Assembly: GCA_044223515.1 (NCBI GenBank)
Contig: JBGALV010000002.1
Coordinates: forward strand, 64,015 to 128,014
Direction: 5' to 3'
Source: Alphaproteobacteria bacterium
GTDB lineage: Bacteria; Pseudomonadota; Alphaproteobacteria; SHVZ01
DNA length: 64,000 bases
Shown here: one piece after another, positions 1-64,000 of the stretch
Position numbering within the stretch: position 1 is the first letter of the stretch
How the letters are laid out: every line of letters starts with the position of its first letter
Made by a program: the position numbers and the translations under genes
The notes under the pieces: model-generated
Databases searched by the model: none
Seen by the model: the letters and a program-made list of their open reading frames with translations, nothing else
Told to the model about the DNA's origin: nothing

Positions 1-1125
1 GCGATCCGCACGACCGGCGCCCGCGTCATCGAGGTCGGAACCCGCAAGGCGCTGGACGAGGAGCTCAGATCGGGCGTTGCGATGATCGCGACCATCGGCA
101 CCAAGGATGCCGAGTTGCCGCTCAAGCTCGAGGACTGTGTCGCTGCGGCTGCGCCGCATGGCATCCCGGTACTGGTCGATGCCGCCTCCGAGCATCTCGA
201 GAAGCCGAGCCCCTACCTCGCCCGTGGCGCCAGCTGCGTCGCCTATAGCGGCGGCAAGTACCTGAAGGGCCCGCAGTCGACCGGACTTCTGCTCGGCAAG
301 CGGCAATGGATCGAGGCTGCCCGCCTCAACGCCGCGCCACATCACGCCATCGGCCGGCCCATGAAGGTCAGCAAGGAAGAGGTCCTGGGCCTCCTCGCCG
401 CGGTCGAGTTCTGGGCCGACGGCCGCGACCGGGAGGCCGAGAAGGCAAGGCTGATGAACGATCTCGAAACCGTCGCCGGCCATGTGCGGCGCATCACCGG
501 TGTGAGCGCCGAGCTTCTGCCGCCGTCGAAGACGAACGAGCAGGCACCGCGCCTCAAGATCACGTGGGACCTCGCGAAGATCTGCCTCGACGGTCTCGGG
601 CTCCGCGATCTTCTGCTGGCGCATGATCCAAAGATCATGCTCGACGATCGCGGTGCCACGGAGAACTCGATCTTCATCCTGCCGTTCAGCCTGGAACCGG
701 GCGAGGCCGAGATCGTCGGATCCGCGATCGCCAAGGCCTTGGATACGGCCCCCGCCGCCCAGCCCGCGGCAATCGAGCCACCTTCCGGCGACGCGAGCGG
801 GCTCTGGGTGGTCGAGATTGCCTTTGCTGCCGAGACCACGCCGCACCGTGTCCGGCTTCGCCAGACCGGCGGCACCCTCGATGGCACGCACGCAACCCTC
901 GATCTGGTAGGCCCGGTCAACGGCACGATCGCCGGCACCCGCGTCGCCTTCGCGAGCCTGCACCCTTACGAGGGCAGCAACCTCTCCTACGCCTTTACCG
1001 GAACGCTGGCCGACGGCCGTATGTCTGGCACCGTGCTGCTCGGCACCTCCGGCGACTCCGCCCCCGGTCCCCTCAACATGCGCGAGTTCGGCAGCGCCTC
1101 CTGGCAGGCTCGCCGGCTGAGTTGA
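1..1125 (+). CDS. PLP-dependent SelA-like (L-seryl-tRNA(Sec) selenium transferase family) protein, 5'-truncated by the window edge
   Basis: The reading frame is open from nt 1, so the gene starts upstream. The motif YSGGKYLKGPQSTGLLLGK resembles the SelA PLP region FSGDKLLGGPQAGII. It has a long Ala/Gly/Thr-rich C-terminal tail. Confidence 0.55.
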   Translation, partial: AIRTTGARVIEVGTRKALDEELRSGVAMIATIGTKDAELPLKLEDCVAAAAPHGIPVLVDAASEHLEKPSPYLARGASCVAYSGGKYLKGPQSTGLLLGKRQWIEAARLNAAPHHAIGRPMKVSKEEVLGLLAAVEFWADGRDREAEKARLMNDLETVAGHVRRITGVSAELLPPSKTNEQAPRLKITWDLAKICLDGLGLRDLLLAHDPKIMLDDRGATENSIFILPFSLEPGEAEIVGSAIAKALDTAPAAQPAAIEPPSGDASGLWVVEIAFAAETTPHRVRLRQTGGTLDGTHATLDLVGPVNGTIAGTRVAFASLHPYEGSNLSYAFTGTLADGRMSGTVLLGTSGDSAPGPLNMREFGSASWQARRLS

Positions 1126-1167
1126 TCGTTTCGTTATGTTTGCAAAGATATATCGCCCTGCTATTCT

Positions 1168-1950
1168 TTGTCGATGTATCCCATCAGATATATCGCTAGC
1201 CTTCTGGCGGCTGCCTGGGTCGCGCTGGCAGTGCCAGCCACGGCTCGGGCTCAGTCCGACGTCGTGGTCTTCGCCGCCGCGAGCTTGAAGGACGCCCTTG
1301 ACGGCGTCGCCGCCAAGTGGACGAAGGAGACCGGCAAGAAGACGGCGATCTCCTATGCCGCGAGCTCGGCGCTCGCCCGCCAGATCGAGCAGGGCGCCCC
1401 GGCGCAGATCTTCATCTCGGCCGACCTCGACTGGATGGACTACGTCGCCAACAAGAACCTGATCAAGCCGGCGACCCGCAGCAACATCCTCGGTAATCGT
1501 ATCGTGCTGGTCGCACCGAAGACTTCGACCGCGGCGATCAAGATCGAGCCCAACTTCCAGCTCGCCGCGGCGCTCGGCGGCGGCCGCCTCGCGATCGCCG
1601 ACGTCAACGCGGTGCCGGCCGGGAAGTACGGCAAGGCCGCGCTGGAGAAGCTCGGCGTATGGAGCTCGGTCGAAAGCAAGGTCGCACAAGCCGAGAACGT
1701 GCGCGCCACCCTCCTCCTCGTCTCGCGCGGCGAGGCGCCGCTCGGCATCGTCTACCAGACCGACGCCGCCGCCGACCCGAACGTAAGGATCGTCGGAACC
1801 TTCCCCGAGGACACTCACCCGCCGATCATCTACCCTGTGGCCTTGACCGCGAACGCGAACAGTCCGGATGCCGAGGCATTCCTCGCCTATATGAAGTCGG
1901 CGAAGGCGCGGCCGCTGTTCGCGGCGCAAGGTTTCGCGGTCTTCGACTGA
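1168..1950 (+). CDS. modA: molybdate ABC transporter periplasmic substrate-binding protein
   Basis: Signal peptide, then DVVVFAAASLKDAL...FISADLDWMDY, which is typical of ModA. It is followed by modB and modC. Confidence 0.85.
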   Translation: MSMYPIRYIASLLAAAWVALAVPATARAQSDVVVFAAASLKDALDGVAAKWTKETGKKTAISYAASSALARQIEQGAPAQIFISADLDWMDYVANKNLIKPATRSNILGNRIVLVAPKTSTAAIKIEPNFQLAAALGGGRLAIADVNAVPAGKYGKAALEKLGVWSSVESKVAQAENVRATLLLVSRGEAPLGIVYQTDAAADPNVRIVGTFPEDTHPPIIYPVALTANANSPDAEAFLAYMKSAKARPLFAAQGFAVFD

Positions 1951-1954
1951 TCTC

Positions 1955-2656
1955 GTGACCTGGCTCGCCCTGACCCCGCAGGAGTGGACAGCCGTCCAAC
2001 TCAGCCTCAAGGTCGCCACCGTCGCCACGGTGACCAGCCTTCCGTTCGGGCTGCTGATCGCGCTTCTGCTTGCCCGCGGGCGGTTCTGGGGGAAGACGAT
2101 CCTGAACGGGCTCGTCCACCTGCCGCTGGTGCTGCCGCCGGTCGTCACCGGCTTCCTGCTGCTGGTCGTATTCGGACGGAAGGGCGTGGTCGGCGGCTTC
2201 CTCGCCGACCATCTCGGCATCGTCCTCTCGTTCCGCTGGACCGGTGCCGCGCTCGCCTCGGCAATCATGGGATTTCCGCTCATGGTCCGCTCGATCCGAC
2301 TTTCGATCGAGGCGGTGGATCGCCGGCTCGAGGCCGCCGCCTCGACGCTCGGCGCGAGCCCGGCCTGGGTCTTCGCGACCGTCACGCTACCCCTGATCCT
2401 GCCCGGCATCCTCGCCGGCATGATCCTGACCTTCGCCAAGGCGATGGGCGAGTTCGGTGCGACGATCACCTTCGTTTCCAACATTCCGGGCGAGACCCAG
2501 ACACTACCGGCGGCGATCTACACCTTCACCCAGGTGCCGAGCGGCGATGCCGGCGCCTTCCGGCTGACGCTGGTCTCCATCGTCATCGCGATGGCGGCGC
2601 TCGTCGCCTCCGAGTGGCTGGCCCAGCGGGTCGGCCGCCGGATCGGTCCCGAATGA
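1955..2656 (+). CDS. modB: molybdate ABC transporter permease
   Basis: Polytopic membrane protein with the ABC permease EAA-like loop (LGASPAWVFATVTLP). GTG start. Its stop overlaps the modC start (ATGA). Confidence 0.85.
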   Translation: MTWLALTPQEWTAVQLSLKVATVATVTSLPFGLLIALLLARGRFWGKTILNGLVHLPLVLPPVVTGFLLLVVFGRKGVVGGFLADHLGIVLSFRWTGAALASAIMGFPLMVRSIRLSIEAVDRRLEAAASTLGASPAWVFATVTLPLILPGILAGMILTFAKAMGEFGATITFVSNIPGETQTLPAAIYTFTQVPSGDAGAFRLTLVSIVIAMAALVASEWLAQRVGRRIGPE

Positions 2657-3777
2657 CGGTCGAGATCGACATCTCCCATCGCCTGGGGAAGTTCAGCCTC
2701 GATGTCCGCTTCTCGGCACCCGCCGGCCTCACCGCGCTGTTCGGGCCCTCGGGCTCAGGCAAGACGTCGCTCGTCAACATCATTGCCGGGCTGGTGCGGC
2801 CCGATCGCGGCCGTGTCGTCGTCGACGGAGAGGTCCTTGTCGACACTGAGAAATCGGTATTCCTGCCGCCGCATCGGCGCCGCATCGGCTACGTCTTCCA
2901 GGAAGGCCGCCTGTTCCCGCACATGACCGTGCGCCAGAACCTTCTCTACGGTCACTGGTTCGCCTCCGATGGTCGCCGCCGCGACCAGGATGTCGAGCGG
3001 GCGATCGATCTGCTCGGCATCGACGGCCTTCTGGACCGACGCCCCGGCCTCTTGTCCGGCGGAGAGAAGCAGCGGGTCGCGATCGGCCGCGCGCTCCTAT
3101 CCAATCCACGCATCGTGCTGATGGACGAGCCGCTCGCCTCGCTCGACGAGGCGCGGAAGGCCGAGATCCTTCCCTATATCGGAAAGCTTCGCGACCAGTC
3201 GCGGGTGCCGATCGTCTATGTCAGCCATTCGGTCGTCGAGGTTGCGCGGCTTGCGACCACGGTCGCTGTGCTTTCAGGCGGCCACATCACAAGTGTGGGG
3301 CCGACCGCCAGCGTGATGCAGAGCCTCGATCTCCTGCCCGCGACCGCGCGCGCCGAGGCCGGCTCCGTCCTGGAAACCCAGATCGAGGCCCACGATGAGC
3401 CCTACGGCCTGACCACGCTCCGTTCGCGGGCCGGACACTTCCGCGTGCCTCGCATCGAGCTTCCGGTCGGTGCCCCCGTACGTATCCGCGTGCGCTCCCG
3501 CGACGTGATCGTCGCGACCTCGGCCCCGCACGGCCTGAGCGCGATCAACGTGCTCGCCGGCACGATCGCCGAGATCCTGCCGCGCGGCGACACCGCCGCC
3601 GACATCCGCATCGACTGTTCCGGCGAGAGCGTGCTGGCACGCCTTACCCGCCGCTCAGTCGACACGCTCGGCCTCAAGCCGGGCCTGCCGGTCCATGCCG
3701 TGGTGAAGAGCGTCGCCTTCGACGGCGGCAGCCTCGGCGCGCCGCTCAGGGGCGCCGAGGCCGAGCTCGACGCCTAG
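2653..3777 (+). CDS. modC: molybdate ABC transporter ATP-binding protein with C-terminal TOBE domains
   Basis: Walker A GPSGSGKTS, signature LSGGEKQRVAIGRAL and Walker B LMDEPL. The ATG at 2653 is in frame within the longer 1984..3777 ORF. Confidence 0.85.
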   Translation: MTVEIDISHRLGKFSLDVRFSAPAGLTALFGPSGSGKTSLVNIIAGLVRPDRGRVVVDGEVLVDTEKSVFLPPHRRRIGYVFQEGRLFPHMTVRQNLLYGHWFASDGRRRDQDVERAIDLLGIDGLLDRRPGLLSGGEKQRVAIGRALLSNPRIVLMDEPLASLDEARKAEILPYIGKLRDQSRVPIVYVSHSVVEVARLATTVAVLSGGHITSVGPTASVMQSLDLLPATARAEAGSVLETQIEAHDEPYGLTTLRSRAGHFRVPRIELPVGAPVRIRVRSRDVIVATSAPHGLSAINVLAGTIAEILPRGDTAADIRIDCSGESVLARLTRRSVDTLGLKPGLPVHAVVKSVAFDGGSLGAPLRGAEAELDA

Positions 3778-4754
3778 GTTCGCTCGAGCGGACGGCCGGG
3801 GATCGACTGCACACCGTACTGCCGGTCCCAATCGTCCTGCGCCGCCTGCAGCACCCGCATCGCCGGCAACACCGAGGGACCGGAGGCGATCGGCTGGCGG
3901 CCCTCCTTGATCGCATCGAGGAAGTCGAAGATCACCCGCGCGCAATTGTCCTGCTCGCTCTCCATCGGTACCGTGCCGGCCTCGGTCTTCAGCGTGCCGG
4001 CAAGAATGTCGAAAAGGTAGGTATCCTTGTCGGTGACGATGACCTTGTCGTAGAGCCGGTAGGTCGCGTGATAGGAGCCGTGGACCATCAGCGTCTGATC
4101 GGCCTCGGTCTCGACGAGCAGCACGCACTCCATCGGAATGCCGGTCACTGGATGCAGCTTGCCGAGCGAGCTTTGCACGCGCTTCACCGGCGCGCCGTCG
4201 AACATGTACATGCCGAGATCGGCGAAGTGGCAGAAATGATGCCAAAGGATGTTGTCGATCCAGCTCCGCTTGTAGCCGGTGGCGCCGACGTTCACGAGGC
4301 GCTTGATGAAGAAGCGGCCGGCGATGTGACGGATCTTCTCCTCGCCTGACTTGAGGCGAGCACGCAGCGCGTCGCGTTCCCGGCGAAATCGCATCGGGTG
4401 GCAGAGGCCGTAGACCTTTCCGCTCTTCTCGCCTGCGGCGACCACGCGCTCGGCGCCCTTGAGGCTCATCGCGATCGGGATCTCGAGCAGCATGTGCTTC
4501 CCAGCCTCGAGGGTCTTGATCGCCTGCTCCTCATGCACCTCGCTGGGGCTTCCAACAATGACCGCGTCGATCGCCGGATCGGCCAGAGCCTCCTCCAGCG
4601 ACACCGTCCATTTCTTGTAGCCGTAGCGGTCGGCGAATTCCTTCGACGCGTCGGGACGACGGCCGACGACGGTGTGAAGCACGGCGTCGGTTCTCTTGAG
4701 CGCCTCCGAATGCCAGATGCCCATCATCCCGTAGCCGACCATGCAGATGTTCAT
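3774..4754 (-). CDS. Gfo/Idh/MocA family NAD(P)-dependent oxidoreductase
   Basis: N-terminus MNICMVGYGMMG (Rossmann fold). A GGAGGA RBS lies 6 nt upstream of the ATG at 4754. The longer ORF to 4790 lacks an RBS. Confidence 0.8.
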   Translation of the reverse strand: MNICMVGYGMMGIWHSEALKRTDAVLHTVVGRRPDASKEFADRYGYKKWTVSLEEALADPAIDAVIVGSPSEVHEEQAIKTLEAGKHMLLEIPIAMSLKGAERVVAAGEKSGKVYGLCHPMRFRRERDALRARLKSGEEKIRHIAGRFFIKRLVNVGATGYKRSWIDNILWHHFCHFADLGMYMFDGAPVKRVQSSLGKLHPVTGIPMECVLLVETEADQTLMVHGSYHATYRLYDKVIVTDKDTYLFDILAGTLKTEAGTVPMESEQDNCARVIFDFLDAIKEGRQPIASGPSVLPAMRVLQAAQDDWDRQYGVQSIPGRPLERT

Positions 4755-4840
4755 GTCCCGTCCTCCTGGTACCCGCCTTCCATACCGCAATCGCGCCGTT
4801 CGGTGGTAGGTTGATCCAAACGAACCTCACGGACCTTTTC

Positions 4841-5980
4841 ATGAAGATCGAGCGGCTTCGAGCCTATATGTCGCGCGACAAGGACCGGCCACGGCTCCTG
4901 GTCGCGATCGACACCGACCAGGGCATCACCGGCTGGGGCGAGTGCTACAATCACGGGCCCGACAAGGCGCTGCCGCCGCTCCTCGACTACCTATTCACCT
5001 TCATCAAGGGCCGTGATCCCCGGCGGATCGAGTTCCTGATCCTCTACCTCTTGCAGCAGACACGCTTCCCGCCGGGCGCGCTCGGCCTTGCGGCGATCTC
5101 CGCGATCGACCATTGCCTCTGGGACATTTCGGCCAAAGCGCTCGGCGTACCCGTCTACATGCTGCTCGGCGGCAATGCCCGCGACCGGGTGCGGGTCTAT
5201 GCCGGCGTCTATACCGCTCCCGATCCGGTGGTCGCCCGAGACCAGCTCGACACGCTGAACGGCGAGTGGGGCTTCTCCGCCTTCAAGCTGAGCCCCTTCC
5301 GGATCGACCTGCATGCGCATCGCTGGGGCGAGGTGGTCCGCACCAGTGCCGAGTATTTCCGGAAGCTCCGCGAGACGGTGCGATCGGACTACGAGATCGC
5401 CTTCGACGCGCACGCCAAGATCTTCGAGCCGAAGCAGGCGATCCAGCTCGGCAATGCGCTCGCCCCCTACGATCCCATGTTCTTCGAGGAGCCGATCCGG
5501 CCTGAGAACATCGAGGCGATGGCCGAGGTGAAGCGCGACGTCGCCTGCACCGTCGCGACCGGCGAGTCGCTCTACAGCCGCTTCGAGTTCCTGAGGCTCC
5601 TCACCGTCAAGGGGGCCGACATCATCCAGCCGGACATCTGTGTCGTCGGCGGGCTGCTGGAGATGCGGAAGATCGCCGCGATCGCCGAGGCGCACTACGT
5701 GACCGTCGCCCCGCACAACCCGATGGGCCCGCTGGCGACTGCGGTCAACCTGCACTTCTCGGCGGCGCAGCCGAACTTCAGGATCCTCGAATACCGGCTG
5801 CCCGAGGAGGCGCCGTACGTGAAGGACCCGTACCTGCCCAAGGACGGCTATCTCGAGCTCCGCCCCGATCGACCCGGCTGGGGTGTCGAGATCGACGAGG
5901 AAGTCCTGAAGAAGGACGGCTACCTCCATTGGGAGCGGAAGGTACCCTTCCGCCCCGATGGATCGAGCGCTTACGTCTAA
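4841..5980 (+). CDS. enolase-superfamily (mandelate racemase/muconate lactonizing enzyme family) sugar-acid dehydratase-like protein
   Basis: MKIERL... start typical of MR/MLE. GWGE and ligand motifs (DAH..E..E) are spread as in D-galactonate/L-rhamnonate dehydratases. The alternative TTG at 4811 is less likely. Confidence 0.75.
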   Translation: MKIERLRAYMSRDKDRPRLLVAIDTDQGITGWGECYNHGPDKALPPLLDYLFTFIKGRDPRRIEFLILYLLQQTRFPPGALGLAAISAIDHCLWDISAKALGVPVYMLLGGNARDRVRVYAGVYTAPDPVVARDQLDTLNGEWGFSAFKLSPFRIDLHAHRWGEVVRTSAEYFRKLRETVRSDYEIAFDAHAKIFEPKQAIQLGNALAPYDPMFFEEPIRPENIEAMAEVKRDVACTVATGESLYSRFEFLRLLTVKGADIIQPDICVVGGLLEMRKIAAIAEAHYVTVAPHNPMGPLATAVNLHFSAAQPNFRILEYRLPEEAPYVKDPYLPKDGYLELRPDRPGWGVEIDEEVLKKDGYLHWERKVPFRPDGSSAYV

Positions 5981-5987
5981 CGTTCGT

Positions 5988-6150
5988 ATCCCCTCTCCCG
6001 CGTCGTACGCGGGGGAGGGTTAGGGTGGGGGCCGTCGCGAAGCGGCGGTAACCGCCATCACAGATCTCCATCTCCGCCACCCTCGCTTTCGCTCGGGCCC
6101 CACCCCATCCCTCCCCCGTCGCTACGCGCCGGGAGAGGGGGTGGAGAGAG
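5988..6150. repeat. Pair of GC-rich REP-like palindromic elements (CCCCTCTCCCGCG..CGCGGGGGAGGGTTAGGGTGGGG) in inverted orientation
   Basis: Element A is at ~5988-6031 and element B at ~6095-6150, which is its near reverse complement. Each folds into a hairpin, CCCTCTCCCGCG / CGCGGGGGAGGG. A related copy occurs at 54134-54176. Confidence 0.7.
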
Positions 6151-6156
6151 TCTTCG

Positions 6157-6951
6157 CTATCGCGCCTTCTTCGCCTTCGGCACCGCCGGCCGCATCGCCT
6201 CGATGCCGGTCTGCAGCGCGTGCTGCATCAGCCAGATGTCGCCCATATAGGCGATCATCCGGAAGCCCTTCTTGATCCAGGCCTTGCCCCAGGTCGGGTT
6301 GCCGACCAGGTTGCCGGCGATCTTGCCGTGACGACGGCACGCCGCGACCGTCGCGTCGCGCGCCTTCACGAACTCGGGGTGCTCGAACTCGAGCGGCCGG
6401 CCAAGCGAGACCGAGAGATCGGTGTGGCCGACGAAGGCGACGTCGATGCCCGGCACCGACATGATCTCGTCGACGTTCTGCACGCCCTTCTTGGTCTCGA
6501 TCTTGACCATGACCAGCACGCTCGAATTGGCTGCCTTCATGGTCTTGCGCGCATCGCCGATGATGTAGTCGTCGTGGGCGACGCCGAAGGCCGAGCCGCG
6601 GCGGCCATGCGGGGGATATCGGGTGGCGCGAACGATCGCCTCGGCCTGGGCCTTGGTCTCGACCACCGGGACCAGGATGCCCTTGGCGCCGAGGTCGAGC
6701 GATCGGGTGATCAGGTTGAAGTCGTCGCCGGCCGGATTGACCAGCGGCACAATGCCGGCGCCACGGGCGAACTGGATCTGGTTCTTGACCGTCTCGAAGC
6801 TCCAGCCCGAGTGCTCCATGTCGAAGATGATGTAGTCGCAGCCCGCCGACTTGGCGATCTTGGCCATGCCCGGAGACGCGAACTCGAACACGAAGGTCCC
6901 GAAAACCGTTTCGCCCCGGGTGAGCTTGGTCTTGAGCGGATTGTCGCGCAT
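6157..6951 (-). CDS. HpcH/HpaI family aldolase (2-keto-3-deoxy sugar acid aldolase-like)
   Basis: Sequence typical of the 2-dehydro-3-deoxy-aldonate aldolase family (..DYIIFDMEHSGWSFET...GILVPVVETKAQAE..). Confidence 0.8.
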   Translation of the reverse strand: MRDNPLKTKLTRGETVFGTFVFEFASPGMAKIAKSAGCDYIIFDMEHSGWSFETVKNQIQFARGAGIVPLVNPAGDDFNLITRSLDLGAKGILVPVVETKAQAEAIVRATRYPPHGRRGSAFGVAHDDYIIGDARKTMKAANSSVLVMVKIETKKGVQNVDEIMSVPGIDVAFVGHTDLSVSLGRPLEFEHPEFVKARDATVAACRRHGKIAGNLVGNPTWGKAWIKKGFRMIAYMGDIWLMQHALQTGIEAMRPAVPKAKKAR

Positions 6952-7031
6952 TGAATGTCCCCCTTCCCTGTTTCCGATCGGGAAAACTGTCTAAACTAGG
7001 GTTCCGTTCGAGCCGCGAGAGAGCAAGCGAA

Positions 7032-7937
7032 ATGGACAATTGCCGGGTCAAGGGCCAGCCGGTGCCCTCTTCCCTGATCCACGAGATGGTGGACAGCGCC
7101 TCCCTTCTCGACAACCCCGCGGCGCTTCGCGCACGACTGGCCGAGGACGGCTACCTGTTCCTCAAGGGCGTGGTCGACCGGGACGCTGTCATGGCCGCCC
7201 GCCGGGAAGTGTTCCAGCGCCTGGTCGCGGTCGGCGAGATCAAGGAGCCGGCGATCGACGGCATCGCCACCGGCGACAGCAAGCGAAAGGAGCTGGAACC
7301 AGACCTCGGCGCCTTCTGGCGCTCGGTCAGCGAGGGTAAAAATCTACGCGCCGCCAGCAACGGTCGCGACATGCAGCGAATCATGTCGCTGGTCTTCGGC
7401 GAACCCGCCCGCAACCAGGACTACATCTTCCTTCGCGCTGGCGCGCTCGGCCGCGCGACCGGGCTTCATTTCGACTATCCATTCTTCACGCGGGCGCACG
7501 ACAAGGTCTGCACCGTATGGATGCCGATCGGCGACGTGCCCGTCGAGGACGGTCCGGTGGTCGTGGTCGAGGGTTCGAACAAATACCGCGACCTGATCGA
7601 CCCGATGATCGGCTTCGATATCTCGACCGACAACTCGCGGAAAGCCGATTTCGGCGCCGACGCGATTTCCTTCGCACAGTCCCGCGGCACGCGGCTGCTC
7701 ACCCGGAACTTCGAGGCCGGCGATATCTGTCTGTTCGGCATGTATTTGGCGCACGGATCGCTCGACAACCACTCGCCGATCCATCGCGTCCGACTGTCCT
7801 GCGATCTCCGATGGCAACCGGCATCCCTGCCGCTCGACGATCGCTATTTTGGCGATCCGCCGAAGGGTACGACCGGCGCCAGCTACGGCGAGCTGAACGG
7901 TGCCAAGCCGCTGACCCAGGACTGGCACGTCCGGTGA
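7032..7937 (+). CDS. phytanoyl-CoA dioxygenase (PhyH) family Fe(II)/2-oxoglutarate oxygenase
   Basis: PhyH-family fold motifs (HFDYPFF ... HGSLDNHS..R). The ATG at 7032 is in frame in the 6951 ORF. The stop overlaps the next gene's GTG. Confidence 0.7.
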   Translation: MDNCRVKGQPVPSSLIHEMVDSASLLDNPAALRARLAEDGYLFLKGVVDRDAVMAARREVFQRLVAVGEIKEPAIDGIATGDSKRKELEPDLGAFWRSVSEGKNLRAASNGRDMQRIMSLVFGEPARNQDYIFLRAGALGRATGLHFDYPFFTRAHDKVCTVWMPIGDVPVEDGPVVVVEGSNKYRDLIDPMIGFDISTDNSRKADFGADAISFAQSRGTRLLTRNFEAGDICLFGMYLAHGSLDNHSPIHRVRLSCDLRWQPASLPLDDRYFGDPPKGTTGASYGELNGAKPLTQDWHVR

Positions 7938-9040
7938 CAGACGCGACGCAGCCAAAGCCTCGCGACAAGGACGCGATCCGCGCCCGCTGCACGCGCTTCC
8001 TGACACGCAGCAAGTCCCCGACGCCGAAGGAGATGCTGCAGGCGATCGCCGACGAGGTGGGATCCGAAGAGGCCGTCGACACCTACGGCAAAGGCAAGCT
8101 GATCGAGGATTTCGAGGCAGATGTCGCCTCCAGGCTCGGCAAGCCGGCGGCGGTGTTCATGCCGTCGGGCACGATGGTCCAGACGATCGCGCTCAGGCTC
8201 TGGTGCGACCGGACGGGCGTCAAGACCGTCGGCCTGCATCCCCTAAGCCACCTCGAGCGCAATGAATCCCAGTCCTACCGCGCGCTGCACGGGCTCGCCG
8301 CCGCCTATCTCGGCGACGACTCCCGGCAGTTCCGCCGGAAGGACGTCGAGGCGGTCGCCGAGAAGCTCGGCGTCGTCGTGCTCGAAATGCCGCTCCGGCC
8401 GCTCGGTTGCGCGCTGCTGCCCTGGGAAGAGGTCGCGGCGATCTCGGCGCTCGCCAAGGAGCGCGGAATCCCGTTCCACCTCGACGGCGCCCGGATATGG
8501 GAGAGCCAGCCTTACTACGGCCGGAGCCTGGCGGAAATCGCCGCGCTCTTCGACAGCGTCTACGTCTCCTTCTACAAGGGCCTCGCCGGTATCTCGGGCG
8601 CGGTGCTCGCGGGCCCGAAGGCGCTGATCGACGAAGCGCGGCTTTGGCAACATCGCTACGGCGGCCGATTGTTCCAGCTCTATCCCTACGTCCTCGCCGC
8701 GCGCAAAGGGCTCCGCGAAAGGCTGGACCTGATGCCGTCGTTCCATCGCGAAATCCGCCGCGTCGCCGATGCGATCCGTGACCTGCCCGGCGTCCAGGTG
8801 ACGCCTGATCCGCCGCAGGCGACATCGATGCACATCCAGCTCCCCGGTCCGCAGGAGAAGATCGAGGCGGCCTTCCTCGATCTCGCCGAGGAGACCGGCA
8901 TCTGGCTTCTCGACCGCGTGTTCGCGAGCTCGGTCCAGGGCGTATCGATGGCCGAACTCACCGCCGGCACCGGAACCCTCGATTTCACCTCCGAGGAGAT
9001 CCGCGCGCTGTTCCAGAAGCTGCTCGCCCGGATCGCCTGA
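7934..9040 (+). CDS. threonine aldolase-like PLP-dependent enzyme (beta-eliminating lyase family)
   Basis: The region KPAAVFMPSGTMVQTIALR matches the low-specificity threonine aldolase region AALFVPSGTMANQ. The 5' part of the 7517 ORF overlaps phyH out of frame. The start is tentatively GTG 7934, with ATG 8032 as the alternative. Confidence 0.65.
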   Translation: MTDATQPKPRDKDAIRARCTRFLTRSKSPTPKEMLQAIADEVGSEEAVDTYGKGKLIEDFEADVASRLGKPAAVFMPSGTMVQTIALRLWCDRTGVKTVGLHPLSHLERNESQSYRALHGLAAAYLGDDSRQFRRKDVEAVAEKLGVVVLEMPLRPLGCALLPWEEVAAISALAKERGIPFHLDGARIWESQPYYGRSLAEIAALFDSVYVSFYKGLAGISGAVLAGPKALIDEARLWQHRYGGRLFQLYPYVLAARKGLRERLDLMPSFHREIRRVADAIRDLPGVQVTPDPPQATSMHIQLPGPQEKIEAAFLDLAEETGIWLLDRVFASSVQGVSMAELTAGTGTLDFTSEEIRALFQKLLARIA

Positions 9041-10143
9041 TGCGCGTCGTCATCGTCGGAGCCGGCATCCTGGGATCCAGCACCGCCTATCATCTCGCCA
9101 AGGCCGGTGCCGAGGTCGTGGTCGTGGATGCCGTGCATCAGGGCAAGGCGACGCTGGCCGGCGCCGGGATCATCTGTCCCTGGGCCAGCAAGCTCGACCA
9201 GCCCGCCTGGCTCCGCCTCAGCCTCGCCGGCGCCCGGTACTATCCGGAGCTGGCAGCCGCTCTCGCGGCAGCCGGCGAGACGAACAACGGCTATCGCCGT
9301 GTCGGCGCCCTGATCACCTCGGAAGATCCGGCCGAGCTGGCTGCCGCCGAGCAGCGCATCCTTACCCGCCGCGAGAATGCGCCTGAAGCCGGTACGGTGC
9401 GGCGCCTCACCAATGCCGAGGCGCGGGTGCTGTTCCCGCCGTTCCGCGAGGACCTGCCGGCGATCCATATCGAGGGCGCGGCCCGGGTCGAGGCGCGCGC
9501 ATTTTCGGCCGCGTTGCTGAAGGTCGCGATGGCGCGAGGCGCCGTGCACCGGAACGAGCGCGCCAGCCTCCGCATCGAGAAGGATCGTGCGGTCTGCCTC
9601 GGCGCTGACGGCAAGCCGATCCAGGGCGATGTCGTCATCGTCACCGCCGGCGCCTGGGCGCATGAGGTCCTGGGGCCGCTGGGCGTGGACCTGAAGGTCG
9701 AGCCGCAAAAGGGCCAGATCCTTCACCTGGGCCTCGGCGGCATCGATACCAGCAACTGGCCGGTGCTGCTGCCGATGAACAGCTACTACATGCTGGCCTT
9801 CGACGACTCGCGCGTGGTCGTGGGTGCCACGCGCGAAACCGGATCGGGCTTCGACTATCGCATCACCGCCGGCGGCCAGAAGGAAGTGCTCGACTTCGGC
9901 CTCGCCTACGCGCCGGGCTTGAGGAACGCGACGCTGATCGAGACCCGCATCGGCTTCCGCCCGGCCGGCCCATCCTTCGTGCCGATGCTGGGGCCGGTCA
10001 AAGGCGTCGGCGGCCTTCTGGTCGGCAACGGCCTCGGCGCCGGCGGGCTGACGCTCGGACCGATCTCCGGACGCCTGCTCGCCGAGTGCGCACTCGGGCA
10101 GAAAACCGCGCTCGACCTCGCCGACTACGCCCCTCTGCTCTGA
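9040..10143 (+). CDS. FAD-dependent oxidoreductase (DAO / D-amino-acid oxidase-glycine oxidase family)
   Basis: N-terminal dinucleotide fold VVIVGAGILGSSTAYHLAKAG. The ATG overlaps the upstream stop (TGATG), so the two genes are coupled. Confidence 0.8.
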   Translation: MRVVIVGAGILGSSTAYHLAKAGAEVVVVDAVHQGKATLAGAGIICPWASKLDQPAWLRLSLAGARYYPELAAALAAAGETNNGYRRVGALITSEDPAELAAAEQRILTRRENAPEAGTVRRLTNAEARVLFPPFREDLPAIHIEGAARVEARAFSAALLKVAMARGAVHRNERASLRIEKDRAVCLGADGKPIQGDVVIVTAGAWAHEVLGPLGVDLKVEPQKGQILHLGLGGIDTSNWPVLLPMNSYYMLAFDDSRVVVGATRETGSGFDYRITAGGQKEVLDFGLAYAPGLRNATLIETRIGFRPAGPSFVPMLGPVKGVGGLLVGNGLGAGGLTLGPISGRLLAECALGQKTALDLADYAPLL

Positions 10144-11418
10144 CTACTGCATCAGGCGCGGCAGCCAGAGCACGAGCTCCGGCACGTAGGCGACCAGGAA
10201 GATCACCACCATCCAGATCGCCGTATACGGGAAGAGCATGCCGAGTGCCGAGTTGTAGCTGATCCCGGCTATCCGGCACGCCACCATCGCCAGCACCCCG
10301 ACCGGCGGCGTCACCGAGCCCACGACCAGCAGCATGATGACGACGATACCGAAATGCACCGGGTCGTATCCCAGGTGCCGGATCAGCGGCCCCATGATCG
10401 GAACGACGATGATCAGCGCCGGCACCGGCTCGAGGAAGGTCCCGAGCAGGAAGAAGAAGACGATGAGGATGGCCATCGCCAGCTTCGGGTTCTCGGTGAT
10501 CGAGAGCATCAGCTGCAGGGCCTGCTGGCCGACGCCGGCACGACTCAGGACCCAGCTGAACAGCGCGGCGCCGCCGAGCGTGATCAGCGCGCTCGCCGTC
10601 ACCTCCGCAGCCGAGGCGAAGTTGCGATAGAGCGAGCCGACCGTGTGCCGACGAGCGACGAGGCCGTAAATCAGCGCATAAAGCGCTGCGACACTGCCGG
10701 CTTCGGTCGGCGTGAACGCACCCGACAAGATGCCGCCGATGATGATGATCGGCATGAACATCGCGGGAATCGCACGCGTGGTCGCGCTGGTGACTTCGGA
10801 GAAGGAGGCCCGCGGGATCGTCCTGGCGCCGGCGCGCGGCGCCAAAAACCAAGTGACCGCCATCATCGAGACGCCGGCGATGACGCCGGGGATGGCGCCG
10901 CCAAGGAACAGAGCGCCGATCGACACGCCGGTCACCGAGCCGTAGATCACGGCGATGATGCTGGGCGGGATGATCGGCGCCATCATCGCGGCACAGGCCG
11001 TGACGGCGACCGCGAAGGCCGGCTTGTAACCTTCCTTCTTCATCGCCGGGATCATCATCGAGCCGATCGCGGCCAAGTCGGCCAGCGCCGAGCCCGAGAT
11101 CGCGGCCATGAACATGTTGGTCAGGATGTTCGCCTGGGCGAGGCCACCGCGCAGGTGGCCGATCATCGCCTTGGACATGCCGACCAGCCGCTCGGTGATG
11201 CCGGCAACGCTCATCAGCTCGCCGGCGAGGATGAAGAGCGGCACCGCCAGCAGCGAGAAATTGTCGAGAGAATCATAGAACTGCTGCGCCAGGATCAGCA
11301 CCGGCAGCTGCCCGTCAATCAGGATCACCAGGATGGCGGCGAAACCCATGCAGTAGGCGATGGGCATGCCCAGGCACATGAACACGAAGAACAGTGCCAG
11401 CATCAATCCGATGCTCAT
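10144..11418 (-). CDS. dctM: TRAP transporter large permease subunit
   Basis: MSIGLMLALFFVFMCLGMPIAYCMGF... is a classic DctM N-terminus. The ATG at 11418 overlaps the dctQ stop. The longer ORF to 11742 overlaps dctQ in another frame. Confidence 0.85.
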   Translation of the reverse strand: MSIGLMLALFFVFMCLGMPIAYCMGFAAILVILIDGQLPVLILAQQFYDSLDNFSLLAVPLFILAGELMSVAGITERLVGMSKAMIGHLRGGLAQANILTNMFMAAISGSALADLAAIGSMMIPAMKKEGYKPAFAVAVTACAAMMAPIIPPSIIAVIYGSVTGVSIGALFLGGAIPGVIAGVSMMAVTWFLAPRAGARTIPRASFSEVTSATTRAIPAMFMPIIIIGGILSGAFTPTEAGSVAALYALIYGLVARRHTVGSLYRNFASAAEVTASALITLGGAALFSWVLSRAGVGQQALQLMLSITENPKLAMAILIVFFFLLGTFLEPVPALIIVVPIMGPLIRHLGYDPVHFGIVVIMLLVVGSVTPPVGVLAMVACRIAGISYNSALGMLFPYTAIWMVVIFLVAYVPELVLWLPRLMQ

Positions 11419-11924
11419 AGCGTGCGATCCGTCGGTTCGCCGGTGGGATTGTGCTTCTGCCAGGTCATGACCATGAAGACCGCCTCGATCGCGGCACCCA
11501 CCGGAACCGCGAGATAGACCGAGTATTTCGGTACGTCGAGAAACGGCGAACGCTGGAACCAGGTGCGGTCGACCAGCTCGATGCCGGCCCAGAGAAGCGT
11601 CAGCAGGAACGCGAGGGTCAGGATATCGATCATCATCATGACGATACGCCGGCCGGCCGGTGCCAGCATGAGCTCCAGCACCTCGATCCGAATATGGGCG
11701 CGGCCTGCGGCGACCAGCGCCGAGCTCAGCATGACGCCCCAAAGCATGGCGCCGCGCACGAACTCCTCGGCCCAGAACAAGGACTCGTTCAGCACGTAGC
11801 GGAAAAAGACCTGCAGGAGCACGAGGCAGAAGTAAGAGAAAAGCAAGACGACCGACACGAATGTCAGGGCCGCCTTTATCTTGCCGAAGAACAATCCGTC
11901 TTCCGCGACTGATGATGCGTTCAT
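11415..11924 (-). CDS. dctQ: TRAP transporter small permease subunit
   Basis: 169 aa with 4 TM helices and DctQ-like length and topology. It sits directly upstream of dctM with an ATGA overlap. Confidence 0.8.
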   Translation of the reverse strand: MNASSVAEDGLFFGKIKAALTFVSVVLLFSYFCLVLLQVFFRYVLNESLFWAEEFVRGAMLWGVMLSSALVAAGRAHIRIEVLELMLAPAGRRIVMMMIDILTLAFLLTLLWAGIELVDRTWFQRSPFLDVPKYSVYLAVPVGAAIEAVFMVMTWQKHNPTGEPTDRTL

Positions 11925-11930
11925 CTAGGC

Positions 11931-11960
11931 CTCAAAAAAACACCCCCGGAAGGGCCGGGG
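11931..11960 (-). terminator. Intrinsic terminator/attenuator between dctP and dctQ
   Basis: Perfect 10-bp stem ACACCCCCGG-aaggg-CCGGGGGTGT, followed on the minus strand by TTTTTT. It lies 7 nt before the dctQ start. Confidence 0.65.
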
Positions 11961-11985
11961 GTGTCCGTTTCAACACACTGGAAGC

Positions 11986-12990
11986 TTACGCCTTGCCGGC
12001 GGCCTGGACCGCCTCGATGTAGGCCTTGGCCTTCGGGCCTGCCTTGGCGACGAAGCTGTCGACGACTGGCCCCATCTTGGAACGGAATGACGCGACATTC
12101 GGCGAGTCGTTGGCAGTCGCCTTGGTAGTCAGGTCCTTCCAGGCGTCGCCTTGCTCCTTGAGGTTCGCTTCCCACATGAACTTGCCGGTCGACTCCACCG
12201 CAGCGTCGCGGATGACCTTCTGCACGTTAGCCGGCAGCGCCGCCATCTTCTTGGCGCTCGACATCATCGAGACCTCGGTGAAGATGTGGTGCGTGCGGGT
12301 CACGAACTTCGCGACCTCGTACTGCTTGCCTGTCTGGACGAAATCTGCCGGCCCTTCGAAGGCATCGATCACGCCGGTCTGCAGCGCGGTGTAGATTTCG
12401 CCGGCCGGGATCGGCGTCGGGTTGGTACCCAGCGCGCGCGCCATGTCGACATAGACCGGAATCTCGGGCACGCGCAGCTTGATACCGCGCACGTCGTCGG
12501 CCGACTTGATCTCCTTCTTCGAGCAGAAGATGCGGAAGCCCGACGCGCCGAGTTGGAGGATCTCGATACCGAGGGTCGACTTCACGTCGCCGACGACCTG
12601 CTGGCCGACGGGCCCCTGCAGGATCTTCTTCACATGGTCGTAGTCGTTGAACAGGAAGGGCACGGAGGTGAAGCCGAACTGCGGCTGCCAGTTGGCGAGC
12701 GTGCCGAGGTCGGTCCAGCAGAAGTCGAGCGTGCCGAGCTGAAGGGCTTCGGCGGAAGTGCGCAGGTTGAAGAGCTGCGAGGCAGGCCGGATGTCGATCG
12801 CGTACTGACCGTTGGTCCCCTTGCTCACCAAGTCGGCGAACATTTCGGCCGTCTTGTGCGAGATATGGGTGGTCGGGACGTGGTGCGAGAAGACAAGCCG
12901 CACCGGTTGAGCTTGCGCGCGCGTCACGTACGGCATGGCCAAAACGCCTGCCGCGGCGCCGTAGCCTAGGACCTTTCGCCTGGTGATCAT
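11986..12990 (-). CDS. dctP: TRAP transporter substrate-binding protein (copy 1)
   Basis: Tat/Sec-like leader RRKVLGYGAAAGVLAMP, then VRLVFSHHVP..ALQLGTLD..NDYDH, the DctP family signature. Confidence 0.85.
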   Translation of the reverse strand: MITRRKVLGYGAAAGVLAMPYVTRAQAQPVRLVFSHHVPTTHISHKTAEMFADLVSKGTNGQYAIDIRPASQLFNLRTSAEALQLGTLDFCWTDLGTLANWQPQFGFTSVPFLFNDYDHVKKILQGPVGQQVVGDVKSTLGIEILQLGASGFRIFCSKKEIKSADDVRGIKLRVPEIPVYVDMARALGTNPTPIPAGEIYTALQTGVIDAFEGPADFVQTGKQYEVAKFVTRTHHIFTEVSMMSSAKKMAALPANVQKVIRDAAVESTGKFMWEANLKEQGDAWKDLTTKATANDSPNVASFRSKMGPVVDSFVAKAGPKAKAYIEAVQAAGKA

Positions 12991-13089
12991 GTCGTTTCCT
13001 CCGTGTTTGCGGCCGTATCCCGGCCTTTGATTTATTCCGGCCCTTCGCGCTCTCTCCGAGCGTCGAAGGGCCGCCTTTTTGTCCCTAGC

Positions 13090-14088
13090 TTACGCCGCCT
13101 TCTGCGTTGCCTCGATATATGCCTTTGCCTTCGGACCGGCCTTGGCGACGAAGTTGTCGAGCACGGGCCCCATCTTTGAGCGGAAGGACGCGATGTCGGG
13201 CGACGCGTTCGCCTTGACCTTGGTCGCCAGGAAATTCCAGGCGTCCTGCTGCTCCTTCAGGTTCGCCTCCCACATGTACTTCTGCACCTGCTCGACCGAG
13301 GCGTCGCGGATCGCCTTCTGCACGTTGGCCGGCAGCGTCGCCATCTTCTTGGCGCTGGCGAACATCGAGACTTCGGTGAAGATGTGGTGGGTCTTCGTCG
13401 CGAAGCCCGCAACCTCGTAGCTCCTGGCCGAGACGATGAAGTCGGCCGGCACCTCGATCGCATCGACGACGCCAGTCTGCAGCGCCGTGTAGATCTCGCC
13501 CGCAGGAATCGGCGTCGGATTGGCGCCGATCGCCTTCGCCATCTCGACCCAGGTCGGGATCTCGGGCACGCGCAGCTTGATGCCGCGGCAATCTTCCGCC
13601 TTGTCGATCTGCTTCTTGGAAAGGAAGACGCGGAAGCCCGAGGCCCCGAGCGACAGGGTCTCGATGCCGAGCGTGTCCTTGGTCTCCTTGGCGATCTGCT
13701 CGCCGATCGGCCCGTAGAGGACTTTCTTGATGTGGTCGTAGTCGTTGAACAGGAACGGCATCGAGACGAATCCGAACTGCGGCTGCCAGTTCGCGAGTGT
13801 GCCGAGATCGCTCCAGCACAGGTCGAGCGTTCCCAGCTGGAGCGCCTCGGCCGAGGTGCGGAGATTGAACAGCTGAGAGGCCGGCTTGATGTCGATCGTG
13901 ACCTGTCCGTTGGTCGCGTTCTTGACCTGCTCCGCCATCTTCTCGGCCACGCCGTGGATCAGGTGCGCCGTCGGAACATGGTGCGAGAACACCAGCCGGA
14001 TCGCCTGAGCGCGTGCTACATGCGGCATGGCCAGCACGCCCGCGGCCGCGCCGTAGCCCAAAAGTTTCCGCCTGGAAATCTTCGTCAT
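13090..14088 (-). CDS. dctP: TRAP transporter substrate-binding protein (copy 2, tandem paralog)
   Basis: About 70% identical to copy 1 over its full length. Shared blocks include LRTSAEALQLGTLD and GFxSxPFLFNDYDH. Confidence 0.85.
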   Translation of the reverse strand: MTKISRRKLLGYGAAAGVLAMPHVARAQAIRLVFSHHVPTAHLIHGVAEKMAEQVKNATNGQVTIDIKPASQLFNLRTSAEALQLGTLDLCWSDLGTLANWQPQFGFVSMPFLFNDYDHIKKVLYGPIGEQIAKETKDTLGIETLSLGASGFRVFLSKKQIDKAEDCRGIKLRVPEIPTWVEMAKAIGANPTPIPAGEIYTALQTGVVDAIEVPADFIVSARSYEVAGFATKTHHIFTEVSMFASAKKMATLPANVQKAIRDASVEQVQKYMWEANLKEQQDAWNFLATKVKANASPDIASFRSKMGPVLDNFVAKAGPKAKAYIEATQKAA

Positions 14089-14329
14089 CGACGTCTCCCC
14101 CTATGGCCTGAGCACGGCCGCTACAGTTGCGATAGCCGGTTTCTTGGATCGTTTCGGACCACGAAACCTTTCATTTATTTAAACTTAGTCTAGCGAGAGC
14201 CTGTCATTGAAGGCAAGCAACTCCGGCGCTAAACTGCAGCCGTATTTCTCATGGGTCGTCGTTCCGGAAATGTTACCGCTACCATAGCGGCATCGAGGCA
14301 GGCGCCGAGCGCCCAGCGGAGTCCAAGGC

Positions 14330-15232
14330 ATGATCAGCGACAAGGATGTCGAAACCTACAACAAGCGCGGCTACCTGGTCGTGCCGAACGTGCTGACCGA
14401 TGCCGAGGTCGCCGAACTCCGCCAGGTGACCGAAGAGTTCGTCGAGAAGTCGCGTGCCGTCAGCGAGCACACCGACATCTTCGACCTCGAGCCCGGCCAC
14501 ACCAAGGACTCGCCGAAGGTCCGCCGCATCAAGACCCCGCATGCCTGGCATCCGGTCTACGAGAAGATGGTCAAGCATCCGAAGATCCTTTCGGTGCTGC
14601 AGAAGCTGTGGGGACCGAGCATCCGCTTCGACGTTTCCAAGCTGAACCTCAAGTCCGCGGGCTTCGGCTCGCCGATCGAGTGGCACCAGGACTGGGCTTT
14701 CTATCCCCACACCAACGACGATCTCGCCGCCGTCGGCATCATGATCGACGATTTCAAGCCCGATAACGGCGCAATGATGGTGATCCCGGGAAGCCACAAG
14801 GGCCCAACCTACGACCACCACTCGAACGGCTATTTCGTCGGCGGCATCGACCCGTCGAAGTCGAACATCGACTTCTCGAAGGCTGTGCAGTGCCTGGGCA
14901 AGGCCGGATCGATCACCATCCATCACGTCCGCCTGCTGCATGCGTCGGCCGCCAACATCTCGGGCGAGCCGCGCCGCTTCCTGCTGCACCAGTACCGCAC
15001 TGCCGACGCGTGGCCGCTGATCTACAAGCCGGAGTCGTTCGAGAAGTGGGAGGCCATGCTGGTCTGCGGCGAAGAGACCGTGGCACCGCGGATGAAGGAG
15101 CTGCCCATCCGCCTCCCCTATCCGCCGGCACCGAACCAGGGCTCGATCTACGAGAACCAGCGCGACCTCGAGACCAAATTCTTCAAGACCGCCGAAGAGA
15201 TGGCGGAGAAGAAGCTCGAACCGGCGCAGTAA
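14330..15232 (+). CDS. phytanoyl-CoA dioxygenase (PhyH) family Fe(II)/2OG oxygenase (second copy)
   Basis: HxD...H facial triad context (WHQDWAFYPH ... SITIHHVRLLHAS). Distinct from the first PhyH, at about 25% identity. Confidence 0.75.
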   Translation: MISDKDVETYNKRGYLVVPNVLTDAEVAELRQVTEEFVEKSRAVSEHTDIFDLEPGHTKDSPKVRRIKTPHAWHPVYEKMVKHPKILSVLQKLWGPSIRFDVSKLNLKSAGFGSPIEWHQDWAFYPHTNDDLAAVGIMIDDFKPDNGAMMVIPGSHKGPTYDHHSNGYFVGGIDPSKSNIDFSKAVQCLGKAGSITIHHVRLLHASAANISGEPRRFLLHQYRTADAWPLIYKPESFEKWEAMLVCGEETVAPRMKELPIRLPYPPAPNQGSIYENQRDLETKFFKTAEEMAEKKLEPAQ

Positions 15233-15259
15233 CCGCGCTCCCGCTTTCAGTTATGCCGA

Positions 15260-15292
15260 GCCGCCCGCAACACTCATTGCGGGCGGCTTTTT
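15260..15292 (+). terminator. Intrinsic terminator after second phyH
   Basis: Stem GCCGCCCGC-aacactcatt-GCGGGCGGC, then TTTTT. Confidence 0.6.
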
Positions 15293-15308
15293 CATGTCCG
15301 GAGTCTCC

Positions 15309-16553
15309 ATGAGCGTCATCGACCTGGTCGAAGTGCACGAGTTCACCTTCGAGGCCGAGAACATGGGCGTCGAAGCCTCGGGCTCGAGCGCCATCGGCAA
15401 CATCGGCTACGTGCCGGGCAGCAAGCTCACCATGTCCAAGTATGCCGTGGTGATCGGCACCAAGGATGGCGCCCGCGGCGAGTACGTGGCGCTATGGGGC
15501 GGACACAAGGCGGCGCTGGCACAGACCCTCATGCTGGCCCCGAGCCTCATCGGCCGCAACGCCGATGAGCGAGAGATTATCTACGATGACCTCAAGCGCG
15601 AGATCCGACAGCTCGATCACGTGGGCCACGGGATCCTCGACATCGCGCTCTGGGATCTCGCCGGCAAGAAGTTCGGCGCCTCGGTGACGCAGCTGCTCGG
15701 CGGGTATCGGAAACGGCTCAAGGCCTACGCATCCACCTATCACGCCGACCGCAACGGCGGGCTCGACTCCAAGGAGGCCTTCGTCGCCTTCGCCGAGGAG
15801 TGCTACGACCTCGGCTACCGCGCCTTCAAGATCCATGGCTGGCACGACGGCGACGTGAAGGAGGAAGCCGACAACGTCCGCTACATGGGCAAGAAAATGG
15901 GCGATCGGATGACGCTCATGATCGACCCGGCCTGCGAGCTCCGCACCTTTGCCGATGCGCTGGCGGTCGGACGCGCATGCGACGATGCCAACTTCTTCTG
16001 GTACGAGGATCCGTTCCGCGACTCGGGCGTCTCTGCCTTCGCGCACAAGAAGCTGCGCGAGATGATCAGAACGCCGCTGCTCCAGACGGAGCATGTGCGC
16101 GGCGTCGAGCCCAAGGCCGACTTCCTCATCGCCGGTGGCACCGACTTCCTCCGCGCCGACCCCGAATACGACATGGGCATCACCGGCACGATGAAGATCG
16201 CGCATCTGGCCGAGGCGTTCGGCGTCGATGTCGAGGTGCACGCCTCCGGGCCGGCGCACCGGCACTGCATGGCGGCGATCCGCAATACGAACTTCTACGA
16301 AGTCGCACTGGTCGGTCCGAACTGCCCGAACGCGCAGCCCCCGGTCTATGCCTGCGGCTATTCAGACCAGCTTGAGGCGATCGGCAAGGACGGATGCTTC
16401 CCGGTACCTGACGGCCCCGGTCTCGGCGTCACTTATGACTGGAAGTTCATCGACAAGCGCCGGACACAGCTCCATCGCTTCGGCGGCGAACGGAAATCGG
16501 TCCCCGTGACGCAGAACGACCGCACCAAGGCGAAGCCCCGGCGCGGTCGCTAG
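15309..16553 (+). CDS. enolase-superfamily (MR/MLE) enzyme, second copy
   Basis: MSVIDLVEVHEF... with the KxK/D/E/D ligand pattern. A GGAG RBS precedes the ATG at 15309. The ATG at 15294 abuts the terminator T-run. Confidence 0.7.
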   Translation: MSVIDLVEVHEFTFEAENMGVEASGSSAIGNIGYVPGSKLTMSKYAVVIGTKDGARGEYVALWGGHKAALAQTLMLAPSLIGRNADEREIIYDDLKREIRQLDHVGHGILDIALWDLAGKKFGASVTQLLGGYRKRLKAYASTYHADRNGGLDSKEAFVAFAEECYDLGYRAFKIHGWHDGDVKEEADNVRYMGKKMGDRMTLMIDPACELRTFADALAVGRACDDANFFWYEDPFRDSGVSAFAHKKLREMIRTPLLQTEHVRGVEPKADFLIAGGTDFLRADPEYDMGITGTMKIAHLAEAFGVDVEVHASGPAHRHCMAAIRNTNFYEVALVGPNCPNAQPPVYACGYSDQLEAIGKDGCFPVPDGPGLGVTYDWKFIDKRRTQLHRFGGERKSVPVTQNDRTKAKPRRGR

Positions 16554-16564
16554 ATCGAGTTGCC

Positions 16565-17611
16565 TCAGCGAAGGACGACGCGCGTCCCGATCGTCCGGCA
16601 GGAGAGCGCGCCGACCACCGAGGCGATTGCGCCGATGGCCAGCGACAGGAAGGCGAGGAGCGCACCGAGCGCCCCGGCCTTCGCGGCCTTGTCGGCCACC
16701 TCCTTCGCCTGCTTCTCGGCTTCCGCCCGCGCCGACTTGATCCGCTGCTCCGCCTCGCCGACCCGCTGCTCGGCGTCGGCTTGGCTGATGCCGTTGTACC
16801 GCGCCAGCAGGCTCGCGAGATAGGTCCTCTCCGACGGCGCCAGCCCGTTCCGGCCCCATGCCCGTGTCAGGATGTTGCCGGCCTCGTCCATCGCATCGTC
16901 GCCGTAGTCGGGCCTGCTCTGCTGCTGACCGCCCTGCTGCTGGCCCTGGGCGGACGAACCGGCGGCCGTCGGCGCAATCGGGGCGGCCGGCGACGCCGAG
17001 CTTGCGGTCGTCGCGGTCGAAGAAGCAGGAGCGGACGTCGATGACTGCGCCTGACCGGACGATGCCGGCGGCGAGAAGAGTTGTCGGACATGGAAGCCCA
17101 TGTCCATGTGGTCGTCATCCTCCGCCATGGCAGCGCCACCGGCGCCGAGACCAGCGGCGGCGCCTCCAGCCGCCATCTGAGCGGTGTCGGCAGCGAAGCC
17201 GACGACGCTGCTCAAGGCCGACAAGCCGAGAAGGCTGGCGCCGACCGTGGCGATCGCCCAGACGGTCAGACCGTGGGCGGCGCAGCGGAAGCGGAAGTCC
17301 TTAACGTCCATGGTCGTCTCGTTCATCGCCGAGCGGCCGGCGACGTAGCCGCCGACGCCCATGCCGACGATGTTGACGATAAAGAGCCAGATGAGGGCGC
17401 CGAGGCCGATCGACTGCGCCGACGGACCTTCGTAAGGATCGGCCAGCGTGAATCCGAGGGCGGCGCCGGCAACGCTGAGGCAGATCGAGGCGGCGAGCCC
17501 GATGAAGGCGCCGGCGATCACCGCGTCCCAGGCAATGGCGCGGCGGTTTTCGACCAGCACGTCGGGCGTGTCGGCCGGCACCCCGGAAACCGTCCGGGTA
17601 GGAGCTGTCAT
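16565..17611 (-). CDS. hypothetical membrane protein with Gln/Ser/Ala-rich low-complexity linker and C-terminal coiled coil plus TM
   Basis: Three predicted N-terminal TM helices, a long ASSTATTASSASPAAPIAPTAAGSSAQGQQQGGQQQ tract, then AEQRVGEAEQRIKSARAEAEKQAKE and a C-terminal TM. A GGAGA RBS precedes the ATG at 17611. Confidence 0.5.
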   Translation of the reverse strand: MTAPTRTVSGVPADTPDVLVENRRAIAWDAVIAGAFIGLAASICLSVAGAALGFTLADPYEGPSAQSIGLGALIWLFIVNIVGMGVGGYVAGRSAMNETTMDVKDFRFRCAAHGLTVWAIATVGASLLGLSALSSVVGFAADTAQMAAGGAAAGLGAGGAAMAEDDDHMDMGFHVRQLFSPPASSGQAQSSTSAPASSTATTASSASPAAPIAPTAAGSSAQGQQQGGQQQSRPDYGDDAMDEAGNILTRAWGRNGLAPSERTYLASLLARYNGISQADAEQRVGEAEQRIKSARAEAEKQAKEVADKAAKAGALGALLAFLSLAIGAIASVVGALSCRTIGTRVVLR

Positions 17612-17675
17612 AGGCAAATCTCCGAGGTTGAGGCGCACCCGCTATCAGGGCGTCGTGCGCTCAACTCGGAGGTCG

Positions 17676-17704
17676 CAGAAAAGTTCCCCTTTCAGAGGGA
17701 ACTT
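17676..17704 (-). terminator. Intrinsic terminator downstream of the sugar-phosphate isomerase gene
   Basis: Perfect palindrome AAGTTCCC-ctttcaga-GGGAACTT, followed on the minus strand by TTTTCT. Confidence 0.6.
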
Positions 17705-17719
17705 GTCACTGGTTGCGGC

Positions 17720-18586
17720 CTACTCCGCCGCCTTCGCCGCCCCCTGCTCCTCGGCCTCGATCCGCTTCCAGAGCGCGCGGACCATGTCCTTCATCATGAG
17801 GGCTTCCTGCCATCGGTCGGACAGATCCTCGTCGTTCCGGTCGACGATGGCGTATGGCCGCGGCCCCATCTCGCAAAGGAAGGTCAGCGTGCCGTCCTTC
17901 GGTGCACGTCGGCGCCAGGAACGGATGCCGTTTTCCCACCAGCCCATGAACAGGTCGACCCACGGCTTATGGTGCGGGAAGCTGATCGGAACCTGGATCT
18001 GTTCGCGGCTGGCGACGCGACCGTGGAAGCCCCAGCAATTGTCGAGGATCCGGTGCATCAGCTTGTGGTTCTCCTCGCTGATCGGCGGCCCGGCGAACTC
18101 GCGCCCGACAAGATAGTGGGAGATGTCGCCGGTCAGCTTCAGGTCCGGGAAGCAGTCGAGCAGATGCAGCGTGAAGAACAGGTCGGTCGTCATGCGGTCG
18201 CGATGCGTCTCGATGTGCATGCGCACGCCAGCCTCGTTCGCCAGCCGGCGCCACCCCTCGATATAGGGGATGCACTCCTCGATCCGATACGGCCGCACGT
18301 CCGGCTGCAGATTCAGGTGCTCGGCACCGAGCTTGGCGACGTTGTCGAGGATCGGCTTCAGGTCGTCGACCGTCTGCGGATAGCACTGCGCCTGCCAGGT
18401 GAGACCGTAGTCCTTGAGGATGGTCGTATGCGCCTTCGCCTGCTCGAAGTCGAAGAAGCGGACGCCGGCGCCGTCGAAGCCGGCGTCGCGGATCATCTTG
18501 AGCTTCTCTTCGAGCGTCCACTCCTTGCCGTCCGGAGCACGACGCTCCATCGCCCACATCGACTGGTAGACGAGCAGCTTCTGCAT
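17720..18586 (-). CDS. sugar phosphate isomerase/epimerase (xylose-isomerase-like TIM barrel) family protein
   Basis: 288 aa with the ..HIETHRDR../..DISHY.. metal-ligand pattern typical of the AP endonuclease 2 / xylose isomerase-like fold. Confidence 0.6.
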   Translation of the reverse strand: MQKLLVYQSMWAMERRAPDGKEWTLEEKLKMIRDAGFDGAGVRFFDFEQAKAHTTILKDYGLTWQAQCYPQTVDDLKPILDNVAKLGAEHLNLQPDVRPYRIEECIPYIEGWRRLANEAGVRMHIETHRDRMTTDLFFTLHLLDCFPDLKLTGDISHYLVGREFAGPPISEENHKLMHRILDNCWGFHGRVASREQIQVPISFPHHKPWVDLFMGWWENGIRSWRRRAPKDGTLTFLCEMGPRPYAIVDRNDEDLSDRWQEALMMKDMVRALWKRIEAEEQGAAKAAE

Positions 18587-18608
18587 GTCGTTCCCTCCGT
18601 TAGCCGCT

Positions 18609-19441
18609 TCAGGCGAGCCCGGCGGCGTGATGCTTCAAGTGGTCTTCGACGAAGGTCTGGATGAAGTAGTAGCTGTGGTCGTAGCCTGCGTGCCGGCGAA
18701 GCTCCAGCTTCTGGCCCGATGCCTTGGCCGCCTCCTCGAACAGCTCAGGCTTGAGCTGCTCGACCAGGAACTTGTCGGCCAGACCCTGATCGATGAGGAT
18801 CTTGCCGGCCAAGGGCTTCTTCTTCACGAGCTCGGACGCGTCGTAGTCGCGCCAGCCCGCCTGGTCGGGGCCGAGATATCCGGAGAACGCCTTCTGGCCC
18901 CAGGGGCAGCGCATCGGCGCCACGATCGGCGCGAAGGCTGAGACGGTCCGGTACTTGTCGGGGTTACGCAGCCCGAGGACCAGCGCGCCGTGTCCGCCCA
19001 TCGAATGTCCGAAGATGCCCTGGCGGTCCGCTTTCGCCGGGAACGAGCCGTCGATCAGCGTCCTAAGCTCGCTCGTAACATAGGCGTACATCCGGTACGC
19101 CTGCTTCCACGGCTCGGCCGTGGCGTCGACGTAGAAGCCGGCGCCGATGCCGAAGTCCCAGTTCGCATCGTCGCCCGGAAAGCGGGCGGCGCGCGGGCTG
19201 GTATCCGGCATCACCAGCATCAGGCCGAGCTCAGCGGCAACGCGCTGAGCTCCGGCCTTGATGGTGAAGGTCTCCTCCGTGCAGGTGAGACCAGCAAGGT
19301 AGGTGACGACCGGCACCTTGCCTTTGGCCGCCTGGGGCGGCTTGTAGACGGCGAACCGCATAGGCCCGCCGACGGCCTTGGACTCGTGCTTGTAGAAGCC
19401 CTGGGTGCCGCCGAAGCAGGCCTGCTCGGAGATCGTCTCCA

Positions 19442-19442
<1 letters not shown>
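18609..19442 (-). CDS. fghA: S-formylglutathione hydrolase (esterase D)
   Basis: METISEQACFGGTQGFYKHESK..., the GHSMGGHGAL nucleophile elbow and 278 aa are classic for FrmB/FghA. The ATG overlaps the adhC stop (ATGA). Confidence 0.9.
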
Positions 19443-20551
<1,109 letters not shown>

Positions 20552-20695
20552 GTCTGGTTTCCTCACCCGGATTCGTTGACGGCCGATCTTAAGGCCGCGA
20601 GCGAGGATAGCGGCACCGGATTTGCCGCGCCATGGAACCGGCTACCGCGCCGGGGGTTCTCCCAGGACCATAACAATGAAAGAACGGAGACACCG

Positions 20696-20854
20696 ATGAG
20701 CGTCGGTACCATTCTCCTGATCATCCTCGTCATCCTGCTGATCGGCTCGCTGCCGACCTGGCCCTACAGCTCCGGCTGGGGCTACTACCCGACCGGCGGT
20801 CTTGGGACCATCCTGGTCATCGTCATCATCCTGCTGCTGATGGGACGCATATAG
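20696..20854 (+). CDS. DUF3309 family small membrane protein
   Basis: MSVGTILLIILVILLIGSLPTWPYSSGWGYYPTGGLGTILVIVIILLLMGRI (52 aa) is the canonical DUF3309 pattern. A GGAGA RBS is present. Confidence 0.75.
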   Translation: MSVGTILLIILVILLIGSLPTWPYSSGWGYYPTGGLGTILVIVIILLLMGRI

Positions 20855-20875
20855 GGCCTCCCTCCCGCCTTCCCT

Positions 20876-20918
20876 GGCCGCCTCGGTTTCCCTCCCCGAG
20901 GCGGCCGGATCGGTTTTG
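20876..20918 (+). terminator. Intrinsic terminator after DUF3309 gene
   Basis: Stem GGCCGCCTCGG-tttccctcc-CCGAGGCGGCC, then GGATCGGTTTTG. Confidence 0.6.
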
Positions 20919-20962
20919 CTCTCCTACCTCCGGAATCCAACCAGCAACCGGCTATTTATCTA

Positions 20963-21018
20963 GCAACGCAAGTAGTTGCCGCGCGCCGGACCCTCTGTCA
21001 TAAAATTGTAACTGACAG
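20963..21018. promoter_or_regulatory. Candidate operator palindromes upstream of the ABC operon (GCAAC-N7-GTTGC and CTGTCA-N12-TGACAG)
   Basis: Two dyads sit in the 190-nt leader before the permease ATG at 21045. The second is AT-rich at its centre (TAAAATTGTAAC). Confidence 0.4.
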
Positions 21019-21044
21019 GCGACGACGGATTCACGGCGGGGGCG

Positions 21045-22895
21045 ATGACGACGACGGCCGGGACGAAACACGCGCCGCTCGTCTTCGCGCTGAGACGTCT
21101 CGGCGCTCGACCGGAACTCATTCTCGGCAGTCTGCTGACGCTGGTCCTAGGCCTCCTCGTTCTCACGCCGCTTGCCGAGGCACTTCACGACGCTTTTACC
21201 TACCAGCCCTACGACCTCGCCTACCGTCGCGACGCGGAGGTCGGCAGCTTCACGCTCTTCCATTTCGAGCGCATCTTCGCCGGGCAGCTGTCGCTCGCAC
21301 TCTTCTATCGCCCGTTTCTCAACAGCCTGATCGTTGGCGTAGGCGTCACCGCGATTGCGATCGTGGTCGGCACCGGGCTCGCCTGGCTGATGGTGCGGAC
21401 CGACATGCCCGGCCGCTCGTTCTTCGGCTTCCTCGCCGTCGTTCCCTACATGATGCCGTCCTGGGTCCTGGCGCTGGCCTGGCTCAGCCTGTTCCGCAAC
21501 AGCCGCTACGGCGGCGGCGACGGCATGGTCACCTACTTCTTCGACGTCGAGCCCGCGAACTGGTTCTCCTACGGGCTCCTGCCGATCGTCATCTGCCTTG
21601 CTCTCCACTATTACGCCTATGCCTTCCTGCTGATGGGCGGCGCGATGGAGAGCGTCGACTCCGAGCTCGAGGAGGCCGGGGCCACCTCCGGCATCCCGAA
21701 ATTCAAGCGCCTGATGCTGATCACCGTGCCGCTCCTGCTGCCGGCACTGGGATCGGCGATCGTCATGACCTTCATCCGCGTGCTCGGCACCTTCGGCACG
21801 CCGGCGCTGCTGGGCCTGCCGGTCCGCTTCTTCACCTTCTCGACCCAGATCTATGCCGCGCTCAAGTCCAGGAACGCTGGCGATGGCTTCGTCCTGGCGC
21901 TGGTGCTGGTGGTCATGGCGATCCTGTTCATCCAGATCAACAGCCGCATCGTCGGCGTGCGCAAAAGCTTCGTCACGCTCACCGGCAAGGGCTTCCGGCG
22001 CCGCCCCGTCCGGCTTGGCGCCTGGCGCTGGCCGATGGTCGGGCTGGTCACGCTGTTCATGCTGATCGTCGTTGCGTTCCCGATGATGATCCTGGTCTGG
22101 GAATCGCTGATGTTCCGGGCCAACGACTACAGCCTGGGAAACCTGACGCTCCACTACTGGATCGGCGGCGCCACCGAGTCCCTGCAGACCGGCGATCCCG
22201 GGATCCTCAACAACCCGCGCATCCACGAGGCGCTTTGGAACAGCCTCAAGCTGGGATTCTCGGCATCGATCGTGAACGGCCTTCTCGGCCTGCTGGTCGG
22301 ATATGCCATCGTCCGTAGCCGCGGCAGCCTGATGGCGAAGGCGCTCGAAGGCATTTCGTTCGCCCCCTACATCTTCCCGTCGATCGCGCTCGGCGCGATC
22401 TACATTGGCATCTTCGCTCGCAGCTACGGGCCGCTTCCGGCACTCTATGGCACCTTCACTCTCCTCGTGCTGATCACGGTGGTGAAGAACCTGCCGTTCA
22501 CGGCACGAACCGGCATGGCCGCCATGCACCAGATCGACAAATCGCTGGAGGAGACGGCGCGGGTCCAGGGCATCGGCTGGCTCCGCCGCATGTGGCAGAT
22601 CATTCTGCCGATGTCGCGCAGCGGCGTGGTCGCCGGCATGCTGCTGACCTTTATCTCGGCAATGCGCGAGCTGTCGCTGATCGTCCTGCTGGTGACGCCG
22701 TCGACCATGGTGCTGCCCGGGCTGATCTACGGCTACCAGGAGCAGAATCAGCCACAGCACTCGAGCGCGGTGTCCCTGATGCTCGTCTTGATCATCTTCG
22801 TCGTCAACGGCTTGGTCCGGCTGACCACCGGACAGAGCTTCTCGAGCCGGAAGAAGCCCGACGTCGATCGGGCCGAACGGGCGGTCGCCCATTGA
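21045..22895 (+). CDS. ABC transporter permease, fused tandem (Fe3+/2-AEP/spermidine-type, two TMD repeats)
   Basis: 616 aa with two copies of the BPD-transporter inner membrane domain and its EAA loops. Layout resembles FbpB/SfuB. Confidence 0.8.
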   Translation: MTTTAGTKHAPLVFALRRLGARPELILGSLLTLVLGLLVLTPLAEALHDAFTYQPYDLAYRRDAEVGSFTLFHFERIFAGQLSLALFYRPFLNSLIVGVGVTAIAIVVGTGLAWLMVRTDMPGRSFFGFLAVVPYMMPSWVLALAWLSLFRNSRYGGGDGMVTYFFDVEPANWFSYGLLPIVICLALHYYAYAFLLMGGAMESVDSELEEAGATSGIPKFKRLMLITVPLLLPALGSAIVMTFIRVLGTFGTPALLGLPVRFFTFSTQIYAALKSRNAGDGFVLALVLVVMAILFIQINSRIVGVRKSFVTLTGKGFRRRPVRLGAWRWPMVGLVTLFMLIVVAFPMMILVWESLMFRANDYSLGNLTLHYWIGGATESLQTGDPGILNNPRIHEALWNSLKLGFSASIVNGLLGLLVGYAIVRSRGSLMAKALEGISFAPYIFPSIALGAIYIGIFARSYGPLPALYGTFTLLVLITVVKNLPFTARTGMAAMHQIDKSLEETARVQGIGWLRRMWQIILPMSRSGVVAGMLLTFISAMRELSLIVLLVTPSTMVLPGLIYGYQEQNQPQHSSAVSLMLVLIIFVVNGLVRLTTGQSFSSRKKPDVDRAERAVAH

Positions 22896-22916
22896 TCGGT
22901 AGGTAAGGAGGACACC

Positions 22917-24155
22917 ATGAGGATGTTCAAGCGCGCATTCCTGGCGACCGTTGCAGCGGCGGCTCTGGCATTCGCCGCTCCCGCCATCGCCCAGGACAAA
23001 GTCCCGGCCGACATCGACGCCTGGATGAAGCAGGCGAAGCTCGGCGCCTACGACGTCAGCGAGAACTGGGACGAGGTGATCAAGAACGCCAAGGCCGAGG
23101 GCGCCCTGGTGATCTACTCGTCCTCATCACGCATGAGCAAGGTCGCGCAGTGGTTCATGGAGGTCTATCCGGAGATCAAGGTCTCGGCCTTCGACCTCGG
23201 CTCGACCCAGACGATCGAGAAGACGATCCGCGAGCAGGACGCCAAGCAGTACAACGCCGACATCGTCACCACCGGCGGCTCGGGCGAGATCGTCCACGAC
23301 ATGATGAAGAAGCACCGGCTCTTCAACTACGTGCCGAAGCACTTCGTCGACAAGATCCCGAAGGAGAATCGCGAGCCGCTGCTGGTGCGCGTCAACGAGG
23401 CCGTGGTCTTCTTCTATTCTGGCGAGGCCTGGCCGAACGAGCAGCCGATCAAGAACATCTGGGAACTGACGCTGCCCAAGTGGAAGGGCCGCGTCGGAAT
23501 CAAGGACCCGCTCGACTCAGGCTCGCTGTTCATGGGCATCGCCACCTACGTCCAGCACAAGGACGAGATGGCCGCCGCCTACAAGCGCATGACCGGCCAG
23601 GACATCAAGCTTTCGCCGGGCGTGCCGGATGCCGGGCATGAATGGCTCTACCGGCTGCTCAAGAACGATGCGATCCCGAACAAGTCCGGTCCGAAGCTGA
23701 TCGCTGCGGCCGGCACCAAGGGTGCCCGCAACCCGATGATCGCCATGTCGAACATGACGCACATCTCGTACAACGACGAGTACGGTCTCGTGAACAAGAT
23801 GGTGGTCGAGCTCGATCCGGCGGCGAAGATCGTCTACCCGACCTACACGGCGATCGCGCGCTTCGCCAAGCACCCGAACGCGGCGAAGCTGTTCACCGCC
23901 TACTCGCTCGGCTCGACGCAGCTTACCAAGGACACGAAGATCGAGAGACCCTACGACAAGGGCAAGAGCCGCGACCTGCTCCTGGGCTTCGCGCCGTTCT
24001 TCGACCCGGGCTCGGTAAGCCCGCGAAACGACGTACCGCTGCCCCCGGGCGGCGAGGCCTGGGACAAGATGGCCGGCTGGATCGCCGATCCGGACTATCT
24101 CTGGTTCGAAAGCGCCAAGGTCCGCGACTTCTACATCCAGCACGTCTCGCCTTAA
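22917..24155 (+). CDS. ABC transporter periplasmic substrate-binding protein (SBP family 1, Fe3+-type)
   Basis: Signal peptide ...AFAAPAIAQD. 412 aa, cluster-D SBP size and context. Confidence 0.7.
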   Translation: MRMFKRAFLATVAAAALAFAAPAIAQDKVPADIDAWMKQAKLGAYDVSENWDEVIKNAKAEGALVIYSSSSRMSKVAQWFMEVYPEIKVSAFDLGSTQTIEKTIREQDAKQYNADIVTTGGSGEIVHDMMKKHRLFNYVPKHFVDKIPKENREPLLVRVNEAVVFFYSGEAWPNEQPIKNIWELTLPKWKGRVGIKDPLDSGSLFMGIATYVQHKDEMAAAYKRMTGQDIKLSPGVPDAGHEWLYRLLKNDAIPNKSGPKLIAAAGTKGARNPMIAMSNMTHISYNDEYGLVNKMVVELDPAAKIVYPTYTAIARFAKHPNAAKLFTAYSLGSTQLTKDTKIERPYDKGKSRDLLLGFAPFFDPGSVSPRNDVPLPPGGEAWDKMAGWIADPDYLWFESAKVRDFYIQHVSP

Positions 24156-24164
24156 GTCACCGGC

Positions 24165-25250
24165 ATGGAAGAGATCCAGCTGAGGGGCGTGGCCAAGGCC
24201 TATGGCCGCGCCCCTGCCGTGCGGAACCTGGACCTGACGGTCCCACCCGGCGAGTTCCTGACCATCCTCGGCCCTTCGGGCTGCGGAAAGACTACGACGC
24301 TTCGCATCGTCGCCGGGCTCGAGGACCCGGACCAGGGTCAGGTCCAGCTGGGTTCGCGTCTCGTGTTCTGCCGAGACCAGGGTGTTCTCGTGCCGCCGGA
24401 AAATCGGCAGCTCGGCCTGATCTTCCAGAGCTACGCACTCTGGCCGCACATGACCGTGGCGAGGAACGTCACTCTCGCCTTGAAGGAAAGGCGCCTTGCA
24501 GCGCACGAGATCGCCCGTCGCCTCGACGACGCGCTCGAGCGCGTGCAGCTCGGCCCGATGCGCGATCGCTATCCTTCGGAGCTTTCAGGCGGACAGCAGC
24601 AGCGCGTCGCCGTCGCACGGCTGATCGCGCTCAAGCCGTCGATCCTCCTGATGGACGAGCCGCTCTCCAACCTGGACGCCGTTCTCCGGACGGAGATGCG
24701 CGGTGAGCTTCGTCGGCTGCACCAGGATCTCGGCGCCACCACGATCTATGTGACGCACGATCAGGTGGAGGCGCTGACGCTTTCCGACACCATCGTCATC
24801 ATGAACGAAGGTGTGGTCGAGCAGCGAGGATCGCCCTACGACACCTATCACCGCCCGGAGACGCTGTTCGTCGCCGAGTTCATCGGGGATCCCCGCATCA
24901 ACCGAGTCGACGGGCGCCTGTCCGGCGACCGCGGTGCCGACTTCGGCGACTTCTCGCTCGCGCTGGACCAGCCACTCTCCGCAAAGAGTGGCGAAGTCAT
25001 CGGGACGATCCGCCCCGAGATGATCTCGTTGTCGCAGAAGGAAGCGGCCGGCGCGATCCCGGTCACGATCGAGACCATCCAGCCGACCGGCTCGCAGACC
25101 ATCCTGCACGTGCGGAGCGCCGGACGCCCCTACACAGTGCTCCAGTCGGGCTTCGTCCGTGCACGCCCGGGTGACACGGCTTGGCTCTCATTCGATGCGG
25201 CGTCGTTCAATTTCTTCGACCCGGCAAGCCGGCGGCGCATCGGCCCCTAG
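24165..25250 (+). CDS. ABC transporter ATP-binding protein with C-terminal TOBE domain
   Basis: Walker A GPSGCGKTT, signature LSGGQQQRVAVARL and Walker B LLMDEPLSNLD. Confidence 0.85.
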   Translation: MEEIQLRGVAKAYGRAPAVRNLDLTVPPGEFLTILGPSGCGKTTTLRIVAGLEDPDQGQVQLGSRLVFCRDQGVLVPPENRQLGLIFQSYALWPHMTVARNVTLALKERRLAAHEIARRLDDALERVQLGPMRDRYPSELSGGQQQRVAVARLIALKPSILLMDEPLSNLDAVLRTEMRGELRRLHQDLGATTIYVTHDQVEALTLSDTIVIMNEGVVEQRGSPYDTYHRPETLFVAEFIGDPRINRVDGRLSGDRGADFGDFSLALDQPLSAKSGEVIGTIRPEMISLSQKEAAGAIPVTIETIQPTGSQTILHVRSAGRPYTVLQSGFVRARPGDTAWLSFDAASFNFFDPASRRRIGP

Positions 25251-25864
25251 GCCAGAGGACCGTCCGCTTCCTCAATCTTCCTGATCCAGCCGGCCGCACG
25301 CTTCACCGCATCGAGCAACATCGGCTTAGGCGTCTCGAACCATTCGTCGGGCTGAAGCTCGCGGTGATGGCGGATATGCGCCAGCGCCGCATCGATGGTC
25401 GGGAACTGCTTCGGCAGCTGAATGTGCAGGTAGAGCGCCACCAGCGCCACCGACCGGCTGCGCCCGCCCCGGCAGTGGACCAGGATGTTGCCGCGCTCGC
25501 GCCTCGGATAGCTCGGCTTCTCGGGCAGCTCCTGATGGGCCGCGCCGTAGAGGAGATAGTAGCCGGCCAACATCATGCTCTCGGGATTGCCCGCCCCGTC
25601 GACGAGTCCGAGCTTGTAGGACCGGATCGCACCGGTTCCGGCCGCGCACTGCATGCCGGCCGCCGGGATGCTCGGCTCGGTGACGTAGTTGATGTCGAGG
25701 TTGACGGCGCAGTTCACCACCGTGGTGATGCCGTTCTCCTTCAGCAACGCGAGGTCCCGAGCACCTTCCGTGTCGCCGATATAGAGCTTGGCTCCGTAGG
25801 GCGGCAGTCCCTCGGCGATCAGGCTGACGGCAGGACGCTCATAGACCGGAGCTTCGATCGCCAT
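25247..25864 (-). CDS. dual-specificity / tyrosine-type protein phosphatase (CX5R family)
   Basis: P-loop VHCRGGRSRS (HCxxGxxR[ST]) with an upstream Asp. 205 aa, convergent with the ABC operon. Confidence 0.7.
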   Translation of the reverse strand: MAIEAPVYERPAVSLIAEGLPPYGAKLYIGDTEGARDLALLKENGITTVVNCAVNLDINYVTEPSIPAAGMQCAAGTGAIRSYKLGLVDGAGNPESMMLAGYYLLYGAAHQELPEKPSYPRRERGNILVHCRGGRSRSVALVALYLHIQLPKQFPTIDAALAHIRHHRELQPDEWFETPKPMLLDAVKRAAGWIRKIEEADGPLA

Positions 25865-25963
25865 GGAAGTCGATTTTCCTGACAGGAAATATATTTTCCG
25901 GGAGTTGACCCGCCCGGTCGCGCCGTTATCATCGGGCGTCCCCTCCCTCGGAGACTACGAAAA

Positions 25964-26863
25964 ATGTGCGGGATCGTCGGCCTCTTCCTCAAGGATCCGA
26001 AACTCGAGCCCGACCTCGGGCGGCTCCTGTCCAACATGATGGGGGTGCTATCAGATCGCGGCCCCGACAGCGCCGGCTTCGCGGTCTTCGGCCGCGGCCA
26101 GTCCGGCAACGTCAAGCTGACGGTGCGTGGCGCCGAGGGAACCGACTTCGCGGCCCTCGCCCGCAAGCTCTCCGAGGCGCTCGGCACCAAGGTCGCCGCC
26201 GTAGGCCGGCATACCCATGGCATCCTGACCCTGCCGGCGGACCGCGAGGCCGACGCCAAGGCGGCGCTGGCCAGGATCGCCCCGAAGATCGACCTCGTCG
26301 GTGCCGGCGCCCGCATGGAGCTCTACAAGGAGGTTGGCCGGCCCGAGCTGGTTGCGACCCAGTTCGGCCTCGAACGCATGCCCGGCACCCACGGCATCTG
26401 CCACACGCGCATGGCGACAGAATCGGCAGTGACCACCAACGGCGCACACCCCTTCTCGACCGGGCTCGACCAGTGCCTGGTCCACAACGGATCTCTCTCC
26501 AACCACAACGCCGTCCGCCGCGACCTGCGCCGTGACGGCATCGAGTTCGCGACCGAGAACGACACCGAGGTCGCAGCCGGCTACCTCACCGCCCGCATGC
26601 ACAAGGGTGCCAGCCTCAAGCAGGCGCTGACCGACGCGCTGACCGATCTCGACGGCTTCTACACCTTCGTCGTCGGGACCGAGTCCGGCTTCGGCGTGCT
26701 GCGCGATCCGATCGCCTGCAAGCCGGCGGTGATGGCCGAGACCGACCGCTACGTCGCCTTCGGCTCCGAATATCGCGCGCTGGTCGACCTCCCGGACATC
26801 GGCAAGGCGAAGATCTGGGAGCCGGAACCGGCCACCGTCTATTTCTGGGAGCGGCCGAATTGA
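25964..26863 (+). CDS. mgsA: class-II glutamine amidotransferase subunit (N-methylglutamate synthase subunit A-like)
   Basis: Starts MCGIVG (Ntn-hydrolase Cys1). At 299 aa it is a GltB N-domain standalone. It heads a four-gene set with GXGXG, FMN and GS-like genes. Confidence 0.7.
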   Translation: MCGIVGLFLKDPKLEPDLGRLLSNMMGVLSDRGPDSAGFAVFGRGQSGNVKLTVRGAEGTDFAALARKLSEALGTKVAAVGRHTHGILTLPADREADAKAALARIAPKIDLVGAGARMELYKEVGRPELVATQFGLERMPGTHGICHTRMATESAVTTNGAHPFSTGLDQCLVHNGSLSNHNAVRRDLRRDGIEFATENDTEVAAGYLTARMHKGASLKQALTDALTDLDGFYTFVVGTESGFGVLRDPIACKPAVMAETDRYVAFGSEYRALVDLPDIGKAKIWEPEPATVYFWERPN

Positions 26864-27552
26864 ACGCGAGCGAGCAGGTCGTCGATCTTTCGACGACCGA
26901 ACTGAGAGAGCTGAATTCCGCCCTTCACAAGCTGAAGCCCGACACCAACCAGACGCTTTGGCGCATCTCCAATCCGCGTGGCCGCCATTCTGTCGCGGTC
27001 GGCGTGGATGCGCCGGTCACCATCGAGATCGACGGCCATGTCGGCTACTACTGCGCCGGCATGAACAAGCATGCGACGGTGATCGTCAATGGTAACGCCG
27101 GCACCGGCGTCGCCGAGAACATCATGTCGGGCACCGTGCATGTGAAGGGCGATGCCAGCCAGTCGGCAGGTGCCACCGGCTGCGGCGGCATGCTGATCAT
27201 CGACGGCAACGCCTCTGCCCGCTGCGGCATCTCGATGAAGGGCGTCGACATCGTGGTGAAAGGCAGCGTCGGCCATATGTCGGCGTTCATGGCCCAGGCG
27301 GGAACCCTGGTCGTGCTCGGCGATGCAGGCGAGAGCCTCGGCGACTCGATCTACGAGGCGCGCCTTTATGTACGCGGCAAAGTGCAGGGCCTCGGCGCCG
27401 ACTGCATCGAGAAGCCGATGACCGATCATCACAAGGCCAAGCTCGTCGCCAAGCTGAGATCCGCCGGCGTCACCGGTGTCGATGTCGGCGCCTTCAAGCG
27501 CTACGGATCGGCTCGCCGCCTCTATCACTTCCACGTCGACAACGTGTACTGA
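26860..27552 (+). CDS. mgsB: glutamate synthase GXGXG-domain subunit (N-methylglutamate synthase subunit B-like)
   Basis: 230 aa with repeated GxGxG beta-helix motifs (VNGNAGTGV..KGDASQSAGATGCGG..). The start overlaps the mgsA stop. Confidence 0.7.
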   Translation: MNASEQVVDLSTTELRELNSALHKLKPDTNQTLWRISNPRGRHSVAVGVDAPVTIEIDGHVGYYCAGMNKHATVIVNGNAGTGVAENIMSGTVHVKGDASQSAGATGCGGMLIIDGNASARCGISMKGVDIVVKGSVGHMSAFMAQAGTLVVLGDAGESLGDSIYEARLYVRGKVQGLGADCIEKPMTDHHKAKLVAKLRSAGVTGVDVGAFKRYGSARRLYHFHVDNVY

Positions 27553-27555
27553 GCC

Positions 27556-28878
27556 ATGAGCCAGCCGATCACCACACCCCGCAAGTCGGCGACCTTCGAC
27601 GACTACACGCTGTCCGAGATCCGCCGCGCCGCGTCGACCGGGATCTACGACATCCGCGGCGCCGGCGCCAAGCGCAAGGTCCCGCATTTCGACGACCTGC
27701 TTTTCCTCGGCGCCTCGATCTCGCGATATCCGCTCGAAGGCTATCGCGAGCGCTGCGGCACCAACGTCATTCTGGGCGCGCGCCATGCCAAAAAGCCGAT
27801 CGAGCTCAAGATCCCGATCACCATCGCCGGCATGAGCTTCGGCTCGCTCTCGGCGAACGCAAAAGAAGCGCTCGGCCGTGGTGCCTCGATGGTGGGAACC
27901 TCGACCACCACCGGCGACGGCGGCATGACGCAGGAAGAACGCGGCCACTCCTCGCTGCTGGTCTACCAGATCCTGCCGTCGCGCTACGGCATGAACCCCG
28001 ACGACCTTCGACGGGCGGACGCGATCGAGATCGTCGTCGGCCAGGGTGCGAAGCCCGGCGGCGGCGGCATGCTGCTGGGGCAGAAGATCACGGAACGGGT
28101 CGCCGGCATGCGCGTGCTGCCGGTCGGCATCGACCAGCGCTCTGCCTGCCGCCACCCGGACTGGACCGGCCCGGACGATCTCCAGATCAAGATCGAGGAA
28201 GTCCGCGAAATCACCGATTGGGAGAAGCCGATTTACGTCAAGGTAGGCGCATCCCGCCCCTACTACGACACGGCACTGGCTGTGAAAGCGGGCGCCGACG
28301 TGGTCGTGCTCGATGGCATGCAGGGCGGTACGGCCGCGACCCAGGAAGTCTTCATCGAGAATGTCGGCCTGCCGATCCTGTCGGCGATCCGGCCGGCGGT
28401 GCAAGCGCTCATCGATCTCGGCCTGCACCGGAAGGTGCAGCTGATCGTCTCCGGCGGCATCCGCAACGGCGCCGACGTGGCGAAGGCATTGGCGCTCGGC
28501 GCCGACGCCGTCGCGATCGGCAGCGCGGCGCTGGTCGCGCTCGGCGACAACGATCCGGCGCTCGAGGCGGAGTACGCGAAGCTCGGCACCACCGCCGGCG
28601 CCTATGACGACTGGCACGAGGGCCGCGATCCCGCCGGCATCACCACTCAGGACCAGGCGCTGATGGCGCGGCTCGATCCGGTGAAGGCCGGTCGCCGGCT
28701 CGCCAACTACCTCGCCGTGATGACGCTGGAGGCGCAGACGATCGCGCGCGCCTGCGGCAAGAGCCACGTGCACAATCTCGAGCCCGAGGACCTGGTGGCG
28801 CTGACCATCGAGGCGGCGGCGATGGCACGGGTCCCTCTTGCCGGTACGAACTGGGTACCCGGCGGAGGCTCGTTCTAA
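27556..28878 (+). CDS. mgsC: glutamate synthase FMN-binding domain subunit (N-methylglutamate synthase subunit C-like)
   Basis: 440 aa, homologous to the GltB FMN/TIM-barrel domain (GMSFGSLS..VVGQGAKPGGGG..SGGIRNGADVAKALALGADAV). Confidence 0.7.
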   Translation: MSQPITTPRKSATFDDYTLSEIRRAASTGIYDIRGAGAKRKVPHFDDLLFLGASISRYPLEGYRERCGTNVILGARHAKKPIELKIPITIAGMSFGSLSANAKEALGRGASMVGTSTTTGDGGMTQEERGHSSLLVYQILPSRYGMNPDDLRRADAIEIVVGQGAKPGGGGMLLGQKITERVAGMRVLPVGIDQRSACRHPDWTGPDDLQIKIEEVREITDWEKPIYVKVGASRPYYDTALAVKAGADVVVLDGMQGGTAATQEVFIENVGLPILSAIRPAVQALIDLGLHRKVQLIVSGGIRNGADVAKALALGADAVAIGSAALVALGDNDPALEAEYAKLGTTAGAYDDWHEGRDPAGITTQDQALMARLDPVKAGRRLANYLAVMTLEAQTIARACGKSHVHNLEPEDLVALTIEAAAMARVPLAGTNWVPGGGSF

Positions 28879-28901
28879 GCAAGACGAACAGGGGGACTGT
28901 C

Positions 28902-30203
28902 ATGGCGACGGATCTGGCGAAGGCGGCGAAGGAACGAGGGATCAAGTACTTCATGATCTCCTACACCGATCTCTTCGGGACCCAGCGGGCGAAGCTGGTG
29001 CCGGCCGCGGCGATCGGAGCGATGCAGAAGTCGGGCGCGGGATTCGCCGGGTTCGCCACCTGGCTCGACATGACACCGGCCGATCCCGATCTCTTCGCCG
29101 TTCCAGATCCCGACAGCCTGATCCAGCTCCCGTGGAAGCCGGAGGTCGGCTGGCTCGCCTCGGATCTCGTCATGGACGGAAAGTCCGTCGAGCAGGCCCC
29201 ACGCAATCTCCTGAAGCGCCTCGTCGCCGAAGCCGCCTCCAAAGGCTTCGAGATGAAAACAGGCGTCGAGTGCGAGTACTTCCTGATCACGCCGGACGGC
29301 ACCCAGATCTCCGATCCTGCCGACCATCAGGCCAAGCCCTGCTACGACCAGTCGGCGCTGACCCGGCGCTACGATGTCGTCACGGAAATCTGCGATGCGA
29401 TGCTGGCGCTGGGCTGGAAGCCCTATCAGAACGATCACGAGGACGGGAACGGCCAGTTCGAGATGAACTGGGAATACGACCATGCGCTCATCACCGCCGA
29501 CCGCCACGCCTTCTTCAAGTACATGGTCAGAACCATCGCGGAGAAGCACGGGCTCCGCGCCACCTTCATGCCGAAGCCGTTCATCAACCTGACCGGCAGC
29601 GGCTGCCACGCCCATGTGTCGCTGTGGAAAGGGAAGAAGAACCTGTTCGAGGATCCGAAGGGAGAGCTAGGCCTCTCCTCCCTTGCCTACCAGTTCCTCG
29701 GCGGCATCGTTCACAACGCCGAGGCGCTCTGCGCGCTGACCAATCCGACGGTGAACTCCTACAAGCGTATCAACGCGCCGGTGACGACATCGGGTGCAAC
29801 CTGGTCGCCGAATACGGTGACCTACGCCGGCAACAACCGCACCCACATGATCCGCATCCCGGAGCCGAACCGCTTCGAGTTCCGTCTGCCGGACGGTGCG
29901 GTCAATCCGTACCTGCTGCAAGCCTCGCTTCTAGCCGCCGGCCTCGACGGCATCGCCAACAAGCGCGATCCAGGCAAGCGCCTCGACATCAACATGTACA
30001 CCGAGGGGCATACGGTGAAGGGCGCCAAGCGCCTGCCGCTCAATCTGCTCGACGCGCTCCGCAACCTCGAGAAGTCGGCTGTGTTGAAGGCCGGTCTCGG
30101 CGAGGCCTTCATGAGTTCATATCTCAAGCTCCGCCATGCCGACTGGAACGACTACGCCCGCCACCTGACCGAGTGGGAGCGGCGGACGACGCTCGACTGC
30201 TGA
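28902..30203 (+). CDS. gmaS: glutamine synthetase family gamma-glutamyl-amide synthetase (gamma-glutamylmethylamide synthetase-like)
   Basis: 433 aa with GS catalytic motifs (..GVECEYFL..; ..NPTVNSYKRI..; ..RIPEPNRFEFR..). It lacks the adenylylation loop and sits directly after the mgsABC-like genes. Confidence 0.7.
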   Translation: MATDLAKAAKERGIKYFMISYTDLFGTQRAKLVPAAAIGAMQKSGAGFAGFATWLDMTPADPDLFAVPDPDSLIQLPWKPEVGWLASDLVMDGKSVEQAPRNLLKRLVAEAASKGFEMKTGVECEYFLITPDGTQISDPADHQAKPCYDQSALTRRYDVVTEICDAMLALGWKPYQNDHEDGNGQFEMNWEYDHALITADRHAFFKYMVRTIAEKHGLRATFMPKPFINLTGSGCHAHVSLWKGKKNLFEDPKGELGLSSLAYQFLGGIVHNAEALCALTNPTVNSYKRINAPVTTSGATWSPNTVTYAGNNRTHMIRIPEPNRFEFRLPDGAVNPYLLQASLLAAGLDGIANKRDPGKRLDINMYTEGHTVKGAKRLPLNLLDALRNLEKSAVLKAGLGEAFMSSYLKLRHADWNDYARHLTEWERRTTLDC

Positions 30204-30847
30204 TGGCAGCGCGCAAACCTATACCGAAGCGCGGCGACCTCGCGACCGGGTCGAGCGCGCCGAACTCCGCCGAGCGGCGCACGGTCGAGGAAGCGGTCGG
30301 CATCCGCGTCCGCGCATTACGCAAGCGCCTCGACATGACCGTCGCCGAACTCGCCGGCCAGGCCGGGCTTTCGGTCGGCATGCTGTCGAAGATCGAGAAC
30401 GGTGCGACCTCGCCGTCGCTGACGACGCTGCAGGCTCTGGCGGACGCCTGCAACGTGCCGATCTCCAGCCTGTTTGCCGAACTCGAGGAAGCCCGCGACT
30501 GCTCTTACGTCCCGCGCGGCCAGGGCGTCACCATCGACCGGCGTGGCACCAAGGCCGGGCACCAGTACCAGCTTCTCGGCCACTCGCTCCGCGGCGATGT
30601 CGTGGTCGAGCCCTACCTGATCACGCTGTCGAAGGAAGCCGAGCCCTACGCCAACTTCCGCCATGCCGGCGTCGAGGTCATCTACATGCTCTCAGGCGCC
30701 GTCGCGTATCGTCACGCCGACAAGGTGTACGACCTCGGCCCCGGCGACACCCTCTTCTTCGACGCCGGGGCGCCGCATGGTCCGTCGATCCTGACCAAGC
30801 TTCCCAGCCAGTACCTCTCGATCATCATCTACCCGCGCGACGCCTGA
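30203..30847 (+). CDS. XRE-family HTH plus cupin domain transcriptional regulator (PuuR-like)
   Basis: HTH LDMTVAELAGQAGLSVGMLSKIENG, then a cupin (..GDTLFFDAGAPHG..). The ATG overlaps the gmaS stop (TGATG). Confidence 0.75.
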   Translation: MAARKPIPKRGDLATGSSAPNSAERRTVEEAVGIRVRALRKRLDMTVAELAGQAGLSVGMLSKIENGATSPSLTTLQALADACNVPISSLFAELEEARDCSYVPRGQGVTIDRRGTKAGHQYQLLGHSLRGDVVVEPYLITLSKEAEPYANFRHAGVEVIYMLSGAVAYRHADKVYDLGPGDTLFFDAGAPHGPSILTKLPSQYLSIIIYPRDA

Positions 30848-31494
30848 GCTTCGGGCCACCCGAGAATCCCACTCGCCATCCGGGCCAACAGGATGACCAG
30901 GCCGATCGTGACCGCATGGACGCCCAGATCCATGAAGGTCACGTCGAACGGATGGAAGAACTGCAAAAGCACCGCCGCGATTGCAGCCACGCCGAGCCCG
31001 CCTGACACCGCGACCGGTGTCGGGTTCAGCGGCCGTGCCTTGGAAAGGACCAGGAGGAGTGCGGCACCGAGCGGCAGGCTGACGCCGAGCAGTAGGCGGA
31101 AACAGTCCGTGCTCTCGCCGAGCGTCCAGCCATCGGGGCCGAAAAGGATCCAGTGCTGCCAGCAGCTGTAACCGCTGGAGGCGATCCACAGGACCAGCGG
31201 CGGGATCGGCAGCCAAGCCCAGGACATCGACCGATCCGGCAGGCTGAGGTGGAAGGCGGCGACTATCGCCGCGATGCCGGTCAGCACGGTGCCGGCGAGT
31301 TCCAGGCGCAGCTTCGTTTCCTCGATGCGAGACATGAAGAGGGGCAGGTCGGCAAAGCTCGCAACCCCCAGCGCCGAGGCGAGGGCGACCACGCCCAGCC
31401 ACAAGCTTGCCCGCGTCGTCGGCGAGCGCAGACGCCTGACCGGGCGGCCGTCGGCAGCTAGATTCGCTATCAAGTCGTCGAGAGGCTCGGCCAT
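30829..31494 (-). CDS. nrsF: NrsF-family (DUF1109) membrane anti-sigma factor
   Basis: 221 aa with six TM segments and an N-terminal cytosolic region. It lies immediately downstream of, and coupled to, the ECF sigma gene, the same arrangement as Caulobacter sigF-nrsF. Confidence 0.75.
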   Translation of the reverse strand: MAEPLDDLIANLAADGRPVRRLRSPTTRASLWLGVVALASALGVASFADLPLFMSRIEETKLRLELAGTVLTGIAAIVAAFHLSLPDRSMSWAWLPIPPLVLWIASSGYSCWQHWILFGPDGWTLGESTDCFRLLLGVSLPLGAALLLVLSKARPLNPTPVAVSGGLGVAAIAAVLLQFFHPFDVTFMDLGVHAVTIGLVILLARMASGILGWPEAQASRG

Positions 31495-31495
31495 C

Positions 31496-32062
31496 CTATC
31501 CGCCCTTCAGCTTGGCCCGGAGCGCCTTGATCGCCCGGTGCACGTTGACCTTGAGACCCCCGACCGACTGGCCGCTCACCGCCGAGGCCTCCACCAGCGA
31601 CATCTCCTTCAGCTTCACCAGCTCCAGCGCCTCCCGCTGCCCGCGCGGAAGAGCCGCCAGCGCCGCAGCCAACTGGTCCGTCGCCTCGCGACCCTCCAGC
31701 TCCCTGTTCGCCAGGGGGTCGGCAAAGGTTTCATAAGAAGTGTCGTCCCGGATCTCCATCGTCTCGGTCCGGGTCCGGCGGCGGATCGCGTCGATCGAGC
31801 GGCGCCGAGCAACCGCCACCAGCCAGGGCATGAATGGCCGGCCAGGGTCGTAGGTGTGGCGGATGCGGTGGAGGGTCAGCAGCACGTCTTGGACGACGTC
31901 GTCGACCCGGTCCGCTCTTCGATGGTGATGGGCAACGACCGCACGCACCATCGGCACGATCTCCTTCAGCAGGCGCGCATAGTCCGCCTGATTGCCGTCC
32001 TGCGCCGAGGTCATCAGACCTACCCAACGCGGCTCGTCGCTCTGCCGCCCGCCTGCCGCCAT
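31496..32062 (-). CDS. sigF: ECF RNA polymerase sigma factor (SigF-type)
   Basis: Region 2 (DDVVQDVLLTLHRIRHTYDPGRPFMPWLVAVARRRSIDAIRR) and region 4 (LPRGQREALELVKLKEMSLVEASAVSGQSVGGLKVNVHRA) are present. Confidence 0.8.
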   Translation of the reverse strand: MAAGGRQSDEPRWVGLMTSAQDGNQADYARLLKEIVPMVRAVVAHHHRRADRVDDVVQDVLLTLHRIRHTYDPGRPFMPWLVAVARRRSIDAIRRRTRTETMEIRDDTSYETFADPLANRELEGREATDQLAAALAALPRGQREALELVKLKEMSLVEASAVSGQSVGGLKVNVHRAIKALRAKLKGG

Positions 32063-32106
32063 CCGCTCCTTCCCGGTTCACACACGCGTGACCACGATCG
32101 CCCTCT

Positions 32107-32131
32107 GTAACTTCCGCCGACATTCGGCGAA
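32107..32131 (+). promoter_or_regulatory. Candidate SigF-type ECF promoter (GTAACT-N15-CGAA) upstream of bufA
   Basis: tGTAACTtccgccgacattcggCGAAcc lies ~70 nt upstream of the bufA ATG. It matches the GTAACC-N16-CGAA pattern I recall for Caulobacter sigmaF-dependent promoters. That recollection is unverified. Confidence 0.4.
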
Positions 32132-32199
32132 CCGAAGGGCATGGGACGCCGGCAGGGGCCGACGCTTCCCCTCACCGAAGCATAAGAGGAGTTCGTAAC

Positions 32200-32481
32200 A
32201 TGCAGAAGCCTTCGCTCAAGACCGTCGCCGGCTCTACCCTTCTCGGCGCGCTCGCCGTCGCCGTCGTCTCGGTTGCCGCCGCCCAGGCGGCACCGGTCGC
32301 GCAGCCGATGGGATCGGAGAAGTGCTACGGCATCGCCAAGGCCGGCAAGAACGACTGCGCCGCCGCCGGCGCTCATTCCTGCGCCGGTCAGGCGACCAAA
32401 GACATGGACAAGGCCTCCTACGTCTACCTGCCGGCCGGCCTCTGCGCCAAGATCGCCGGCGGCAACATGGGGGCGATGTAA
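32200..32481 (+). CDS. bufA: DUF2282-family secreted Cys-containing precursor peptide (bufferin BufA1-like RiPP precursor)
   Basis: 93 aa with Sec signal peptide ...AAAQA, then a core with 4 Cys in conserved spacing (EKCYG, NDCAA, HSCAG, GLCAK). An AGGAG RBS is present. Confidence 0.75.
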
Positions 32482-32518
32482 GTCCGTATCCGCGCCGCCT
32501 GCTCGGAAGCTCACCGGC

Positions 32519-33376
32519 ATGTCCACCGATCGCATCCCGGCGTCCGCCGGCATCGGCCTCCGCTTCCCGCATCATCGGGAAGTCGCGGCAGAGCCCGGAG
32601 GCATCGCCTGGGTCGAGGTCCATCCGGAGAACTACATGGCGGGCGGCGCGGTGCTCGACCTGCTCGTCTCAATCCGCCGGGATCTGCCCGTCTCGCTTCA
32701 TGGCGTCGGGCTCTCGCTGGGGAGCGCCGCCGGCCTCGACCGCGATCATCTCGCGGGCCTCAGGAAGATGATCGACCGGATCGAGCCGGGGCTCGTTTCC
32801 GATCACCTTTCCTGGAGCGTCGCCGGTGGCGTCTATCTGCCCGACCTCCTGCCGCTTCCCTATACCGAGGAAGCGCTCGCGGTCGTCGCGGCCAACATCG
32901 ATCGCGCGCAAGAGGCGCTGAAGCGGCCGCTGCTGATCGAGAACCCGTCGCGCTATCTCGACTTCAAGCATGCGACCCTGTCCGAGGCCGAATTCCTGAC
33001 CGCGCTGGTGGAGCGTACCGGCTGCCGCCTGCTCTACGATCTCAACAACCTGCTGGTGAGCGCGCGGAACCTCGATAAGGATCCGCTCGCGTCCCTGTTC
33101 TCGATCCCGCTCGACGCAGTCGCCGAAATCCACCTCGCCGGGCATGCACGCAAGCGGCTCGACGACGGCAGCGAGATCCGGATCGACGACCATGGATCGG
33201 CGGTGTCGCCGGAAGTCTGGGATCTCTACAGCCGCTTCATCCATCGCGCCGAAGCGGTTCCGACGCTGATCGAATGGGACACCGCGCTGCCCGCCTTGAC
33301 GGTGCTGTGTGCCGAAGCGGCCAAGGCCCAGAGGTTCCTGGACATCGCCTCGACCGGAGAGCGTCGTGTCGCCTGA
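32519..33376 (+). CDS. bufB: DUF692 / MNIO (multinuclear non-heme iron oxidase, MbnB-TglH family) peptide-modifying enzyme
   Basis: TIM-barrel xylose-isomerase-like DUF692 motifs (GIGLRFPH..EVHPENYM..VSDHLSW..HLAGH..IEWDT). Confidence 0.8.
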   Translation: MSTDRIPASAGIGLRFPHHREVAAEPGGIAWVEVHPENYMAGGAVLDLLVSIRRDLPVSLHGVGLSLGSAAGLDRDHLAGLRKMIDRIEPGLVSDHLSWSVAGGVYLPDLLPLPYTEEALAVVAANIDRAQEALKRPLLIENPSRYLDFKHATLSEAEFLTALVERTGCRLLYDLNNLLVSARNLDKDPLASLFSIPLDAVAEIHLAGHARKRLDDGSEIRIDDHGSAVSPEVWDLYSRFIHRAEAVPTLIEWDTALPALTVLCAEAAKAQRFLDIASTGERRVA

Positions 33377-34112
33377 TCTCGCGACGCTGCAAGCCGACAT
33401 CGTGCGCATGATCCTCGCCGATGGCCGGATGGTTCCTTCGTTCCTGGACGACGACGCCGGGCTTAGGCTCGCCGTCTATCGCAACACCGCGCTCAGCGGC
33501 CTCTGCGACGCGCTCAGGCTCAGCTATCCACTGATCGAAAAGGTCGTCGGCACACCGTTCTTCGACCAAACCGCGCTCGCCTTCGCACGCGTGAACCCGC
33601 CGGCGGATCCGGTACTCGCCCGCTACGGCGCCGGCTTTCCGGCCTTCCTGGAATCCCTGTCGAGCCTCGCCGCCCTTCCCTACCTGCCGGACCTCGCCCG
33701 GCTCGAGTGGGCCATCGACCAAGTAGGCTACGAACCAACGGTGGAAGATCGCGGCGTCACGCTCGAGGTCGAAGGGCGCATCGCGACCGTGACGCTTAGC
33801 CCCTCACTCCGCCTGCTCGCGACGGCCACGAGCGTCCTCCCGCTCTGGCGGGCGCTCGACGCCGGCGACGACGAAGGGCTCGGAGCCGTGGACTGGAACG
33901 CCGGCCCGCAATTCCTGGCCGTCCACTATGGCAAGGACGGCGTCCGGATCACGCCGCTCTCGGAATCGGCGTGGCGCCTCGCCGCCGCTCTCCTCGCCGG
34001 CGACGATCTCGACATGGCGACCGAAGCAGCCGAGGCCGCGATCGAGCTTCTCTCCACCCCTTTCATTCGCATCGCCATAGCCGATCCTGACGGATCGATG
34101 AGGATCTCATGA
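33366..34112 (+). CDS. bufC: DUF2063 family protein (MNIO partner, BufC/MbnC-like)
   Basis: Follows DUF692 with an overlap. Sequence VSPDLATLQADIVRMIL...; the DUF2063-after-DUF692 architecture is conserved. The start is probably the GTG at 33366. Confidence 0.65.
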   Translation: MSPDLATLQADIVRMILADGRMVPSFLDDDAGLRLAVYRNTALSGLCDALRLSYPLIEKVVGTPFFDQTALAFARVNPPADPVLARYGAGFPAFLESLSSLAALPYLPDLARLEWAIDQVGYEPTVEDRGVTLEVEGRIATVTLSPSLRLLATATSVLPLWRALDAGDDEGLGAVDWNAGPQFLAVHYGKDGVRITPLSESAWRLAAALLAGDDLDMATEAAEAAIELLSTPFIRIAIADPDGSMRIS

Positions 34113-34567
34113 GCACGCTTGCCGCCGCCGGGTCGAACAGCCTCGGCCGTTCCGTCCGTACCGTCATCTCGGCCCTGGACGGGCTTCCCTGGACCGTCCT
34201 CGCTTTGCCGATGCGCCTCGCCGGCTTCGCCGTATTCTGGCGCGCCGGCATGGTCAAGCTCGCCAGCTGGGAGAGCACAGTCCTGCTGTTCCGTGAGGAG
34301 TACCAAGTGCCGGTGCTGCCGCCGGAGCTGGCGGCTTATCTCGCCACATCCGTCGAGCTCGGCTGCGCGATCGCGCTTCTGCTCGGGCTTCTGACGCGGT
34401 TCTCGGCGCTGGCGCTGCTCGGCCTGACCTCCGTGATCCAGCTCTTCGTCTATCCGGAGGCCTGGCCGACCCACATCCAATGGCTCGCCTTCCTGCTGCC
34501 GCTCCTCGCCCGCGGCGCCGGCGACCTGTCTCTCGATCATCTGATCGCCCGCAGGCTTGCCCGCTGA
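34109..34567 (+). CDS. DoxX family membrane protein
   Basis: 152 aa with 4 TM helices and DoxX-like sequence (..FAVFWRAGMVKL...LLGLTSVIQLFVYPEAW). Coupled to bufC (ATGA). Confidence 0.75.
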   Translation: MSTLAAAGSNSLGRSVRTVISALDGLPWTVLALPMRLAGFAVFWRAGMVKLASWESTVLLFREEYQVPVLPPELAAYLATSVELGCAIALLLGLLTRFSALALLGLTSVIQLFVYPEAWPTHIQWLAFLLPLLARGAGDLSLDHLIARRLAR

Positions 34568-34597
34568 TCTAGGATCGCCTCCGACTAGGAGGCGTCC

Positions 34598-35476
34598 ATG
34601 TTCTTCGAGGGCTTCTCACTCGAGACGGTCGAGGCCAACGGCCAGAAGATCCGCTTGCGCCGCGGCGGCAGCGGACCACCGCTCCTGCTGCTCCACGGCA
34701 ACCCACAGACCCATGCCATGTGGCACAAGGTGGCGCCGGTACTGGCCAGGCGCTTCGCCGTCATCTGCCCGGACATCAGAGGCTACGGCTTCTCCTCTTC
34801 GCCGCCGCCCACGCCCGACAGCCGCCACTACGCCAAACGCGAGATGGCGAAGGATCTGGTCGCGTTGATGAAGCACTTCGGCTTCCCGCGCTTCGGCGTG
34901 GTCAGCCACGATCGCGGCGCACGCGTCGCCCATCGGCTCGCCATCGATCATCCGGACGCGGTGGAGAGGCTCTGCGTCATGGACATCGTGCCGACGATCG
35001 AGCACTTCGAGCGCACCGAGATGGCCTTCGCGCTCGGCTACTATCACTGGTTCTTCCTGGCGCAGCCGTACGACAAGCCCGAACGCATGATCCTTCGGGA
35101 CGTCGAGGACTGGTTCGACAGCCATACGACGCGTGAACCCAAGGACAAGGGCTTCTTCCATCCCGAGGCGCGTGCCGACTACGTCGCTGCTTTGCGCGAG
35201 CCTGGCACCGTCGCCTCGATCTGCGAGGACTATCGGGCGGCGACGGGCATCGACCTCGTCCATGACCGAGGGAGCCGATCGGCCGGGCAACGCATCCACT
35301 GCCCTCTTCTCGTACTTTGGGGCGCCAAGGGCAAGATCGGCCAGTGGTACCAGCCGATCGAGCTGTGGCGGCGATATGCGGATGGACCAGTAACCGGCGG
35401 GCCGGTCGCCAGCGGCCACTACCTTGCCGAGGAAGCGCCGGACGAGACGATCGCCCGGCTCGACGCCTTCCTGTGA
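34598..35476 (+). CDS. alpha/beta-hydrolase haloacetate (fluoroacetate) dehalogenase-like protein
   Basis: Close in motif order to characterised fluoroacetate dehalogenases. It has LLLHGNPQTHAMW, nucleophile elbow VVSHDRGARVAHR (Asp nucleophile), YYHWFF and a C-terminal HY dyad. Confidence 0.7.
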   Translation: MFFEGFSLETVEANGQKIRLRRGGSGPPLLLLHGNPQTHAMWHKVAPVLARRFAVICPDIRGYGFSSSPPPTPDSRHYAKREMAKDLVALMKHFGFPRFGVVSHDRGARVAHRLAIDHPDAVERLCVMDIVPTIEHFERTEMAFALGYYHWFFLAQPYDKPERMILRDVEDWFDSHTTREPKDKGFFHPEARADYVAALREPGTVASICEDYRAATGIDLVHDRGSRSAGQRIHCPLLVLWGAKGKIGQWYQPIELWRRYADGPVTGGPVASGHYLAEEAPDETIARLDAFL

Positions 35477-35497
35477 GGAAAGCGTCGAGCGCGAAGG

Positions 35498-37183
35498 CTA
35501 GTAGGTGTACCGCTGGATCGAGATCTGCCGGCCGCTCGGCAGCGTGATCGTGCCGGTGGTCGTCGAACTGAAGGTCATCGTCGTCGTGCCCCGGTTCGCG
35601 GTCGCGCTCGCGTTGCCCGACGATCCGGTCAGCGTCGGGCCGTTGCCGAACTCGAACAGGTCGCCCGACCAAGTCGAGGTCGAGCTCGACTGTCGCACCA
35701 GGTTGCCGGTTCCGACGTACCAGTTGGCCTGACCGCTGGCGCCGGTACTGCCATAGGCGTAGCCGACGGTGAAGAAATTAGAGGTCGTGGTCCCTCCGCT
35801 CGTCGTCGTGTTCTGGCTTTCGATCAGCCAGCCGGTGCCACTGTAGTCGGGCGACCACCACCAGCCCGTCTCCGGTGCCCAGCTCTGGGTCGAGCCGACG
35901 GTCGAACCGGTGAGCGGGTAGCGGACGAGGGCGTAGCTGGTCGAGCTGCCGCTGGTCGGCGTGATCGTGACGGTCGCCGCAGTCGACGAAGAGAAGGTCA
36001 CCGAGAAGGTGCCCGGCGAGGTCGTACTGGTCGGCGACGTGTTCGCGACACCGATGTTCGCCAAGGTGGTGCCGTTGGAAAACTGCTCGAGCGCGCCGGT
36101 GCAGGTGGTCGACCCCAGCATGCACGGGATCACGTACCAGACGTCGTCGCCGCCAGCGCCGTAGGTGTAGATGCCGATGAAAAGCTTCGAGGCGTTGGTC
36201 TCGATCGCGTAGCCGCGGCCCGAGGACGTGGTCGTGTACCAGAGCCCGTTCGCGGGCGTCGTCAGCGCGTAGGTGTTGCGCCCGGTAACCGATCGCGAGC
36301 CGCGGAAGCAGCCAACCGTGTACGGAAACTCTCGGTTGCCGTGATAGTGGTAGATATCCTTCACCTGCCCGTCGGCCTGGGTCACGCTGTGCTGGTGGCC
36401 ATGGCATTCGTCGAGCTCGGCATTGGTGATCGTCGAGCCGCTCGTACCCTTCGGCCCATAGATGCCGTAGCCGTCGAGCGCCCATCCCACCTGAACCGAA
36501 TGACCGGAGGTCGAGTCGGTAAAGCAGTTGGTCAGGTGGTGATAGTGGTAGGTACCGGTCGTCTCGGGGTGACCTTCGCACAGGTCCTGGATCTCGTTGG
36601 CGACGGCGTCGCGCCCATCCGCATCGAGCGCATCGAAAAGCATGCCGCCCGTGAACAGGTAGCCCACCTCGCCCGAGACGCAGGTCGGGGTCGACGAATA
36701 GACCGGATCGGACGGCAACTCGGCATAGCGCCGGCTGACCGCCATCGACGACGGGTTGGGGTGGTATTGAGCCTGCCCCGCCTCGCTCGAGGAAGAGACC
36801 GGGAAGGTGCCGGTGTAGTGGTTCGGCAGGCCGTTGCCGCCGAGATAGCGGATGCTGCCGCTGGTCACCTCGCGCGTCTGCGAGGTCCAGGCGTTCGAGC
36901 CCTCGACGATCGGCTTGCCCGAGAACGAGATGACGTTCGAGGAGCTGACCCAGGAGAAGCCGTAGCCGGACGTGCCGGAGGTGAAGCGGCAATGATAAAT
37001 GGTGTTTCGCGCTGCGGACCGCATCGAGACACCGTCGACCGCCGCCGTGCCGGTCGCTCCCTGCGCCTTGAATGTCGTGTAGGAGGTCACCGCCGGCGTG
37101 GCGATATCGGCCGCCGAGGCAATGCCCGATCCGGCGAGCAAAAGCCCAACAACCGCTCCGAGAGCGGACAGGCACGACTTCAT
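35498..37183 (-). CDS. secreted YHYH-motif protein with Thr/Ser/Gly-rich C-terminal region
   Basis: Signal peptide MKSCLSALGAVVGLLLAGSGIASA. Repeated YHYH motifs (GTYHYHHLTNC, DIYHYHGN). The C-terminal ~250 aa are ~40% Thr/Ser/Gly. A GGGGAG RBS is present. The longer 615-aa ORF start is unlikely. Confidence 0.6.
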   Translation of the reverse strand: MKSCLSALGAVVGLLLAGSGIASAADIATPAVTSYTTFKAQGATGTAAVDGVSMRSAARNTIYHCRFTSGTSGYGFSWVSSSNVISFSGKPIVEGSNAWTSQTREVTSGSIRYLGGNGLPNHYTGTFPVSSSSEAGQAQYHPNPSSMAVSRRYAELPSDPVYSSTPTCVSGEVGYLFTGGMLFDALDADGRDAVANEIQDLCEGHPETTGTYHYHHLTNCFTDSTSGHSVQVGWALDGYGIYGPKGTSGSTITNAELDECHGHQHSVTQADGQVKDIYHYHGNREFPYTVGCFRGSRSVTGRNTYALTTPANGLWYTTTSSGRGYAIETNASKLFIGIYTYGAGGDDVWYVIPCMLGSTTCTGALEQFSNGTTLANIGVANTSPTSTTSPGTFSVTFSSSTAATVTITPTSGSSTSYALVRYPLTGSTVGSTQSWAPETGWWWSPDYSGTGWLIESQNTTTSGGTTTSNFFTVGYAYGSTGASGQANWYVGTGNLVRQSSSTSTWSGDLFEFGNGPTLTGSSGNASATANRGTTTMTFSSTTTGTITLPSGRQISIQRYTY

Positions 37184-37338
37184 CGTCTCGACTCCCCAGT
37201 CAACCACCCCGTCCCAAGATAAAGGTTGAGTAAGCGCTAAGCCAAGTGTGCTTTGGAGCCCGGTATCGCTTGCCGCCGCACGTCTCCGCATGGACAATCG
37301 CGGTGCCGCAGTGCCTTCACGTCTCAGGATAATTCGCC

Positions 37339-38556
37339 ATGCCACACCCTCTCTCCGACCGCGCCAAGGACCTTGCCTCCCGGGTGACCCGGTTCATGGA
37401 TGCCCATGTCTACGAGGCCGAAGGTCCTTACAAGAGGCACACCGACGAGGCCGCCGACCGCTGGACCGTTCCGCCCGCGATGGACGAGCTCAAGGCCAAG
37501 GCAAAGGCGCAGGGGCTGTGGAACCTGTTCCTGCCCGAATCCGACCTGGGCGCGGGACTCACCAACAGCGAGTACGCGCCGCTCTGCGAGATCATGGGAC
37601 GCTCGCTGATCGGGGCCGAGGCCTTCAACTGCAGCGCGCCCGATACCGGCAACATGGAGGTGCTGGTCCGTTACGGCACGCCCGAGCAGAAGAAGGCATG
37701 GCTGGAGCCTCTGCTCGACGGCAAGATCCGGTCTGCCTTCTGCATGACCGAGCCCGATGTCGCCTCCTCGGACGCGACCAACGTTCGCTGCTCGATCGAG
37801 CGCGAGGGCAATAGCGGCTACGTCATCAACGGGCGCAAATGGTATGCGAGCGGAGCGATGGATCCGCGCTGCGAGATCTTCATCGTGATGGGGAAGACCG
37901 ACCCGAACGCGCCGAAGCACCAGCAGCAGTCCATGATCCTGGTCCCGCGCTCGACGCCCGGGGTCAAGATCATCCGTCCGATGCACGTGTTCGGCAGCGA
38001 CGACGCACCACACGGCCATGCAGAGATCGTCTTCGAGAACGTCAGGGTGCCGGCCGAGAACATCCTGCTCGGTGAGGGCCGCGGCTTCGAGATCGCGCAA
38101 GGCCGGCTCGGCCCCGGACGCATCCACCATTGCATGCGACTCATCGGCTGCGCCCAGCGCGCGCTCGAGCTGATGTGCATCCGCGCCCAGGAGCGCGTCG
38201 CCTTCGGCCGCAAGCTCGCCGATCACGGCCCGGTACGCGAGGAAATCGCGCGTTCGGCCTGCGAGATCGAGCAGGCGCGCCTTCTGACCCTGGCCGCTGC
38301 CGAGAAGATGGACAAGGAAGGCAACAAGTCGGCCCGCGACGCGATCGCGATGATCAAGATCGTTGCGCCGATGATGGCGCAGACCGTGATCGACCGTGCG
38401 ATCCAGATCCATGGGGCGATGGGCGTGAGCCAGGACACCTTCCTCGTAGATGCCTGGAAGTACGCGCGGACCATCCGGATCGCCGACGGTCCCGATGCCG
38501 TCCATCTCGCCGCACTCGGCAAGCAGGTGATCGGACGCTACGGGGTGAAGGCCTGA
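37339..38556 (+). CDS. acyl-CoA dehydrogenase family protein
   Basis: 405 aa with ACAD N-, middle and C-domains (..[14 protein letters not shown].. catalytic region; ..[11 protein letters not shown]..). Confidence 0.85.
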
Positions 38557-39578
38557 TGACGGGCGCCGGCCTGGTCGATCTCGACCGCCTGGTTCCCTTT
38601 CTGGAGGCAAATCTGCCGGGCTTCCGCGGACCGGCGTCCACCCGGAAATTCGCCAGCGGCCAGTCCAATCCGACCTTCCTGCTCGATGCGGCATCGGGCC
38701 GCTACGTGCTGCGGCGGAAGCCGTCAGGCACGCTGCTCAAGTCGGCGCACGCCGTCGAACGCGAATACCGGGTGATGAAGGCCCTGGCACCGACTGCGGT
38801 GCCCGTCCCTGCCGTGCATCTTCTTTGCGAGGATGCGAGCGTTCTCGGCACGGCGTTCTTCGTCATGGAGTTTCTCGACGGCCGGATCTTCTGGGATCCG
38901 GCGCTGCCAGAAATCGCGCGCGGCGACCGTGCCCCCTACTTTGGCGAGATGGCACGCGTGCTGGGCGAGCTCGCGAAGCTCGACACGACCGCCGCGGGTC
39001 TCGCCGACTATGGCCGGGCCGGCGGCTATGTCGAGCGCCAGATCTCGCGCTGGGTCCAGCAGTATCGGGCCTCGGAGACGGAGAAGGTCCAGGACATGGA
39101 GGACCTGATCGCGTGGTTGGTCAGCCGATCGGCGCCGGATGACGGCGTCTCGCTTGTCCATGGCGACATCCGCTTCGACAACGTCGTGTTCCACCCGACC
39201 GAGCCACGGATCATCGGCATGCTCGATTGGGAGCTGTCGACGCTGGGCACCCCGCTCGTCGACGTCACCTATTTCTGCACGATGCTGCGCCTGCCGCGCA
39301 CGAACCAGGTGAAGGGATTGGCCGGCCTCGATCGCGCCGAACAGGGTCTTCCGACCGAGCAGGCCTTCCTCAGCGAGTTTCTTCGCCATTCCGGATTCAG
39401 GGGGCAGGTCGACTGGCCATTCTGGATCGCCTTCCACGCCTTCCGCTTCGCCGCGATCTCTCAAGGCGTCAAGAAGCGGCGGATCGACGGGAACGCGTCG
39501 AGCGAAAGCGCAGGCGGGGTCGGCGACATGGTCGCCGTTTCGGCCAAGCTCGGGCTCGACGCAGCCTCCGGGACTTAG
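38556..39578 (+). CDS. APH-family phosphotransferase (aminoglycoside phosphotransferase-like kinase, ACAD10/11 N-domain-like)
   Basis: Kinase motifs: Brenner-like VHGDIRFDNVVFHP (HGD..N) and DWELSTLG (DxE). The ATG overlaps the ACAD stop (TGATG). Confidence 0.8.
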   Translation: MTGAGLVDLDRLVPFLEANLPGFRGPASTRKFASGQSNPTFLLDAASGRYVLRRKPSGTLLKSAHAVEREYRVMKALAPTAVPVPAVHLLCEDASVLGTAFFVMEFLDGRIFWDPALPEIARGDRAPYFGEMARVLGELAKLDTTAAGLADYGRAGGYVERQISRWVQQYRASETEKVQDMEDLIAWLVSRSAPDDGVSLVHGDIRFDNVVFHPTEPRIIGMLDWELSTLGTPLVDVTYFCTMLRLPRTNQVKGLAGLDRAEQGLPTEQAFLSEFLRHSGFRGQVDWPFWIAFHAFRFAAISQGVKKRRIDGNASSESAGGVGDMVAVSAKLGLDAASGT

Positions 39579-39582
39579 GGCC

Positions 39583-40395
39583 TTACTCGGCGGCGATGAC
39601 GGGCGGCGCCTTCCAGCGGTAGCCGAAGGACGGGTAGTTCTCGATCTCGTCGAAGTTGGCGTCGACCGCGCGGAACTTGTCGCGGATCCGACGCATCGCC
39701 GATCGCACGTTGGTGCGGAAGCCGTTGTCGCCAGCACCCGCGATGAAGCCGGCCCGATGGACGCAGTCGTAAAGCGCGCGGTAGGTCGCATGCTCACCGA
39801 CGCTCGCCGCCAGCATCCGGACGATATTGTACTCGGTTACGGTCAAATTGACGTCGATGCCGTCCCAATAGGCTCGACCAACCTTGGCCCGGAGCAACAG
39901 CCGGCCGCGATGAATGTCCTCGGCGGTGGCCGGCCTGAGCCTGACGCCTTCGGCCTCGACGGCCAGCTTGATGCGCTTGGTCAGGATGTCGGTGCCGCGC
40001 GACTTGTCGACGAAGTCGACGGCCCCTTGATCCAGCGCCGCCGCCTCGAAGGATCGCTCGGGCATGCCGGTCAGGAAGATCGTCGGCATGGCTGCGCCCT
40101 GATTGCGCATCCGGCTCAGGAGATCGATGCCGCTCATCGACGGCATCTTCCAGTCCAGAATGACCACGTCGGCCGGGCCGCCGCCTGCGAGGTGGCGAAG
40201 AAGGTCGCCGCCTTCCGCGAAGGCAGTGACCTCGAACCCGTTGTCGGCGAGGCCACCTTTGACCATCTCGCGGAATCGATCGTCGTCATCGACCAGGGCA
40301 ACACGGATCTTGTCCACGATCCGAGCCTGCTCTGCCGGCGCCGGACCGGGGCCGGCACCGGACGTGGCGACGACCTTCTGAAGGATTGTCATCAT
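39583..40395 (-). CDS. OmpR-family two-component response regulator (receiver plus winged-helix), orphan
   Basis: Receiver (VALVDDDDRFREMV...DVVILDWKMPSMSGIDLL..) and winged helix (..LTVTEYNIVRML..). A GAGGG RBS is present. No kinase gene is adjacent. Confidence 0.8.
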   Translation of the reverse strand: MMTILQKVVATSGAGPGPAPAEQARIVDKIRVALVDDDDRFREMVKGGLADNGFEVTAFAEGGDLLRHLAGGGPADVVILDWKMPSMSGIDLLSRMRNQGAAMPTIFLTGMPERSFEAAALDQGAVDFVDKSRGTDILTKRIKLAVEAEGVRLRPATAEDIHRGRLLLRAKVGRAYWDGIDVNLTVTEYNIVRMLAASVGEHATYRALYDCVHRAGFIAGAGDNGFRTNVRSAMRRIRDKFRAVDANFDEIENYPSFGYRWKAPPVIAAE

Positions 40396-40845
40396 CGGAT
40401 ACCCTCGCCGTCCTTGTCGATGCTTCGTCCCTGTGACGAAGTCGTGCTGTTTCCCTAGAACGGCGGAGAAGGCTTCCGGTTCAACGGACTTCTTTAACAA
40501 GCTCAATGTTCGAGAAACCGGGACTCCTGGTCGAGGCGGGCAAAGAACTGGTCCGCCCGGTCGGCTTCGCCGGCCCGGCACATGAACCCGACACTGGCCA
40601 ACCACTCCGCCAATTCGGGCGACGGCCTCGACCTGGCAGCCTGGCTTTGCTGCCGCCTCAACCCGCTCGGTGCACGAAGCCGGTTCACCACCCAGCACGG
40701 GCCAGCCGAAGCCAACGAGCACCATGCAGGCCGCGGTCACGATGACGGATGTCAGCGGCGACCGATCGATCGCCTTGGCCGAGCGGTCGAGGACGGCGGC
40801 GGCGTTGGCACGCGCAACGGGTTCACGGCCAGCTCTATGATGCCC

Positions 40846-41265
40846 TCATGACCGCAACCAAGCGCCGCGCAGCGCCAAGGTTCCATGAAGGAGCGATGGC
40901 AAGGCACGGCGGGAGGCGAGGCGACGATCGAGCTCGCGGGTCAGCGCCTCCAACGGTTCCGTGAGGGGCGGCAGGTCCCGATCGAAAAGGCGGTGAAGCT
41001 CGACGTTGAGGGCGCGATAAGCGGTCGTTGCTGACAAGGCATCCGGATCGCGGGCGAGCGCGGCTTCAACGGCCGACCTGCGGCCGGCCTTCAGCAGAGC
41101 GTCGACATAAGCGTGCAGGTCCGCCTCATCGATCGTGCCTGATGAGCGGCCAACCTCGGCGAGCCGAACCACCTTTACGTCCGGTGTGTCCTGGTTCGCT
41201 GCCTCAAACACAATATTCGTAAAGACGGTCGTCACGGTTCGGCCAGTGGATGCAATGCGATCCAT
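40846..41265 (-). CDS. hypothetical protein (139 aa)
   Basis: High GC3 codon bias is consistent with coding. I recognise no motifs. It is embedded in a ~1 kb low-confidence region. Confidence 0.3.
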   Translation of the reverse strand: MDRIASTGRTVTTVFTNIVFEAANQDTPDVKVVRLAEVGRSSGTIDEADLHAYVDALLKAGRRSAVEAALARDPDALSATTAYRALNVELHRLFDRDLPPLTEPLEALTRELDRRLASRRALPSLLHGTLALRGAWLRS

Positions 41266-41405
41266 TCATAGACACATGTAAATCGATTCTATTCCGCCCC
41301 GTACGGAGCCTCTCCGCGGGAATAATTGTTATCCGGTGCAGTCCATGCAAAGGCGGGAGCCCAACGGCGGCGTTCGCTCGACAAAGCAACGGCAAGGAGC
41401 TCTCG

Positions 41406-42407
41406 ATGCTGGCTAAACCGGGATTTCGGTTACTCGCCTCGCGTCTCAAGTCCACGAGCAAGACGGTCCGAAAAGCGATTTTCCCGGTGGGTGGACTCGG
41501 AACGCGTTTCCTGCCGGCAACCAAGGCGGTTCCGAAGGAAATGCTGCCGGTCGTGGATAAGCCCTTGATCCAGTACGCAGTCGAGGAAGCCCTCGCCGCC
41601 GGCATCGAGGAGTTCATCTTCGTCACCAGCCGCGGCAAGGAAGCGATCCAGGATCACCTCGATCGAAGCCAGGATCTGGAGACAGCCCTTCTGTCGCGCG
41701 GAAAGAAAAACGAAGCGGCCGCTCTCAACACGTGGCTGCCCGAGCCGGGCAAGGTCACCTTTCTCCGCCAGCCGAAGCCGCGTGGTCTCGGCCACGCCGT
41801 GTGGTGCGCCCGGTCCCAGATCGGCAACGAGCCGTTCGCGGTCATTCTCCCCGACGACCTGATCCTTGCGGTCACACCTTGCTTGCGCCAAATGATCCAC
41901 GCCCACGCCCAGGTCGGCGGCAACCTCCTGGCACTGATGCCGGTTCCTCGCGCTCATATCTCACGCTATGGCGTCATCGACCCGGTGACACAGCATGGAC
42001 GCCTGATCGAAGCCAGCGGCGTGGTCGAGAAGCCGCCCGCGGAACGCGCGCCATCGGCGCTCGCCGTGATCGGCCGCTACATCCTGCAGCCCGATATCTT
42101 CCGGTACCTCGAAGAGGTGGAACCGGGTGCCGGCGGAGAAATCCAGCTCACCGACGCGATCGCGAGGATGATCTCCGACCACGCATTGCACGGCTACCGC
42201 TTCGACGGACGACGCTTCGATTGCGGCGACAAGCTCGGTTTTCTCGAAGCGAACCTCGCCTTCGCACTCGGACGAGCCGACCTCGCCGAAGGTGCCGCAG
42301 AAATCCTTCAGCGATATGCGCATCCGCACGCGGAGCCGGAATTCGATCAGGAGATCGTACCGAATCCGCTTCCCGCGGCTTCGAACGGCGTTCGCATCAG
42401 GGCCTAG
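41406..42407 (+). CDS. galU: UTP--glucose-1-phosphate uridylyltransferase
   Basis: KAIFPVGGLGTRFLPATKAVPKEMLPVVDKPLIQY is the signature N-terminal nucleotide-binding motif of GalU. Confidence 0.85.
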   Translation: MLAKPGFRLLASRLKSTSKTVRKAIFPVGGLGTRFLPATKAVPKEMLPVVDKPLIQYAVEEALAAGIEEFIFVTSRGKEAIQDHLDRSQDLETALLSRGKKNEAAALNTWLPEPGKVTFLRQPKPRGLGHAVWCARSQIGNEPFAVILPDDLILAVTPCLRQMIHAHAQVGGNLLALMPVPRAHISRYGVIDPVTQHGRLIEASGVVEKPPAERAPSALAVIGRYILQPDIFRYLEEVEPGAGGEIQLTDAIARMISDHALHGYRFDGRRFDCGDKLGFLEANLAFALGRADLAEGAAEILQRYAHPHAEPEFDQEIVPNPLPAASNGVRIRA

Positions 42408-43027
42408 GCTCGCGCCGACGCACGGCGACCAACGTTTTGCCGCCCGTCCGTCATGCGCCGTAGCGCCTCGCGGCCGCGTGACAACCGCGACATGACAGTG
42501 CCGATCGGCAGGTCGAGCACCTGGGCAGTTTCCTCGTAGCTGAGGCCTTCAAGACCGACCAGCATCACCACCCGATGCTGCTCGACGGGCAAGGATTCGA
42601 GCGCGCGCGCAAGATCGCGAAGCTCGATCGCGGCAGGCTGCGATGCGGGCTGCGGCAAGGAACCGGCGACCTCGTCGAAGTCTACCGCGTCCGTCGTCTC
42701 GGCGCGGCGGCTCACCTGATCGACATGGACGTTGTGCAGGACAGTGAAGAGATAGGCCCGCACATTCCGGATGTCGGCCGGAAAATTGGGCCGCGAAAGC
42801 GCGCGCGCCAGGCATTCCTGCACCAGGTCGTCGGCATCGCCGCGACCGGCAGACAGAACACGCGCGTATCGGCGGAGATCGGCAACGTACCGCTCCACCC
42901 CACTGGGTGAATTGCTCACGATTGGCCCCCTGCCCTCGAGGTCGGCGCCGCGATGGGCGCCGACGCGGTCTGCGTCCCTCAAGAAATAAAGATCCGGGAC
43001 CCGCGGCAGCGTGACATTGCCCGACAC
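42404..43027 (-). CDS. ECF sigma factor (sigma-70 family), no adjacent anti-sigma
   Basis: Region 2 (DADDLVQECLARAL..AYLFTVLHN) and region 4 (LPVEQHRVVMLVGLEGLSYEETAQVLDLPIGTVMSRLSRGREAL). The true start is probably internal to the 207-aa ORF. Confidence 0.7.
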   Translation of the reverse strand: MSGNVTLPRVPDLYFLRDADRVGAHRGADLEGRGPIVSNSPSGVERYVADLRRYARVLSAGRGDADDLVQECLARALSRPNFPADIRNVRAYLFTVLHNVHVDQVSRRAETTDAVDFDEVAGSLPQPASQPAAIELRDLARALESLPVEQHRVVMLVGLEGLSYEETAQVLDLPIGTVMSRLSRGREALRRMTDGRQNVGRRASARA

Positions 43028-43290
43028 GGCAGTGACAAATCTGGGATCGCTTCGGAAAGCCGTCGCACCCCACGAAGTTCTATGAAGAAATATGCGGGAG
43101 ACGGCGGAATAAAGCTCCGCTGTCCAGGTCTGTCTGGTCGAGAGAGCTTTGAGACGCGGCCTGCTAGTCCAGTCGGCAGGCCGATGTTCGAAAGGCGACG
43201 GGACCCATACCTACGGCGACTCCCCCCTGCCGCCCATAGGGTACCGTCGCTGCCGGCGCGCCGCCCACCCCGGCGCGCCGGCCTCTTCTT

Positions 43291-43611
43291 CTAAATCTTC
43301 GAAATCGGCAGCGTCAGGACGAGAAACGACAGCGATTTGCCGTGGCCGTCGAGATTCAGGCTGCCATTCACGCCGCCCTCGAGGGCGTCGTCGATGACGA
43401 AGTTGAGCGCCTTGAGCAGTGGCAGCTCGTAGCGCCGCACCTCGCTGGCTCCCCGCCCCGCGAACAAGGCCTTCACCCTTTCCGGCGTCACCTGCTCGAG
43501 CAGCAGCGGATAGTCTTCTCTTCGGTAGGCGATGACGCTGACGTTGAGCCGGTTGCCTTTGTCGCCGGTCCGCGCATGCGCGATCTCGTGAAGAGGAACA
43601 TCGGCCATCAC
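43291..43611 (-). CDS. DUF4387-like small protein (AtuA-associated ferredoxin-fold partner)
   Basis: 106 aa, coupled downstream of the DUF1446 gene. It contains ..HARTGDKGN.., typical of this partner family. Confidence 0.55.
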   Translation of the reverse strand: MMADVPLHEIAHARTGDKGNRLNVSVIAYRREDYPLLLEQVTPERVKALFAGRGASEVRRYELPLLKALNFVIDDALEGGVNGSLNLDGHGKSLSFLVLTLPISKI

Positions 43612-44984
43612 GCGGCTCCCGTCAGGATCGAGATTGCAGGTCGGATCGACGCCACCGGCACATAGGCCGAGACGGTCCTCACGCGCCCGGTGACCGTTGT
43701 CCGAACGCCCGCCCCTCCGGCGGGCCCGGTCGGATAGAGCGACAGGACTTCACGGGCGATGCGGTCAGCGGTCGCGCGATCGTCCGACGTGCCGGAAAGC
43801 CGGACCCTATAGTCGCCGTCGGGTGGCGGCGCGGCGGACCGTCGGCGGATTCCACCGTCGCTGTCGAAGATGCTGACCGCGCCGATGACGTCGCAGCGCA
43901 CCGGCTGGTTGATGCCGAGCGTCTTGATCCTCTTGAGCAGAACCTCGGCGGCAAGTTCGGCGCGGGCCAGTGCGTTGGGGCCAGCATAGGAGATCTCGCC
44001 TTCGGCAAGGAAACCGCCTTCCAGGCTGACGGTGACCTTATAGGTCGGCGGTGGGGGTGCGCCGCGCACGCCTTGAATGCGCACGCGGTCCCGAGCCTCG
44101 GTCTCCAGCCGGACCCCGGTGATATCCATCGTCACATCCGGTGTCAGGTATGCCTTGGGATCGTGCAGTTCGTAGAGCATCTGCTCGGTGACCGTCGCCT
44201 CCGAGACCAGGCCGCCTGTGCCCGCCGGCTTTGTGACGACCATCGCGCCGTCCCTCGCCACCTCGACAATCGGAAAACCGACGCGATCGAGATCGGGGAT
44301 ATCCTTCCGGCCCGGATCGGCAAAGTAACCGCCGCTCACCTGGGCGCAGCACTCGATCAGGTGGCCGGCGAGGACACCGGCTGCGATCCGGTCCCAGTCC
44401 GGCGGGGCCCAGCCGAACTCATGTAGGAGCGGGCCGAGCACGAGCGCCGAATCCGTGCAGCGCCCGGTGACGACGACATCGGCGCCTTTGGCAAGGGCCT
44501 GAGCGATGGGTTGTGCGCCGAGATAGGCGTTGGCGGCGATAATGTCGCGCCCGCTCAAGTTCGCTCGCTCGTCGTTAGGCCAACCACGGACCGCGTCGGC
44601 TCCGAGTGTCGCCAGAAGATCGTCGCCTTCGACGACCGCGACCTTGAGACCGGACAGGCCGAGTTCACCAGCGACGTCCAGCACGCGCCTGCCCGCGGCC
44701 ATCGGATTTGCAGCACCGAAATTGGCCACGATCCGGATTCCTGATCGCAGGCACTTCGCGAGAATGGGCCTAAGGAAATCGGCAAGGTACGGCGTGAAGC
44801 CGGCTCCCGGATCGCGCCGACGATCGAGCTGGGCCAGCGCCAGCGTCCGTTCAGCCAAGGTCTCGAAGATCAAGTAGGACGGCACGCCGGAAGAAGCGAG
44901 CGCGTCGACCACCGGCCCGGAGGCATCCGTCCGGTCACCGGAAAATCCGGCGCCGCACCCGACATGAACACGATCCGGCGCCAT
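43608..44984 (-). CDS. DUF1446 / acyclic-terpene-utilization AtuA-family protein
   Basis: 458 aa. MAPDRVHVGCGAGFSGDR... with a GxGxxG start is characteristic of the AtuA family. Confidence 0.6.
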   Translation of the reverse strand: MAPDRVHVGCGAGFSGDRTDASGPVVDALASSGVPSYLIFETLAERTLALAQLDRRRDPGAGFTPYLADFLRPILAKCLRSGIRIVANFGAANPMAAGRRVLDVAGELGLSGLKVAVVEGDDLLATLGADAVRGWPNDERANLSGRDIIAANAYLGAQPIAQALAKGADVVVTGRCTDSALVLGPLLHEFGWAPPDWDRIAAGVLAGHLIECCAQVSGGYFADPGRKDIPDLDRVGFPIVEVARDGAMVVTKPAGTGGLVSEATVTEQMLYELHDPKAYLTPDVTMDITGVRLETEARDRVRIQGVRGAPPPPTYKVTVSLEGGFLAEGEISYAGPNALARAELAAEVLLKRIKTLGINQPVRCDVIGAVSIFDSDGGIRRRSAAPPPDGDYRVRLSGTSDDRATADRIAREVLSLYPTGPAGGAGVRTTVTGRVRTVSAYVPVASIRPAISILTGAA

Positions 44985-45194
44985 CTCATGCCCCTCTCAA
45001 GCCCTTGTTTTGACTGTGCGGTCGACCCTTCCGACGGGTCAACCGGAAGGGCATCGCGCGGAAACAGGGGTACCTAGGTGCCGTGACAGCTAAACCCCAG
45101 CCAAATCACTGAAATGCCACACGTGATTAGCCAATTCTAAGGCGTGACAGCGGCAAGCCTTGCCACGGTTTTCAAATATAAAAGAGGCCTCCCC

Positions 45195-45782
45195 ATGAGC
45201 GCGATGATGCATGAAGACATTCTCGACTGCCTTCCCCACATCAACGGTTTCGCGCGACGGCTGACCCGCGACCGAGCGATGGCCGACGATCTGGTGCAGA
45301 CCGCGGTCATGCGGGCGCTCGCCCATGCCCACCAGTACAAGCCGGGCACCAATTTTCGGGCCTGGATCACCACCATTCTCCGCAACTCTTACTTCAACGA
45401 GATGCGGGCCCTGAGCCGGCGTCCGAGCGTCGACATCGACGTCGAGGGCATCGCCGCGATCACCAGCGGCGGCCAGGAAGAGCGCATGAATGTTCGCGAC
45501 TTTTGCCGTGCTTTCCGCCGCCTGTCGGCCGAGCAGCAGAAGGCCCTCCTTCTGGTCGGCCTGGACGGCCGTTCCTATGAGGAAGCCGCGGAGATCGCCA
45601 ACTGCGCCGTCGGCACCATGAAGAGCCGCGTCTCTCGCGCCCGCCTTCAGCTCCAGCAACTGCTGGAAGGCAGCGGCGCGAAGCTGTCGATGCTGCCGAT
45701 CGCGCTGGCCGCCGCCAGCGCCGACGAGGACCGTCCGCGCCGCCGCCGCGCCGCGGCGAAGGACCAGCCGACCGCCCACTAA
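45195..45782 (+). CDS. ECF sigma factor, candidate EcfG-type general stress sigma
   Basis: Region 2 DDLVQTAVMRAL..FRAWITTILRNSYFNEMR and region 4 LSAEQQKALLLVGLDGRSYEEAAEIANCAVGTMKSRVSRAR. An AAAAGAGG RBS precedes ATG 45195. It sits in the phyR-nepR stress island. Confidence 0.7.
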   Translation: MSAMMHEDILDCLPHINGFARRLTRDRAMADDLVQTAVMRALAHAHQYKPGTNFRAWITTILRNSYFNEMRALSRRPSVDIDVEGIAAITSGGQEERMNVRDFCRAFRRLSAEQQKALLLVGLDGRSYEEAAEIANCAVGTMKSRVSRARLQLQQLLEGSGAKLSMLPIALAAASADEDRPRRRRAAAKDQPTAH

Positions 45783-45807
45783 CGTCGATCCCAACGGCCC
45801 CTCCAGA

Positions 45808-45840
45808 CGCCCGCCGGCTTCCGGCGGGCGTCGTCGTTTG
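45808..45840 (+). terminator. Intrinsic terminator after ECF sigma gene
   Basis: Stem CGCCCGCCGG-cttc-CGGCGGGCG, then TCGTCGTTTG. Confidence 0.5.
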
Positions 45841-45950
45841 AGCTCTTCGATGCTTGAATCCTCGCAACCATTCGCACCGAGCGACGGTTGATCACCCGAC
45901 GACGCCTGCGACGCGGCAGGTCGCTCCAAGATCAGTTTCGGAGGAGAGAA

Positions 45951-46367
45951 ATGCTTAAGATTCTTCTCTTGAGCGCCGCAGTGACGACCGGCATTGCCGC
46001 GCCGTCCTTCGCCCAGACTCAGCCGTCGACCTCGCCCAGCGCTCCCGCCACGACCATGCCGGTGACGCCTCCGGTCACGGGACCTGCGCCGGGTGCGATC
46101 AAGGGCAGCACCCTCATCAACATGGACGTCAAGAATGGCGCGGACGAGAAGGTCGGCGATATCAACGACGTGATCGTGGCCGCGGACGGCAAGGTCCAGC
46201 AGGTGATCATTTCTGTCGGCGGTTTCCTCGGCGTGGGAACCCGCAAGGTGGCGGTCGCCTGGAACGACGTGAAGGTCGACACCGCTGCCGACGTGGCGTT
46301 CGTGAACCTCTCACGCGAGCAGCTGGCGGCCGTGCCCGAGTTCAAGGACCGTCGCACCACGCCGTAA
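45951..46367 (+). CDS. secreted PRC-barrel domain protein
   Basis: Signal peptide MLKILLLSAAVTTGIAAPSFA. PRC-barrel core ..LINMDVKNGADEKVGDINDVIV..DGKVQQVIISVGGFLGVG.. GGAGGAG RBS. Confidence 0.7.
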   Translation: MLKILLLSAAVTTGIAAPSFAQTQPSTSPSAPATTMPVTPPVTGPAPGAIKGSTLINMDVKNGADEKVGDINDVIVAADGKVQQVIISVGGFLGVGTRKVAVAWNDVKVDTAADVAFVNLSREQLAAVPEFKDRRTTP

Positions 46368-46573
46368 AGAGATCCTCGGGGCTCCTCGCCTCTCGGGGAC
46401 TGAGGAGAGGACACACCGAGGTCTGGCGCCTCTCCGGCCGCTTCGGCGGATCGGAGAGGCGCCGGTCGCATTTCAGGACCCTCCGTGCATCTACGCCGGC
46501 GTCAATTCCCCACGTCCATAAAAGAAAACGGCCAGGCGATGCCTGGCCGTTTCTCCAAGCAGGCTTGAACCGT

Positions 46574-46966
46574 TCAGATCCAGAACGGCGGGACGTTGTA
46601 GTAGTCGTGCACCTTCCGGGCCCAGACGGGATCGTCCCAGTCGAGCGCGTCGGTCTTACGATAGGTCGGAGCGCCTTCGAGCTGTTCCTTGTCGAGATCG
46701 ATGACGTAGCTTTCCAGCTTGGGATCGTACCTGAGCACGCTCCATGGCAGAGCATGGTAGCGATCGCCGATACCGAGGAAGCCGCCGAACGACATCACGG
46801 CGTAGGCGACCTTTCCGGTCAGCTTGTCGATCATCACGTTGTCGATCGAGCCGAGCTTCTCTCCCGACCGATTACGGACGGTGGTACCTTCGACCTTGTC
46901 CGCGGCGATCAGCTTGCGGGTCTCTGACGAGGACAGATGATCTTGATCCTGCGTATGCGTGGCCAT
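46574..46966 (-). CDS. PRC-barrel domain protein (cytoplasmic paralog)
   Basis: ..LIAADKVEGTTVRNRSGEKLGSIDNVMID..GKVAYAVMSFGGFLGIG.. parallels the neighbouring PRC-barrel protein. A GGAGG RBS precedes ATG 46966. Confidence 0.7.
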   Translation of the reverse strand: MATHTQDQDHLSSSETRKLIAADKVEGTTVRNRSGEKLGSIDNVMIDKLTGKVAYAVMSFGGFLGIGDRYHALPWSVLRYDPKLESYVIDLDKEQLEGAPTYRKTDALDWDDPVWARKVHDYYNVPPFWI

Positions 46967-47044
46967 TCCGGCCTCCTTCTTTGTTGAGAGCGGTCCGAAA
47001 CCGAACGCGGGATCGACGCTTGGAGTTGCCGGCACCGCCAACGC

Positions 47045-47890
47045 CTAAGCGGCAGCGACCCGCCGACGTCGGGCGATATTCTTGCGGGAGGGTGCCGAGC
47101 TCTTTCGAGACGCCTTCTGCCGGGTCGCCAGCGCCTGGGCGATGGTTGCCGTCAGCGCCTCGGGGTCGAACGGCTTGGTCAGCAGGAACGTAGGCTCCAC
47201 TTTGTCGCCGGTGAGGAAAGCTTCCGGGAATCCGGTGACGAAGATCACCGGGACCTCGCTGATGCGCATGATCTTCTCGACCGCTTCGATGCCGCTGTCC
47301 CCGTCCTTGAGCTGAACGTCGGCAAGAATAAGGTCCGGACGGAACTCCTCCGACAAGGCGACGGCCTTCGCCTCGGTATCGGCGACGCCGACGACGGTGT
47401 GACCTGCGGAACGGACGGTGACGACGATGTCCATCGCGATAACCGCCTCGTCTTCGATGACGAGGACCCGGGCGCCGGCGTCCTTCTGAAGGTCGAGCCG
47501 CGCTTGCAGCAGCTTTTCGCGGGCCTCGTCTGCCGAAAGTCCCAGGATCTCGCCGGCATTCGCAACCGAGAAGCCTTCGAGCGAGACCAGCAGAAGGATC
47601 TGCCGGTCCAGCGCCGGCAACGCGGCGATTTGGCGCTCGAGGTCGTCGTCGCCATCAGCGACGGTCGAGGGCTCGGCGGCCGGTTCGAGGCCATCGCACA
47701 CTTGGTGGAAGGCGCGGAAGGTCTCGAGCTTCGCGTCGCCGCTGCCGGAGACCAGCTCAGGATCCGCGAGCACAACCTCGAGAAATTGCCGGACGTAACG
47801 GTCGCCACGTTCCTGAGTGCCGGTCAGGGCTCGCGTATAACGACGAAGATAGGGGAGCACGCGAACCATCGAATCTGCGTGGAGGGCCAT
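47045..47890 (-). CDS. phyR: PhyR anti-anti-sigma response regulator (ECF-sigma-like N-domain plus receiver)
   Basis: N-terminal sigma-like VRVLPYLRRYTRALTG..FLEVVL and a C-terminal receiver (ARVLVIEDEAVIAMD..DLILADVQLKDGDSG..TKPF). 282 aa. A GGAGA RBS is present. Confidence 0.85.
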   Translation of the reverse strand: MALHADSMVRVLPYLRRYTRALTGTQERGDRYVRQFLEVVLADPELVSGSGDAKLETFRAFHQVCDGLEPAAEPSTVADGDDDLERQIAALPALDRQILLLVSLEGFSVANAGEILGLSADEAREKLLQARLDLQKDAGARVLVIEDEAVIAMDIVVTVRSAGHTVVGVADTEAKAVALSEEFRPDLILADVQLKDGDSGIEAVEKIMRISEVPVIFVTGFPEAFLTGDKVEPTFLLTKPFDPEALTATIAQALATRQKASRKSSAPSRKNIARRRRVAAA

Positions 47891-48027
47891 CTGTTTCTCC
47901 GTTTTAGGCGGGCCGGCGCGACCGTGCCCGACCGCCATTTTGTCCCTAGGTCGAAGGAGGATCCCGTGGTCGCCGAAGCTATCGGTGGCCACAGCTTGTG
48001 GGTGGATTGGATAAGACCTTGATTGCC

Positions 48028-48052
48028 TGAACCAATGCGTCTCCGGACCGTT
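48028..48052 (+). promoter_or_regulatory. EcfG-type promoter (GAAC-N16-CGTT) driving nepR, divergent from phyR
   Basis: The sequence is tGAACcaatgcgtctccggacCGTTga. The -35 GGAAC-like element and the -10 CGTT are spaced 16 nt apart. Confidence 0.6.
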
Positions 48053-48151
48053 GACTCAAACGCAGGGGACGCAACCGCCCCCGCACTGAAATGGTATCTG
48101 CGGGTGCAGCGGGGTCGAGCGGCAAACCGGTGGCAAAGGGGTGATCAGGCC

Positions 48152-48337
48152 GTGACCGAGCCGAATCGTCCAAAGAAACCAATTCATAAACAAAAAAAGG
48201 CAAATACCAGGGAGCCACCCGTCGTTGCTCCGGCCGATGAACGGCGTGCGCTCTCCGACCGTCTGAAAACACTCTATGGCGCGGTCGTCGAAGAGCCTCT
48301 TCCATTGGACATGTTGCGTCTCTTGAGGAAGCAGTGA
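48152..48337 (+). CDS. nepR: NepR anti-sigma factor
   Basis: C-terminal ERRALSDRLKTLYGAVVEEPLPLDMLRLLRKQ matches the conserved NepR core (..L..LY..V..EP.P..L..LL). A GTG start lies after an AAGGGG RBS. The longer ORF starts upstream of its own promoter. Confidence 0.7.
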   Translation: MTEPNRPKKPIHKQKKANTREPPVVAPADERRALSDRLKTLYGAVVEEPLPLDMLRLLRKQ

Positions 48338-48402
48338 CCCGCAAAAGGAAACGGCCGGGCGCGAGCCCGGCCGTCCGTACCTCTTCATGGAATGGATCTG
48401 CG

Positions 48403-48681
48403 TTAGGCGCCAGGCCCGTTGAGGTCGCGACGCCAGATCGGCTCGCCCAGATCTACCTGCCGTTCATTGGTGACCGCGCCGGTAGCACCGCCGGCCGCCG
48501 CACCGATCAGCGCACCCGGAACCGCACCGATGCCGCCGAAGATCGCGCCCACGGCCGCACCGCCAGCTGCGCCGATGGCTGCTCCGCCGCCGGCGCGTTC
48601 AACCGGCCGGTTGGCCGTACCGCAGCCGGCCACGACCGCAGCCGTCACGAGCAGACAAGGGATCAAGCGAAGGTAAGTCAT
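48403..48681 (-). CDS. glycine-zipper (Gly-zipper_2TM / YMGG-like) lipoprotein
   Basis: Lipobox LLVTAAVVAGC, then GAAIGAAGGAAVGAIFGGIGAVPGALIGAAAGGATGAV. Confidence 0.7.
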   Translation of the reverse strand: MTYLRLIPCLLVTAAVVAGCGTANRPVERAGGGAAIGAAGGAAVGAIFGGIGAVPGALIGAAAGGATGAVTNERQVDLGEPIWRRDLNGPGA

Positions 48682-48762
48682 GTCACACTCCTCGATACCA
48701 ATCTCATGCCCTTAGAAGGTCGCGGGTATGAATGCGTTCCTTATCCGACGTCCTTCAACCGA

Positions 48763-49335
48763 CTAAGTCGCCGTGATTTCATGGACATGCACGTCGGTAG
48801 CCCCGTGCCGTTTTAGGATCTCCAAGGCCTGTTCTTCCTGTGCGCCGCTCTGGATCTTCACCCAGAGCAGGATTCCGCCCTGGTCGACCTGATCGCGCAG
48901 GAAATCGCTGCGGCTCCCGCTGATCCACCGGCCGATCGTATTTGCCGCAGCGGCAGCGCCGCCGCCAGCGGCGGCCGCTCCGATCGCCGCGGCCAGCGCA
49001 CCGCCGCCTGTCAGGATAGTGGCGCCCGATGCCGCGAACGCAGCGATCACCGCCGCCAGGCTGGTCGCAAGCGTGCGGCCCTGCCGGACATCTTCGTCCT
49101 CGACGACCGGGCTCCTCTTCACCTCGGGCTCGTCGGCCGCCTGGTGCATGTCATGACCGTGCGCTGGAATGCCGGGCTGGAAGACACCCTCCTGCCCGAG
49201 CAGGCTCATCTCGGACTTGTCCCAGCCGGAGCTGGCGAGCTCGGCGATCGCCTTCTCCAGCGCCTCGGCCGAGTGAAAAGCGCCGACGACCTCGCGGACG
49301 ACCGCCTCTTCATGGACGACGCGTCGAGTAGTCAT
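48763..49335 (-). CDS. YflT/GSP17M-like general stress protein with glycine-zipper segment
   Basis: N-terminal VVGAFHSAEALEKAIAELASSGW resembles the YflT domain. The central Gly/Ala zipper is ILTGGGALAAAIGAAAAGGGAAAAAN. Confidence 0.5.
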   Translation of the reverse strand: MTTRRVVHEEAVVREVVGAFHSAEALEKAIAELASSGWDKSEMSLLGQEGVFQPGIPAHGHDMHQAADEPEVKRSPVVEDEDVRQGRTLATSLAAVIAAFAASGATILTGGGALAAAIGAAAAGGGAAAAANTIGRWISGSRSDFLRDQVDQGGILLWVKIQSGAQEEQALEILKRHGATDVHVHEITAT

Positions 49336-49370
49336 GATCTCGCTCCTCGGGGATGGATCGGTTGTGCGGG

Positions 49371-49727
49371 TCAGCCGTGGTGGCGATTGCGCATGAACAG
49401 CCCGAACATCAGGCCCGCCGCTGCCGCGAGGACGGTCAACGGCGACTCCTGCTTGAGCGCGCTCACGATCTGGTCGACCGCTTCGTCGCCGGACTGCGCA
49501 CCGACGGCCGCTTTGGCTATCGGCGCGATTGCGCCACGCGAACGCCGACGGTTGGCCATCGCCTCCGAGACGAGCCAGATGAAGCCCGCCAGGATGATGA
49601 GACCGCCACCGACCATGAGAGCCGCCAGCGCCGGGGGATAGATCGCGCTCAGCGCCAGGTAGCTGGACGCGATCAAGAACGCCGCGCCGGTCACGGCCAG
49701 CACGATGACGACGATGGTCGAAACCAT
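49371..49727 (-). CDS. YqjE-like (phage-holin-family / DUF1469-like) small membrane protein
   Basis: 118 aa with two TM helices, directly downstream of the DUF883 gene as in E. coli yqjD-yqjE. The ATG is at 49727. The longer 170-aa ORF overlaps DUF883. Confidence 0.55.
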   Translation of the reverse strand: MVSTIVVIVLAVTGAAFLIASSYLALSAIYPPALAALMVGGGLIILAGFIWLVSEAMANRRRSRGAIAPIAKAAVGAQSGDEAVDQIVSALKQESPLTVLAAAAGLMFGLFMRNRHHG

Positions 49728-49746
49728 GGGGACTATCGCTTCGACG

Positions 49747-50061
49747 TCAACGCCGCAGCGTAAGCATCGCCGCGGCCACGCCCGCGGCGAACGCGGTGGC
49801 GAGCGAGGCCATCGGATTGTTCGCGACCTGGCTCCGTACCACGTCTCCGGTATCGGCGGCGGCCTGCCGGGCGGTGCCGACACCGTCGGTCAGCAGATCC
49901 TGAAACTGCTCTTGGATCCGGTCCAGCTGCTCGCGCGCCTTCTCGACGCCGACTTCCTTTCCGCTCGACGCGATCTGCTCGAGATCGCCGACAAGGGATG
50001 ACAGGTCGTTCTGCAGAGCACGGATGCCGGACTGCAGCTTACGGCTCTCACGGGATGCCAT
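49747..50061 (-). CDS. DUF883 (ElaB/YqjD/YgaM family) membrane-anchored stress protein
   Basis: MASRESRKLQSGIRALQNDLSSLVGDLEQ... coiled coil plus a C-terminal TM anchor (MASLATAFAAGVAAAMLTL). A GGAAGGAG RBS is present. Confidence 0.75.
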   Translation of the reverse strand: MASRESRKLQSGIRALQNDLSSLVGDLEQIASSGKEVGVEKAREQLDRIQEQFQDLLTDGVGTARQAAADTGDVVRSQVANNPMASLATAFAAGVAAAMLTLRR

Positions 50062-50106
50062 TGGTGACTCCTTCCGCGGCGGGGAATTGCCGTCTTCGAA
50101 GCGAAA

Positions 50107-50131
50107 AACGCGAACTGGCGCGAAGGGTTCC
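50107..50131 (-). promoter_or_regulatory. EcfG-type promoter (GGAAC-N16-CGTT) for the DUF883 operon
   Basis: The minus strand reads GGAACccttcgcgccagttcgCGTTtttc, 37 nt upstream of the DUF883 ATG. Confidence 0.65.
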
Positions 50132-50199
50132 GCCCGTCGCGGGAACCGGCGAAGGGGCAAGGGGTTGAATGTTCGTTGAGCCCTCAGGGGGAGGTCCCC

Positions 50200-50361
50200 A
50201 TGCCGACATTAGGAATCATGCTGATGGTGGCGCTGGTCCTGACGCTGATCGGGCTGGTGCCGACCACCACCGACGGACGCAGCTGGACACGTTCCGGCGG
50301 CGGAGTCCTCGGCGCCTTCCTGGTCGTCGTCCTTCTGTTGAGCGCCAGCGTCCGTCTCTAG
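50200..50361 (+). CDS. DUF3309-like small membrane protein (second copy)
   Basis: MPTLGIMLMVALVLTLIGLVPTTTDGRSWTRSGGGVLGAFLVVVLLLS parallels the DUF3309 protein at 20696. A GGGGGAGG RBS is present. Confidence 0.55.
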   Translation: MPTLGIMLMVALVLTLIGLVPTTTDGRSWTRSGGGVLGAFLVVVLLLSASVRL

Positions 50362-50375
50362 GTGAAGGCTCTCAG

Positions 50376-50627
50376 ATGACTCCAGACAAGAAGCGCCCTG
50401 AAGACGCGATGCGGGAGCCGCGGCATTCCGAAGAGACGCCGTTGCAGGCACGCGGCCCTGATCCGCGCCTGGACACACGCCCGGAGGAGATCGACGACGG
50501 CCCCAACGGGAAACTCGCCGGCGGGGCTCACCACGACAAAAAGCCGCCGGTTCTGAAGAAGCAGGAAGACAAGCACCGCGCCCTCGAGCGCGGACGCCCG
50601 TCAGATACCGGACGCGCAGGCGCCTGA
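50376..50627 (+). CDS. small hydrophilic (hydrophilin-like) stress protein, hypothetical
   Basis: 83 aa, highly charged (K/R/D/E/P-rich), with a GAAGG RBS. Context is the general stress island. Confidence 0.4.
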   Translation: MTPDKKRPEDAMREPRHSEETPLQARGPDPRLDTRPEEIDDGPNGKLAGGAHHDKKPPVLKKQEDKHRALERGRPSDTGRAGA

Positions 50628-50657
50628 TCGCGCGTCCTTCAATTTCCGGAGTGAAGC

Positions 50658-50825
50658 ATGTTGCAATGGGCCCTGACGTTTCTGCTGATCGCGCTCGTGG
50701 CCGGCCTCTTCGGCTTCGGCGGCGTCGCGGTCGTCGCCGCCGACTTCGCTCGGATCTTGTTCTTCATCTTCCTGGTTCTGTTCGTCGTGACGTTGGCATC
50801 GGGCCTGTTCCGACGCCGCGCCTGA
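50658..50825 (+). CDS. DUF1328 (UPF0391) small membrane protein
   Basis: MLQWALTFLLIALVAGLFGFGGVAVVAADFARILFFIFLVLFVVTLASGLFRRRA (55 aa) is the canonical DUF1328 pattern. It is below the ORF-track size cutoff. Confidence 0.7.
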   Translation: MLQWALTFLLIALVAGLFGFGGVAVVAADFARILFFIFLVLFVVTLASGLFRRRA

Positions 50826-50850
50826 CCCAGCGAGCTGACTTCCGCTCTGC

Positions 50851-50876
50851 GGAACCTCACCCTCCGCGATCGCGTT
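50851..50876 (+). promoter_or_regulatory. EcfG-type promoter (GGAAC-N17-CGTT) for csbD
   Basis: GGAACctcaccctccgcgatcgCGTTgg lies ~33 nt upstream of the csbD ATG. Confidence 0.65.
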
Positions 50877-50908
50877 GGAGAACTGCTTTTCAGCAGAGGA
50901 GAATTGCA

Positions 50909-51109
50909 ATGAATTGGGATATCGCCGACGGCAACTGGAAGACCTTCAAGGGCAAGGTCAAGCAGCAGTGGGGCAAGCTCACCGATGACGACCTGACCCA
51001 GATCGAGGGCAAGCGCGACGAGCTGCTCGGCCGCCTCCAGGAGCGGTACGGCATCGCCAAGGACGAAGCCGACAAGCAGGTGAGGGACTGGGAGTCGCGG
51101 CTGAACTAG
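50909..51109 (+). CDS. csbD: CsbD-family general stress protein
   Basis: MNWDIADGNWKTFKGKVKQQWGKLTDDDLTQIEGKRDELLGRLQERYGIAKDEADKQVRDWESRLN is the textbook CsbD pattern. An AGGAGA RBS is present. Confidence 0.9.
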   Translation: MNWDIADGNWKTFKGKVKQQWGKLTDDDLTQIEGKRDELLGRLQERYGIAKDEADKQVRDWESRLN

Positions 51110-51188
51110 CCGCTCCCTCTCGGTGTCACGGCGGCCGGGCGATGCCCGGCCGCTTCGTTTTTGGCCGGGCCGCGGATAGATTGTCCGC

Positions 51189-52214
51189 ATGACCAAGAAG
51201 CATCGCGCCGCCATCGTCGGTCTCGGCATGGCCCATGGCCAACACCTCCAGAGCCTTCGCGACCTCGAGGACCGTGTCGAGATCGCGTCAGCTTTCACGC
51301 CGAGCGCCAAGCGACGCGAGACGTTCGGCAGTGCCAATCCCGGCATTCGGCTCGTCGACGATCTGAAGCCTATACTCGACGACGCCTCGATCGACGTCGT
51401 CCTGATCCTCACGCCACCCAACTCCCATCTCGATCTCGTCGAACGCTGCGCCGCGGCCGGCAAGCATGTGCTGCTGGAGAAGCCGGTCGAGGTCACGACC
51501 GAGCGCGCGGAGAAAGCGGTCGTCGCCATGGAGCGTGCCGGCCGGAAGCTCCAGATCATGCTGCAGCACCGGTTCCGAGAGGGGGCTCGCCATCTGGCCG
51601 AGATCATGCGCGCCGGCGGTCTTGGTGCGCTGGTCTCCGGATCGGCGCAGATCCGCTGGTGGCGATCGCCCGAATACTTCGCCCAGCCCGGCCGCGGCAT
51701 GAAGGCGCGCGACGGTGGCGGCGTGCTCATCACCCAGGCGATCCACACACTCGACCTGTTCCAGAGCCTGACCGGCCCGATCTCCCAGGTCGCGGCGATG
51801 GCCGTCACCTCCCCACTCCGCAGGATCGACACCGAGGACGTAGTCGGCGCCGCGATCCGCTTCGCCAATGGCGCGGTCGGCACCATCGATGCGACGACGG
51901 TGGCATATCCCGGCTTCACCGAACGAATGGAACTCGCCTGCGAGAAGGGCACTGCGGTACTGACCGCCGGCGATCTGGTCATCGACTGGAAGGACGGCCG
52001 CGAGGAGAAGGTCGCCTCCGATCAGGGCAGCGGCGGCGGCGCCGATCCGATGGCGTTCTCCCACAAGGGCCATCGTTCGGTGATCGCCGACCTGCTCGAC
52101 GCGATCGACCAGGATCGGGAGCCGGAGATCAGCGGCCGGAAGGCTCTTGCCGTGCATCGCCTGATAGATGGCCTGCTGGCGTCGTCGGAACGAGGCGCGC
52201 CGGTCACGCTGTAA
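51189..52214 (+). CDS. Gfo/Idh/MocA family oxidoreductase
   Basis: AAIVGLGMAHGQH Rossmann start and ..EKP.. motif. 341 aa. Confidence 0.8.
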   Translation: MTKKHRAAIVGLGMAHGQHLQSLRDLEDRVEIASAFTPSAKRRETFGSANPGIRLVDDLKPILDDASIDVVLILTPPNSHLDLVERCAAAGKHVLLEKPVEVTTERAEKAVVAMERAGRKLQIMLQHRFREGARHLAEIMRAGGLGALVSGSAQIRWWRSPEYFAQPGRGMKARDGGGVLITQAIHTLDLFQSLTGPISQVAAMAVTSPLRRIDTEDVVGAAIRFANGAVGTIDATTVAYPGFTERMELACEKGTAVLTAGDLVIDWKDGREEKVASDQGSGGGADPMAFSHKGHRSVIADLLDAIDQDREPEISGRKALAVHRLIDGLLASSERGAPVTL

Positions 52215-52295
52215 GATTGCGCCACCCTCGACCCGTCGCTATAAGCTCACCTTCCCCGGCCGGCGGCCTCGTGCCGCCGGTGGAACTGCCTCGGT

Positions 52296-52372
52296 CGGAG
52301 CGTAGCGCAGCCTGGTAGCGCATCAGTCTGGGGGACTGGGGGTCGTGGGTTCAAATCCCGCCGCTCCGACCA
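52296..52372 (+). tRNA. tRNA-Pro (anticodon GGG)
   Basis: Manual fold: acceptor CGGAGCG/CGCTCCG, D-stem GCGC/GCGC, anticodon stem TCAGT/ACTGG with loop CTGGGGG (anticodon GGG), T-arm GTGGG-TTCAAAT-CCCGC, discriminator A plus CCA. Confidence 0.8.
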
Positions 52373-52541
52373 ATTCTCTCGAATATTTGGCTCGACCGAT
52401 CGCCTTCGATTTCGGAGGATGACCTGACATAGCCGTCGCATATTTTTACTAAATAATATTGTGTATTGATTTTTTTCACATAAACAACCAGCTTTTCGCC
52501 ATCTACTGTCCACGCCATCGATATCCCCCGGGGAGGCCGTC

Positions 52542-54125
52542 GTGATCTCATCTGTTTTCCGTACCATCGCAGTTGCCGCTGCCCTACTCGCCGGCGCGGC
52601 ACTCGTCACGCCCACGGCCGAGGCCCAGCAGCCTAAGCACGGCGGCACGCTCCGCTTCGTCATGAAGTACGAACCGCCGACACTCTCGGTGCTCAACAAC
52701 ACCTCGACGACGACGACCTCGCCCAAGATCTGGGACGGGCTCCTCGCCTACGATCCCGACCTCAAGCCGCTGCCGATGCTGGCGACCTCCTGGGCGGTCT
52801 CGCCGGACGGGCTGCAGTACACCTTCAACCTGCGTGAAGGCGTCACCTTCCATGACGGCAAGCCGTTCACCTCGGCCGATGTGGCCTTCTCGATCCTGCG
52901 CCTGAAGGCCGGCCATCCGCGCGGCCGCGGCACCTTCGCCAATGTCGAAGAGGTGAAGACTCCCGACGCCAAGACCGCGATCGTCGTGCTTTCGAAGCCC
53001 TCGCCCTACATGCTGGTGGCGCTCGGCGGCTCGGAATCTCCCATGATCCCGAAGCACCTCTATGAAGGCGTCGACGTTGCGGCTCCGCCCGCGCAAGCGC
53101 TGCACATCGGCACGGGACCGTTCGTCCTCAAGGAATGGGTGCGTGGCAGCCACGCGCTCCTCGAGCGCAATCCAAACTACTGGGACAAGCCGAAGCCCTA
53201 CCTCGACCGGGTGATCATCCGCTTCATGCCGGATGCCGCCGCCCGCGCCGCGGCCTTCGAGTCCGGCGATCTCGACCTCGGCGGCAGCGCACCCGTGCCG
53301 CTCGCCGACCTCGAGCGCTACAAGAACCACCCGAAGCTCGCCGTCGACACGCGCAGCTTCGCCTATACCGGCGCGCAGCATCAGATCTTCTTCAACCTCG
53401 ACACGCCGGTGCTGAAGAACAAGAAGGTCCGAGAGGCAGTCGCGCATTCGCTCAACCTCGACGCCATCGTCGAGACGGTGTTCTACGGCCAGGCCAAGGT
53501 CTCGCCCTCGCCGGTCAGCGTCGCGCTGACGCCGTGGTACGACCCGGCCGTGCAGCCGCGTAAGTTCGACGTGGCCCTCGCCAACAAACTGCTCGACGAA
53601 GCCGGTCAGCCGCGCACCGGCGGCGGCAACCGCTTCCAGGTCCGCCTGCTGATCAACCCATTCATCGACGGGCGCTTGGCTGAATTCGTCCGCCAGTCGC
53701 TGCGCCAGGTCGGTATCGATGCAGTGATCCAGAACCTCGAGTTCGGCGCCTATGCCAAGGCGGTCTACACCGACCGCGCCTTCGACCTGACGATCGAGTC
53801 CTTGACCAACGTCTTCGACCCGACCGTCGGCGTTCAGCGCGGCTACTGGTCGAAGAACTTCAAGCCGGGCCTGCCCTTCTCGAACTCGGCGCACTACGAG
53901 AACCCCGAGGTCGACCGTCTTCTCGAAGCGGCGGCGATCGAGGTCGATGCCGCCAAGCGCAAGCAGCTGTTCTCGCAGTTCCAGCGGATCGTCCACGAGG
54001 ACGTGCCCTCGGTCGACATGATCTCCCCGCTCGAGATCATCATCGCCAACAAGAAGATCCGGAACTACGCCCGCGGCGCCGAAGGCCTCGGCGACAACTT
54101 CGCCGACGTGCATTTCGTCGACTGA
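52542..54125 (+). CDS. ABC transporter substrate-binding protein, family 5 (peptide/nickel/opine type)
   Basis: Signal peptide, then family-5 SBP architecture over 527 aa. GTG start. Followed by dppBCDF-like genes. Confidence 0.8.
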   Translation: MISSVFRTIAVAAALLAGAALVTPTAEAQQPKHGGTLRFVMKYEPPTLSVLNNTSTTTTSPKIWDGLLAYDPDLKPLPMLATSWAVSPDGLQYTFNLREGVTFHDGKPFTSADVAFSILRLKAGHPRGRGTFANVEEVKTPDAKTAIVVLSKPSPYMLVALGGSESPMIPKHLYEGVDVAAPPAQALHIGTGPFVLKEWVRGSHALLERNPNYWDKPKPYLDRVIIRFMPDAAARAAAFESGDLDLGGSAPVPLADLERYKNHPKLAVDTRSFAYTGAQHQIFFNLDTPVLKNKKVREAVAHSLNLDAIVETVFYGQAKVSPSPVSVALTPWYDPAVQPRKFDVALANKLLDEAGQPRTGGGNRFQVRLLINPFIDGRLAEFVRQSLRQVGIDAVIQNLEFGAYAKAVYTDRAFDLTIESLTNVFDPTVGVQRGYWSKNFKPGLPFSNSAHYENPEVDRLLEAAAIEVDAAKRKQLFSQFQRIVHEDVPSVDMISPLEIIIANKKIRNYARGAEGLGDNFADVHFVD

Positions 54126-54133
54126 CGACGCTC

Positions 54134-54176
54134 GCCCCTCCCCCGCCCAATCGTGTGAGTGTGGGGGGGGAGGGTT
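54134..54176. repeat. REP-like GC-rich palindromic element (CCCCTCCCCCGCCC..GTGGGGGGGGAGGGTTA)
   Basis: Same element family as 5988-6150. The GGGGGAGGGTTA arm is shared. Confidence 0.6.
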
Positions 54177-54187
54177 ATAGTCCCGAC

Positions 54188-55174
54188 ATGTTCGAGAGCC
54201 GACGCCTGCTGCGCGTGCTGAGACGGACCGTGCTGCAGGCGGTGCCGACGATGCTCGGCATCGTCATCCTCAACTTCCTGCTGCTCCAGCTCGCGCCCGG
54301 CGATGCCGCCGACGTGATGGCCGGCGAGTTCGGCGGGGCCACCGAAGAGACGATGGCGATGCTGCGCCAGCGCTTCGGCCTCGACCTCCCGGTGCTGCAG
54401 CAGCTCCTCGCCTACTTGAGCAACCTTGCGCACTTCAGCCTCGGGCAGTCGCCGCGCTACGGCATGCCGGTCTCGGAGCTGATCGGCCAGCGCCTGCCAT
54501 CGACGCTGCTGCTGATGGGCTTCGCGCTCGCGATCGCGCTGGTGATCGGAATAGCGATCGGCACGGCCATGGCCATGACCGCCGGTCGCTGGACCGATCG
54601 CACGTTGTCGGTCATCTCCCTGGTCTTCTATTCGGTGCCGGGCTTCTGGATCGGCCTGATGCTGATCGTCGCCTTCTCGGTGAAGCTCGGCTGGCTGCCG
54701 AGCGGCGGCCAGGAGACGATCGGTGCCGGGCTTACCGGCCTCGACCATGTCGTCGACCGGCTGAGGCATATGATCCTGCCGGCTACCTCACTCGCCCTCT
54801 TCTACGTCGCGATCTATGGCCGACTGACCCGCGCCGCGGTGCTCGAGGTCGCCTCCCAGGATTATGTCCGCACCGCCGCGGCGAAGGGCCTGTCGCCGTT
54901 CAGCGTCACGCTGCGCCACATCCTTCGGAACGCGCTGCTGCCGGTGACGACGCTCGCCGGCATCCACCTGGGCGGCATCCTCGGCGGCGCCGTCGTCGTC
55001 GAGACGGTCTACAGCTGGCCGGGCCTCGGCCGTCTCGCCTTCGAGTCCGTGACGCGCCGAGACTTCAGCGTGCTGCTCGGCGTCCTGCTCCTGTCGTCGT
55101 TCCTGGTGATCATCGCCAATACGCTGATCGATCTGCTGCAAGCCTGGCTCGATCCCCGGATCGAGGTCCGCTGA
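54188..55174 (+). CDS. ABC transporter permease (DppB-like)
   Basis: MFESRRLLRVLRRTVLQAVPTMLGIVILNFLL is the typical DppB/OppB N-terminus. The ORF-track start at 54155 lies inside the REP element. Confidence 0.8.
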   Translation: MFESRRLLRVLRRTVLQAVPTMLGIVILNFLLLQLAPGDAADVMAGEFGGATEETMAMLRQRFGLDLPVLQQLLAYLSNLAHFSLGQSPRYGMPVSELIGQRLPSTLLLMGFALAIALVIGIAIGTAMAMTAGRWTDRTLSVISLVFYSVPGFWIGLMLIVAFSVKLGWLPSGGQETIGAGLTGLDHVVDRLRHMILPATSLALFYVAIYGRLTRAAVLEVASQDYVRTAAAKGLSPFSVTLRHILRNALLPVTTLAGIHLGGILGGAVVVETVYSWPGLGRLAFESVTRRDFSVLLGVLLLSSFLVIIANTLIDLLQAWLDPRIEVR

Positions 55175-56042
55175 TGGAGGCGGCCTTCATAGACGCGGCA
55201 CCGTCCACGCGCTGGCGCGCCCTTCGCGCGTTTGTCCGCAACCCGCCGGCCGTGGCGGCAACCCTATTCCTCCTCCTGGTCGCGGCCATCGCGCTCGCCG
55301 CTCCGCTGATCTATCCGGACGATCCGCTGTCGATGGTCGCCCGCCCCTTCCTGTGGCCCGGCCAGAATCCGAAGTTCCCGCTCGGTAGCGACAGCCTCGG
55401 CCGCGACGTCGCCGCCGGGCTGGTCTGGGGGGCCAGGATCTCACTGGTGATCGGCATCGCCGCGATGGCCTTGGGCGTCACGGTCGGCATCGTCGTCGGC
55501 GCCACCGCCGGCTACTACGGCGGCCGCATCGACGACGGCCTCGTCCGCCTGGTCGAGATCTTCCAGACGACACCGAGCTTCCTGATGCTGGTGGTCCTGG
55601 TCGCGATCGCCGAGCCGCGCGTCGAAAGCATCACGGTTGCGATCGCCCTGGTCACCTGGCCGACCATCGCACGTCTGGTCCGTGCCGAGTTCCGCTCGCT
55701 CCGCGAGAAGGATTTCGTCACCGCTGCCCGTGGGCTCGGATACGGACATGCACGCATCATCTTCATCGAGATCCTGCCGAACGCCCTGCCTCCAATCATC
55801 GTCACCTCGTCGGTGATCGTCGCCTCCGCGATCCTGATGGAGTCGGCGCTGTCGTTCATGGGACTCGGCGATCCCAACCGCATCAGCTGGGGGAGCATGA
55901 TCGGCGCCGGGCGCGAGCTGCTGCGCACCGCCTGGTACCTCACCGCCATTCCCGGCATCGCGATCGTGCTGACCGTCCTCGCCCTCAACCTCATCGGCGA
56001 TGCGCTCAACGACGCGCTCAATCCCCGGCTCTCTTCCGAACG

Positions 56043-56046
<4 letters not shown>
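55174..56046 (+). CDS. ABC transporter permease (DppC-like)
   Basis: 290 aa. DppC/OppC family, with the ATG overlapping the upstream stop. Confidence 0.8.
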
Positions 56047-57024
<978 letters not shown>

Positions 57025-57047
<23 letters not shown>

Positions 57048-57984
57048 TCTCCACACCCATTTTCAGACGCCCGAAGGCGAGCTCCGCGCCGTCGACGGCG
57101 TCTCGCTGTCCGTCGACAAGGGCGAGAGCGTCGGCCTGGTCGGCGAATCCGGCTGCGGCAAGTCGACCCTCGGCAAGACCGTCCTCCGCCTGGTCGACCC
57201 CACCTCCGGCGATGTCCGCTTCGACGGCGAGGATATCGGCCGGGTTGCCGCCGGCACGCTGGGGCCGTTCCGCCGCCGGGCGCAGATGATCTTCCAGGAC
57301 CCGTTCAGCTCGCTGAACCCGCGCCACACGATCGAGCGCATCCTGACCGCGCCGCTCTCCGTCCATGGCATCGGCGACGGGCCTGAGCGGAAGCGCCGCG
57401 TCGCCGCGATGATCGAGCGGGTCGGGCTTCCGGTCTCGTCGCTCGGTCGATACCCACACGAATTCTCCGGTGGCCAGCGCCAGCGCATCGGCATCGCCCG
57501 CGCGCTGATCCTAGGCCCCGAGCTCGTCGTCTGCGACGAGCCGGTCTCCGCACTCGACCTTTCGATCCAGGCGCAGATCCTGAACCTGCTGGTCGAGATG
57601 AAGCGGGAGTTCGGCCTCTCCTACCTCTTCATCTCCCACGATCTCTCGGTGATCCGCTACTTCGCCGACCGCGTGCTGGTCATGTATCTCGGGCGGATCG
57701 TCGAAAGCGCTACCGGCGCCGATCTCTGGGCGAGGCCGCTGCATCCCTATACGCGCGCCTTAATCGCAGCGATCCCCGACCCGGCTCGACGCCGTCAGGC
57801 GGCACCGATCGGCGGCGACATCGCAAGCCCGCTCGACATCCCGAAGGGATGCCGCTTCCACCCACGCTGCCCGATCGCCACCTCGATTTGCAGGCAAGTC
57901 GATCCGGCCCTCGTCCGGCATGGCGACGGCCACGAGGCGGCGTGCCATCATGCGGGACAACTCACCCGCCCTCCCGAGGCCTAG
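57025..57984 (+). CDS. ABC transporter ATP-binding protein (DppF-like)
   Basis: [13 protein letters not shown].., Walker [10 protein letters not shown] and signature [15 protein letters not shown]. Overlaps the dppD end by 23 nt. Confidence 0.85.
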
Positions 57985-57987
57985 GTC

Positions 57988-58938
57988 ATGTTCTCGCTCG
58001 CCGAACTCGAAGCCGCATCCGCGGAAGTCCATGCCGTCATCCCGCCGACCGCGCAGCATCGCTGGGCGCTGCTGTCCGATCGCGTCGGCGCCGACGTCTT
58101 CGTCAAGCACGAGAACCACACGCCGCTCGGCGCCTTCAAGTGCCGCGGCGGCGTCACCTACCTGAACCGGCTAAAGAGGCGCGAACCGAACACGCCGGGC
58201 GTGGTCAGCGCCAGCAGCGGCAATCATGGCCAGAGCCTCGCCTACTCCGCAAAGCGCCTCGGCATGCGGGCGATGATCGTGATCGGCGAGACCTCGAATC
58301 CGGAGAAGCGCGCCTCGATGGCCGCGCTAGGCGCCGAACTCGTCGACCAGGGGGTCACCACTGAGGAGAAGATCGCGCTCGCCCAGAAGCTCGGCGGCAA
58401 TGCCGGGCTCCATTTCGTTCCGCCCTGGCACCCGGACCTAGTCATCGGCGTCGCCTCGTACGGGCTCGAGCTGTTCAAGGGCGTGCCCGACCTCGACACC
58501 GTCTATGTGCCGATCGGCCTGGGATCCGGCGCCTGCGGCGTGATCGCGGCCCGCGACGCGCTCGGCCTCAAGACCAAGGTCGTCGGCGTCGTCTCGGCGA
58601 ACGCCAACGCCTACGAGATCTCCTGGGATGCGGACAGGGTCATCGACAAGCCCGGCCGCACGGTCGCTGAAGGATTGGAGATCGCCTCGCCCCATCCGGA
58701 AGCCTTCAAGTGGCTGAAGCGGGGACTGGAGCGGATCGTCTCGGTCACCGAGGACGAGATACTGGACGGCATCCGCATCCTGCTCAAGGACACGCACAAC
58801 TTGGCAGAGGGCGCCGGCTCAGCCGCGCTTGCCGCCCTCCTCAAAGAGAAAGACCGCCAGCGCGGCAAGCGCGTGGCGGTCGTTCTCTCCGGCGGCAACG
58901 CCGACAAGGCGCTCATCAGCCGCGCACTCCAGGATTGA
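57988..58938 (+). CDS. threonine/serine dehydratase family PLP enzyme (fold type II; serine racemase / hydroxyaspartate ammonia-lyase-like)
   Basis: PLP-lysine motif ..PLGAFKCRGG.. and Gly-rich phosphate loop SASSGNHGQS. 316 aa, lacking ACT regulatory domains. Confidence 0.75.
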   Translation: MFSLAELEAASAEVHAVIPPTAQHRWALLSDRVGADVFVKHENHTPLGAFKCRGGVTYLNRLKRREPNTPGVVSASSGNHGQSLAYSAKRLGMRAMIVIGETSNPEKRASMAALGAELVDQGVTTEEKIALAQKLGGNAGLHFVPPWHPDLVIGVASYGLELFKGVPDLDTVYVPIGLGSGACGVIAARDALGLKTKVVGVVSANANAYEISWDADRVIDKPGRTVAEGLEIASPHPEAFKWLKRGLERIVSVTEDEILDGIRILLKDTHNLAEGAGSAALAALLKEKDRQRGKRVAVVLSGGNADKALISRALQD

Positions 58939-58956
58939 AGCGCGCGGTCCTCGCGG

Positions 58957-60540
58957 TTACTTCGTCGCGGTCGTGTACCAGAGCTTGAAGGAGTGGGTCT
59001 TGAAGTCCTTCAGGTTCTTGTGGACGGCGATGTTACGCACGGCCTGGAACATGTAGACCATGCCGGACTCTTCCATGTGGCGCTTCTGGATCTCGTGGTA
59101 CATCGCGATCCGCTTCGCCGGGTCCGGCTCCATGCGCGACTTCATCCACATGTCGTCGAACCACTCGCTCTTCCAGGCGGCGTTCCATGACGGGAACATG
59201 TTCTGCTTGGCTTCGAGGCGGTTGTCCGGGTTGAAGCCGTGGCGCGAGACCATCGCGTCGGCGTCCGGATAGCCGGTCGACCACACCGACGAGGAGATCT
59301 GGTACTCGCGCGAGCGCACCTTGGTCAGGCGCGCGGCGCTCGCCATCTGGTTCAGCTGAAGGTCGATGCCGATCTTCGCCGCATTCGCCTGGATATGCTG
59401 CGCGATATCCGGGAACGGGAAGGTAGTGGCGACGATCACCTCCTTCTTGAAGCCGTTCGGGAAGCCCGCCTCGGTCATCAGCTGCTTCGCCTTCGCGAGG
59501 TCGAGCTTGTAGGGGAGGCCCTCCTCGCGCGACAGCGCGCCGAAGGCGCCGAGCGGCACCAGGCTGGCGCGGCCGATGCCCTCGTAGCGCATGACCGTCT
59601 TCTCTAGCCCCTGATAGTCGATCAGGTAGCGGAAGGCCTGACGGACCTTCGGGTTCGAGAGCTCGGGATCGCTCGTGTTGAAGGACAGGTAGTAGTACTG
59701 GTGCCGCGGCGTGCGGACGATGCGCGTGTTCGGGTTCGCTTCGAGCGCGGCCAGATCCTCCGGATTGAGGATGCGCGCCATGTCGACGTCACCCTTCTCG
59801 AGCTGCAGGCGTTGCGCGCCCGACTCCGGCACGTGGCGGACTATGACGCGGCGGAGCGGCGGCTTCTCTCCCCAGTAGATGTCGTTGCGCTCGAGGATCA
59901 GGTTGTCGTTGGCGGTGTGGCTGCGGAGCTTGTAGGGGCCGACGCAGGCCGAGTTGCCCTTGAGCCAGGCATTGGCATGGTCGTCACCCTTCGCGTTCTT
60001 CATCGCCTCGACCTTGTCGAGGGCATAGGCGGTGCGCCCGGTGAAGATCGCCGGCAGGATCAGCGACTCGGGGTACGGCTTGTCGAAGGTCACCGCGAGG
60101 GTGTTCGCGTCGGTCGCGCGGATGCCCTTCTCGACGTTGTCCTTGGTGAAGCCCCACTGGGTCAGGCTCGCGGCATTGCCGAAATTGAGCCAGATGATGC
60201 GGCGCATGGACCAAGCGGCGTCCTCGGCGGTCACCGGGTTGCCGGACGGGTGCTTCATGCCCTGACGGATCTTGAAGGTGTAGGTCAGGCCGTCCGGCGA
60301 GCGGGTCCAGCTCTCGGCCAGTTTCGGCTGCATCTTGCTTGGATCGTCATAGGCGGTGGTCAGCAGGGAATCGCAGACGTTCCCCATGAACTCGTCGGAG
60401 TTCACCTCGCCGATCTGGGCCGGGTCGAGCGTGATCACGTCGTCGAGCGCCCAGGCGATCACCAGCGTGTCGGCCGGGGTCGCCGCGATCGCGGTACCGG
60501 CCATCAGCGCGCCGATCATTCCGCCAAGCAACTTGCGCAT
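58957..60540 (-). CDS. ABC transporter substrate-binding protein, family 5 (second, convergent)
   Basis: Signal peptide MRKLLGGMIGALMAGTAIAA. Family-5 SBP, 527 aa, with GGAGGAATGG RBS. Confidence 0.8.
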   Translation of the reverse strand: MRKLLGGMIGALMAGTAIAATPADTLVIAWALDDVITLDPAQIGEVNSDEFMGNVCDSLLTTAYDDPSKMQPKLAESWTRSPDGLTYTFKIRQGMKHPSGNPVTAEDAAWSMRRIIWLNFGNAASLTQWGFTKDNVEKGIRATDANTLAVTFDKPYPESLILPAIFTGRTAYALDKVEAMKNAKGDDHANAWLKGNSACVGPYKLRSHTANDNLILERNDIYWGEKPPLRRVIVRHVPESGAQRLQLEKGDVDMARILNPEDLAALEANPNTRIVRTPRHQYYYLSFNTSDPELSNPKVRQAFRYLIDYQGLEKTVMRYEGIGRASLVPLGAFGALSREEGLPYKLDLAKAKQLMTEAGFPNGFKKEVIVATTFPFPDIAQHIQANAAKIGIDLQLNQMASAARLTKVRSREYQISSSVWSTGYPDADAMVSRHGFNPDNRLEAKQNMFPSWNAAWKSEWFDDMWMKSRMEPDPAKRIAMYHEIQKRHMEESGMVYMFQAVRNIAVHKNLKDFKTHSFKLWYTTATK

Positions 60541-60634
60541 TCCATTCCTCCAGGTTGAAGACCCAGCATAGGAAAAGCCGGCCGTGGGCGACCAGCTATT
60601 TCCCGGCAATGTCGAGGCATGGGAAGCCCGCGGA

Positions 60635-61102
60635 TCAGCCGCGGGTGCGGGCCCGCATCAGGAGACGCTTGAGCTCGGCCAGCTCGTCGGCGACGGCAGC
60701 AAGATCGCGAGGCGGCATGGCCGCCTTGGGGGCGGCCGGGGCCGGTACCGGCTGGACCCGGACTGGCGCTGGCGGCGGGGCCGGAGGCTCCGGGGCGACA
60801 GGCTCGACTTCGCCGCCCAGATCGCCCGAGCGGTCGCGGAGGAGGCGCTGGACGCCCTTGATGGTGTAGCCGTCGCGGTAGAGGAGCTGGCGGATCCGGC
60901 GCAGCAGCTCGACGTCCTCCGGCCGGTAGTAGCGCCGCCCGCCACCCCGCTTCAGGGGGCGGATCTGGCTGAACTTGGTCTCCCAGAATCGAAGCACGTG
61001 CGAGGGCACGTCGAGATCCTCGGCGACCTCGCTGATCGTTCGGAAGGCGGTAGCGGACTTGGCATGCCGCCGACCCGCCACGATCTCGACCTCACCGGTC
61101 AT
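60635..61102 (-). CDS. MerR family transcriptional regulator
   Basis: [28 protein letters not shown] (MerR N-terminal), then a Pro/Ala-rich linker. Positioned downstream of ihfA as in many Rhizobiales. Confidence 0.8.
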
Positions 61103-61132
61103 GCGCTGGTTCCCACCCCTCCCCTAGACGCC

Positions 61133-61459
61133 TTAGTCCGAGGACCCGGAGGACGACGGGGCAGCGAGCGCGTTGTTGATGTGGCCCTTCAGCACATGCG
61201 AGGCGCGGAAGACGAGAACCCGGCGCGGCAGGATCGGAACCTCCTGACCGGTCTTCGGATTGCGGCCGACGCGCTGCCCCTTCTGGCGCACCGAGAAGGT
61301 GCCGAAGGAGGAAATCTTGACCATCTCGCCCCGCGTCAACGCGTCGGCGATCTCGTCCAGGACGGACTCGACGAGCGCCGCGGACTCGTTCCGCGACAAG
61401 CCGACTTCCTGGTAGACCGCTTCGCTCAAATGCGCGCGGGTGATCGTCTGTTCGGTCAT
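61133..61459 (-). CDS. ihfA: integration host factor subunit alpha
   Basis: [23 protein letters not shown]...[23 protein letters not shown] is the IHF-alpha signature. Confidence 0.9.
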
Positions 61460-61560
61460 GGACGCCTCCCTAGAGCAAAACCTTAGCTCGACCGAAAAAA
61501 TCGGTCAACGACAGGGAGATGGCTATCGATCTTGAGACGAGGTAGAGCGCGAAGGTCCGC

Positions 61561-62535
61561 CTACATCCGAACCAGGGCGGCGCCCCAGGCGAGCCCGCCG
61601 CCGATCGCCTCGAGGACGACCAGGTGGCCCGGCTTGATGCGGCCGTCGCCGACCGCCTCCGCCAGCGCCAGGGGCACCGAGGCGGCCGAGGTGTTGGCAT
61701 GCCGGTCGACGGTCACCACCACCTTCTCCTTGGGCAGGCCGTACTTGTCGGCCATGCCGTCGATGATCCTCCGGTTGGCCTGGTGGGGCACCAGCCAGTC
61801 GATCTGCTCGGGCTTCATGCCGTTGGCGTCGAGGGCTTCCTGGATCACCTGGGCGAGCTTGGAGACGGCGTGCTTGAAGACCTCTTTGCCCTGCATCTTG
61901 ACCACCCCGACCTTGCCGGTCGAGGACGGGCCGCCGTCGACATAGAGGGCGTCGTGGCCCCTTCCATCGGAGTGCAGGTGGGTGCTCAGGACGCCCCGGT
62001 CTTGGGAGCCGCCGGCCCCCTCGGTGGCCTTCAGGACCACCGCTCCGGCACCGTCGCCGAACAGCACGGCCGTGCCGCGGTCGTTCCAGTCGAGGATCCG
62101 GGTAAAGGTCTCCGCGCCGATCACCAGGGCGATCCTGGCCTGCCCCGCCCGGATGAAATTGTCGGCGACGGCCAGGGCATAGATGAACCCGGCGCACACC
62201 GCCTGGACGTCGAAGGCCGCCCCCCGGGTGATCCCGAGCATGGCCTGGACCCGGGTCGCCGTGGCCGGAAAGGTTTCATCCGGCGTGGTCGTGGCCAGCA
62301 CGATCAGATCGACGTCGCTGGGCTTGAGCCCGGCCTGGGCCAGCGCTTTCTCCGACGCCTTGACCGCCAGGTGCGAGGTGAACTCCCCCTCGGCCGCGAC
62401 GTGGCGCTGGCGGATGCCTGTCCGCTGCTGGATCCACTCGTCCGTAGTTTCCATCTGCTGGGAAAGGTCGTCGTTGGTCACGACCTTGGCCGGCAGGTAG
62501 GCGCCGGTGCCGACGATCAGCGAGCGGAGGGTCAC
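61561..62535 (-). CDS. fabH: 3-oxoacyl-ACP synthase III
   Basis: Active-site region ..[15 protein letters not shown].. and C-terminal ..[22 protein letters not shown]. 324 aa. Confidence 0.9.
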
Positions 62536-63572
62536 GCCATCGCCCCCCTGAGATCGACGTTCGCGAGCTCGGCGAGCTCCGCCTTCACCTTGTCCAGGAA
62601 GCCGTGGACAGCCATGTCGTTGGCGACCCCGATCGCATTGGCAAAGCCGAGCGCGTCGGTCCCGCCGTGGCTCTTGACCGCGATGCCGTTGAGGCCGAGG
62701 AAGACCGCGCCGTTGTAGCGGCGAGGATCGGTCCGCTCGCGCACCTTCTGGAGCGCGCCGCGGCTCAGGAGGTACCCGAGCTTGGCCAGGATCGAGCTCT
62801 TGAAGCTCGCCCGGATGAAGTTGGTGTAGAGGCGCGCGGTACCTTCGGCGGTCTTCAACGCGACATTGCCGGTGAAGCCGTCGGTGACGACCACGTCGAC
62901 GGTGCCGGCGGTGATGTCGTCGCCCTCGATGAAGCCGTGGAACTCGACCGGCACCTTGCCTTCGCGGAGCGTGGCGCCGGCGCGTTTCACTTCGTCATGG
63001 CCCTTCATCTCCTCCGAGCCGACGTTGAGGAGGCCGATGGTGGGCTTCGGGATGCCCAGCACGGCGCGGGCGAACATGTCGCCGAGAATCGCGAACTGGA
63101 TCAGGTTCTCGGCGTCGCACTCGACGTTGGCTCCGAGATCGAGCATGCAGCTTTCGCCGCGCTCGGTCGGGAAGAAGGAAGCGATGGCCGGGCGGTCGAT
63201 GCCGGGCAGCATGCGAAGCCCCAGCTTCGCCATCGCCATCAGGGCCCCGGTGTTGCCCGCTGAGACGACCCCGGCGGCCTTGCCTTCCTTCACGGCATCG
63301 ATGGCGAGGCGCATCGAGGAGTTGCGTCCGGCGCGAAGCGCCACCGACGGCTTGTCCTCGTTCTTCACCACATCCTCGGTATGGAACAGCGTCGTCCGCT
63401 CGGCGAGCGCGCGATGGCGCTCAAGCAGCGGCCTGATCTTCGCCTCGTCGCCGTAGATCAGGAAGTCGATCCCGGGAAAGCGGATCCGGGCCATCTCGGC
63501 GCCCTCGATCACCATGTCGGGGGCCTGGTCCCCGCCCATGGCATCCAGCGCAAGCGTCAGCCGCTGGCTCAA
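62532..63572 (-). CDS. plsX: phosphate acyltransferase PlsX
   Basis: Conserved [11 protein letters not shown] start region. The TTG at 63572 follows a GAGGG RBS. The longer ORF to 63635 would overlap rpmF. Confidence 0.8.
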
Positions 63573-63615
63573 GGGGGCAGCCCTCGGGCGGCCGGGTACT
63601 GGTTCTACCCGGCGA

Positions 63616-63795
63616 TCAGGCCTTGGACGCGACAACCTCGCGGCCGTCGTAATGGCCGCACGCCTTGCAGACGTGATGAGGGCGCTTCAACTCGCCGCAG
63701 TTCGAGCACTCCATCACGGTTACCGACGGCAACGCGTGGTGGGCGCGGCGCATGTTGCGGCGCGACTTCGAAGTCTTTTTCTTAGGAACAGCCAT
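63616..63795 (-). CDS. rpmF: 50S ribosomal protein L32
   Basis: [59 protein letters not shown] (59 aa, zinc-ribbon Cys4). Confidence 0.9.
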
Positions 63796-63923
63796 GGCAA
63801 CCTACACTTTCGATTGTGCAGGCCGTGCAGCGAACACGCCGACGGCCCTGCCGGAAACGCATCCACCCATCGCGGCCGGCGCGGCGCTTATGTAGCCGGG
63901 AACCCCCCGGGGGGCAAGCGGCT

Positions 63924-64000
63924 TTAGGGCTCCTTCTTGAGCCTGGAGAGCGCGGCAAAAGGCCCCTCCCGGCCCTCTTTCTCCCCCGGAATCGCGGCGG
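63924..64000 (-). CDS. YceD/DUF177-like protein, C-terminal fragment (gene continues beyond window)
   Basis: The frame is open to the window edge and ends ..GPFAALSRLKKEP*. YceD is the usual neighbour upstream of rpmF. Confidence 0.35.
   Translation of the reverse strand, partial: AAIPGEKEGREGPFAALSRLKKEP

Follow-up and report, generated by a model that had tools for sequence, protein, structure and literature searches.

What does a PhyH-family dioxygenase do in one operon with a threonine-aldolase-family lyase and a flavoprotein oxidase? The three genes (PhyH1, BEL and DAO; Table 1) lie at positions 7032–10143 of a 64,000-nucleotide stretch of alphaproteobacterial DNA, here called the window. 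An earlier note had read them as a translationally coupled operon that hydroxylates an amino acid and then cleaves it by a retro-aldol step, and this interpretation is partly supported by our analysis.

The operon and its surroundings

The gene boundaries given for the operon in the earlier note proved exact. The PhyH1 stop and the BEL start overlap by four nucleotides (GTGA), and the BEL stop and the DAO start by one (TGATG). No terminator-like sites were found between the three genes, and a consensus promoter scan of positions 6000–14400 gave no match anywhere. Thirteen distinct loci share the NTGA overlap of PhyH1 and BEL; in them, BEL is 65–94% identical and starts with GTG, TTG or ATG. 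Coupling of these two genes is beyond chance, because the overlap has been retained despite the changing start codon. The PhyH1-BEL-DAO operon and its translational coupling are real, but the arrangement is derived.

Table 1. Genes of the window discussed in the text, in order of position
Feature	Positions	Strand	Details
Gfo/Idh/MocA-family oxidoreductase	3774..4754	-	PF01408 and PF19858
MR1, enolase-superfamily acid-sugar-dehydratase-like enzyme	4841..5980	+	PDB 4jn7, E 3e-197
HpcH/HpaI-family class II pyruvate aldolase	6157..6951	-	PF03328, 126 bits
PhyH1	7032..7937	+	ATG 7032, TGA 7937; 301 aa; PhyH-family Fe(II)/2-oxoglutarate dioxygenase
BEL	7934..9040	+	GTG 7934, TGA 9040; 368 aa; PLP-dependent threonine-aldolase-family lyase
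DAO	9040..10143	+	ATG 9040, TGA 10143; 367 aa; FAD amine oxidase, IdaA-like
DctM, TRAP large permease	10144..11418	-	PF06808, 383 bits; TIGR00786, 375 bits (cut-off 268)
DctQ, TRAP small permease	11415..11924	-	PF04290, 95 bits
DctPa, TRAP solute-binding protein	11986..12990	-	PF03480, 256 bits
DctPb, TRAP solute-binding protein	13090..14088	-	PF03480, 246 bits
PhyH2, second PhyH-family dioxygenase	14330..15232	+	300 aa; PF05721, 128 bits
MR2, enolase-superfamily enzyme downstream of PhyH2	15294..16553	+	PF13378/PF02746
Xylose-isomerase-like TIM-barrel protein (family f9)	17720..18586	-	68% identical to L015 gene
FghA, S-formylglutathione hydrolase	18609..19439 (start approximate)	-	TIGR02821, 455 bits (cut-off 282)
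FrmA, S-(hydroxymethyl)glutathione dehydrogenase	19442..20566	-	TIGR02818, 623 bits (cut-off 544)

The adjacent TRAP genes with two binding proteins, also noticed earlier, are real. DctM converges with DAO, with zero intergenic bases between them, and together with DctQ and the two DctP proteins it forms a DctP-type TRAP transporter that scores above the family cut-offs (TIGR00787 gave 214 and 204 bits for the two DctP proteins; cut-off 175). DctPa and DctPb are paralogues with 74% identity. DctPa has no close solved relative, the best being SiaP (E 6e-41), and the DctPb type is present in all TRAP-linked PhyH1 loci at 67–78% identity on the tblastn map.

On the other side, the HpcH/HpaI aldolase gene is divergent from PhyH1 across an 80-nt spacer, and its product scores below the cut-offs of the HpaI, KDR-aldolase and GarL models. 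MR1 likewise stays below the galactonate dehydratase model (260 bits, cut-off 311), and MR2, with best PDB matches 1rvk/4hcd (E 2e-43), is below every NCBIfam cut-off. PhyH2, found in 19 related loci, matches EvdO2 (E 2.5e-18), EctD (1.6e-13) and weakly PHYHD1 (6e-6) in the PDB; its score against the EctD model TIGR02408 is 74 bits, below the cut-off of 336.5. FrmA is the first gene of a frmA-fghA-TIM string. The TIM-barrel relative in L015 overlaps PhyH2 by 4 nt, and in betaproteobacterial loci this gene sits between PhyH2 and HpcH. The window copy has no Pfam match; PF01261 weakly matches the L051 orthologue and also a gene in the corresponding position of L087, a candidate member of the family.

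Proteins encoded by the operon

At the level of protein families, the assignments of the earlier note (PhyH, threonine-aldolase-like and DAO) are correct. PhyH1 matches PF05721 with 58.2 bits over residues 38–252 (cut-off 22), BEL matches PF01212 Beta_elim_lyase with 125 bits (cut-off 27), and DAO matches PF01266 with 182 bits (cut-off 27.9).

PhyH1 has 881 homologues, the best 120 of which are 69–97% identical, and its length of 301 residues is common to more than 100 of them. The pattern H146-x-D148...H241 with R252/R254 is invariant in 20 of 20 aligned homologues, and by motif and spacing H146, D148 and H241 are the predicted iron triad. The AF2 model (pLDDT 80.7, pTM 0.84) has the double-stranded beta-helix fold, with PtlH, SnoN, FtmOx1 and KanJ as top Foldseek matches; EctD, GriE and proline hydroxylase H11 also appear as fold matches. 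PtlH is both the sole PDB sequence match (27% identity) and the best fold match (E 1e-17), with PhyH1 scoring 59.5 bits against its model NF045813 (cut-off 550). Kinship with TMLH or EctD, a check the earlier note had proposed, was not borne out. TMLH is a member of the TauD/TfdA family (PF02668), which does not match PhyH1, PhyH being the sole Pfam family at E<=0.01; the EctD equivalog TIGR02408 gave no match either.

BEL retains the PLP lysine (SFYKG), the Asp and Arg of HLDGAR and the PLP-stacking His (LSHLE) when aligned to 3WGB and 9E97. The second active-site His (His125/126/128), which contacts the substrate hydroxyl in threonine aldolases, has no counterpart in the alignment: BEL has Leu at this position and 3PJ0/3LWS have Gln. 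The residue falls in an E-x-P-x-R motif, extra Arg included, that does not vary across the BEL subfamily. Even an aldolase activity of BEL is therefore a prediction. Its closest structures, 3pj0 and 3lws (E about 1e-72), place BEL by sequence in the uncharacterised 3PJ0/3LWS subfamily; a literature search found no functional study of these structural-genomics entries. The best-scoring NCBIfam model, the GntG family NF041359, gave 117.7 bits (cut-off 230), and the LtaE equivalog NF007825 gave 68.6 (cut-off 312).

DAO aligns at full length with IdaA (residues 1–365 of 6PXS, E 2e-136), is 60% identical to the NCBI-named iminodiacetate oxidase IdaA cluster, and scores 173.5 bits against glycine oxidase ThiO (TIGR02352, cut-off 250.8). 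Elsewhere, IdaA-like homologues occur in amine-oxidase contexts, next to RidA and to ABC transporters of the peptide or opine type. Of the proposed glycine or D-amino acid oxidation, amine or glycine oxidation remains reasonable, in an IdaA-like rather than a ThiO-like enzyme.

Distribution among related loci and competing explanations

If PhyH1 and BEL catalyze consecutive steps, then we can ask: does the aldolase gene follow the hydroxylase gene through evolution? We compared about 80 related loci of uncultured bacteria. Of about 78 PhyH1 loci, 12 carry BEL, and these all fall within one monophyletic terminal alphaproteobacterial clade, nested among about 55 TRAP-linked PhyH1 loci that have neither BEL nor DAO. 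The TRAP genes of these loci are 57–98% identical. PhyH1 itself hardly differs between the two groups: of its 301 positions, 122 show conservation of 95% or more, and only L48V, H110N and V259L discriminate, two of the three being conservative. Since PhyH1 is nearly unchanged in loci lacking BEL and DAO, its reaction is independent of an aldolase. The aldolase is not co-inherited wherever the hydroxylase occurs, as a hydroxylase-then-retro-aldol module would be.

Where BEL is missing, an SDR gene lies between PhyH1 and DctM (28 loci), often with a 2-hydroxyacid dehydrogenase gene (17 loci). L003 has BEL together with both dehydrogenases, and both have been lost in L013 and the window clade. 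DAO is missing from L003 and L013 and is separated by an HSP20 gene in L087. The deepest conserved pairing is PhyH1-SDR, which reaches Planctomycetota, Rokubacteria and Acidobacteriota, where the distant PhyH1 homologues (48–58% identical) have other gene contexts.

Besides SDR and 2-hydroxyacid dehydrogenases, BEL-less loci carry an L-rhamnonate dehydratase equivalog (792 bits, cut-off 393) in an MR-SDR-ABM-PhyH1 operon, an HpcH aldolase, a second PhyH and a TIM-barrel protein. A PhyH2-TIM-HpcH-SDR operon also occurs, and RhmD-like genes are found in 13 loci. No nitrogen-handling enzyme was seen in BEL-less loci. This gene content is a sugar-acid context, and PhyH1 belongs to an older, uncharacterised island for sugar-acid uptake and breakdown, to which BEL and DAO were added in one lineage only. 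This TRAP-linked catabolic island has a wide distribution among uncultured Alpha- and Betaproteobacteria.

Genes of glutathione-dependent formaldehyde oxidation are linked to PhyH or TIM genes in three independent arrangements: frmA-fghA-TIM (the window, L013 and L017), PhyH2-frmA-TIM (L051) and PhyH1-like-x-frmA-fghA (L086). A rough estimate, assuming one copy per 4 Mb genome, puts the chance expectation at about 0.3 frmA copies for the 1.15 Mb compared. The adjacency is recurrent, but it is limited to 5 of 84 loci, and frmA and fghA are housekeeping genes. Such recurrent linkage points to oxidative dealkylation.

What pathway could unite these observations? PhyH1 most likely serves as entry oxygenase in a TRAP-linked pathway not described before, with BEL and DAO as a lineage-specific branch handling amino acids; taken whole, with PhyH1 as the conserved entry enzyme and BEL and DAO as recruits, this is our tentative preference, held at somewhat less than even confidence. 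We infer its chemical steps and its substrate from the observed anatomy, overlaps, family membership, phylogenetic distribution and gene contexts. An imported carboxylate, or an early derivative of it, would most likely be hydroxylated by PhyH1; the context suggests a carbon adjacent to a heteroatom, from which an alkyl or methyl group would depart as an aldehyde (formaldehyde). Most lineages would then process the product by sugar-acid chemistry, using dehydrogenases of the SDR and 2-hydroxyacid types, an enolase-superfamily dehydratase and the HpcH aldolase. In the window clade, a stand-alone gene of the threonine-aldolase family was probably recruited directly behind PhyH1, and in most members an IdaA-like flavoprotein oxidase would have taken the slot that the two dehydrogenases hold elsewhere. 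The most likely substrate of BEL would be an intermediate of the alpha-amino-beta-hydroxy acid type, split into an aldehyde and glycine (or an N-substituted glycine), after which DAO would oxidize the amine to glyoxylate. Several points count against this explanation, among them the low frequency of the frmA/fghA adjacency and the second His that BEL lacks. The tight 4-nt coupling leads one to expect consecutive reaction steps for PhyH1 and BEL; the nitrogen-free import suggested by BEL-less clusters leaves the amino-acid substrate of BEL without an evident source; and the distant PhyH1 homologues have the other contexts described above.

The model of the earlier note, in which PhyH1 adds a beta-hydroxyl to an alpha-amino acid brought in by the TRAP system, BEL releases glycine and an aldehyde and DAO converts glycine to glyoxylate, draws on the tight coupling, the overlap being kept in 13 loci with a variable start codon. 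It can also claim the position of BEL and DAO in the dehydrogenase slot, the PLP residues of BEL, the glycine oxidases within the DAO family, the free amino-acid hydroxylases among the PhyH1 fold matches (EctD, GriE, H11) and the published precedents for its logic. In BEL-less lineages the SDR would oxidize the beta-hydroxy amino acid, comparable to threonine dehydrogenase as the alternative to threonine aldolase. We nevertheless consider it unlikely. About 55 loci have an unchanged PhyH1 without BEL or DAO, in the company of sugar-acid enzymes and no nitrogen-handling enzyme; the nearest structure, PtlH, is not an amino-acid hydroxylase; DAO falls below the ThiO cut-off; a scan of the flanking genes (about 80–26900) revealed no aldehyde dehydrogenase to take up the predicted aldehyde; and none of 79 other loci of the wider BEL family has a PhyH or hydroxylase partner. 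For BEL and DAO, retro-aldol cleavage and subsequent oxidation of an amine or of glycine are reasonable, but their association with PhyH1 is confined to the 12-locus clade, and the comparative evidence leans against PhyH1 itself installing the hydroxyl that BEL uses.

Could BEL and DAO be an ordinary pair converting threonine or glycine to glyoxylate, inserted behind PhyH1 and sharing only its transcription? Genes of the wider BEL family stand alone, without neighbours that recur, DAO is dispensable (L003, L013, L087), and short gene overlaps are frequent in compact high-GC operons. Against this, the overlap persists while BEL identity ranges from 65% to 94%, and the loss of dehydrogenases goes in step with the gain of BEL and DAO. 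The PhyH1-linked BEL orthologues are also set apart from the rest: identity stays at 63% or higher for them and then falls abruptly to 52%, a gap that suggests specialisation after recruitment. We regard this explanation as improbable.

Very improbable, in our view, is a KanJ/KanK-like route, in which PhyH1 would hydroxylate an amino (sugar) acid at a carbon that bears the amine, giving ammonia and a ketone, the SDR would reduce the ketone, and BEL and DAO would remove nitrogen otherwise in this clade. It would account for BEL-less clusters that need no other nitrogen enzyme, and the deep PhyH1-SDR pairing fits it, as does a DgaE-like PLP ammonia-lyase with PhyH, SDR and MFS genes just upstream in the window's clade. 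KanJ is among the fold matches (TM about 0.53), but it is weaker than PtlH or SnoN; the formaldehyde link is left unexplained, and an amino sugar acid would have to be postulated.

The most remote proposal, wholly inferential, is aldehyde capture, in which oxidative dealkylation by PhyH1 would free formaldehyde (or glyoxylate), BEL would condense this at source with glycine to serine (or beta-hydroxyaspartate), and DAO would provide the glycine by acting on an N-substituted glycine, much as IdaA yields glycine and glyoxylate from iminodiacetate (PMC7312458); the recurrent frmA/fghA linkage and the invariant Arg of E-x-P-x-R, which replaces the His of threonine aldolases and could bind a second acid group, agree with it, but detoxification is already covered by frmA and fghA, BEL-less lineages dispense with the step, and threonine-aldolase equilibria lie toward cleavage.

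Comparison with known systems

The preferred reading, with PhyH1 as entry oxygenase and BEL and DAO as a recruited branch, can be set beside several described pathways. Carnitine biosynthesis is a real hydroxylase-then-aldolase precedent: trimethyllysine hydroxylase (TMLH) acts before 3-hydroxy-trimethyllysine aldolase (HTMLA), whose activity is supplied by enzymes of the threonine-aldolase or SHMT type (PMC8085414, PMC11016064). Its logic is that of the earlier note, Fe/2OG beta-hydroxylation of an amino acid followed by PLP-dependent retro-aldol cleavage to glycine and an aldehyde. However, carnitine synthesis is anabolic, eukaryotic and not gene-clustered, and PhyH1 also occurs unchanged without any aldolase.

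The non-phosphorylative L-rhamnose/L-rhamnonate pathway (RhmD or LRA3, an HpcH-type KDR aldolase and SDRs) has counterparts in operons of betaproteobacterial PhyH1 loci, whereas the window's own enolase-superfamily enzymes are not RhmD orthologues. This pathway is not known to include an Fe/2OG dioxygenase.

Among individual enzymes, PtlH (1-deoxypentalenic acid 11-beta-hydroxylase) hydroxylates its substrate, a terpenoid carboxylic acid, at an unactivated carbon, but its context, terpenoid antibiotic biosynthesis, is unrelated. LtaE, 1JG8 and 3WGB, low-specificity L-threonine or L-allo-threonine aldolases, share the fold and Pfam family of BEL at only about 25–30% identity, and their second active-site His is replaced in BEL. 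GntG performs a PLP-dependent retro-aldol step in guanitoxin biosynthesis (10.1101/2023.03.21.533663); it sits in a cyanotoxin cluster, whereas the context of BEL is catabolic. IdaA of Chelativorans sp. BNC1 oxidizes N-carboxymethyl secondary amines to the amine and glyoxylate (PMC7312458), and it lies in an EDTA/NTA degradation cluster (EmoA/EmoB) with an ABC importer, while DAO is accompanied by the PhyH dioxygenase, the aldolase and the TRAP genes. Finally, PHYHD1 and FJS, of the PhyH family, are 2'-O-methyl-nucleoside demethylases that remove the O-methyl group from a sugar hydroxyl, and their description includes a formaldehyde assay (PMC12709175). Such O-demethylation matches the linkage to formaldehyde detoxification seen here, although these enzymes act on nucleosides rather than on the TRAP-imported carboxylates that we propose.

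The coupled operon and its products

The earlier note placed and described the operon correctly: PhyH1 (an Fe/2OG dioxygenase), BEL (a PLP enzyme of the threonine-aldolase family) and DAO (an FAD amine oxidase) are encoded by three genes on the same strand, and Pfam confirmed their families. The TRAP transporter with two binding-protein genes (DctPa and DctPb) also lies adjacent as claimed, being convergent and abutting DAO.

Features of the window and of related loci
Feature	Position or locus	Strand	Length	Remarks
DgaE-like PLP enzyme	82-1125	+		window starts inside the gene; D-glucosaminate-6-phosphate ammonia-lyase family
Molybdate-type ABC transporter	1168-3777	+		ModA-like binding protein, permease, ATPase with TOBE domain
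Enolase-superfamily protein	4841-5980	+		flanked by Gfo/Idh/MocA oxidoreductase and HpcH aldolase
PhyH1	ATG 7032 to TGA 7937	+	301 aa	PhyH (Pfam, 58 bits)
BEL	GTG 7934 to TGA 9040	+	368 aa	Beta_elim_lyase (Pfam, 125 bits)
DAO	ATG 9040 to TGA 10143	+	367 aa	DAO (Pfam, 182 bits)
PhyH2, then enolase-superfamily enzyme	14330-16553	+		pair kept in BEL clade, L003, L087
TIM barrel, xylose-isomerase-like	17720-18586	-		last of frmA-fghA-TIM string
fghA	18609 to ~19439	-		above equivalog cut-off
frmA	19442-20566	-		above equivalog cut-off
Third PhyH, SDR, MFS transporter	L001, 8-4273			PhyH of 277 aa; before DgaE-like gene
Mpo1-like gene	L005 (7224-8671), L006, L023, L025, L028, L029, L031			PF06127, 2-hydroxy-fatty-acid dioxygenase-like
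L015 operon 1	L015			MR-SDR-ABM-PhyH1; PhyH1 last gene
L015 operon 2	L015	convergent		SDR, 2-Hacid_dh, DctMQP
L015 operon 3	L015	divergent		PhyH2, TIM barrel, HpcH aldolase, KduD/gluconate-5-dehydrogenase-like SDR

In the window, whose G+C content is about 65%, PhyH1 and BEL were read to overlap by 4 nt (GTGA) and BEL and DAO by 1 nt (TGATG). All 13 distinct loci that have BEL share an NTGA overlap between its start and the stop of PhyH1, whether the start codon is GTG, TTG or ATG, and this constancy despite the varying codon argues for selection on co-translation of the two proteins. Between BEL and DAO, the nearest relatives show TGATG and others a gap of 10-14 nt. The three-gene operon is real and kept by selection, and nothing else speaks as strongly for the model of the earlier note as the coupling of PhyH1 with BEL. 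In that model PhyH1 beta-hydroxylates an amino acid, BEL cleaves the product by a retro-aldol reaction to glycine and an aldehyde, and DAO oxidises glycine or a D-amino acid.

No promoter-like site was detected in a scan of positions 6000-14400, and a terminator scan around the operon gave no convincing terminator. The DAO stop codon (10141-10143) directly abuts the DctM stop codon on the opposite strand (10144-10146), so that the convergent operons are separated by zero intergenic bases; a terminator-like hairpin is absent between them (10141-10146).

Of the residues typical of threonine aldolases, BEL retains the PLP lysine, the Asp and Arg of HLDGAR and the PLP-stacking His. The second active-site His is replaced by Leu, within an E-x-P-x-R motif that is invariant in the subfamily. 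This motif (residues ~148-156, 8370-8400) is also invariant in the close structural relatives 3PJ0 and 3LWS (E ~1e-72); canonical threonine aldolases have N-T-H-N. To judge from the motif, the Arg beside the lost His could correspond to a different or extra acidic group on the substrate. BEL scored under the cut-offs of the GntG (118 vs 230) and LtaE (69 vs 312) models, and in the literature we found no published function for 3PJ0, 3LWS or Lmo0305.

DAO aligned end to end with PDB 6PXS (E 2e-136), a structure for which the literature search gave no functional information, and is 60% identical to a cluster named by NCBI as iminodiacetate oxidase IdaA of Chelativorans. IdaA converts N-carboxymethyl amines into the amine and glyoxylate (PMC7312458). 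The DAO score is below the ThiO cut-off (173.5 vs 250.8). Cultured Rhizobiales commonly have IdaA-like homologues (57-64% identity), whose neighbours in the two cases inspected, namely Dpp-type binding proteins, RidA and gamma-glutamyl transpeptidases, fit amine or imine chemistry. For BEL and DAO, a retro-aldol cleavage and then an amine or glycine oxidation would be a reasonable reading.

In PhyH1 the H146-x-D148...H241 triad and R252/R254 are invariant among homologues. Conservation of the family is tight, with 69-97% identity in the best 120 clusters and a length of 301 aa in nearly all of them; the best relative in the plasmid collection is 35% identical. PtlH, which hydroxylates a terpenoid carboxylic acid, is the sole PDB sequence match (E 6e-11) and also heads the list of fold matches (27% identity, Foldseek E 1e-17), and the amino-acid hydroxylases EctD and proline hydroxylase H11 appear only low down that list. 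Pfam gave no match of PhyH1 to the TauD/TfdA family, of which TMLH is a member, and family scores ruled out PhyH1 as a relative of TMLH or EctD.

The C-terminal tail of PhyH1 (residues 275-301, 7854-7937) is predicted to be disordered (pLDDT <50) yet is highly conserved, including in loci without BEL, with P277, G279, T280, T281, G282, Y285, E287, W298, H299 and R301 invariant; it may be a lid ordering upon substrate binding. In one betaproteobacterial subclade PhyH1 is adjoined by a gene for an Mpo1-like membrane protein, which in L005 and L006 shares 4 nt with the PhyH1 start; in some loci another ORF lies between.

Distribution of PhyH1 with and without the aldolase

A genome scan for PhyH1 relatives with one genome per species returned 80 loci (L007-L086); the window proteins were mapped onto all loci and a PhyH1 tree was built. 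All 80 loci come from metagenome-assembled genomes and none from a cultured isolate, and many carry isolate names that refer to lakes (Baikal, Mendota, Lac Pavin, Loclat). BEL adjoins PhyH1 in only 12 loci, which make up a single terminal clade of Alphaproteobacteria whose PhyH1 shares 77-97% identity with that of the window. Most of them have DAO, though L003 and L013 lack it, and in L087 it is separated from BEL by an HSP20 gene. The clade is nested within about 55 loci of Alpha- and Betaproteobacteria with the same adjacent DctPQM genes, PhyH1 at 59-77% identity and neither BEL nor DAO. There an SDR gene stands between PhyH1 and DctM in 28 loci, often together with a D-2-hydroxyacid dehydrogenase (17 loci). 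L003, having BEL and both dehydrogenases, thus looks like an intermediate state.

Across the groups with and without BEL, conservation in PhyH1 is 95% or higher at 122 of 301 positions, and only three positions discriminate between the groups (L48V, H110N, V259L). Residue 110 (7359-7361) is His in 35 of 35 TRAP-linked proteins from BEL-less loci and Asn in 12 of 12 from the BEL clade, and H110N is the sole non-conservative change specific to the clade. A shift of PhyH1 specificity after the gain of BEL was ruled out on the basis of so few discriminating positions. The near-unchanged sequence argues that one and the same enzyme serves in islands that have the aldolase and in islands that lack it.

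Identity to the window protein is at least 63% in BEL orthologues linked to PhyH1 and at most 52% in all others. Among 79 metagenome loci of the wider BEL family we found no PhyH-like ORF with three different PhyH queries, no IdaA-like gene and no recurring partner, any Pfam family occurring in at most 4 of 111 immediate neighbours; two long contigs with such genes had unrelated contexts. BEL was therefore recruited once, from a solitary gene.

Sugar-acid and formaldehyde contexts

The gene content of the BEL-less islands is that of sugar-acid catabolism, not amino-acid catabolism. For example, in L015 (PhyH1 76% identical) three operons are present, the MR gene being an L-rhamnonate dehydratase equivalog (792 bits, cut-off 393) and the TIM-barrel gene overlapping PhyH2, the second dioxygenase gene, by 4 nt. 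RhmD-like genes occur in 13 PhyH1 loci and the TIM-barrel gene in 15, including the window copy (68% identity to L015). Aminotransferases, deaminases and amine oxidases are absent from the BEL-less PhyH1 clusters, and no nitrogen chemistry was seen in the ancestral form of the island. More distant PhyH1 homologues (48-58% identical) have mixed contexts (UxaE with Zn-ADH; Dpp-type ABC transporter; PQQ propeller with formate-THF ligase) and were left out of the inference.

Genes of formaldehyde oxidation are linked to the island in three independent arrangements. The frmA-fghA-TIM string of the window, with 22 nt between fghA and the TIM-barrel gene, also follows the island in L013 and L017. The betaproteobacterial L051 has the order PhyH2-frmA-TIM, and there, as in L015, also betaproteobacterial, the TIM-barrel gene sits inside the PhyH2 operon. 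In L086 the gene for a PhyH1 homologue of 52% identity is followed by an unknown gene, then frmA and then fghA, none of the gaps exceeding 30 nt. Altogether frmA was found in 4 of 83 loci (1.15 Mb) vs about 0.3 copies expected by chance, a rough estimate that assumes genomes of 4 Mb with one copy each. Near the island, L003 has a glutathione-dependent formaldehyde-activating enzyme and soxBDAG.

PhyH2 has as its best PDB match EvdO2, an enzyme of orthosomycin biosynthesis that acts on sugar residues; the enolase-superfamily enzyme 3' of PhyH2 is under every NCBIfam cut-off. The PhyH-family enzymes FJS and PHYHD1 O-demethylate a sugar hydroxyl (PMC12709175). By analogy with them, the chemistry of PhyH1 and PhyH2 would most economically be explained as oxidative dealkylation.

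The two DctP proteins of the window are 74% identical to each other and match solved structures (SiaP; various EFI uronate- or aldonate-binding proteins) only at the level of about 30%, so that no ligand can be inferred from these matches.

Upstream, the DgaE-like gene and the genes that precede it in the close relative L001 represent another set of dioxygenase, SDR and PLP-lyase. It is divided from the island by the molybdate-type ABC genes in the window, L001, L009, L013, L014 and L017. The profile of the other enolase-superfamily protein, upstream of PhyH1, is near-identical to PDB 4JN7/4JN8 (E 3e-197), for which no published function was found in the literature.

Possible role of the island and known systems

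The explanation we tentatively prefer, though we hold it at somewhat less than an even chance, is that PhyH1 is the entry oxygenase of an older TRAP-linked sugar-acid island, to which BEL and DAO are a lineage-specific addition. The proposal of the earlier note that PhyH1 supplies BEL by beta-hydroxylating an amino acid, despite the coupling in 13 loci, now appears rather doubtful: the distribution of PhyH1, the lack of change in its sequence where BEL is missing, the surrounding sugar-acid and formaldehyde genes and the nearest PhyH1 relatives all speak against it. Aldehyde capture, a KanJ-like deamination and an operon of convenience are each improbable.

If PhyH1 does belong to an older sugar-acid island, an attractive putative source of the alpha-amino-beta-hydroxy acid for BEL would be an amino analogue of the sugar-acid substrate, since a 2-amino-2-deoxy-aldonate is itself a beta-hydroxy-alpha-amino acid. 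The DgaE-like ammonia-lyase with its own PhyH, SDR and MFS genes upstream points in the same direction. We can imagine, as a possibility that we judge unlikely on balance, an undescribed catabolic pathway, common among uncultured bacteria of fresh water and soil, in which PhyH1 and PhyH2 would oxidatively dealkylate (for example, O- or N-demethylate) an alkylated sugar acid imported by the TRAP system, with release of formaldehyde. In one alphaproteobacterial clade the downstream steps would have been re-plumbed with the recruited PLP aldolase and IdaA-like amine oxidase, and this pair would process an amino-acid-type intermediate such as a 2-amino-2-deoxy-aldonate. We found no literature support for 4-O-methylglucuronate, O-carboxyalkyl rhamnose, 2-amino-2,6-dideoxy-hexonates or N-methyl amino acids as candidate substrates.

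In the collections searched, the island was seen only in metagenome-assembled genomes of uncultured bacteria, many of them from lakes to judge by the isolate names, so it may be the mark of a common, as yet unidentified constituent of the dissolved organic matter on which these bacteria feed. It would offer a first physiological context for the 3PJ0/3LWS aldolase subfamily, for IdaA-like oxidases outside EDTA degraders and for this PhyH clade, and the ligand of DctPa and DctPb is a direct experimental handle on it. We found no characterised counterpart of the island or of the aldolase/oxidase variant of the clade. Every component comes from well-known enzyme families, and the logic of hydroxylation followed by cleavage has precedents; what is new is the combination of two PhyH enzymes, a TRAP transporter, sugar-acid enzymes, a recurrent link to formaldehyde oxidation and an aldolase/amine-oxidase variant in one clade.

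Follow-up and report, generated by a model that had tools for sequence, protein, structure and literature searches.

Five closely spaced genes on the same strand occupy positions 25964-30847 of the window, by which we mean the whole 64-kb stretch of DNA analyzed here, and their positions agreed with those given in an earlier reading made from the sequence alone (the sequence-only reading). The first three, all on the plus strand like the rest, are mgsA (also called glxB; 25964..26863), which encodes a 299-aa Ntn (class II) glutamine-amidotransferase-like subunit of a predicted N-methylglutamate (NMG) synthase; mgsB (glxC; 26860..27552), which starts with TTG and encodes a 230-aa GXGXG-domain subunit; and mgsC (glxD; 27556..28878), which encodes a 440-aa FMN-binding subunit with a glutamate-synthase domain. 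They are followed by gmaS (legacy name glnT, 'GSIII'; 28902..30203), encoding a predicted gamma-glutamylmethylamide synthetase of 433 aa, and by a gene for a 214-aa regulator with an XRE-type HTH and a cupin domain (30203..30847). The TTG start of mgsB and the stop of mgsA overlap by 4 nt, and the ATG of the regulator gene overlaps the stop codon of gmaS (TGATG). The list of open reading frames contained the regulator only within a long spurious frame (28838-30847), of which it is the end part.

The ligase possesses a Gln-synt_C domain (E 5e-97). In profile searches it scored 682.6 bits against TIGR03105 (cut-off 469.6), while its scores against the GlnA model TIGR00653 (293 bits, cut-off 429) and the PuuA model (267 bits, cut-off 650) were below and far below the cut-offs, respectively. 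The top PDB match was 7CQL, the crystallised Rhodovulum GmaS (RhGmaS; 672.8 bits, E 1.6e-201), with 66.8% identity. Although the 7CQL protein is named a type III glutamate--ammonia ligase, it is a demonstrated GmaS, and the roles of its residues were established by mutagenesis (PMC7948447). All 17 active-site residues named in that study, which cover ATP, glutamate, Mg2+, the methylamine pocket and catalysis, are conserved in the window's protein, including K30', E122, Y147, Y174, Q175, D177, E179, E186, N188, W189, Y191, H237, S239, R312 and R317. In particular, the methylamine-pocket and catalytic set (K30', Y147, Q175, D177, E179, E186, N188 and R312) is identical to that of RhGmaS at every position. 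Among 84 homologues, 16 of the 17 residues are invariant, Tyr191 being replaced with Phe in 8 proteins, and the pocket residues do not vary whether or not genes for the NMG dehydrogenase (mgdABCD) are linked. The ammonium-binding Asp50' and the catalytic Glu of the Glu-flap in glutamine synthetase are replaced with Ala49 and Trp301, respectively. The protein is 78-80% identical to its counterparts in three related loci (L005, L007 and L009) in which mgdABCD directly follows gmaS, 75% identical to those of Methylobacterium oryzae (L048) and M. mesophilicum (L040), and 70% identical to GlnT of Rhizobium etli. We assign the ligase as GmaS, with an activity predicted from characterised orthologues.

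MgsA, whose N-terminus reads MCGIVG, matched GATase_6 (E 2.8e-18) and GATase_7 (E 5.6e-16), MgsB matched GXGXG (PF01493, E 5.5e-11), and MgsC matched the FMN domain of glutamate synthase (Glu_synthase, PF01645, E 3.9e-85). The trio thus consists of three separate subunits, an Ntn amidotransferase with an N-terminal Cys, a GXGXG protein and an FMN-domain protein, adjoining gmaS. MgsA is 94% identical to its homologue in the closest relative (L003), 50-71% identical to those in loci L004-L082 and 62% identical to R. etli GlxB; the corresponding values are 60-79% (related loci) and 65% (GlxC) for MgsB, and 72-89% and 85% (GlxD) for MgsC. When compared with copies in the 40 loci that have adjacent mgd genes, the trio showed 62-89% identity. 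MgsC scored 123 bits against the model of the GltB large subunit, for which the cut-off is 1047, and none of the genes of the window that were scanned against Pfam encodes a GltD-type small subunit. We regard the trio as mgsABC (glxBCD), a putative N-methylglutamate synthase by analogy with characterised orthologues. The sequence-only reading had recognized mgsABC and gmaS of the NMG pathway from gene sizes and order, and this identification was borne out by the domains, the TIGR03105 score and the orthology to mgd-linked copies. Its two provisos, that the ligase might belong to GlnA or the trio be a bona fide glutamate synthase, are answered by the TIGR00653 and GltB scores and the two substitutions above, and the choice that it had left between GmaS and PuuA fell to GmaS.

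The regulator contains HTH_3 (E 2.9e-15) and Cupin_2 (E 8.8e-11) domains. From this architecture it had been taken for a PuuR-type protein and a pointer to gamma-glutamyl polyamine chemistry. However, it reached only 49 bits against the PuuR equivalog model NF007408 (cut-off 211), so that domain architecture alone is in common and a PuuR identity was rejected; instead, it is 56-69% identical to products of XRE genes adjoining mgsA in other loci and 52% identical to that of the R. etli XRE gene adjoining glxB. Of 80 related loci, 60 carry an orthologue next to mgsA, some of them together with adjacent mgdABCD. Conservation of this XRE regulator in methylamine clusters has been reported for 103 genomes, and an Aminobacter strain with both xre copies deleted showed no growth phenotype on methylamines (PMC13199381). 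The Ruegeria pomeroyi regulator TmaR is of the AraC type (PMC13390433) and is distinct from the XRE-cupin protein of the window. While the regulator gene lies upstream of mgsA elsewhere, here it lies downstream of gmaS, an order found only in the window and L003, with a similar one in L032.

A sigma-70-like promoter for the operon, TTGACC-16-TATCAT (25905..25932, plus strand), matches the consensus at 10 of 12 positions and is the sole such site in 25200-31600. Just upstream of its -35 hexamer lies a perfect palindrome, TTTCCTGACAGGAAA (25875..25889), and 3' of the palindrome is a third half-site, TTTCC, at 25895-25899. Of 69 regions upstream of mgsA, 37 have a perfect match to the consensus TTTCY-N5-RGAAA, versus 6 of 1660 random 200-bp windows, and in the former the match always lies 79-115 nt before the mgsA start codon. 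When one mismatch at most was allowed, the palindrome aligned with a conserved downstream TTC and the TTGAC -35 hexamer in 55 of the 69 loci, the offset of TTGAC from the palindrome being the same across related loci; the match in the window is perfect. The palindrome was present in 35 of 59 loci with an adjacent xre gene versus 2 of 10 without one, a weak association (Fisher p = 0.037). The palindrome is a likely operator of the XRE-cupin regulator, a pairing that, like the effector, is a proposal.

Neighboring starts and stops either overlap or are separated by 3-23 nt, and no terminator-like site was found on the plus strand within the gene run. We consider that mgsA-mgsB-mgsC-gmaS-xre is a single operon for the first two NMG-pathway steps of methylamine use together with the usual XRE-cupin regulator of the pathway (probability about 0.85). 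On the basis of the NMG-pathway enzymes and intermediates described previously (PMC13390433; PMC5017803), GmaS would join methylamine to the gamma-carboxyl of glutamate at the expense of ATP to give gamma-glutamylmethylamide, and MgsABC, in effect a glutamate synthase split into Ntn amidotransferase, GXGXG and FMN subunits, would convert gamma-glutamylmethylamide (or methylamine plus glutamate) to N-methylglutamate and ammonia. Regeneration of glutamate and release of the C1 unit would require the NMG dehydrogenase MgdABCD. The regulator probably binds the palindrome upstream of the mgsA -35 hexamer, and its cupin domain probably senses a metabolite of the pathway. In R. pomeroyi, methylated amines induce gmaS-mgsABC, which are transcribed together (PMC13390433).

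The dehydrogenase is not encoded near the operon. With R. etli SoxB/D/A/G-2 (MgdABCD) as queries, tblastn returned no match in the 64-kb window (E<=1e-8), and the window has no ORF of about 980 aa; mgd is absent from the 26 kb preceding the operon and from the 33 kb following it. The only DAO-family gene in the window (9040-10143) was considered as a substitute NMG oxidase and rejected, since its product is ThiO-like (173 bits, cut-off 250) and gave no tblastn match to MgdA; its neighbors are TRAP-transporter, enolase-superfamily and PhyH genes. The absence of mgdABCD from the window agrees with the sequence-only reading. An unlinked dehydrogenase is nothing unusual, however: of the 50 related loci whose flanks span the full 10 kb on both sides, 23 lack mgd, and Methylobacterium groups II and III were reported to carry gmaS and mgsABC while lacking mgdABCD genome-wide, such strains showing no growth with methylamine as the carbon source (PMC5017803). 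Clustering of the ORFs around the 23 unlinked modules showed that only the five core genes recur, and no replacement dehydrogenase or oxidase is conserved beside them. The NMG dehydrogenase of this organism is either encoded elsewhere in the genome or absent, and the window's genes make up the pathway only in part.

The same four enzyme families occur in the NMG genes of R. pomeroyi, Aminobacter sp. NyZ550, Methylobacterium extorquens, Methyloversatilis universalis and Methylocella silvestris, and most alphaproteobacterial loci have the mgsA-B-C-gmaS order seen here; the promoter/palindrome architecture is likewise in common. The window differs from those systems in having no adjacent mgdABCD within 64 kb and in carrying the regulator gene 3' of gmaS rather than 5' of mgsA. 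On the R. etli plasmid pRetIE4803a (CP007642.1) and in homologous Rhizobium/Sinorhizobium plasmid loci, the genes are arranged as glxA-xre-glxBCD-glnT-purU with divergent soxBDAG-2 (mgdABCD). The window has orthologues of GlxB, GlxC, GlxD, GlnT and the XRE protein (with the identities given above), but neither GlxA, an AraC/DJ-1-type regulator, nor soxBDAG-like mgd nor purU. A parallel in gene content is offered by Methylobacterium groups II and III (M. oryzae and M. radiotolerans), which have an xre-mgsABC-gmaS core without a neighboring NMG dehydrogenase (PMC5017803); there the absence holds for whole genomes, whereas our view extends over 64 kb. E. coli PuuR/PuuA have in common with the window an HTH_3-cupin regulator and gamma-glutamylation of an amine by a GS-superfamily enzyme, but the Puu models scored far below their cut-offs, puuBCD-type genes are missing from the window, and the partner enzyme is a split glutamate synthase rather than an oxidase and a hydrolase.

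One possible but tentative explanation for the missing linkage is that the genome truly lacks mgdABCD and that the xre-mgsABC-gmaS core works alone, perhaps scavenging methylamine nitrogen as the ammonia released at the NMG synthase step, in which case N-methylglutamate would be excreted, build up or undergo oxidation by an unrelated enzyme. The mgd-free window, the mgd-less loci and the Methylobacterium genomes described above are consistent with it, and since only the five core genes recur in the 23 mgd-less loci, the core behaves as a unit. However, the nearest GmaS relatives on sufficiently long contigs (L004, L005, L007, L009, L010 and L013) all have adjacent mgd genes, and the clustering yielded no candidate replacement oxidase conserved beside the unlinked modules. 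Moreover, one glutamate would be spent per ammonia gained without Mgd, and therefore there would be no net nitrogen gain unless N-methylglutamate were recycled. More doubtful is the full form of this idea, namely that mgdABCD is absent altogether and that the core is a self-sufficient, widely distributed unit whose output is not methylotrophy, controlled by the XRE-cupin protein at the TTTCY-N5-RGAAA / TTC / -35 site; such a unit could draw ammonia from methylamine, with N-methylglutamate then serving as an end product or a signal, or else N-methylglutamate could be oxidised by an unrecognised enzyme.

The sequence-only reading had also suggested, from the regulator, that the module might act on some other primary amine, for example ethylamine, ethanolamine or a polyamine. 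The HTH-cupin architecture in common with PuuR and an upstream ABC transporter weakly similar to PhnU2 and PotA would fit this suggestion, but we consider it improbable: the methylamine-pocket residues are those of RhGmaS and invariant in the 84 homologues, the PuuA and PuuR scores are far below the cut-offs, canonical NMG clusters have orthologues of both the regulator and the promoter, and the transporter is missing at this position in L003 and separated from the operon by an opposite-strand gene. Auxiliary ammonium assimilation, in which GlnT would act as 'glutamine synthetase III' and GlxBCD as a split glutamate synthase in line with NCBI product names, is the legacy interpretation; TIGR03105 is titled 'type III glutamate--ammonia ligase' and plasmid records label the homologues glnT and glxBCD. 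It is very improbable in view of the Ala and Trp replacements at the ammonium-binding and Glu-flap positions, the demonstrated GmaS activity of the 7CQL protein of the same name, the low GltB score, the lack of a GltD-type subunit among the Pfam-scanned genes and the frequent linkage of homologues to mgdABCD and purU.

The locus is thus an ordinary copy of a well-known gene set for conversion of methylamine to N-methylglutamate, mgsABC-gmaS with its usual XRE-cupin regulator. Pipeline labels such as 'type III glutamine synthetase' and 'glutamate synthase family' should be read here as genes for methylamine gamma-glutamylation and N-methylglutamate synthase, and the organism is likely a methylamine user, at least as a nitrogen source. 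What goes beyond routine annotation is that nearly half of the related genomes have the xre-mgsABC-gmaS core without a nearby dehydrogenase. The conserved palindrome and half-site by the -35 hexamer also offer a concrete candidate binding site for the conserved regulator.

Upstream of the operon, frmA (19442-20566, minus strand; TIGR02818, 623 bits, cut-off 544) and fghA (18609-19445, minus strand; TIGR02821, 456 bits, cut-off 282) lie 5.4 kb from mgsA. The sequence-only reading had placed the pair about 6 kb upstream, which holds, and had seen in it a fit with C1 release, which is weak: the adjacency was found only in the window and L003 and in none of the other 79 genome loci (L004-L082), and a role of the pair as a functional partner found no support beyond this lineage-specific adjacency. 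The ABC transporter mentioned above comprises a PhnU2/FbpB-like fused permease, a generic ATPase and an orphan substrate-binding protein with, at most, weak similarity to iron-binding proteins. It was rejected as the amine importer of the module, because a phosphatase gene on the opposite strand lies between it and the operon, the whole segment (about 5 kb) is missing in L003, and this transporter was not found beside the module in the other 79 genome loci (L004-L082). A plasmid origin was likewise rejected, as no plasmid record covers at least 80% of the query and only the four enzyme genes match (73-79%). Elsewhere the window carries housekeeping genes (plsX, fabH, IHF/HU and the PhyR system), and it is therefore chromosomal.

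Four plus-strand open reading frames (ORFs) reported in the sequence-only reading were recovered at exactly the positions given there, namely mgsA (25964-26863, 299 aa), mgsB (26860-27552, 230 aa), mgsC (27556-28878, 440 aa), and gmaS (28902-30203, 433 aa), and each of them has the pronounced third-position GC bias typical of genuine genes in this genome. They are followed on the same strand by a 214-aa ORF for an XRE-cupin regulator (xre, 30203-30847), whose ATG shares bases with the stop codon of gmaS (TGATG). Because the spacing of the five genes is tight (-4, +3, +23, and -1 nt in the order mgsA-mgsB-mgsC-gmaS-xre) and no plus-strand terminator-like site was found inside the block, they look like one operon. 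A sigma-70-like promoter, TTGACC-16-TATCAT (25905-25932), lies just 5' of mgsA and was the sole such match in 25200-31600. The G + C content stays near 65% along the whole window and does not shift at the locus.

Pfam searches assigned GATase_6/7 to the mgsA product, which begins with the Ntn-nucleophile signature MCGIVG, GXGXG to the mgsB product, the FMN 'Glu_synthase' domain to the mgsC product (E 3.9e-85), Gln-synt_C to the gmaS product (E 5e-97), and HTH_3 plus Cupin_2 to the regulator. The MgsABC trio was rejected as a bona fide glutamate synthase (GltB model, 123 bits; cut-off 1047), and no GltD-like protein was present among the window genes scanned. The glutamine synthetase (GS)-like protein fell in TIGR03105 with 682.6 bits (cut-off 469.6), while it scored below the cut-offs of the models for GlnA (293 vs 429 bits) and gamma-glutamylputrescine synthetase (267 vs 650 bits). 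Its best match among solved structures was PDB 7CQL (E 1.6e-201), an entry titled 'type III glutamate--ammonia ligase'; the protein itself, RhGmaS from Rhodovulum sp. 12E13, has been characterised biochemically as a gamma-glutamylmethylamide synthetase (PMC7948447). The two proteins share 66.8% identity in a global alignment, and all 17 residues named in that study for binding of ATP, glutamate, Mg2+, and methylamine and for catalysis are identical in the window protein, which has Ala at the position of the ammonium-binding Asp50' of GS and Trp at that of the catalytic Glu of the Glu-flap. Across 84 GmaS homologues, 16 of these 17 positions were invariant, and Tyr191 was replaced with Phe in eight. 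Judged by family, structural match, and active-site residues, the 433-aa protein is GmaS and not GlnA, PuuA, or an IpuC-like enzyme, which settles the comparison that the sequence-only reading had called for. Together with the related loci described below, these results bear out its identification of the genes as the mgsABC-gmaS type.

In a megablast search against plasmids, matches (73-79% identity) were confined to the four enzyme genes and came from Rhizobium, Sinorhizobium, Methylobacterium, and Azospirillum replicons, where these genes are annotated as glxB, glxC, glxD, and glnT. In Rhizobium etli pRetIE4803a, the order is soxG-soxA-soxD-soxB (minus strand, equivalent to mgdDCBA), glxA, an XRE regulator gene, glxB, glxC, glxD, glnT, and purU, and this arrangement is the canonical complete N-methylglutamate (NMG) cluster, XRE regulator included. 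By scanning a genome collection with GmaS, we obtained 80 loci (72-97% identity) and annotated them by tblastn using the window proteins and R. etli Mgd, GlxA, and PurU as queries. Adjacent mgsABC was found in 71 of the 80, an XRE-cupin gene in 60, and mgdABCD in 40; the corresponding figures for the 50 loci with full flanks of 10 kb on each side were 49, 43, and 27.

The regulator had been likened to PuuR, and its type had been taken as a hint of a different amine. However, it failed the PuuR model (49 bits vs 211), and its identity is 52% to the R. etli XRE gene product and 56-69% to the others. Because it is orthologous to regulators that recur beside NMG genes in 60/80 loci and does not fit PuuR, its sequence identifies it as a normal companion of these genes, giving no hint of polyamine-type chemistry, and the suggested amine switch is unsupported. 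An independent report also described an XRE regulator as conserved in the methylamine clusters of 103 genomes, and Aminobacter deleted for both xre copies showed no growth phenotype (PMC13199381). The window locus differs in the position of the gene, which unusually follows gmaS and overlaps the gmaS stop codon.

The absence of mgdABCD, which encodes NMG dehydrogenase, was confirmed: the four Mgd proteins (MgdA-D) had no tblastn match in the 64-kb window, no ORF of approximately 980 aa is present in it, and Pfam detected no sarcosine-oxidase-type subunits, folD, or purU among its other gene-like ORFs. The genes are thus truly missing from the 26 kb before and the 33 kb after the locus. Their absence had also been read as a sign of a different amine or something unusual, a view that finds no support here, since a nearby dehydrogenase is likewise lacking in 46% (23/50) of the loci with full flanks. 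In these 23 loci the five core genes alone recur, and no conserved substitute oxidase was found beside them. The pattern is not new, having a precedent in Methylobacterium, in which gmaS occurs in all strains and mgsABC in most, and two strains of the mgd-less pattern did not grow on methylamine as carbon source (PMC5017803); consistent with that report, M. oryzae (L048) and M. mesophilicum (L040) were among our mgd-less loci. The window locus is another instance of an already known system. Since the nearest GmaS relatives on long-enough contigs (L004, L005, L007, L009, L010, and L013; 78-80% identity) carry adjacent mgd genes, the unlinked state in the window is probably derived. A mobile mgd-less module was also encountered on the conjugative plasmid pLVM1 of Methylobacterium sp. 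DM1 (CP029174.1, 9549-19294), on which three unnamed genes (hypothetical, oxidoreductase, hypothetical) lie between xre and mgsABC, an 'aldehyde-activating protein' and a globin follow gmaS, IS elements stand on both sides of the block, and mgd genes are absent within 14 kb.

A perfect palindrome, TTTCCTGACAGGAAA (25875-25889), extends from 89 nt 5' of the start codon of mgsA to 16 nt 5' of the -35 hexamer, with a further TTTCC on its 3' side at 25895-25899. With at most one mismatch, TTTCC-N5-GGAAA occurred in 39 of 69 mgsA upstream regions, while 76 control windows inside mgsC contained none within two mismatches. The relaxed form TTTCY-N5-RGAAA was perfect in 37/69 upstream regions, always 79-115 nt 5' of the start codon, and in only 6/1660 windows of 200 bp drawn at random from these loci. 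Alignment of the 55 of 69 promoters with at most one mismatch revealed a fixed architecture of palindrome, 5-6 AT-rich bases, TTC, approximately 7 bases, and TTGAC. The closest relative, L003, retains this palindrome-TTC-TTGAC architecture, although blastn left its promoter region unaligned to that of the window. Co-occurrence of the palindrome with an adjacent xre gene was weak (35/59 vs 2/10, p = 0.037). We infer that the conserved palindrome is probably the operator of the XRE-cupin regulator; no description of TTTCY-N5-RGAAA with a TTC half-site was found in the literature examined. The window holds three TTTCC-N5-GGAAA sites with at most one mismatch against 0.66 expected. A second perfect one, TTTCCGATCGGGAAA (6971-6985), lies between a minus-strand gene for an HpcH-family aldolase and a plus-strand gene for a PhyH-family dioxygenase; a connection with the NMG regulator is unlikely.

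L003 is a metagenome-assembled genome of a 'Rhodospirillaceae bacterium' with identities of 97% for GmaS (amino acids) and 89% at the nucleotide level, and its gene order is that of the window: mgsABC, gmaS, and xre, followed on the opposite strand by NrsF and an ECF sigma factor. Two stretches align with the window, 1-2503 of L003 with 18349-20850 and 2648-9304 with 25964-32621. Because the alignment skips approximately 5 kb of the window (~20851-25870; 2504-2647 in L003), with 89% nucleotide identity on both sides, this segment was either inserted here or deleted in L003. It encodes an FbpB/PhnU2-like fused ABC permease, a 412-aa substrate-binding protein with a signal peptide (no Pfam or NCBIfam match; weak similarity to iron-binding proteins), a generic ATPase, and, on the opposite strand, a DSPc (dual-specificity-phosphatase-like) protein. 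The ABC transporter was rejected as part of the NMG module, its segment being missing at this position in L003. There, frmA-fghA and a small hydrophobic ORF, which we take to be DUF3309-like, directly abut the mgsA promoter. Adjacency of frmA-fghA to the operon was confined to the window and L003, and it gives at most weak, lineage-specific support for the proposed link to C1 detoxification.

Downstream, the end of xre is overlapped by 19 nt by the stop region of the NrsF anti-sigma gene (30829-31494), which with an ECF sigma factor gene (31496-32062) lies on the minus strand. Divergent from this pair is a plus-strand block (32200-34567) encoding a DUF2282 small protein (32200-32481), an MbnB/TglH/ChrH-family enzyme (within ORF 32273-33376), DUF2063 (33309-34112), and DoxX (34109-34567); the whole of 30829-34567 matches the 'bufferin' copper-stress RiPP cluster type under SigF-NrsF control. 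The region 45144-47992 is a general-stress-response locus including two PRC-barrel proteins and a PhyR-type response regulator (47045-47992, minus strand), with ECF sigma factors at 45144-45782 and 42404-43027. Two minus-strand ORFs with strong coding signal, of 357 aa (16565-17638) and 288 aa (17720-18586), had no Pfam match at E<=0.01, nor had the latter any NCBIfam match; the 288-aa ORF is kept beside fghA in L003 with 96% identity over the part present.

Follow-up and report, generated by a model that had tools for sequence, protein, structure and literature searches.

A probable Buf1-type bufferin operon and its divergent sigF-nrsF pair in an alphaproteobacterial contig

Six genes at 30829-34567 of a 64 kb stretch of DNA (hereafter the window) raise the question of which kind of MNIO-modified peptide they encode, and of which periplasmic stress would switch them on. 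The DNA belongs to an uncultured alphaproteobacterium, Rhodospirillaceae-like and represented by MAG contigs only. The earlier note had placed an exported metal-binding peptide operon here, back to back with an ECF sigma factor and its anti-sigma factor. All six ORFs are present and intact, at the coordinates and on the strands that it gave, and the locus contains the following features (positions are those of the window):

30829..31494, minus strand: nrsF, membrane anti-sigma factor (DUF1109/NrsF), 221 aa (PF06532)
31496..32062, minus strand: sigF, ECF sigma factor, 188 aa (Sigma70_r2 and Sigma70_r4_2, TIGR02937)
32107..32131, plus strand: sigmaF-type promoter of bufABCD, with -35 GTAACT at 32107-32112, a 15-nt spacer and -10 CGAA at 32128-32131 (motif search)
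32137..32152, plus strand: conserved block GGGCATGGGACGCCGG, at the predicted bufA 5' UTR start, possible hairpin (alignment of relatives)
32184..32191, plus strand: bufA RBS AAGAGGAG, 8 nt 5' of the ATG (read from the sequence)
32200..32481, plus strand: bufA, bufferin-1 precursor (DUF2282/BufA1), 93 aa (PF10048)
32200-32289 and 32290-32478, plus strand: predicted bufA signal peptide codons and codons of the 63-aa core (hydropathy and AXA rule)
32519..33376, plus strand: bufB, MNIO (DUF692) maturase, 285 aa (NF050167, PF05114)
33366..34112, plus strand: bufC, DUF2063 partner protein, 248 aa (PF09836, AlphaFold model)
34109..34567, plus strand: bufD/doxX, DoxX-family membrane protein, 152 aa (PF07681)

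Two starts are refined: bufB begins at ATG 32519, replacing the mechanical ORF start at 32273, and bufC at GTG 33366, in agreement with the 248-aa NCBI protein P0121. The genes are tightly packed, with a gap of 1 nt between sigF and nrsF, an overlap of 11 nt between bufB and bufC and one of 4 nt (ATGA) between bufC and doxX, while a divergent intergenic region of 137 bp separates sigF from bufA. These junctions are consistent with two operons, sigF-nrsF and bufABC-doxX. Elsewhere the 64 kb window holds no paralogues of the buf genes, and neither a buf2 operon nor an msrP/yedY gene.

The precursor BufA reaches 81.2 bits with PF10048 (DUF2282/BufA1; cut-off 22.4), its 93 residues lie inside the 80-120 aa range of Buf1-type precursors, and its homologues bear the NCBI name “BufA1 family periplasmic bufferin-type metallophore.” It contains exactly four Cys (residues 42, 53, 61, and 82), which are 99% conserved across 78 homologues, 76 of which likewise have exactly four. 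The n-region carries Lys3 and Lys7 and is followed by a single hydrophobic segment (residues 9-27, KD 2.11) and a predicted signal peptidase site, AQA|AP, after residue 30, in a pattern common to the homologues. The Sec signal peptide proposed earlier is thus borne out by a heuristic test, hydropathy and the AXA rule, and BufA probably carries one. Assuming cleavage after AQA30, the core comprises 63 residues, including 4 Met, with a computed unmodified monoisotopic mass of 6189.88 Da, and its Cys fall at positions 12/23/31/52. This is precisely the published core numbering of Caulobacter vibrioides BufA1 (PMC11626156), and the Cys spacing expected from Caulobacter is therefore found.

C. vibrioides BufA1 carries its modifications on Cys23 and Cys31 and has a Cys12-Cys52 disulfide (PMC11626156). 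The earlier note had foreseen a thiooxazole, with loss of 4H, at each Cys; this holds for Cys II and Cys III only, each changing by -4 Da in characterised Buf1, and fails for Cys I and Cys IV, whose disulfide brings the total to -10 Da. Since Buf1 behaves in this way, thiooxazoles are expected here at Cys II and III only, with a Cys I-Cys IV disulfide. The structure model of BufA is of low confidence (pLDDT 57.8) and so lends no independent support to the disulfide geometry.

The remaining products of the operon complete the set, and the DUF2282, DUF692, DUF2063, and DoxX assignments put forward from the letters alone all pass Pfam thresholds. BufB scores 347.4 bits against the NCBIfam equivalog NF050167 MNIO_BufB (“MNIO family bufferin maturase”; cut-off 310) and 325.5 bits against PF05114 (MbnB_TglH_ChrH), in line with its proposed placement in the MbnB/TglH oxidase family. 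The MbnB iron-ligand pattern comprises nine positions (PMC9060507). In BufB, H61, H96, E141, D174, N177, H205, D223, H225, and E252 show conservation of 90% or more across 81 homologues and align with identical residues of MbnB, TglH or 3BWW; judged from this alignment, BufB keeps all nine ligand positions. BufC matches PF09836 (DUF2063) with 67.7 bits over residues 8-95, and its AlphaFold model (pLDDT 92.1), compared as a whole protein, finds TglI (8hci_A, 8hi7_A) and NGO1945 (3dee) as top PDB folds. On this modelled fold BufC appears to be the DUF2063 MNIO partner, with a putative RRE-like C-terminal domain. DoxX (PF07681, 58.4 bits) is a conserved accessory protein: in 64 of 80 related loci its gene comes after bufC, and such genes are a frequent, not obligatory, last member of Buf1 operons. 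In Caulobacter it is dispensable, as modification and copper protection proceed in its absence.

The divergent genes also match the proposed ECF sigma factor and DUF1109 anti-sigma factor. SigF is of the ECF type, with regions 2 and 4 only by Pfam (Sigma70_r2 50.1 bits, Sigma70_r4_2 37 bits), and reaches 82.6 bits against NCBIfam TIGR02937 sigma70-ECF (cut-off 42.9); its RBS, GGAAGGAG, and ATG are conserved among relatives. NrsF matches PF06532 with 58.9 bits (cut-off 26.8). The six transmembrane segments expected for it appear in the hydropathy profile as five clear ones and a weaker sixth at about 93-110, and the N-terminal 28 residues are rich in K and R. It has two Cys in all, C111 (kept in 19/19 homologues) and C131 (18/19), which bracket the predicted periplasmic TM3-TM4 loop. 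With the N terminus placed inside, this pair would face the periplasm. Caulobacter NrsF also has a Cys pair, C131 and C181 in its own numbering; C111 and C131 are in the numbering of the present NrsF.

Between the two operons, the sequence TGTAACT-N15-CGAA (32107-32131) is placed 69 nt 5' of bufA on the appropriate strand, and GTAAC-N15-19-CGAA has this single match in the 64 kb window when both strands are searched. Relative to the Caulobacter sigmaF consensus, GTAACC-N16-CGAA, a single base is changed (GTAACT) and the spacer is one position shorter. The -35 and -10 elements are invariant and the spacer variable in loci L001, L002, L004, and L074, and the motif precedes bufA in 20/20 sigF-linked loci vs. 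4/57 loci without an adjacent sigF (Fisher p = 7e-15). Downstream, the block GGGCATGGGACGCCGG varies at one base among five related sequences and is otherwise invariant; RNAalifold pairs it with a downstream GTCCC..CCC, with compensatory changes absent. The bufA RBS, AAGAGGAG, is invariant among relatives. A search for GTAAC-N16/17-CGA[AT] upstream of sigF found no match on the minus strand of the whole window, and autoregulation of sigF is therefore not supported. In Caulobacter, a promoter of similar type precedes sigF and autoregulation is partial; that promoter is not solely sigmaF-dependent, and sigF autoregulation there is not strong.

Caulobacter vibrioides provides the closest parallel. 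Its buf1 operon (CCNA_03363-03366/CC3254-3257) has the same order of DUF2282 precursor, MNIO, DUF2063 protein and DoxX, it likewise adjoins sigF-nrsF (CC3253-CC3252), and its BufA1 shares the Sec signal peptide and Cys positions described above. In both, the precursor gene is preceded at about 60-70 nt by a sigmaF-type promoter; the Caulobacter TSS maps to -61 relative to the start codon of CC3254. The regulon architecture attributed to this locus is thus recovered, with both the divergent arrangement and a conserved sigmaF-type promoter. The two also differ in core length, 63 residues here vs. 68 in C. vibrioides, and in the residue that follows Cys II, Ala here and Lys there. The same DUF2282-DUF692-DUF2063-DoxX unit also occurs in the metal-induced gig (gold-induced genes) operons of Cupriavidus metallidurans and Legionella pneumophila, a likeness seen at the level of gene content, with regulators and inducers worked out in those other hosts. 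Taken together, the locus is very probably a Buf1-type bufferin operon, bufA-bufB-bufC-doxX, served by a sigmaF-dependent promoter and regulated by the divergent SigF and six-TM NrsF.

The assignment has to be weighed against the other branches of MNIO systems that act on Cys, whose products have a different chemistry or function, copper acquisition being one example. The oxazolin/HvfABC and fontiphorin/gonophorin systems (the EGKCG-repeat “captophorins”) share the MNIO and its DUF2063 partner, often with a DoxX protein, and their Sec-exported, Cys-containing precursors yield copper-binding thiooxazole products. Their precursors are Lys-Cys repeat peptides, whereas BufA has no EGKCG repeat and takes the form of a folded, four-Cys DUF2282 domain. 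In methanobactin MbnABC, an MNIO with the same iron-ligand set turns the Cys of a ribosomal peptide oxidatively into a heterocycle that binds copper; there, however, the partner is MbnC, the short, leader-dependent precursor lacks a Sec signal, the chemistry is of the oxazolone-thioamide type, and the product is a secreted copper-acquisition chalkophore. BufB does give sub-threshold matches to HvfB, ApyH, MbnB, and ChrH, and BufC and DoxX match HvfC and HvfX weakly. These scores fall below the respective cut-offs (HvfB 205 vs. 360; HvfC 25 vs. 142; HvfX 58.8 vs. 80; MbnB, TIGR04159, 45.7 vs. 325), while BufB passes its own. With a DUF2063 partner, a DUF2282 precursor, and no MbnA, MbnC or TonB-dependent uptake genes adjacent, membership in either branch is highly improbable, and both were rejected. 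A decaying or silent copy, with ORFs that look intact and lack expression or function, is just as hard to credit. It would fit a sequence from a metagenome-assembled genome, and the missing sigmaF-type motif upstream of sigF, but none of the six ORFs is truncated, all have the high GC3 typical of coding sequence, and relatives whose BufB is 77-85% identical retain the promoter, the RBS, the Cys and the catalytic elements.

A more serious, though still unlikely, reading keeps the same genes and has them protect against oxidants or reactive chlorine species instead of copper or other metals, with NrsF sensing periplasmic Cys oxidation and the thiol-bearing peptide acting as a redox buffer or scavenger. 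The Azospira suillum SigF/NrsF-YedYZ-MrpX system illustrates it: a divergent sigF-nrsF pair, with the same SigF promoter type, adjoins a target operon for a Sec-exported, protective periplasmic peptide, and the inducer is reactive chlorine species (chlorite or hypochlorite). A Brucella homologue controls HOCl resistance, Bradyrhizobium EcfF/OsrA is described as ROS-responsive, and DoxX homologues are tied to oxidative and sulphur stress (PMC12452194); the Met residues and predicted thiol-bearing heterocycles of the core would also suit this role. However, the Azospira target, yedYZ-mrpX, is not a bufferin operon; in place of an MNIO-modified Cys peptide it encodes a Met-rich scavenger peptide and a methionine sulfoxide reductase. 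The Caulobacter sigmaF regulon was not induced by ROS-generating agents, and the growth benefit of the buf1 operon was specific to copper stress, with copper binding dependent on the heterocycles. As for the signal itself, Caulobacter SigF/NrsF responds to Cr/Cd/Cu; because NrsF-family sensors elsewhere answer hypochlorite or ROS, induction by copper or other metals is not established for this locus. The inducer may be a metal or an oxidant.

For the Buf1-type operon, a working scheme can be drawn by homology. NrsF would keep SigF at the inner membrane until periplasmic stress, from metal ions or an oxidant, is sensed through the Cys pair flanking the TM3-TM4 loop and frees it. SigF-RNA polymerase would then initiate a few bases past CGAA and leave a 5' UTR some 60 nt long. 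BufC would bind the BufA precursor, and the iron enzyme BufB would oxidise core Cys II (Cys53) and core Cys III (Cys61), each becoming a 5-thiooxazole. After export by the Sec system and cleavage behind Ala30, the Cys42-Cys82 disulfide would form, and the 63-residue product may chelate surplus copper in the periplasm.

The locus is real but ordinary, one more standard example of a known gene set, since the architecture is published (Kohler 2012; Leprevost 2024; Microb Genom 2025) and the family is named automatically by NCBI. Buf1 clusters with sigma factor and NrsF genes are a very common arrangement (PMC12452194).

ORF analysis of positions 30829-34567 resolves six intact genes, arranged in two divergent units that are separated by a 137-bp intergenic region between sigF and bufA:

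30829-31494, minus strand, nrsF, membrane protein of 221 aa, 1 nt after sigF
31496-32062, minus strand, sigF, ECF sigma gene, 188 aa
32200-32481, plus strand, bufA, 93-aa ORF
32519-33376, plus strand, bufB, 285 aa (real start ATG 32519)
33366-34112, plus strand, bufC, 248 aa (GTG start 33366, identical to the start of the matching NCBI protein P0121)
34109-34567, plus strand, doxX, 152-aa ORF

The bufB and bufC genes overlap by 11 nt, and bufC and doxX by 4 nt. Four of the six ORFs were detected by the GC3 screen, with values (0.79-0.86) that indicate coding. The Pfam matches of all six proteins exceed the gathering thresholds: Sigma70_r2/r4_2 for the sigF product, NrsF (58.9 bits), DUF2282/BufA1 (81.2 bits), MbnB_TglH_ChrH (325.5 bits), DUF2063 (67.7 bits) and DoxX (58.4 bits). 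BufB also passes the NCBIfam equivalog “MNIO family bufferin maturase” (347.4 bits, cut-off 310), and it falls below the NCBIfam cut-offs for HvfB (205 vs. 360), MbnB (45.7 vs. 325), ApyH and ChrH. The profile searches asked for by the earlier note, which had proposed a bufferin RiPP locus beside SigF/NrsF, are thus all positive, and that identification is borne out in every defining feature that can be tested from sequence. Since all these Buf1 features are present, while the defining features of the oxazolin and methanobactin branches fail, the locus is an uncharacterised member of the known Buf1 bufferin family, in an uncultured alphaproteobacterium.

These four genes correspond to the “gig”/buf1 operon known from Caulobacter, Cupriavidus, Legionella and Bordetella, and captophorins is another name given to the class. 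In a survey of ~14,000 MNIO loci, the sigma-factor and NrsF genes are regular parts of Buf1, not Buf2, clusters (PMC12452194). Of the 80 loci sampled here, almost every one carries bufABC(D), and roughly one in four has the divergent sigF-nrsF pair. BufB identity to the closest species representatives, MAGs labelled Rhodospirillaceae, Rhizobium sp. and Alphaproteobacteria, is 77-85%.

In the BufA precursor, Lys3 and Lys7 precede a single hydrophobic segment spanning residues 9-27, and an AQA|AP site follows residue 30. Cleavage there would leave a core of 63 residues with Cys at core positions 12, 23, 31 and 52, and the unmodified core (APVAQ...MGAM) has a calculated monoisotopic mass of 6189.88 Da. 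With two thiooxazoles and one disulfide the predicted mass is ~6179.80 Da, a shift of -10.08 Da that would fall to -8 Da on reduction. BufA1 of C. vibrioides carries its Cys at the identical core positions 12/23/31/52; there, Cys23 and Cys31 each lose 4.03 Da as 5-thiooxazoles and Cys12-Cys52 form a disulfide, for a total of -10 Da (PMC11626156). Across 78 homologues encoded in related loci these Cys are 99% conserved, and 76 of the proteins contain exactly four. An identical copy of the protein is recorded in NCBI and ENA, and close homologues carry the NCBI name “BufA1 family periplasmic bufferin-type metallophore.” A sequence search of the PDB with BufA gave no match. The AlphaFold2 model has two short strands and one short helix at the places given for them in PMC11626156, at low confidence (pLDDT 57.8), and because of this value it was left out of fold searches and disulfide geometry.

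In BufB, conservation among 81 homologues is 90% or higher for H61, H96, E141, D174, N177, H205, D223, H225 and E252, and in pairwise comparisons these residues align to identical residues in MbnB (7fc0), TglH (8hci_D) or the H. somni DUF692 protein (3bww). Their order and spacing are the same as in the iron-ligand set of MbnB, which consists of His54, His90, Glu133, Asp163, Asn166, His192, Asp208, His210 and Glu239 (PMC9060507). The sequence matches of BufC in the PDB were designed TPR proteins only; these were considered spurious, and a fold search was used in their place. The BufC model is confident (pLDDT 92.1), and its best fold matches among solved structures are TglI (8hci_A, 8hi7_A; E = 2e-5), which is the partner protein of the MNIO TglH, and NGO1945 (3dee), the DUF2063 prototype. 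Given the conserved ligand residues and a predicted BufC fold like those of TglI and NGO1945, both proteins look functional.

The intergenic region contains the following elements:

32107-32131, plus strand (that of bufA), sigmaF-type promoter TGTAACT-N15-CGAA, ending 69 nt before the bufA ATG
32137-32152, plus strand, conserved block GGGCATGGGACGCCGG, where the bufA transcript is predicted to begin

In Caulobacter the sigmaF-binding sequence is GTAACC-N16-CGAA, and transcription begins 61 nt ahead of the start codon of CC3254 (PMC3511200). The pattern GTAAC-N15-19-CGAA has a single match on both strands of the 64-kb window. As chance would produce ~0.5 matches over the full window, one that falls within the 137-bp region and on the correct strand is very unlikely to be fortuitous. 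Alignment with the four closest sequences leaves the -35 (CTGTAAC) and -10 (CGAACC) invariant and the spacer freely variable, which is the footprint expected of a promoter. A sigma-70 promoter scan gave no match, and two terminator-like sites were discarded, as they lie within genes and on the wrong strand.

The comparison was extended to 77 related loci from the genome-collection scan, in which GTAAC-N16/17-CGA[A/T] was sought up to 200 nt upstream of bufA and a locus was counted as sigF-linked if it had a divergent sigF at >45% identity. The motif is present in 20/20 loci with divergent sigF, as opposed to 4/57 without it (Fisher p = 7e-15), and in two of these four the same position is occupied by a more distant ECF sigma gene. 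Across the 77 loci, the sigmaF-type bufA promoter therefore tracks almost perfectly with the adjacent sigF-nrsF pair. Gammaproteobacterial relatives in the scan (L010, L013, L018, L019, L022, L023, L034, L048, L049, L055) show a variant, TGTAACC-N15-CGAT, with a -10 of CGAT and not CGAA. Only ~15-20 nt separate its start from the first codon of sigF, so that in these loci the bufA 5′ region and the divergent sigF promoter must overlap. A further related locus, L012, carries ~1.8 kb inserted between sigF and bufA (3781-5633), with the sigmaF-type motif still directly upstream of bufA; judged by eye, the insert seems to carry the gene for a membrane-anchored adenylate/guanylate cyclase-like protein.

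Across five related sequences, the block GGGCATGGGACGCCGG varies at a single base. In the consensus fold it is able to pair with a downstream GTCCC..CCC, and in L074, one of the closest related loci, the stem is kept and the loop deleted. As this possible hairpin shows no compensatory changes, no RNA element is claimed for the bufA 5′ UTR. An Rfam scan of 30.5-37.5 kb returned a chance match only (E = 0.8).

No sigmaF-type motif occurs upstream of sigF. Just upstream of its RBS, in the minus-strand reading of 32075-32093, lies a conserved, partly palindromic sequence, GGTCACGCGTGTGTGAACC, that includes CACGCGTG, an 8-bp palindrome. It may serve as an operator or as a non-sigmaF promoter of sigF, which in Caulobacter is also driven by a second regulator. 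NrsF has a K/R-rich N-terminus, five clear hydrophobic segments and a weaker one. Its only two Cys, C111 and C131, lie on either side of the predicted periplasmic TM3-TM4 loop; 19/19 and 18/19 homologues, respectively, retain them, in keeping with the description of Caulobacter NrsF as having “two conserved periplasmic cysteines” (PMC3511200). Their spacing of 20 residues differs from the 50 between the published Caulobacter C131 and C181. Known inducers of SigF/NrsF are Cr, Cd and Cu in Caulobacter, and for homologous pairs in Azospira, Brucella and Bradyrhizobium the signal is hypochlorite or ROS.

The surroundings of the locus comprise the following genes:

25964-30847, plus strand, class-II glutamine amidotransferase, GXGXG protein, glutamate-synthase FMN-domain protein and glutamine-synthetase-like enzyme, then an XRE-HTH/cupin regulator
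34598-35476, plus strand, alpha/beta hydrolase of the fluoroacetate dehalogenase / Alr0039 family (PDB 3qyj, E = 2e-85; 9c9f, E = 3e-84)
35498-37345, minus strand, secreted YHYH-domain protein (PF14240, 55.9 bits) with a signal peptide around MKSCLSALGAVVGLLLAGSGIASA, convergent, after the hydrolase
42404-43027 (minus strand), 45144-45782 (plus strand) and 47045-47992 (minus strand), two further ECF sigma genes (PhyR_sigma2-like region 2) and a PhyR-type anti-anti-sigma response regulator, 8-13 kb downstream
45888-46367, PRC-barrel protein, among the ECF sigma/PhyR genes

The hydrolase gene starts 30 nt after doxX with no terminator predicted between them, and its RBS lies within a small hairpin (CGCCTCC-GACTA-GGAGGCG). 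The related loci L002, L003 and L004 carry the gene and L074 lacks it; it may share a transcript with the buf operon in this lineage only. The YHYH protein has the His-rich motifs YHYHH and YHYHG and a long Ser/Thr/Gly-rich C-terminal half. Its gene, near which no sigmaF-type promoter was found, adjoins the bufferin locus only in the four closest MAGs, lying directly after doxX in L074. Because synteny is confined to these four relatives and the hydrolase is missing in L074, both genes were rejected as members of the cluster. That one or more of the hydrolase (perhaps transcribed under SigF), the His-rich YHYH protein and the conserved 5′ UTR hairpin are lineage-specific additions of this small clade, acting as a new accessory to bufferin production or controlling it after transcription, is judged very improbable. 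On the other side, the 3′ end of the XRE-HTH/cupin regulator overlaps that of nrsF by 19 nt, and the two are syntenic in L002 and L074; the cluster at 25964-30847 looks like one for amine or N-methylglutamate-type assimilation. The ECF sigma, PRC-barrel and PhyR genes are an alphaproteobacterial general stress response module, which supports the alphaproteobacterial origin of the DNA.

The most likely sequence of events follows by homology with the Caulobacter system; only its sequence-level steps are seen in the locus itself, and the chemistry, export, metal binding and inducer are inferred. NrsF would sequester SigF at the membrane until periplasmic stress frees it, and SigF would then drive transcription of bufABCD. 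BufB and BufC would convert Cys53 and Cys61 of BufA into thiooxazoles, Sec would export the peptide, signal peptidase would take off 30 residues and a Cys42-Cys82 disulfide would form, giving a 63-residue product that would bind excess periplasmic copper. Whether the modification is a thiooxazole or an oxazolone-thioamide has been debated, with recent work favouring thiooxazole for bufferins and related peptides. The doxX gene is conserved in 64/80 loci, and DoxX is dispensable in Caulobacter.

The locus is one further uncharacterised instance, in an uncultured Rhodospirillaceae-like alphaproteobacterium, of a family with thousands of members. It opens no new question, and its practical value is limited to three points: an architecture that is recognisable by sequence-only reading, precise predicted masses for anyone expressing the peptide, and a clean comparative result that relates the bufA promoter to the adjacent sigF-nrsF pair across 77 loci.
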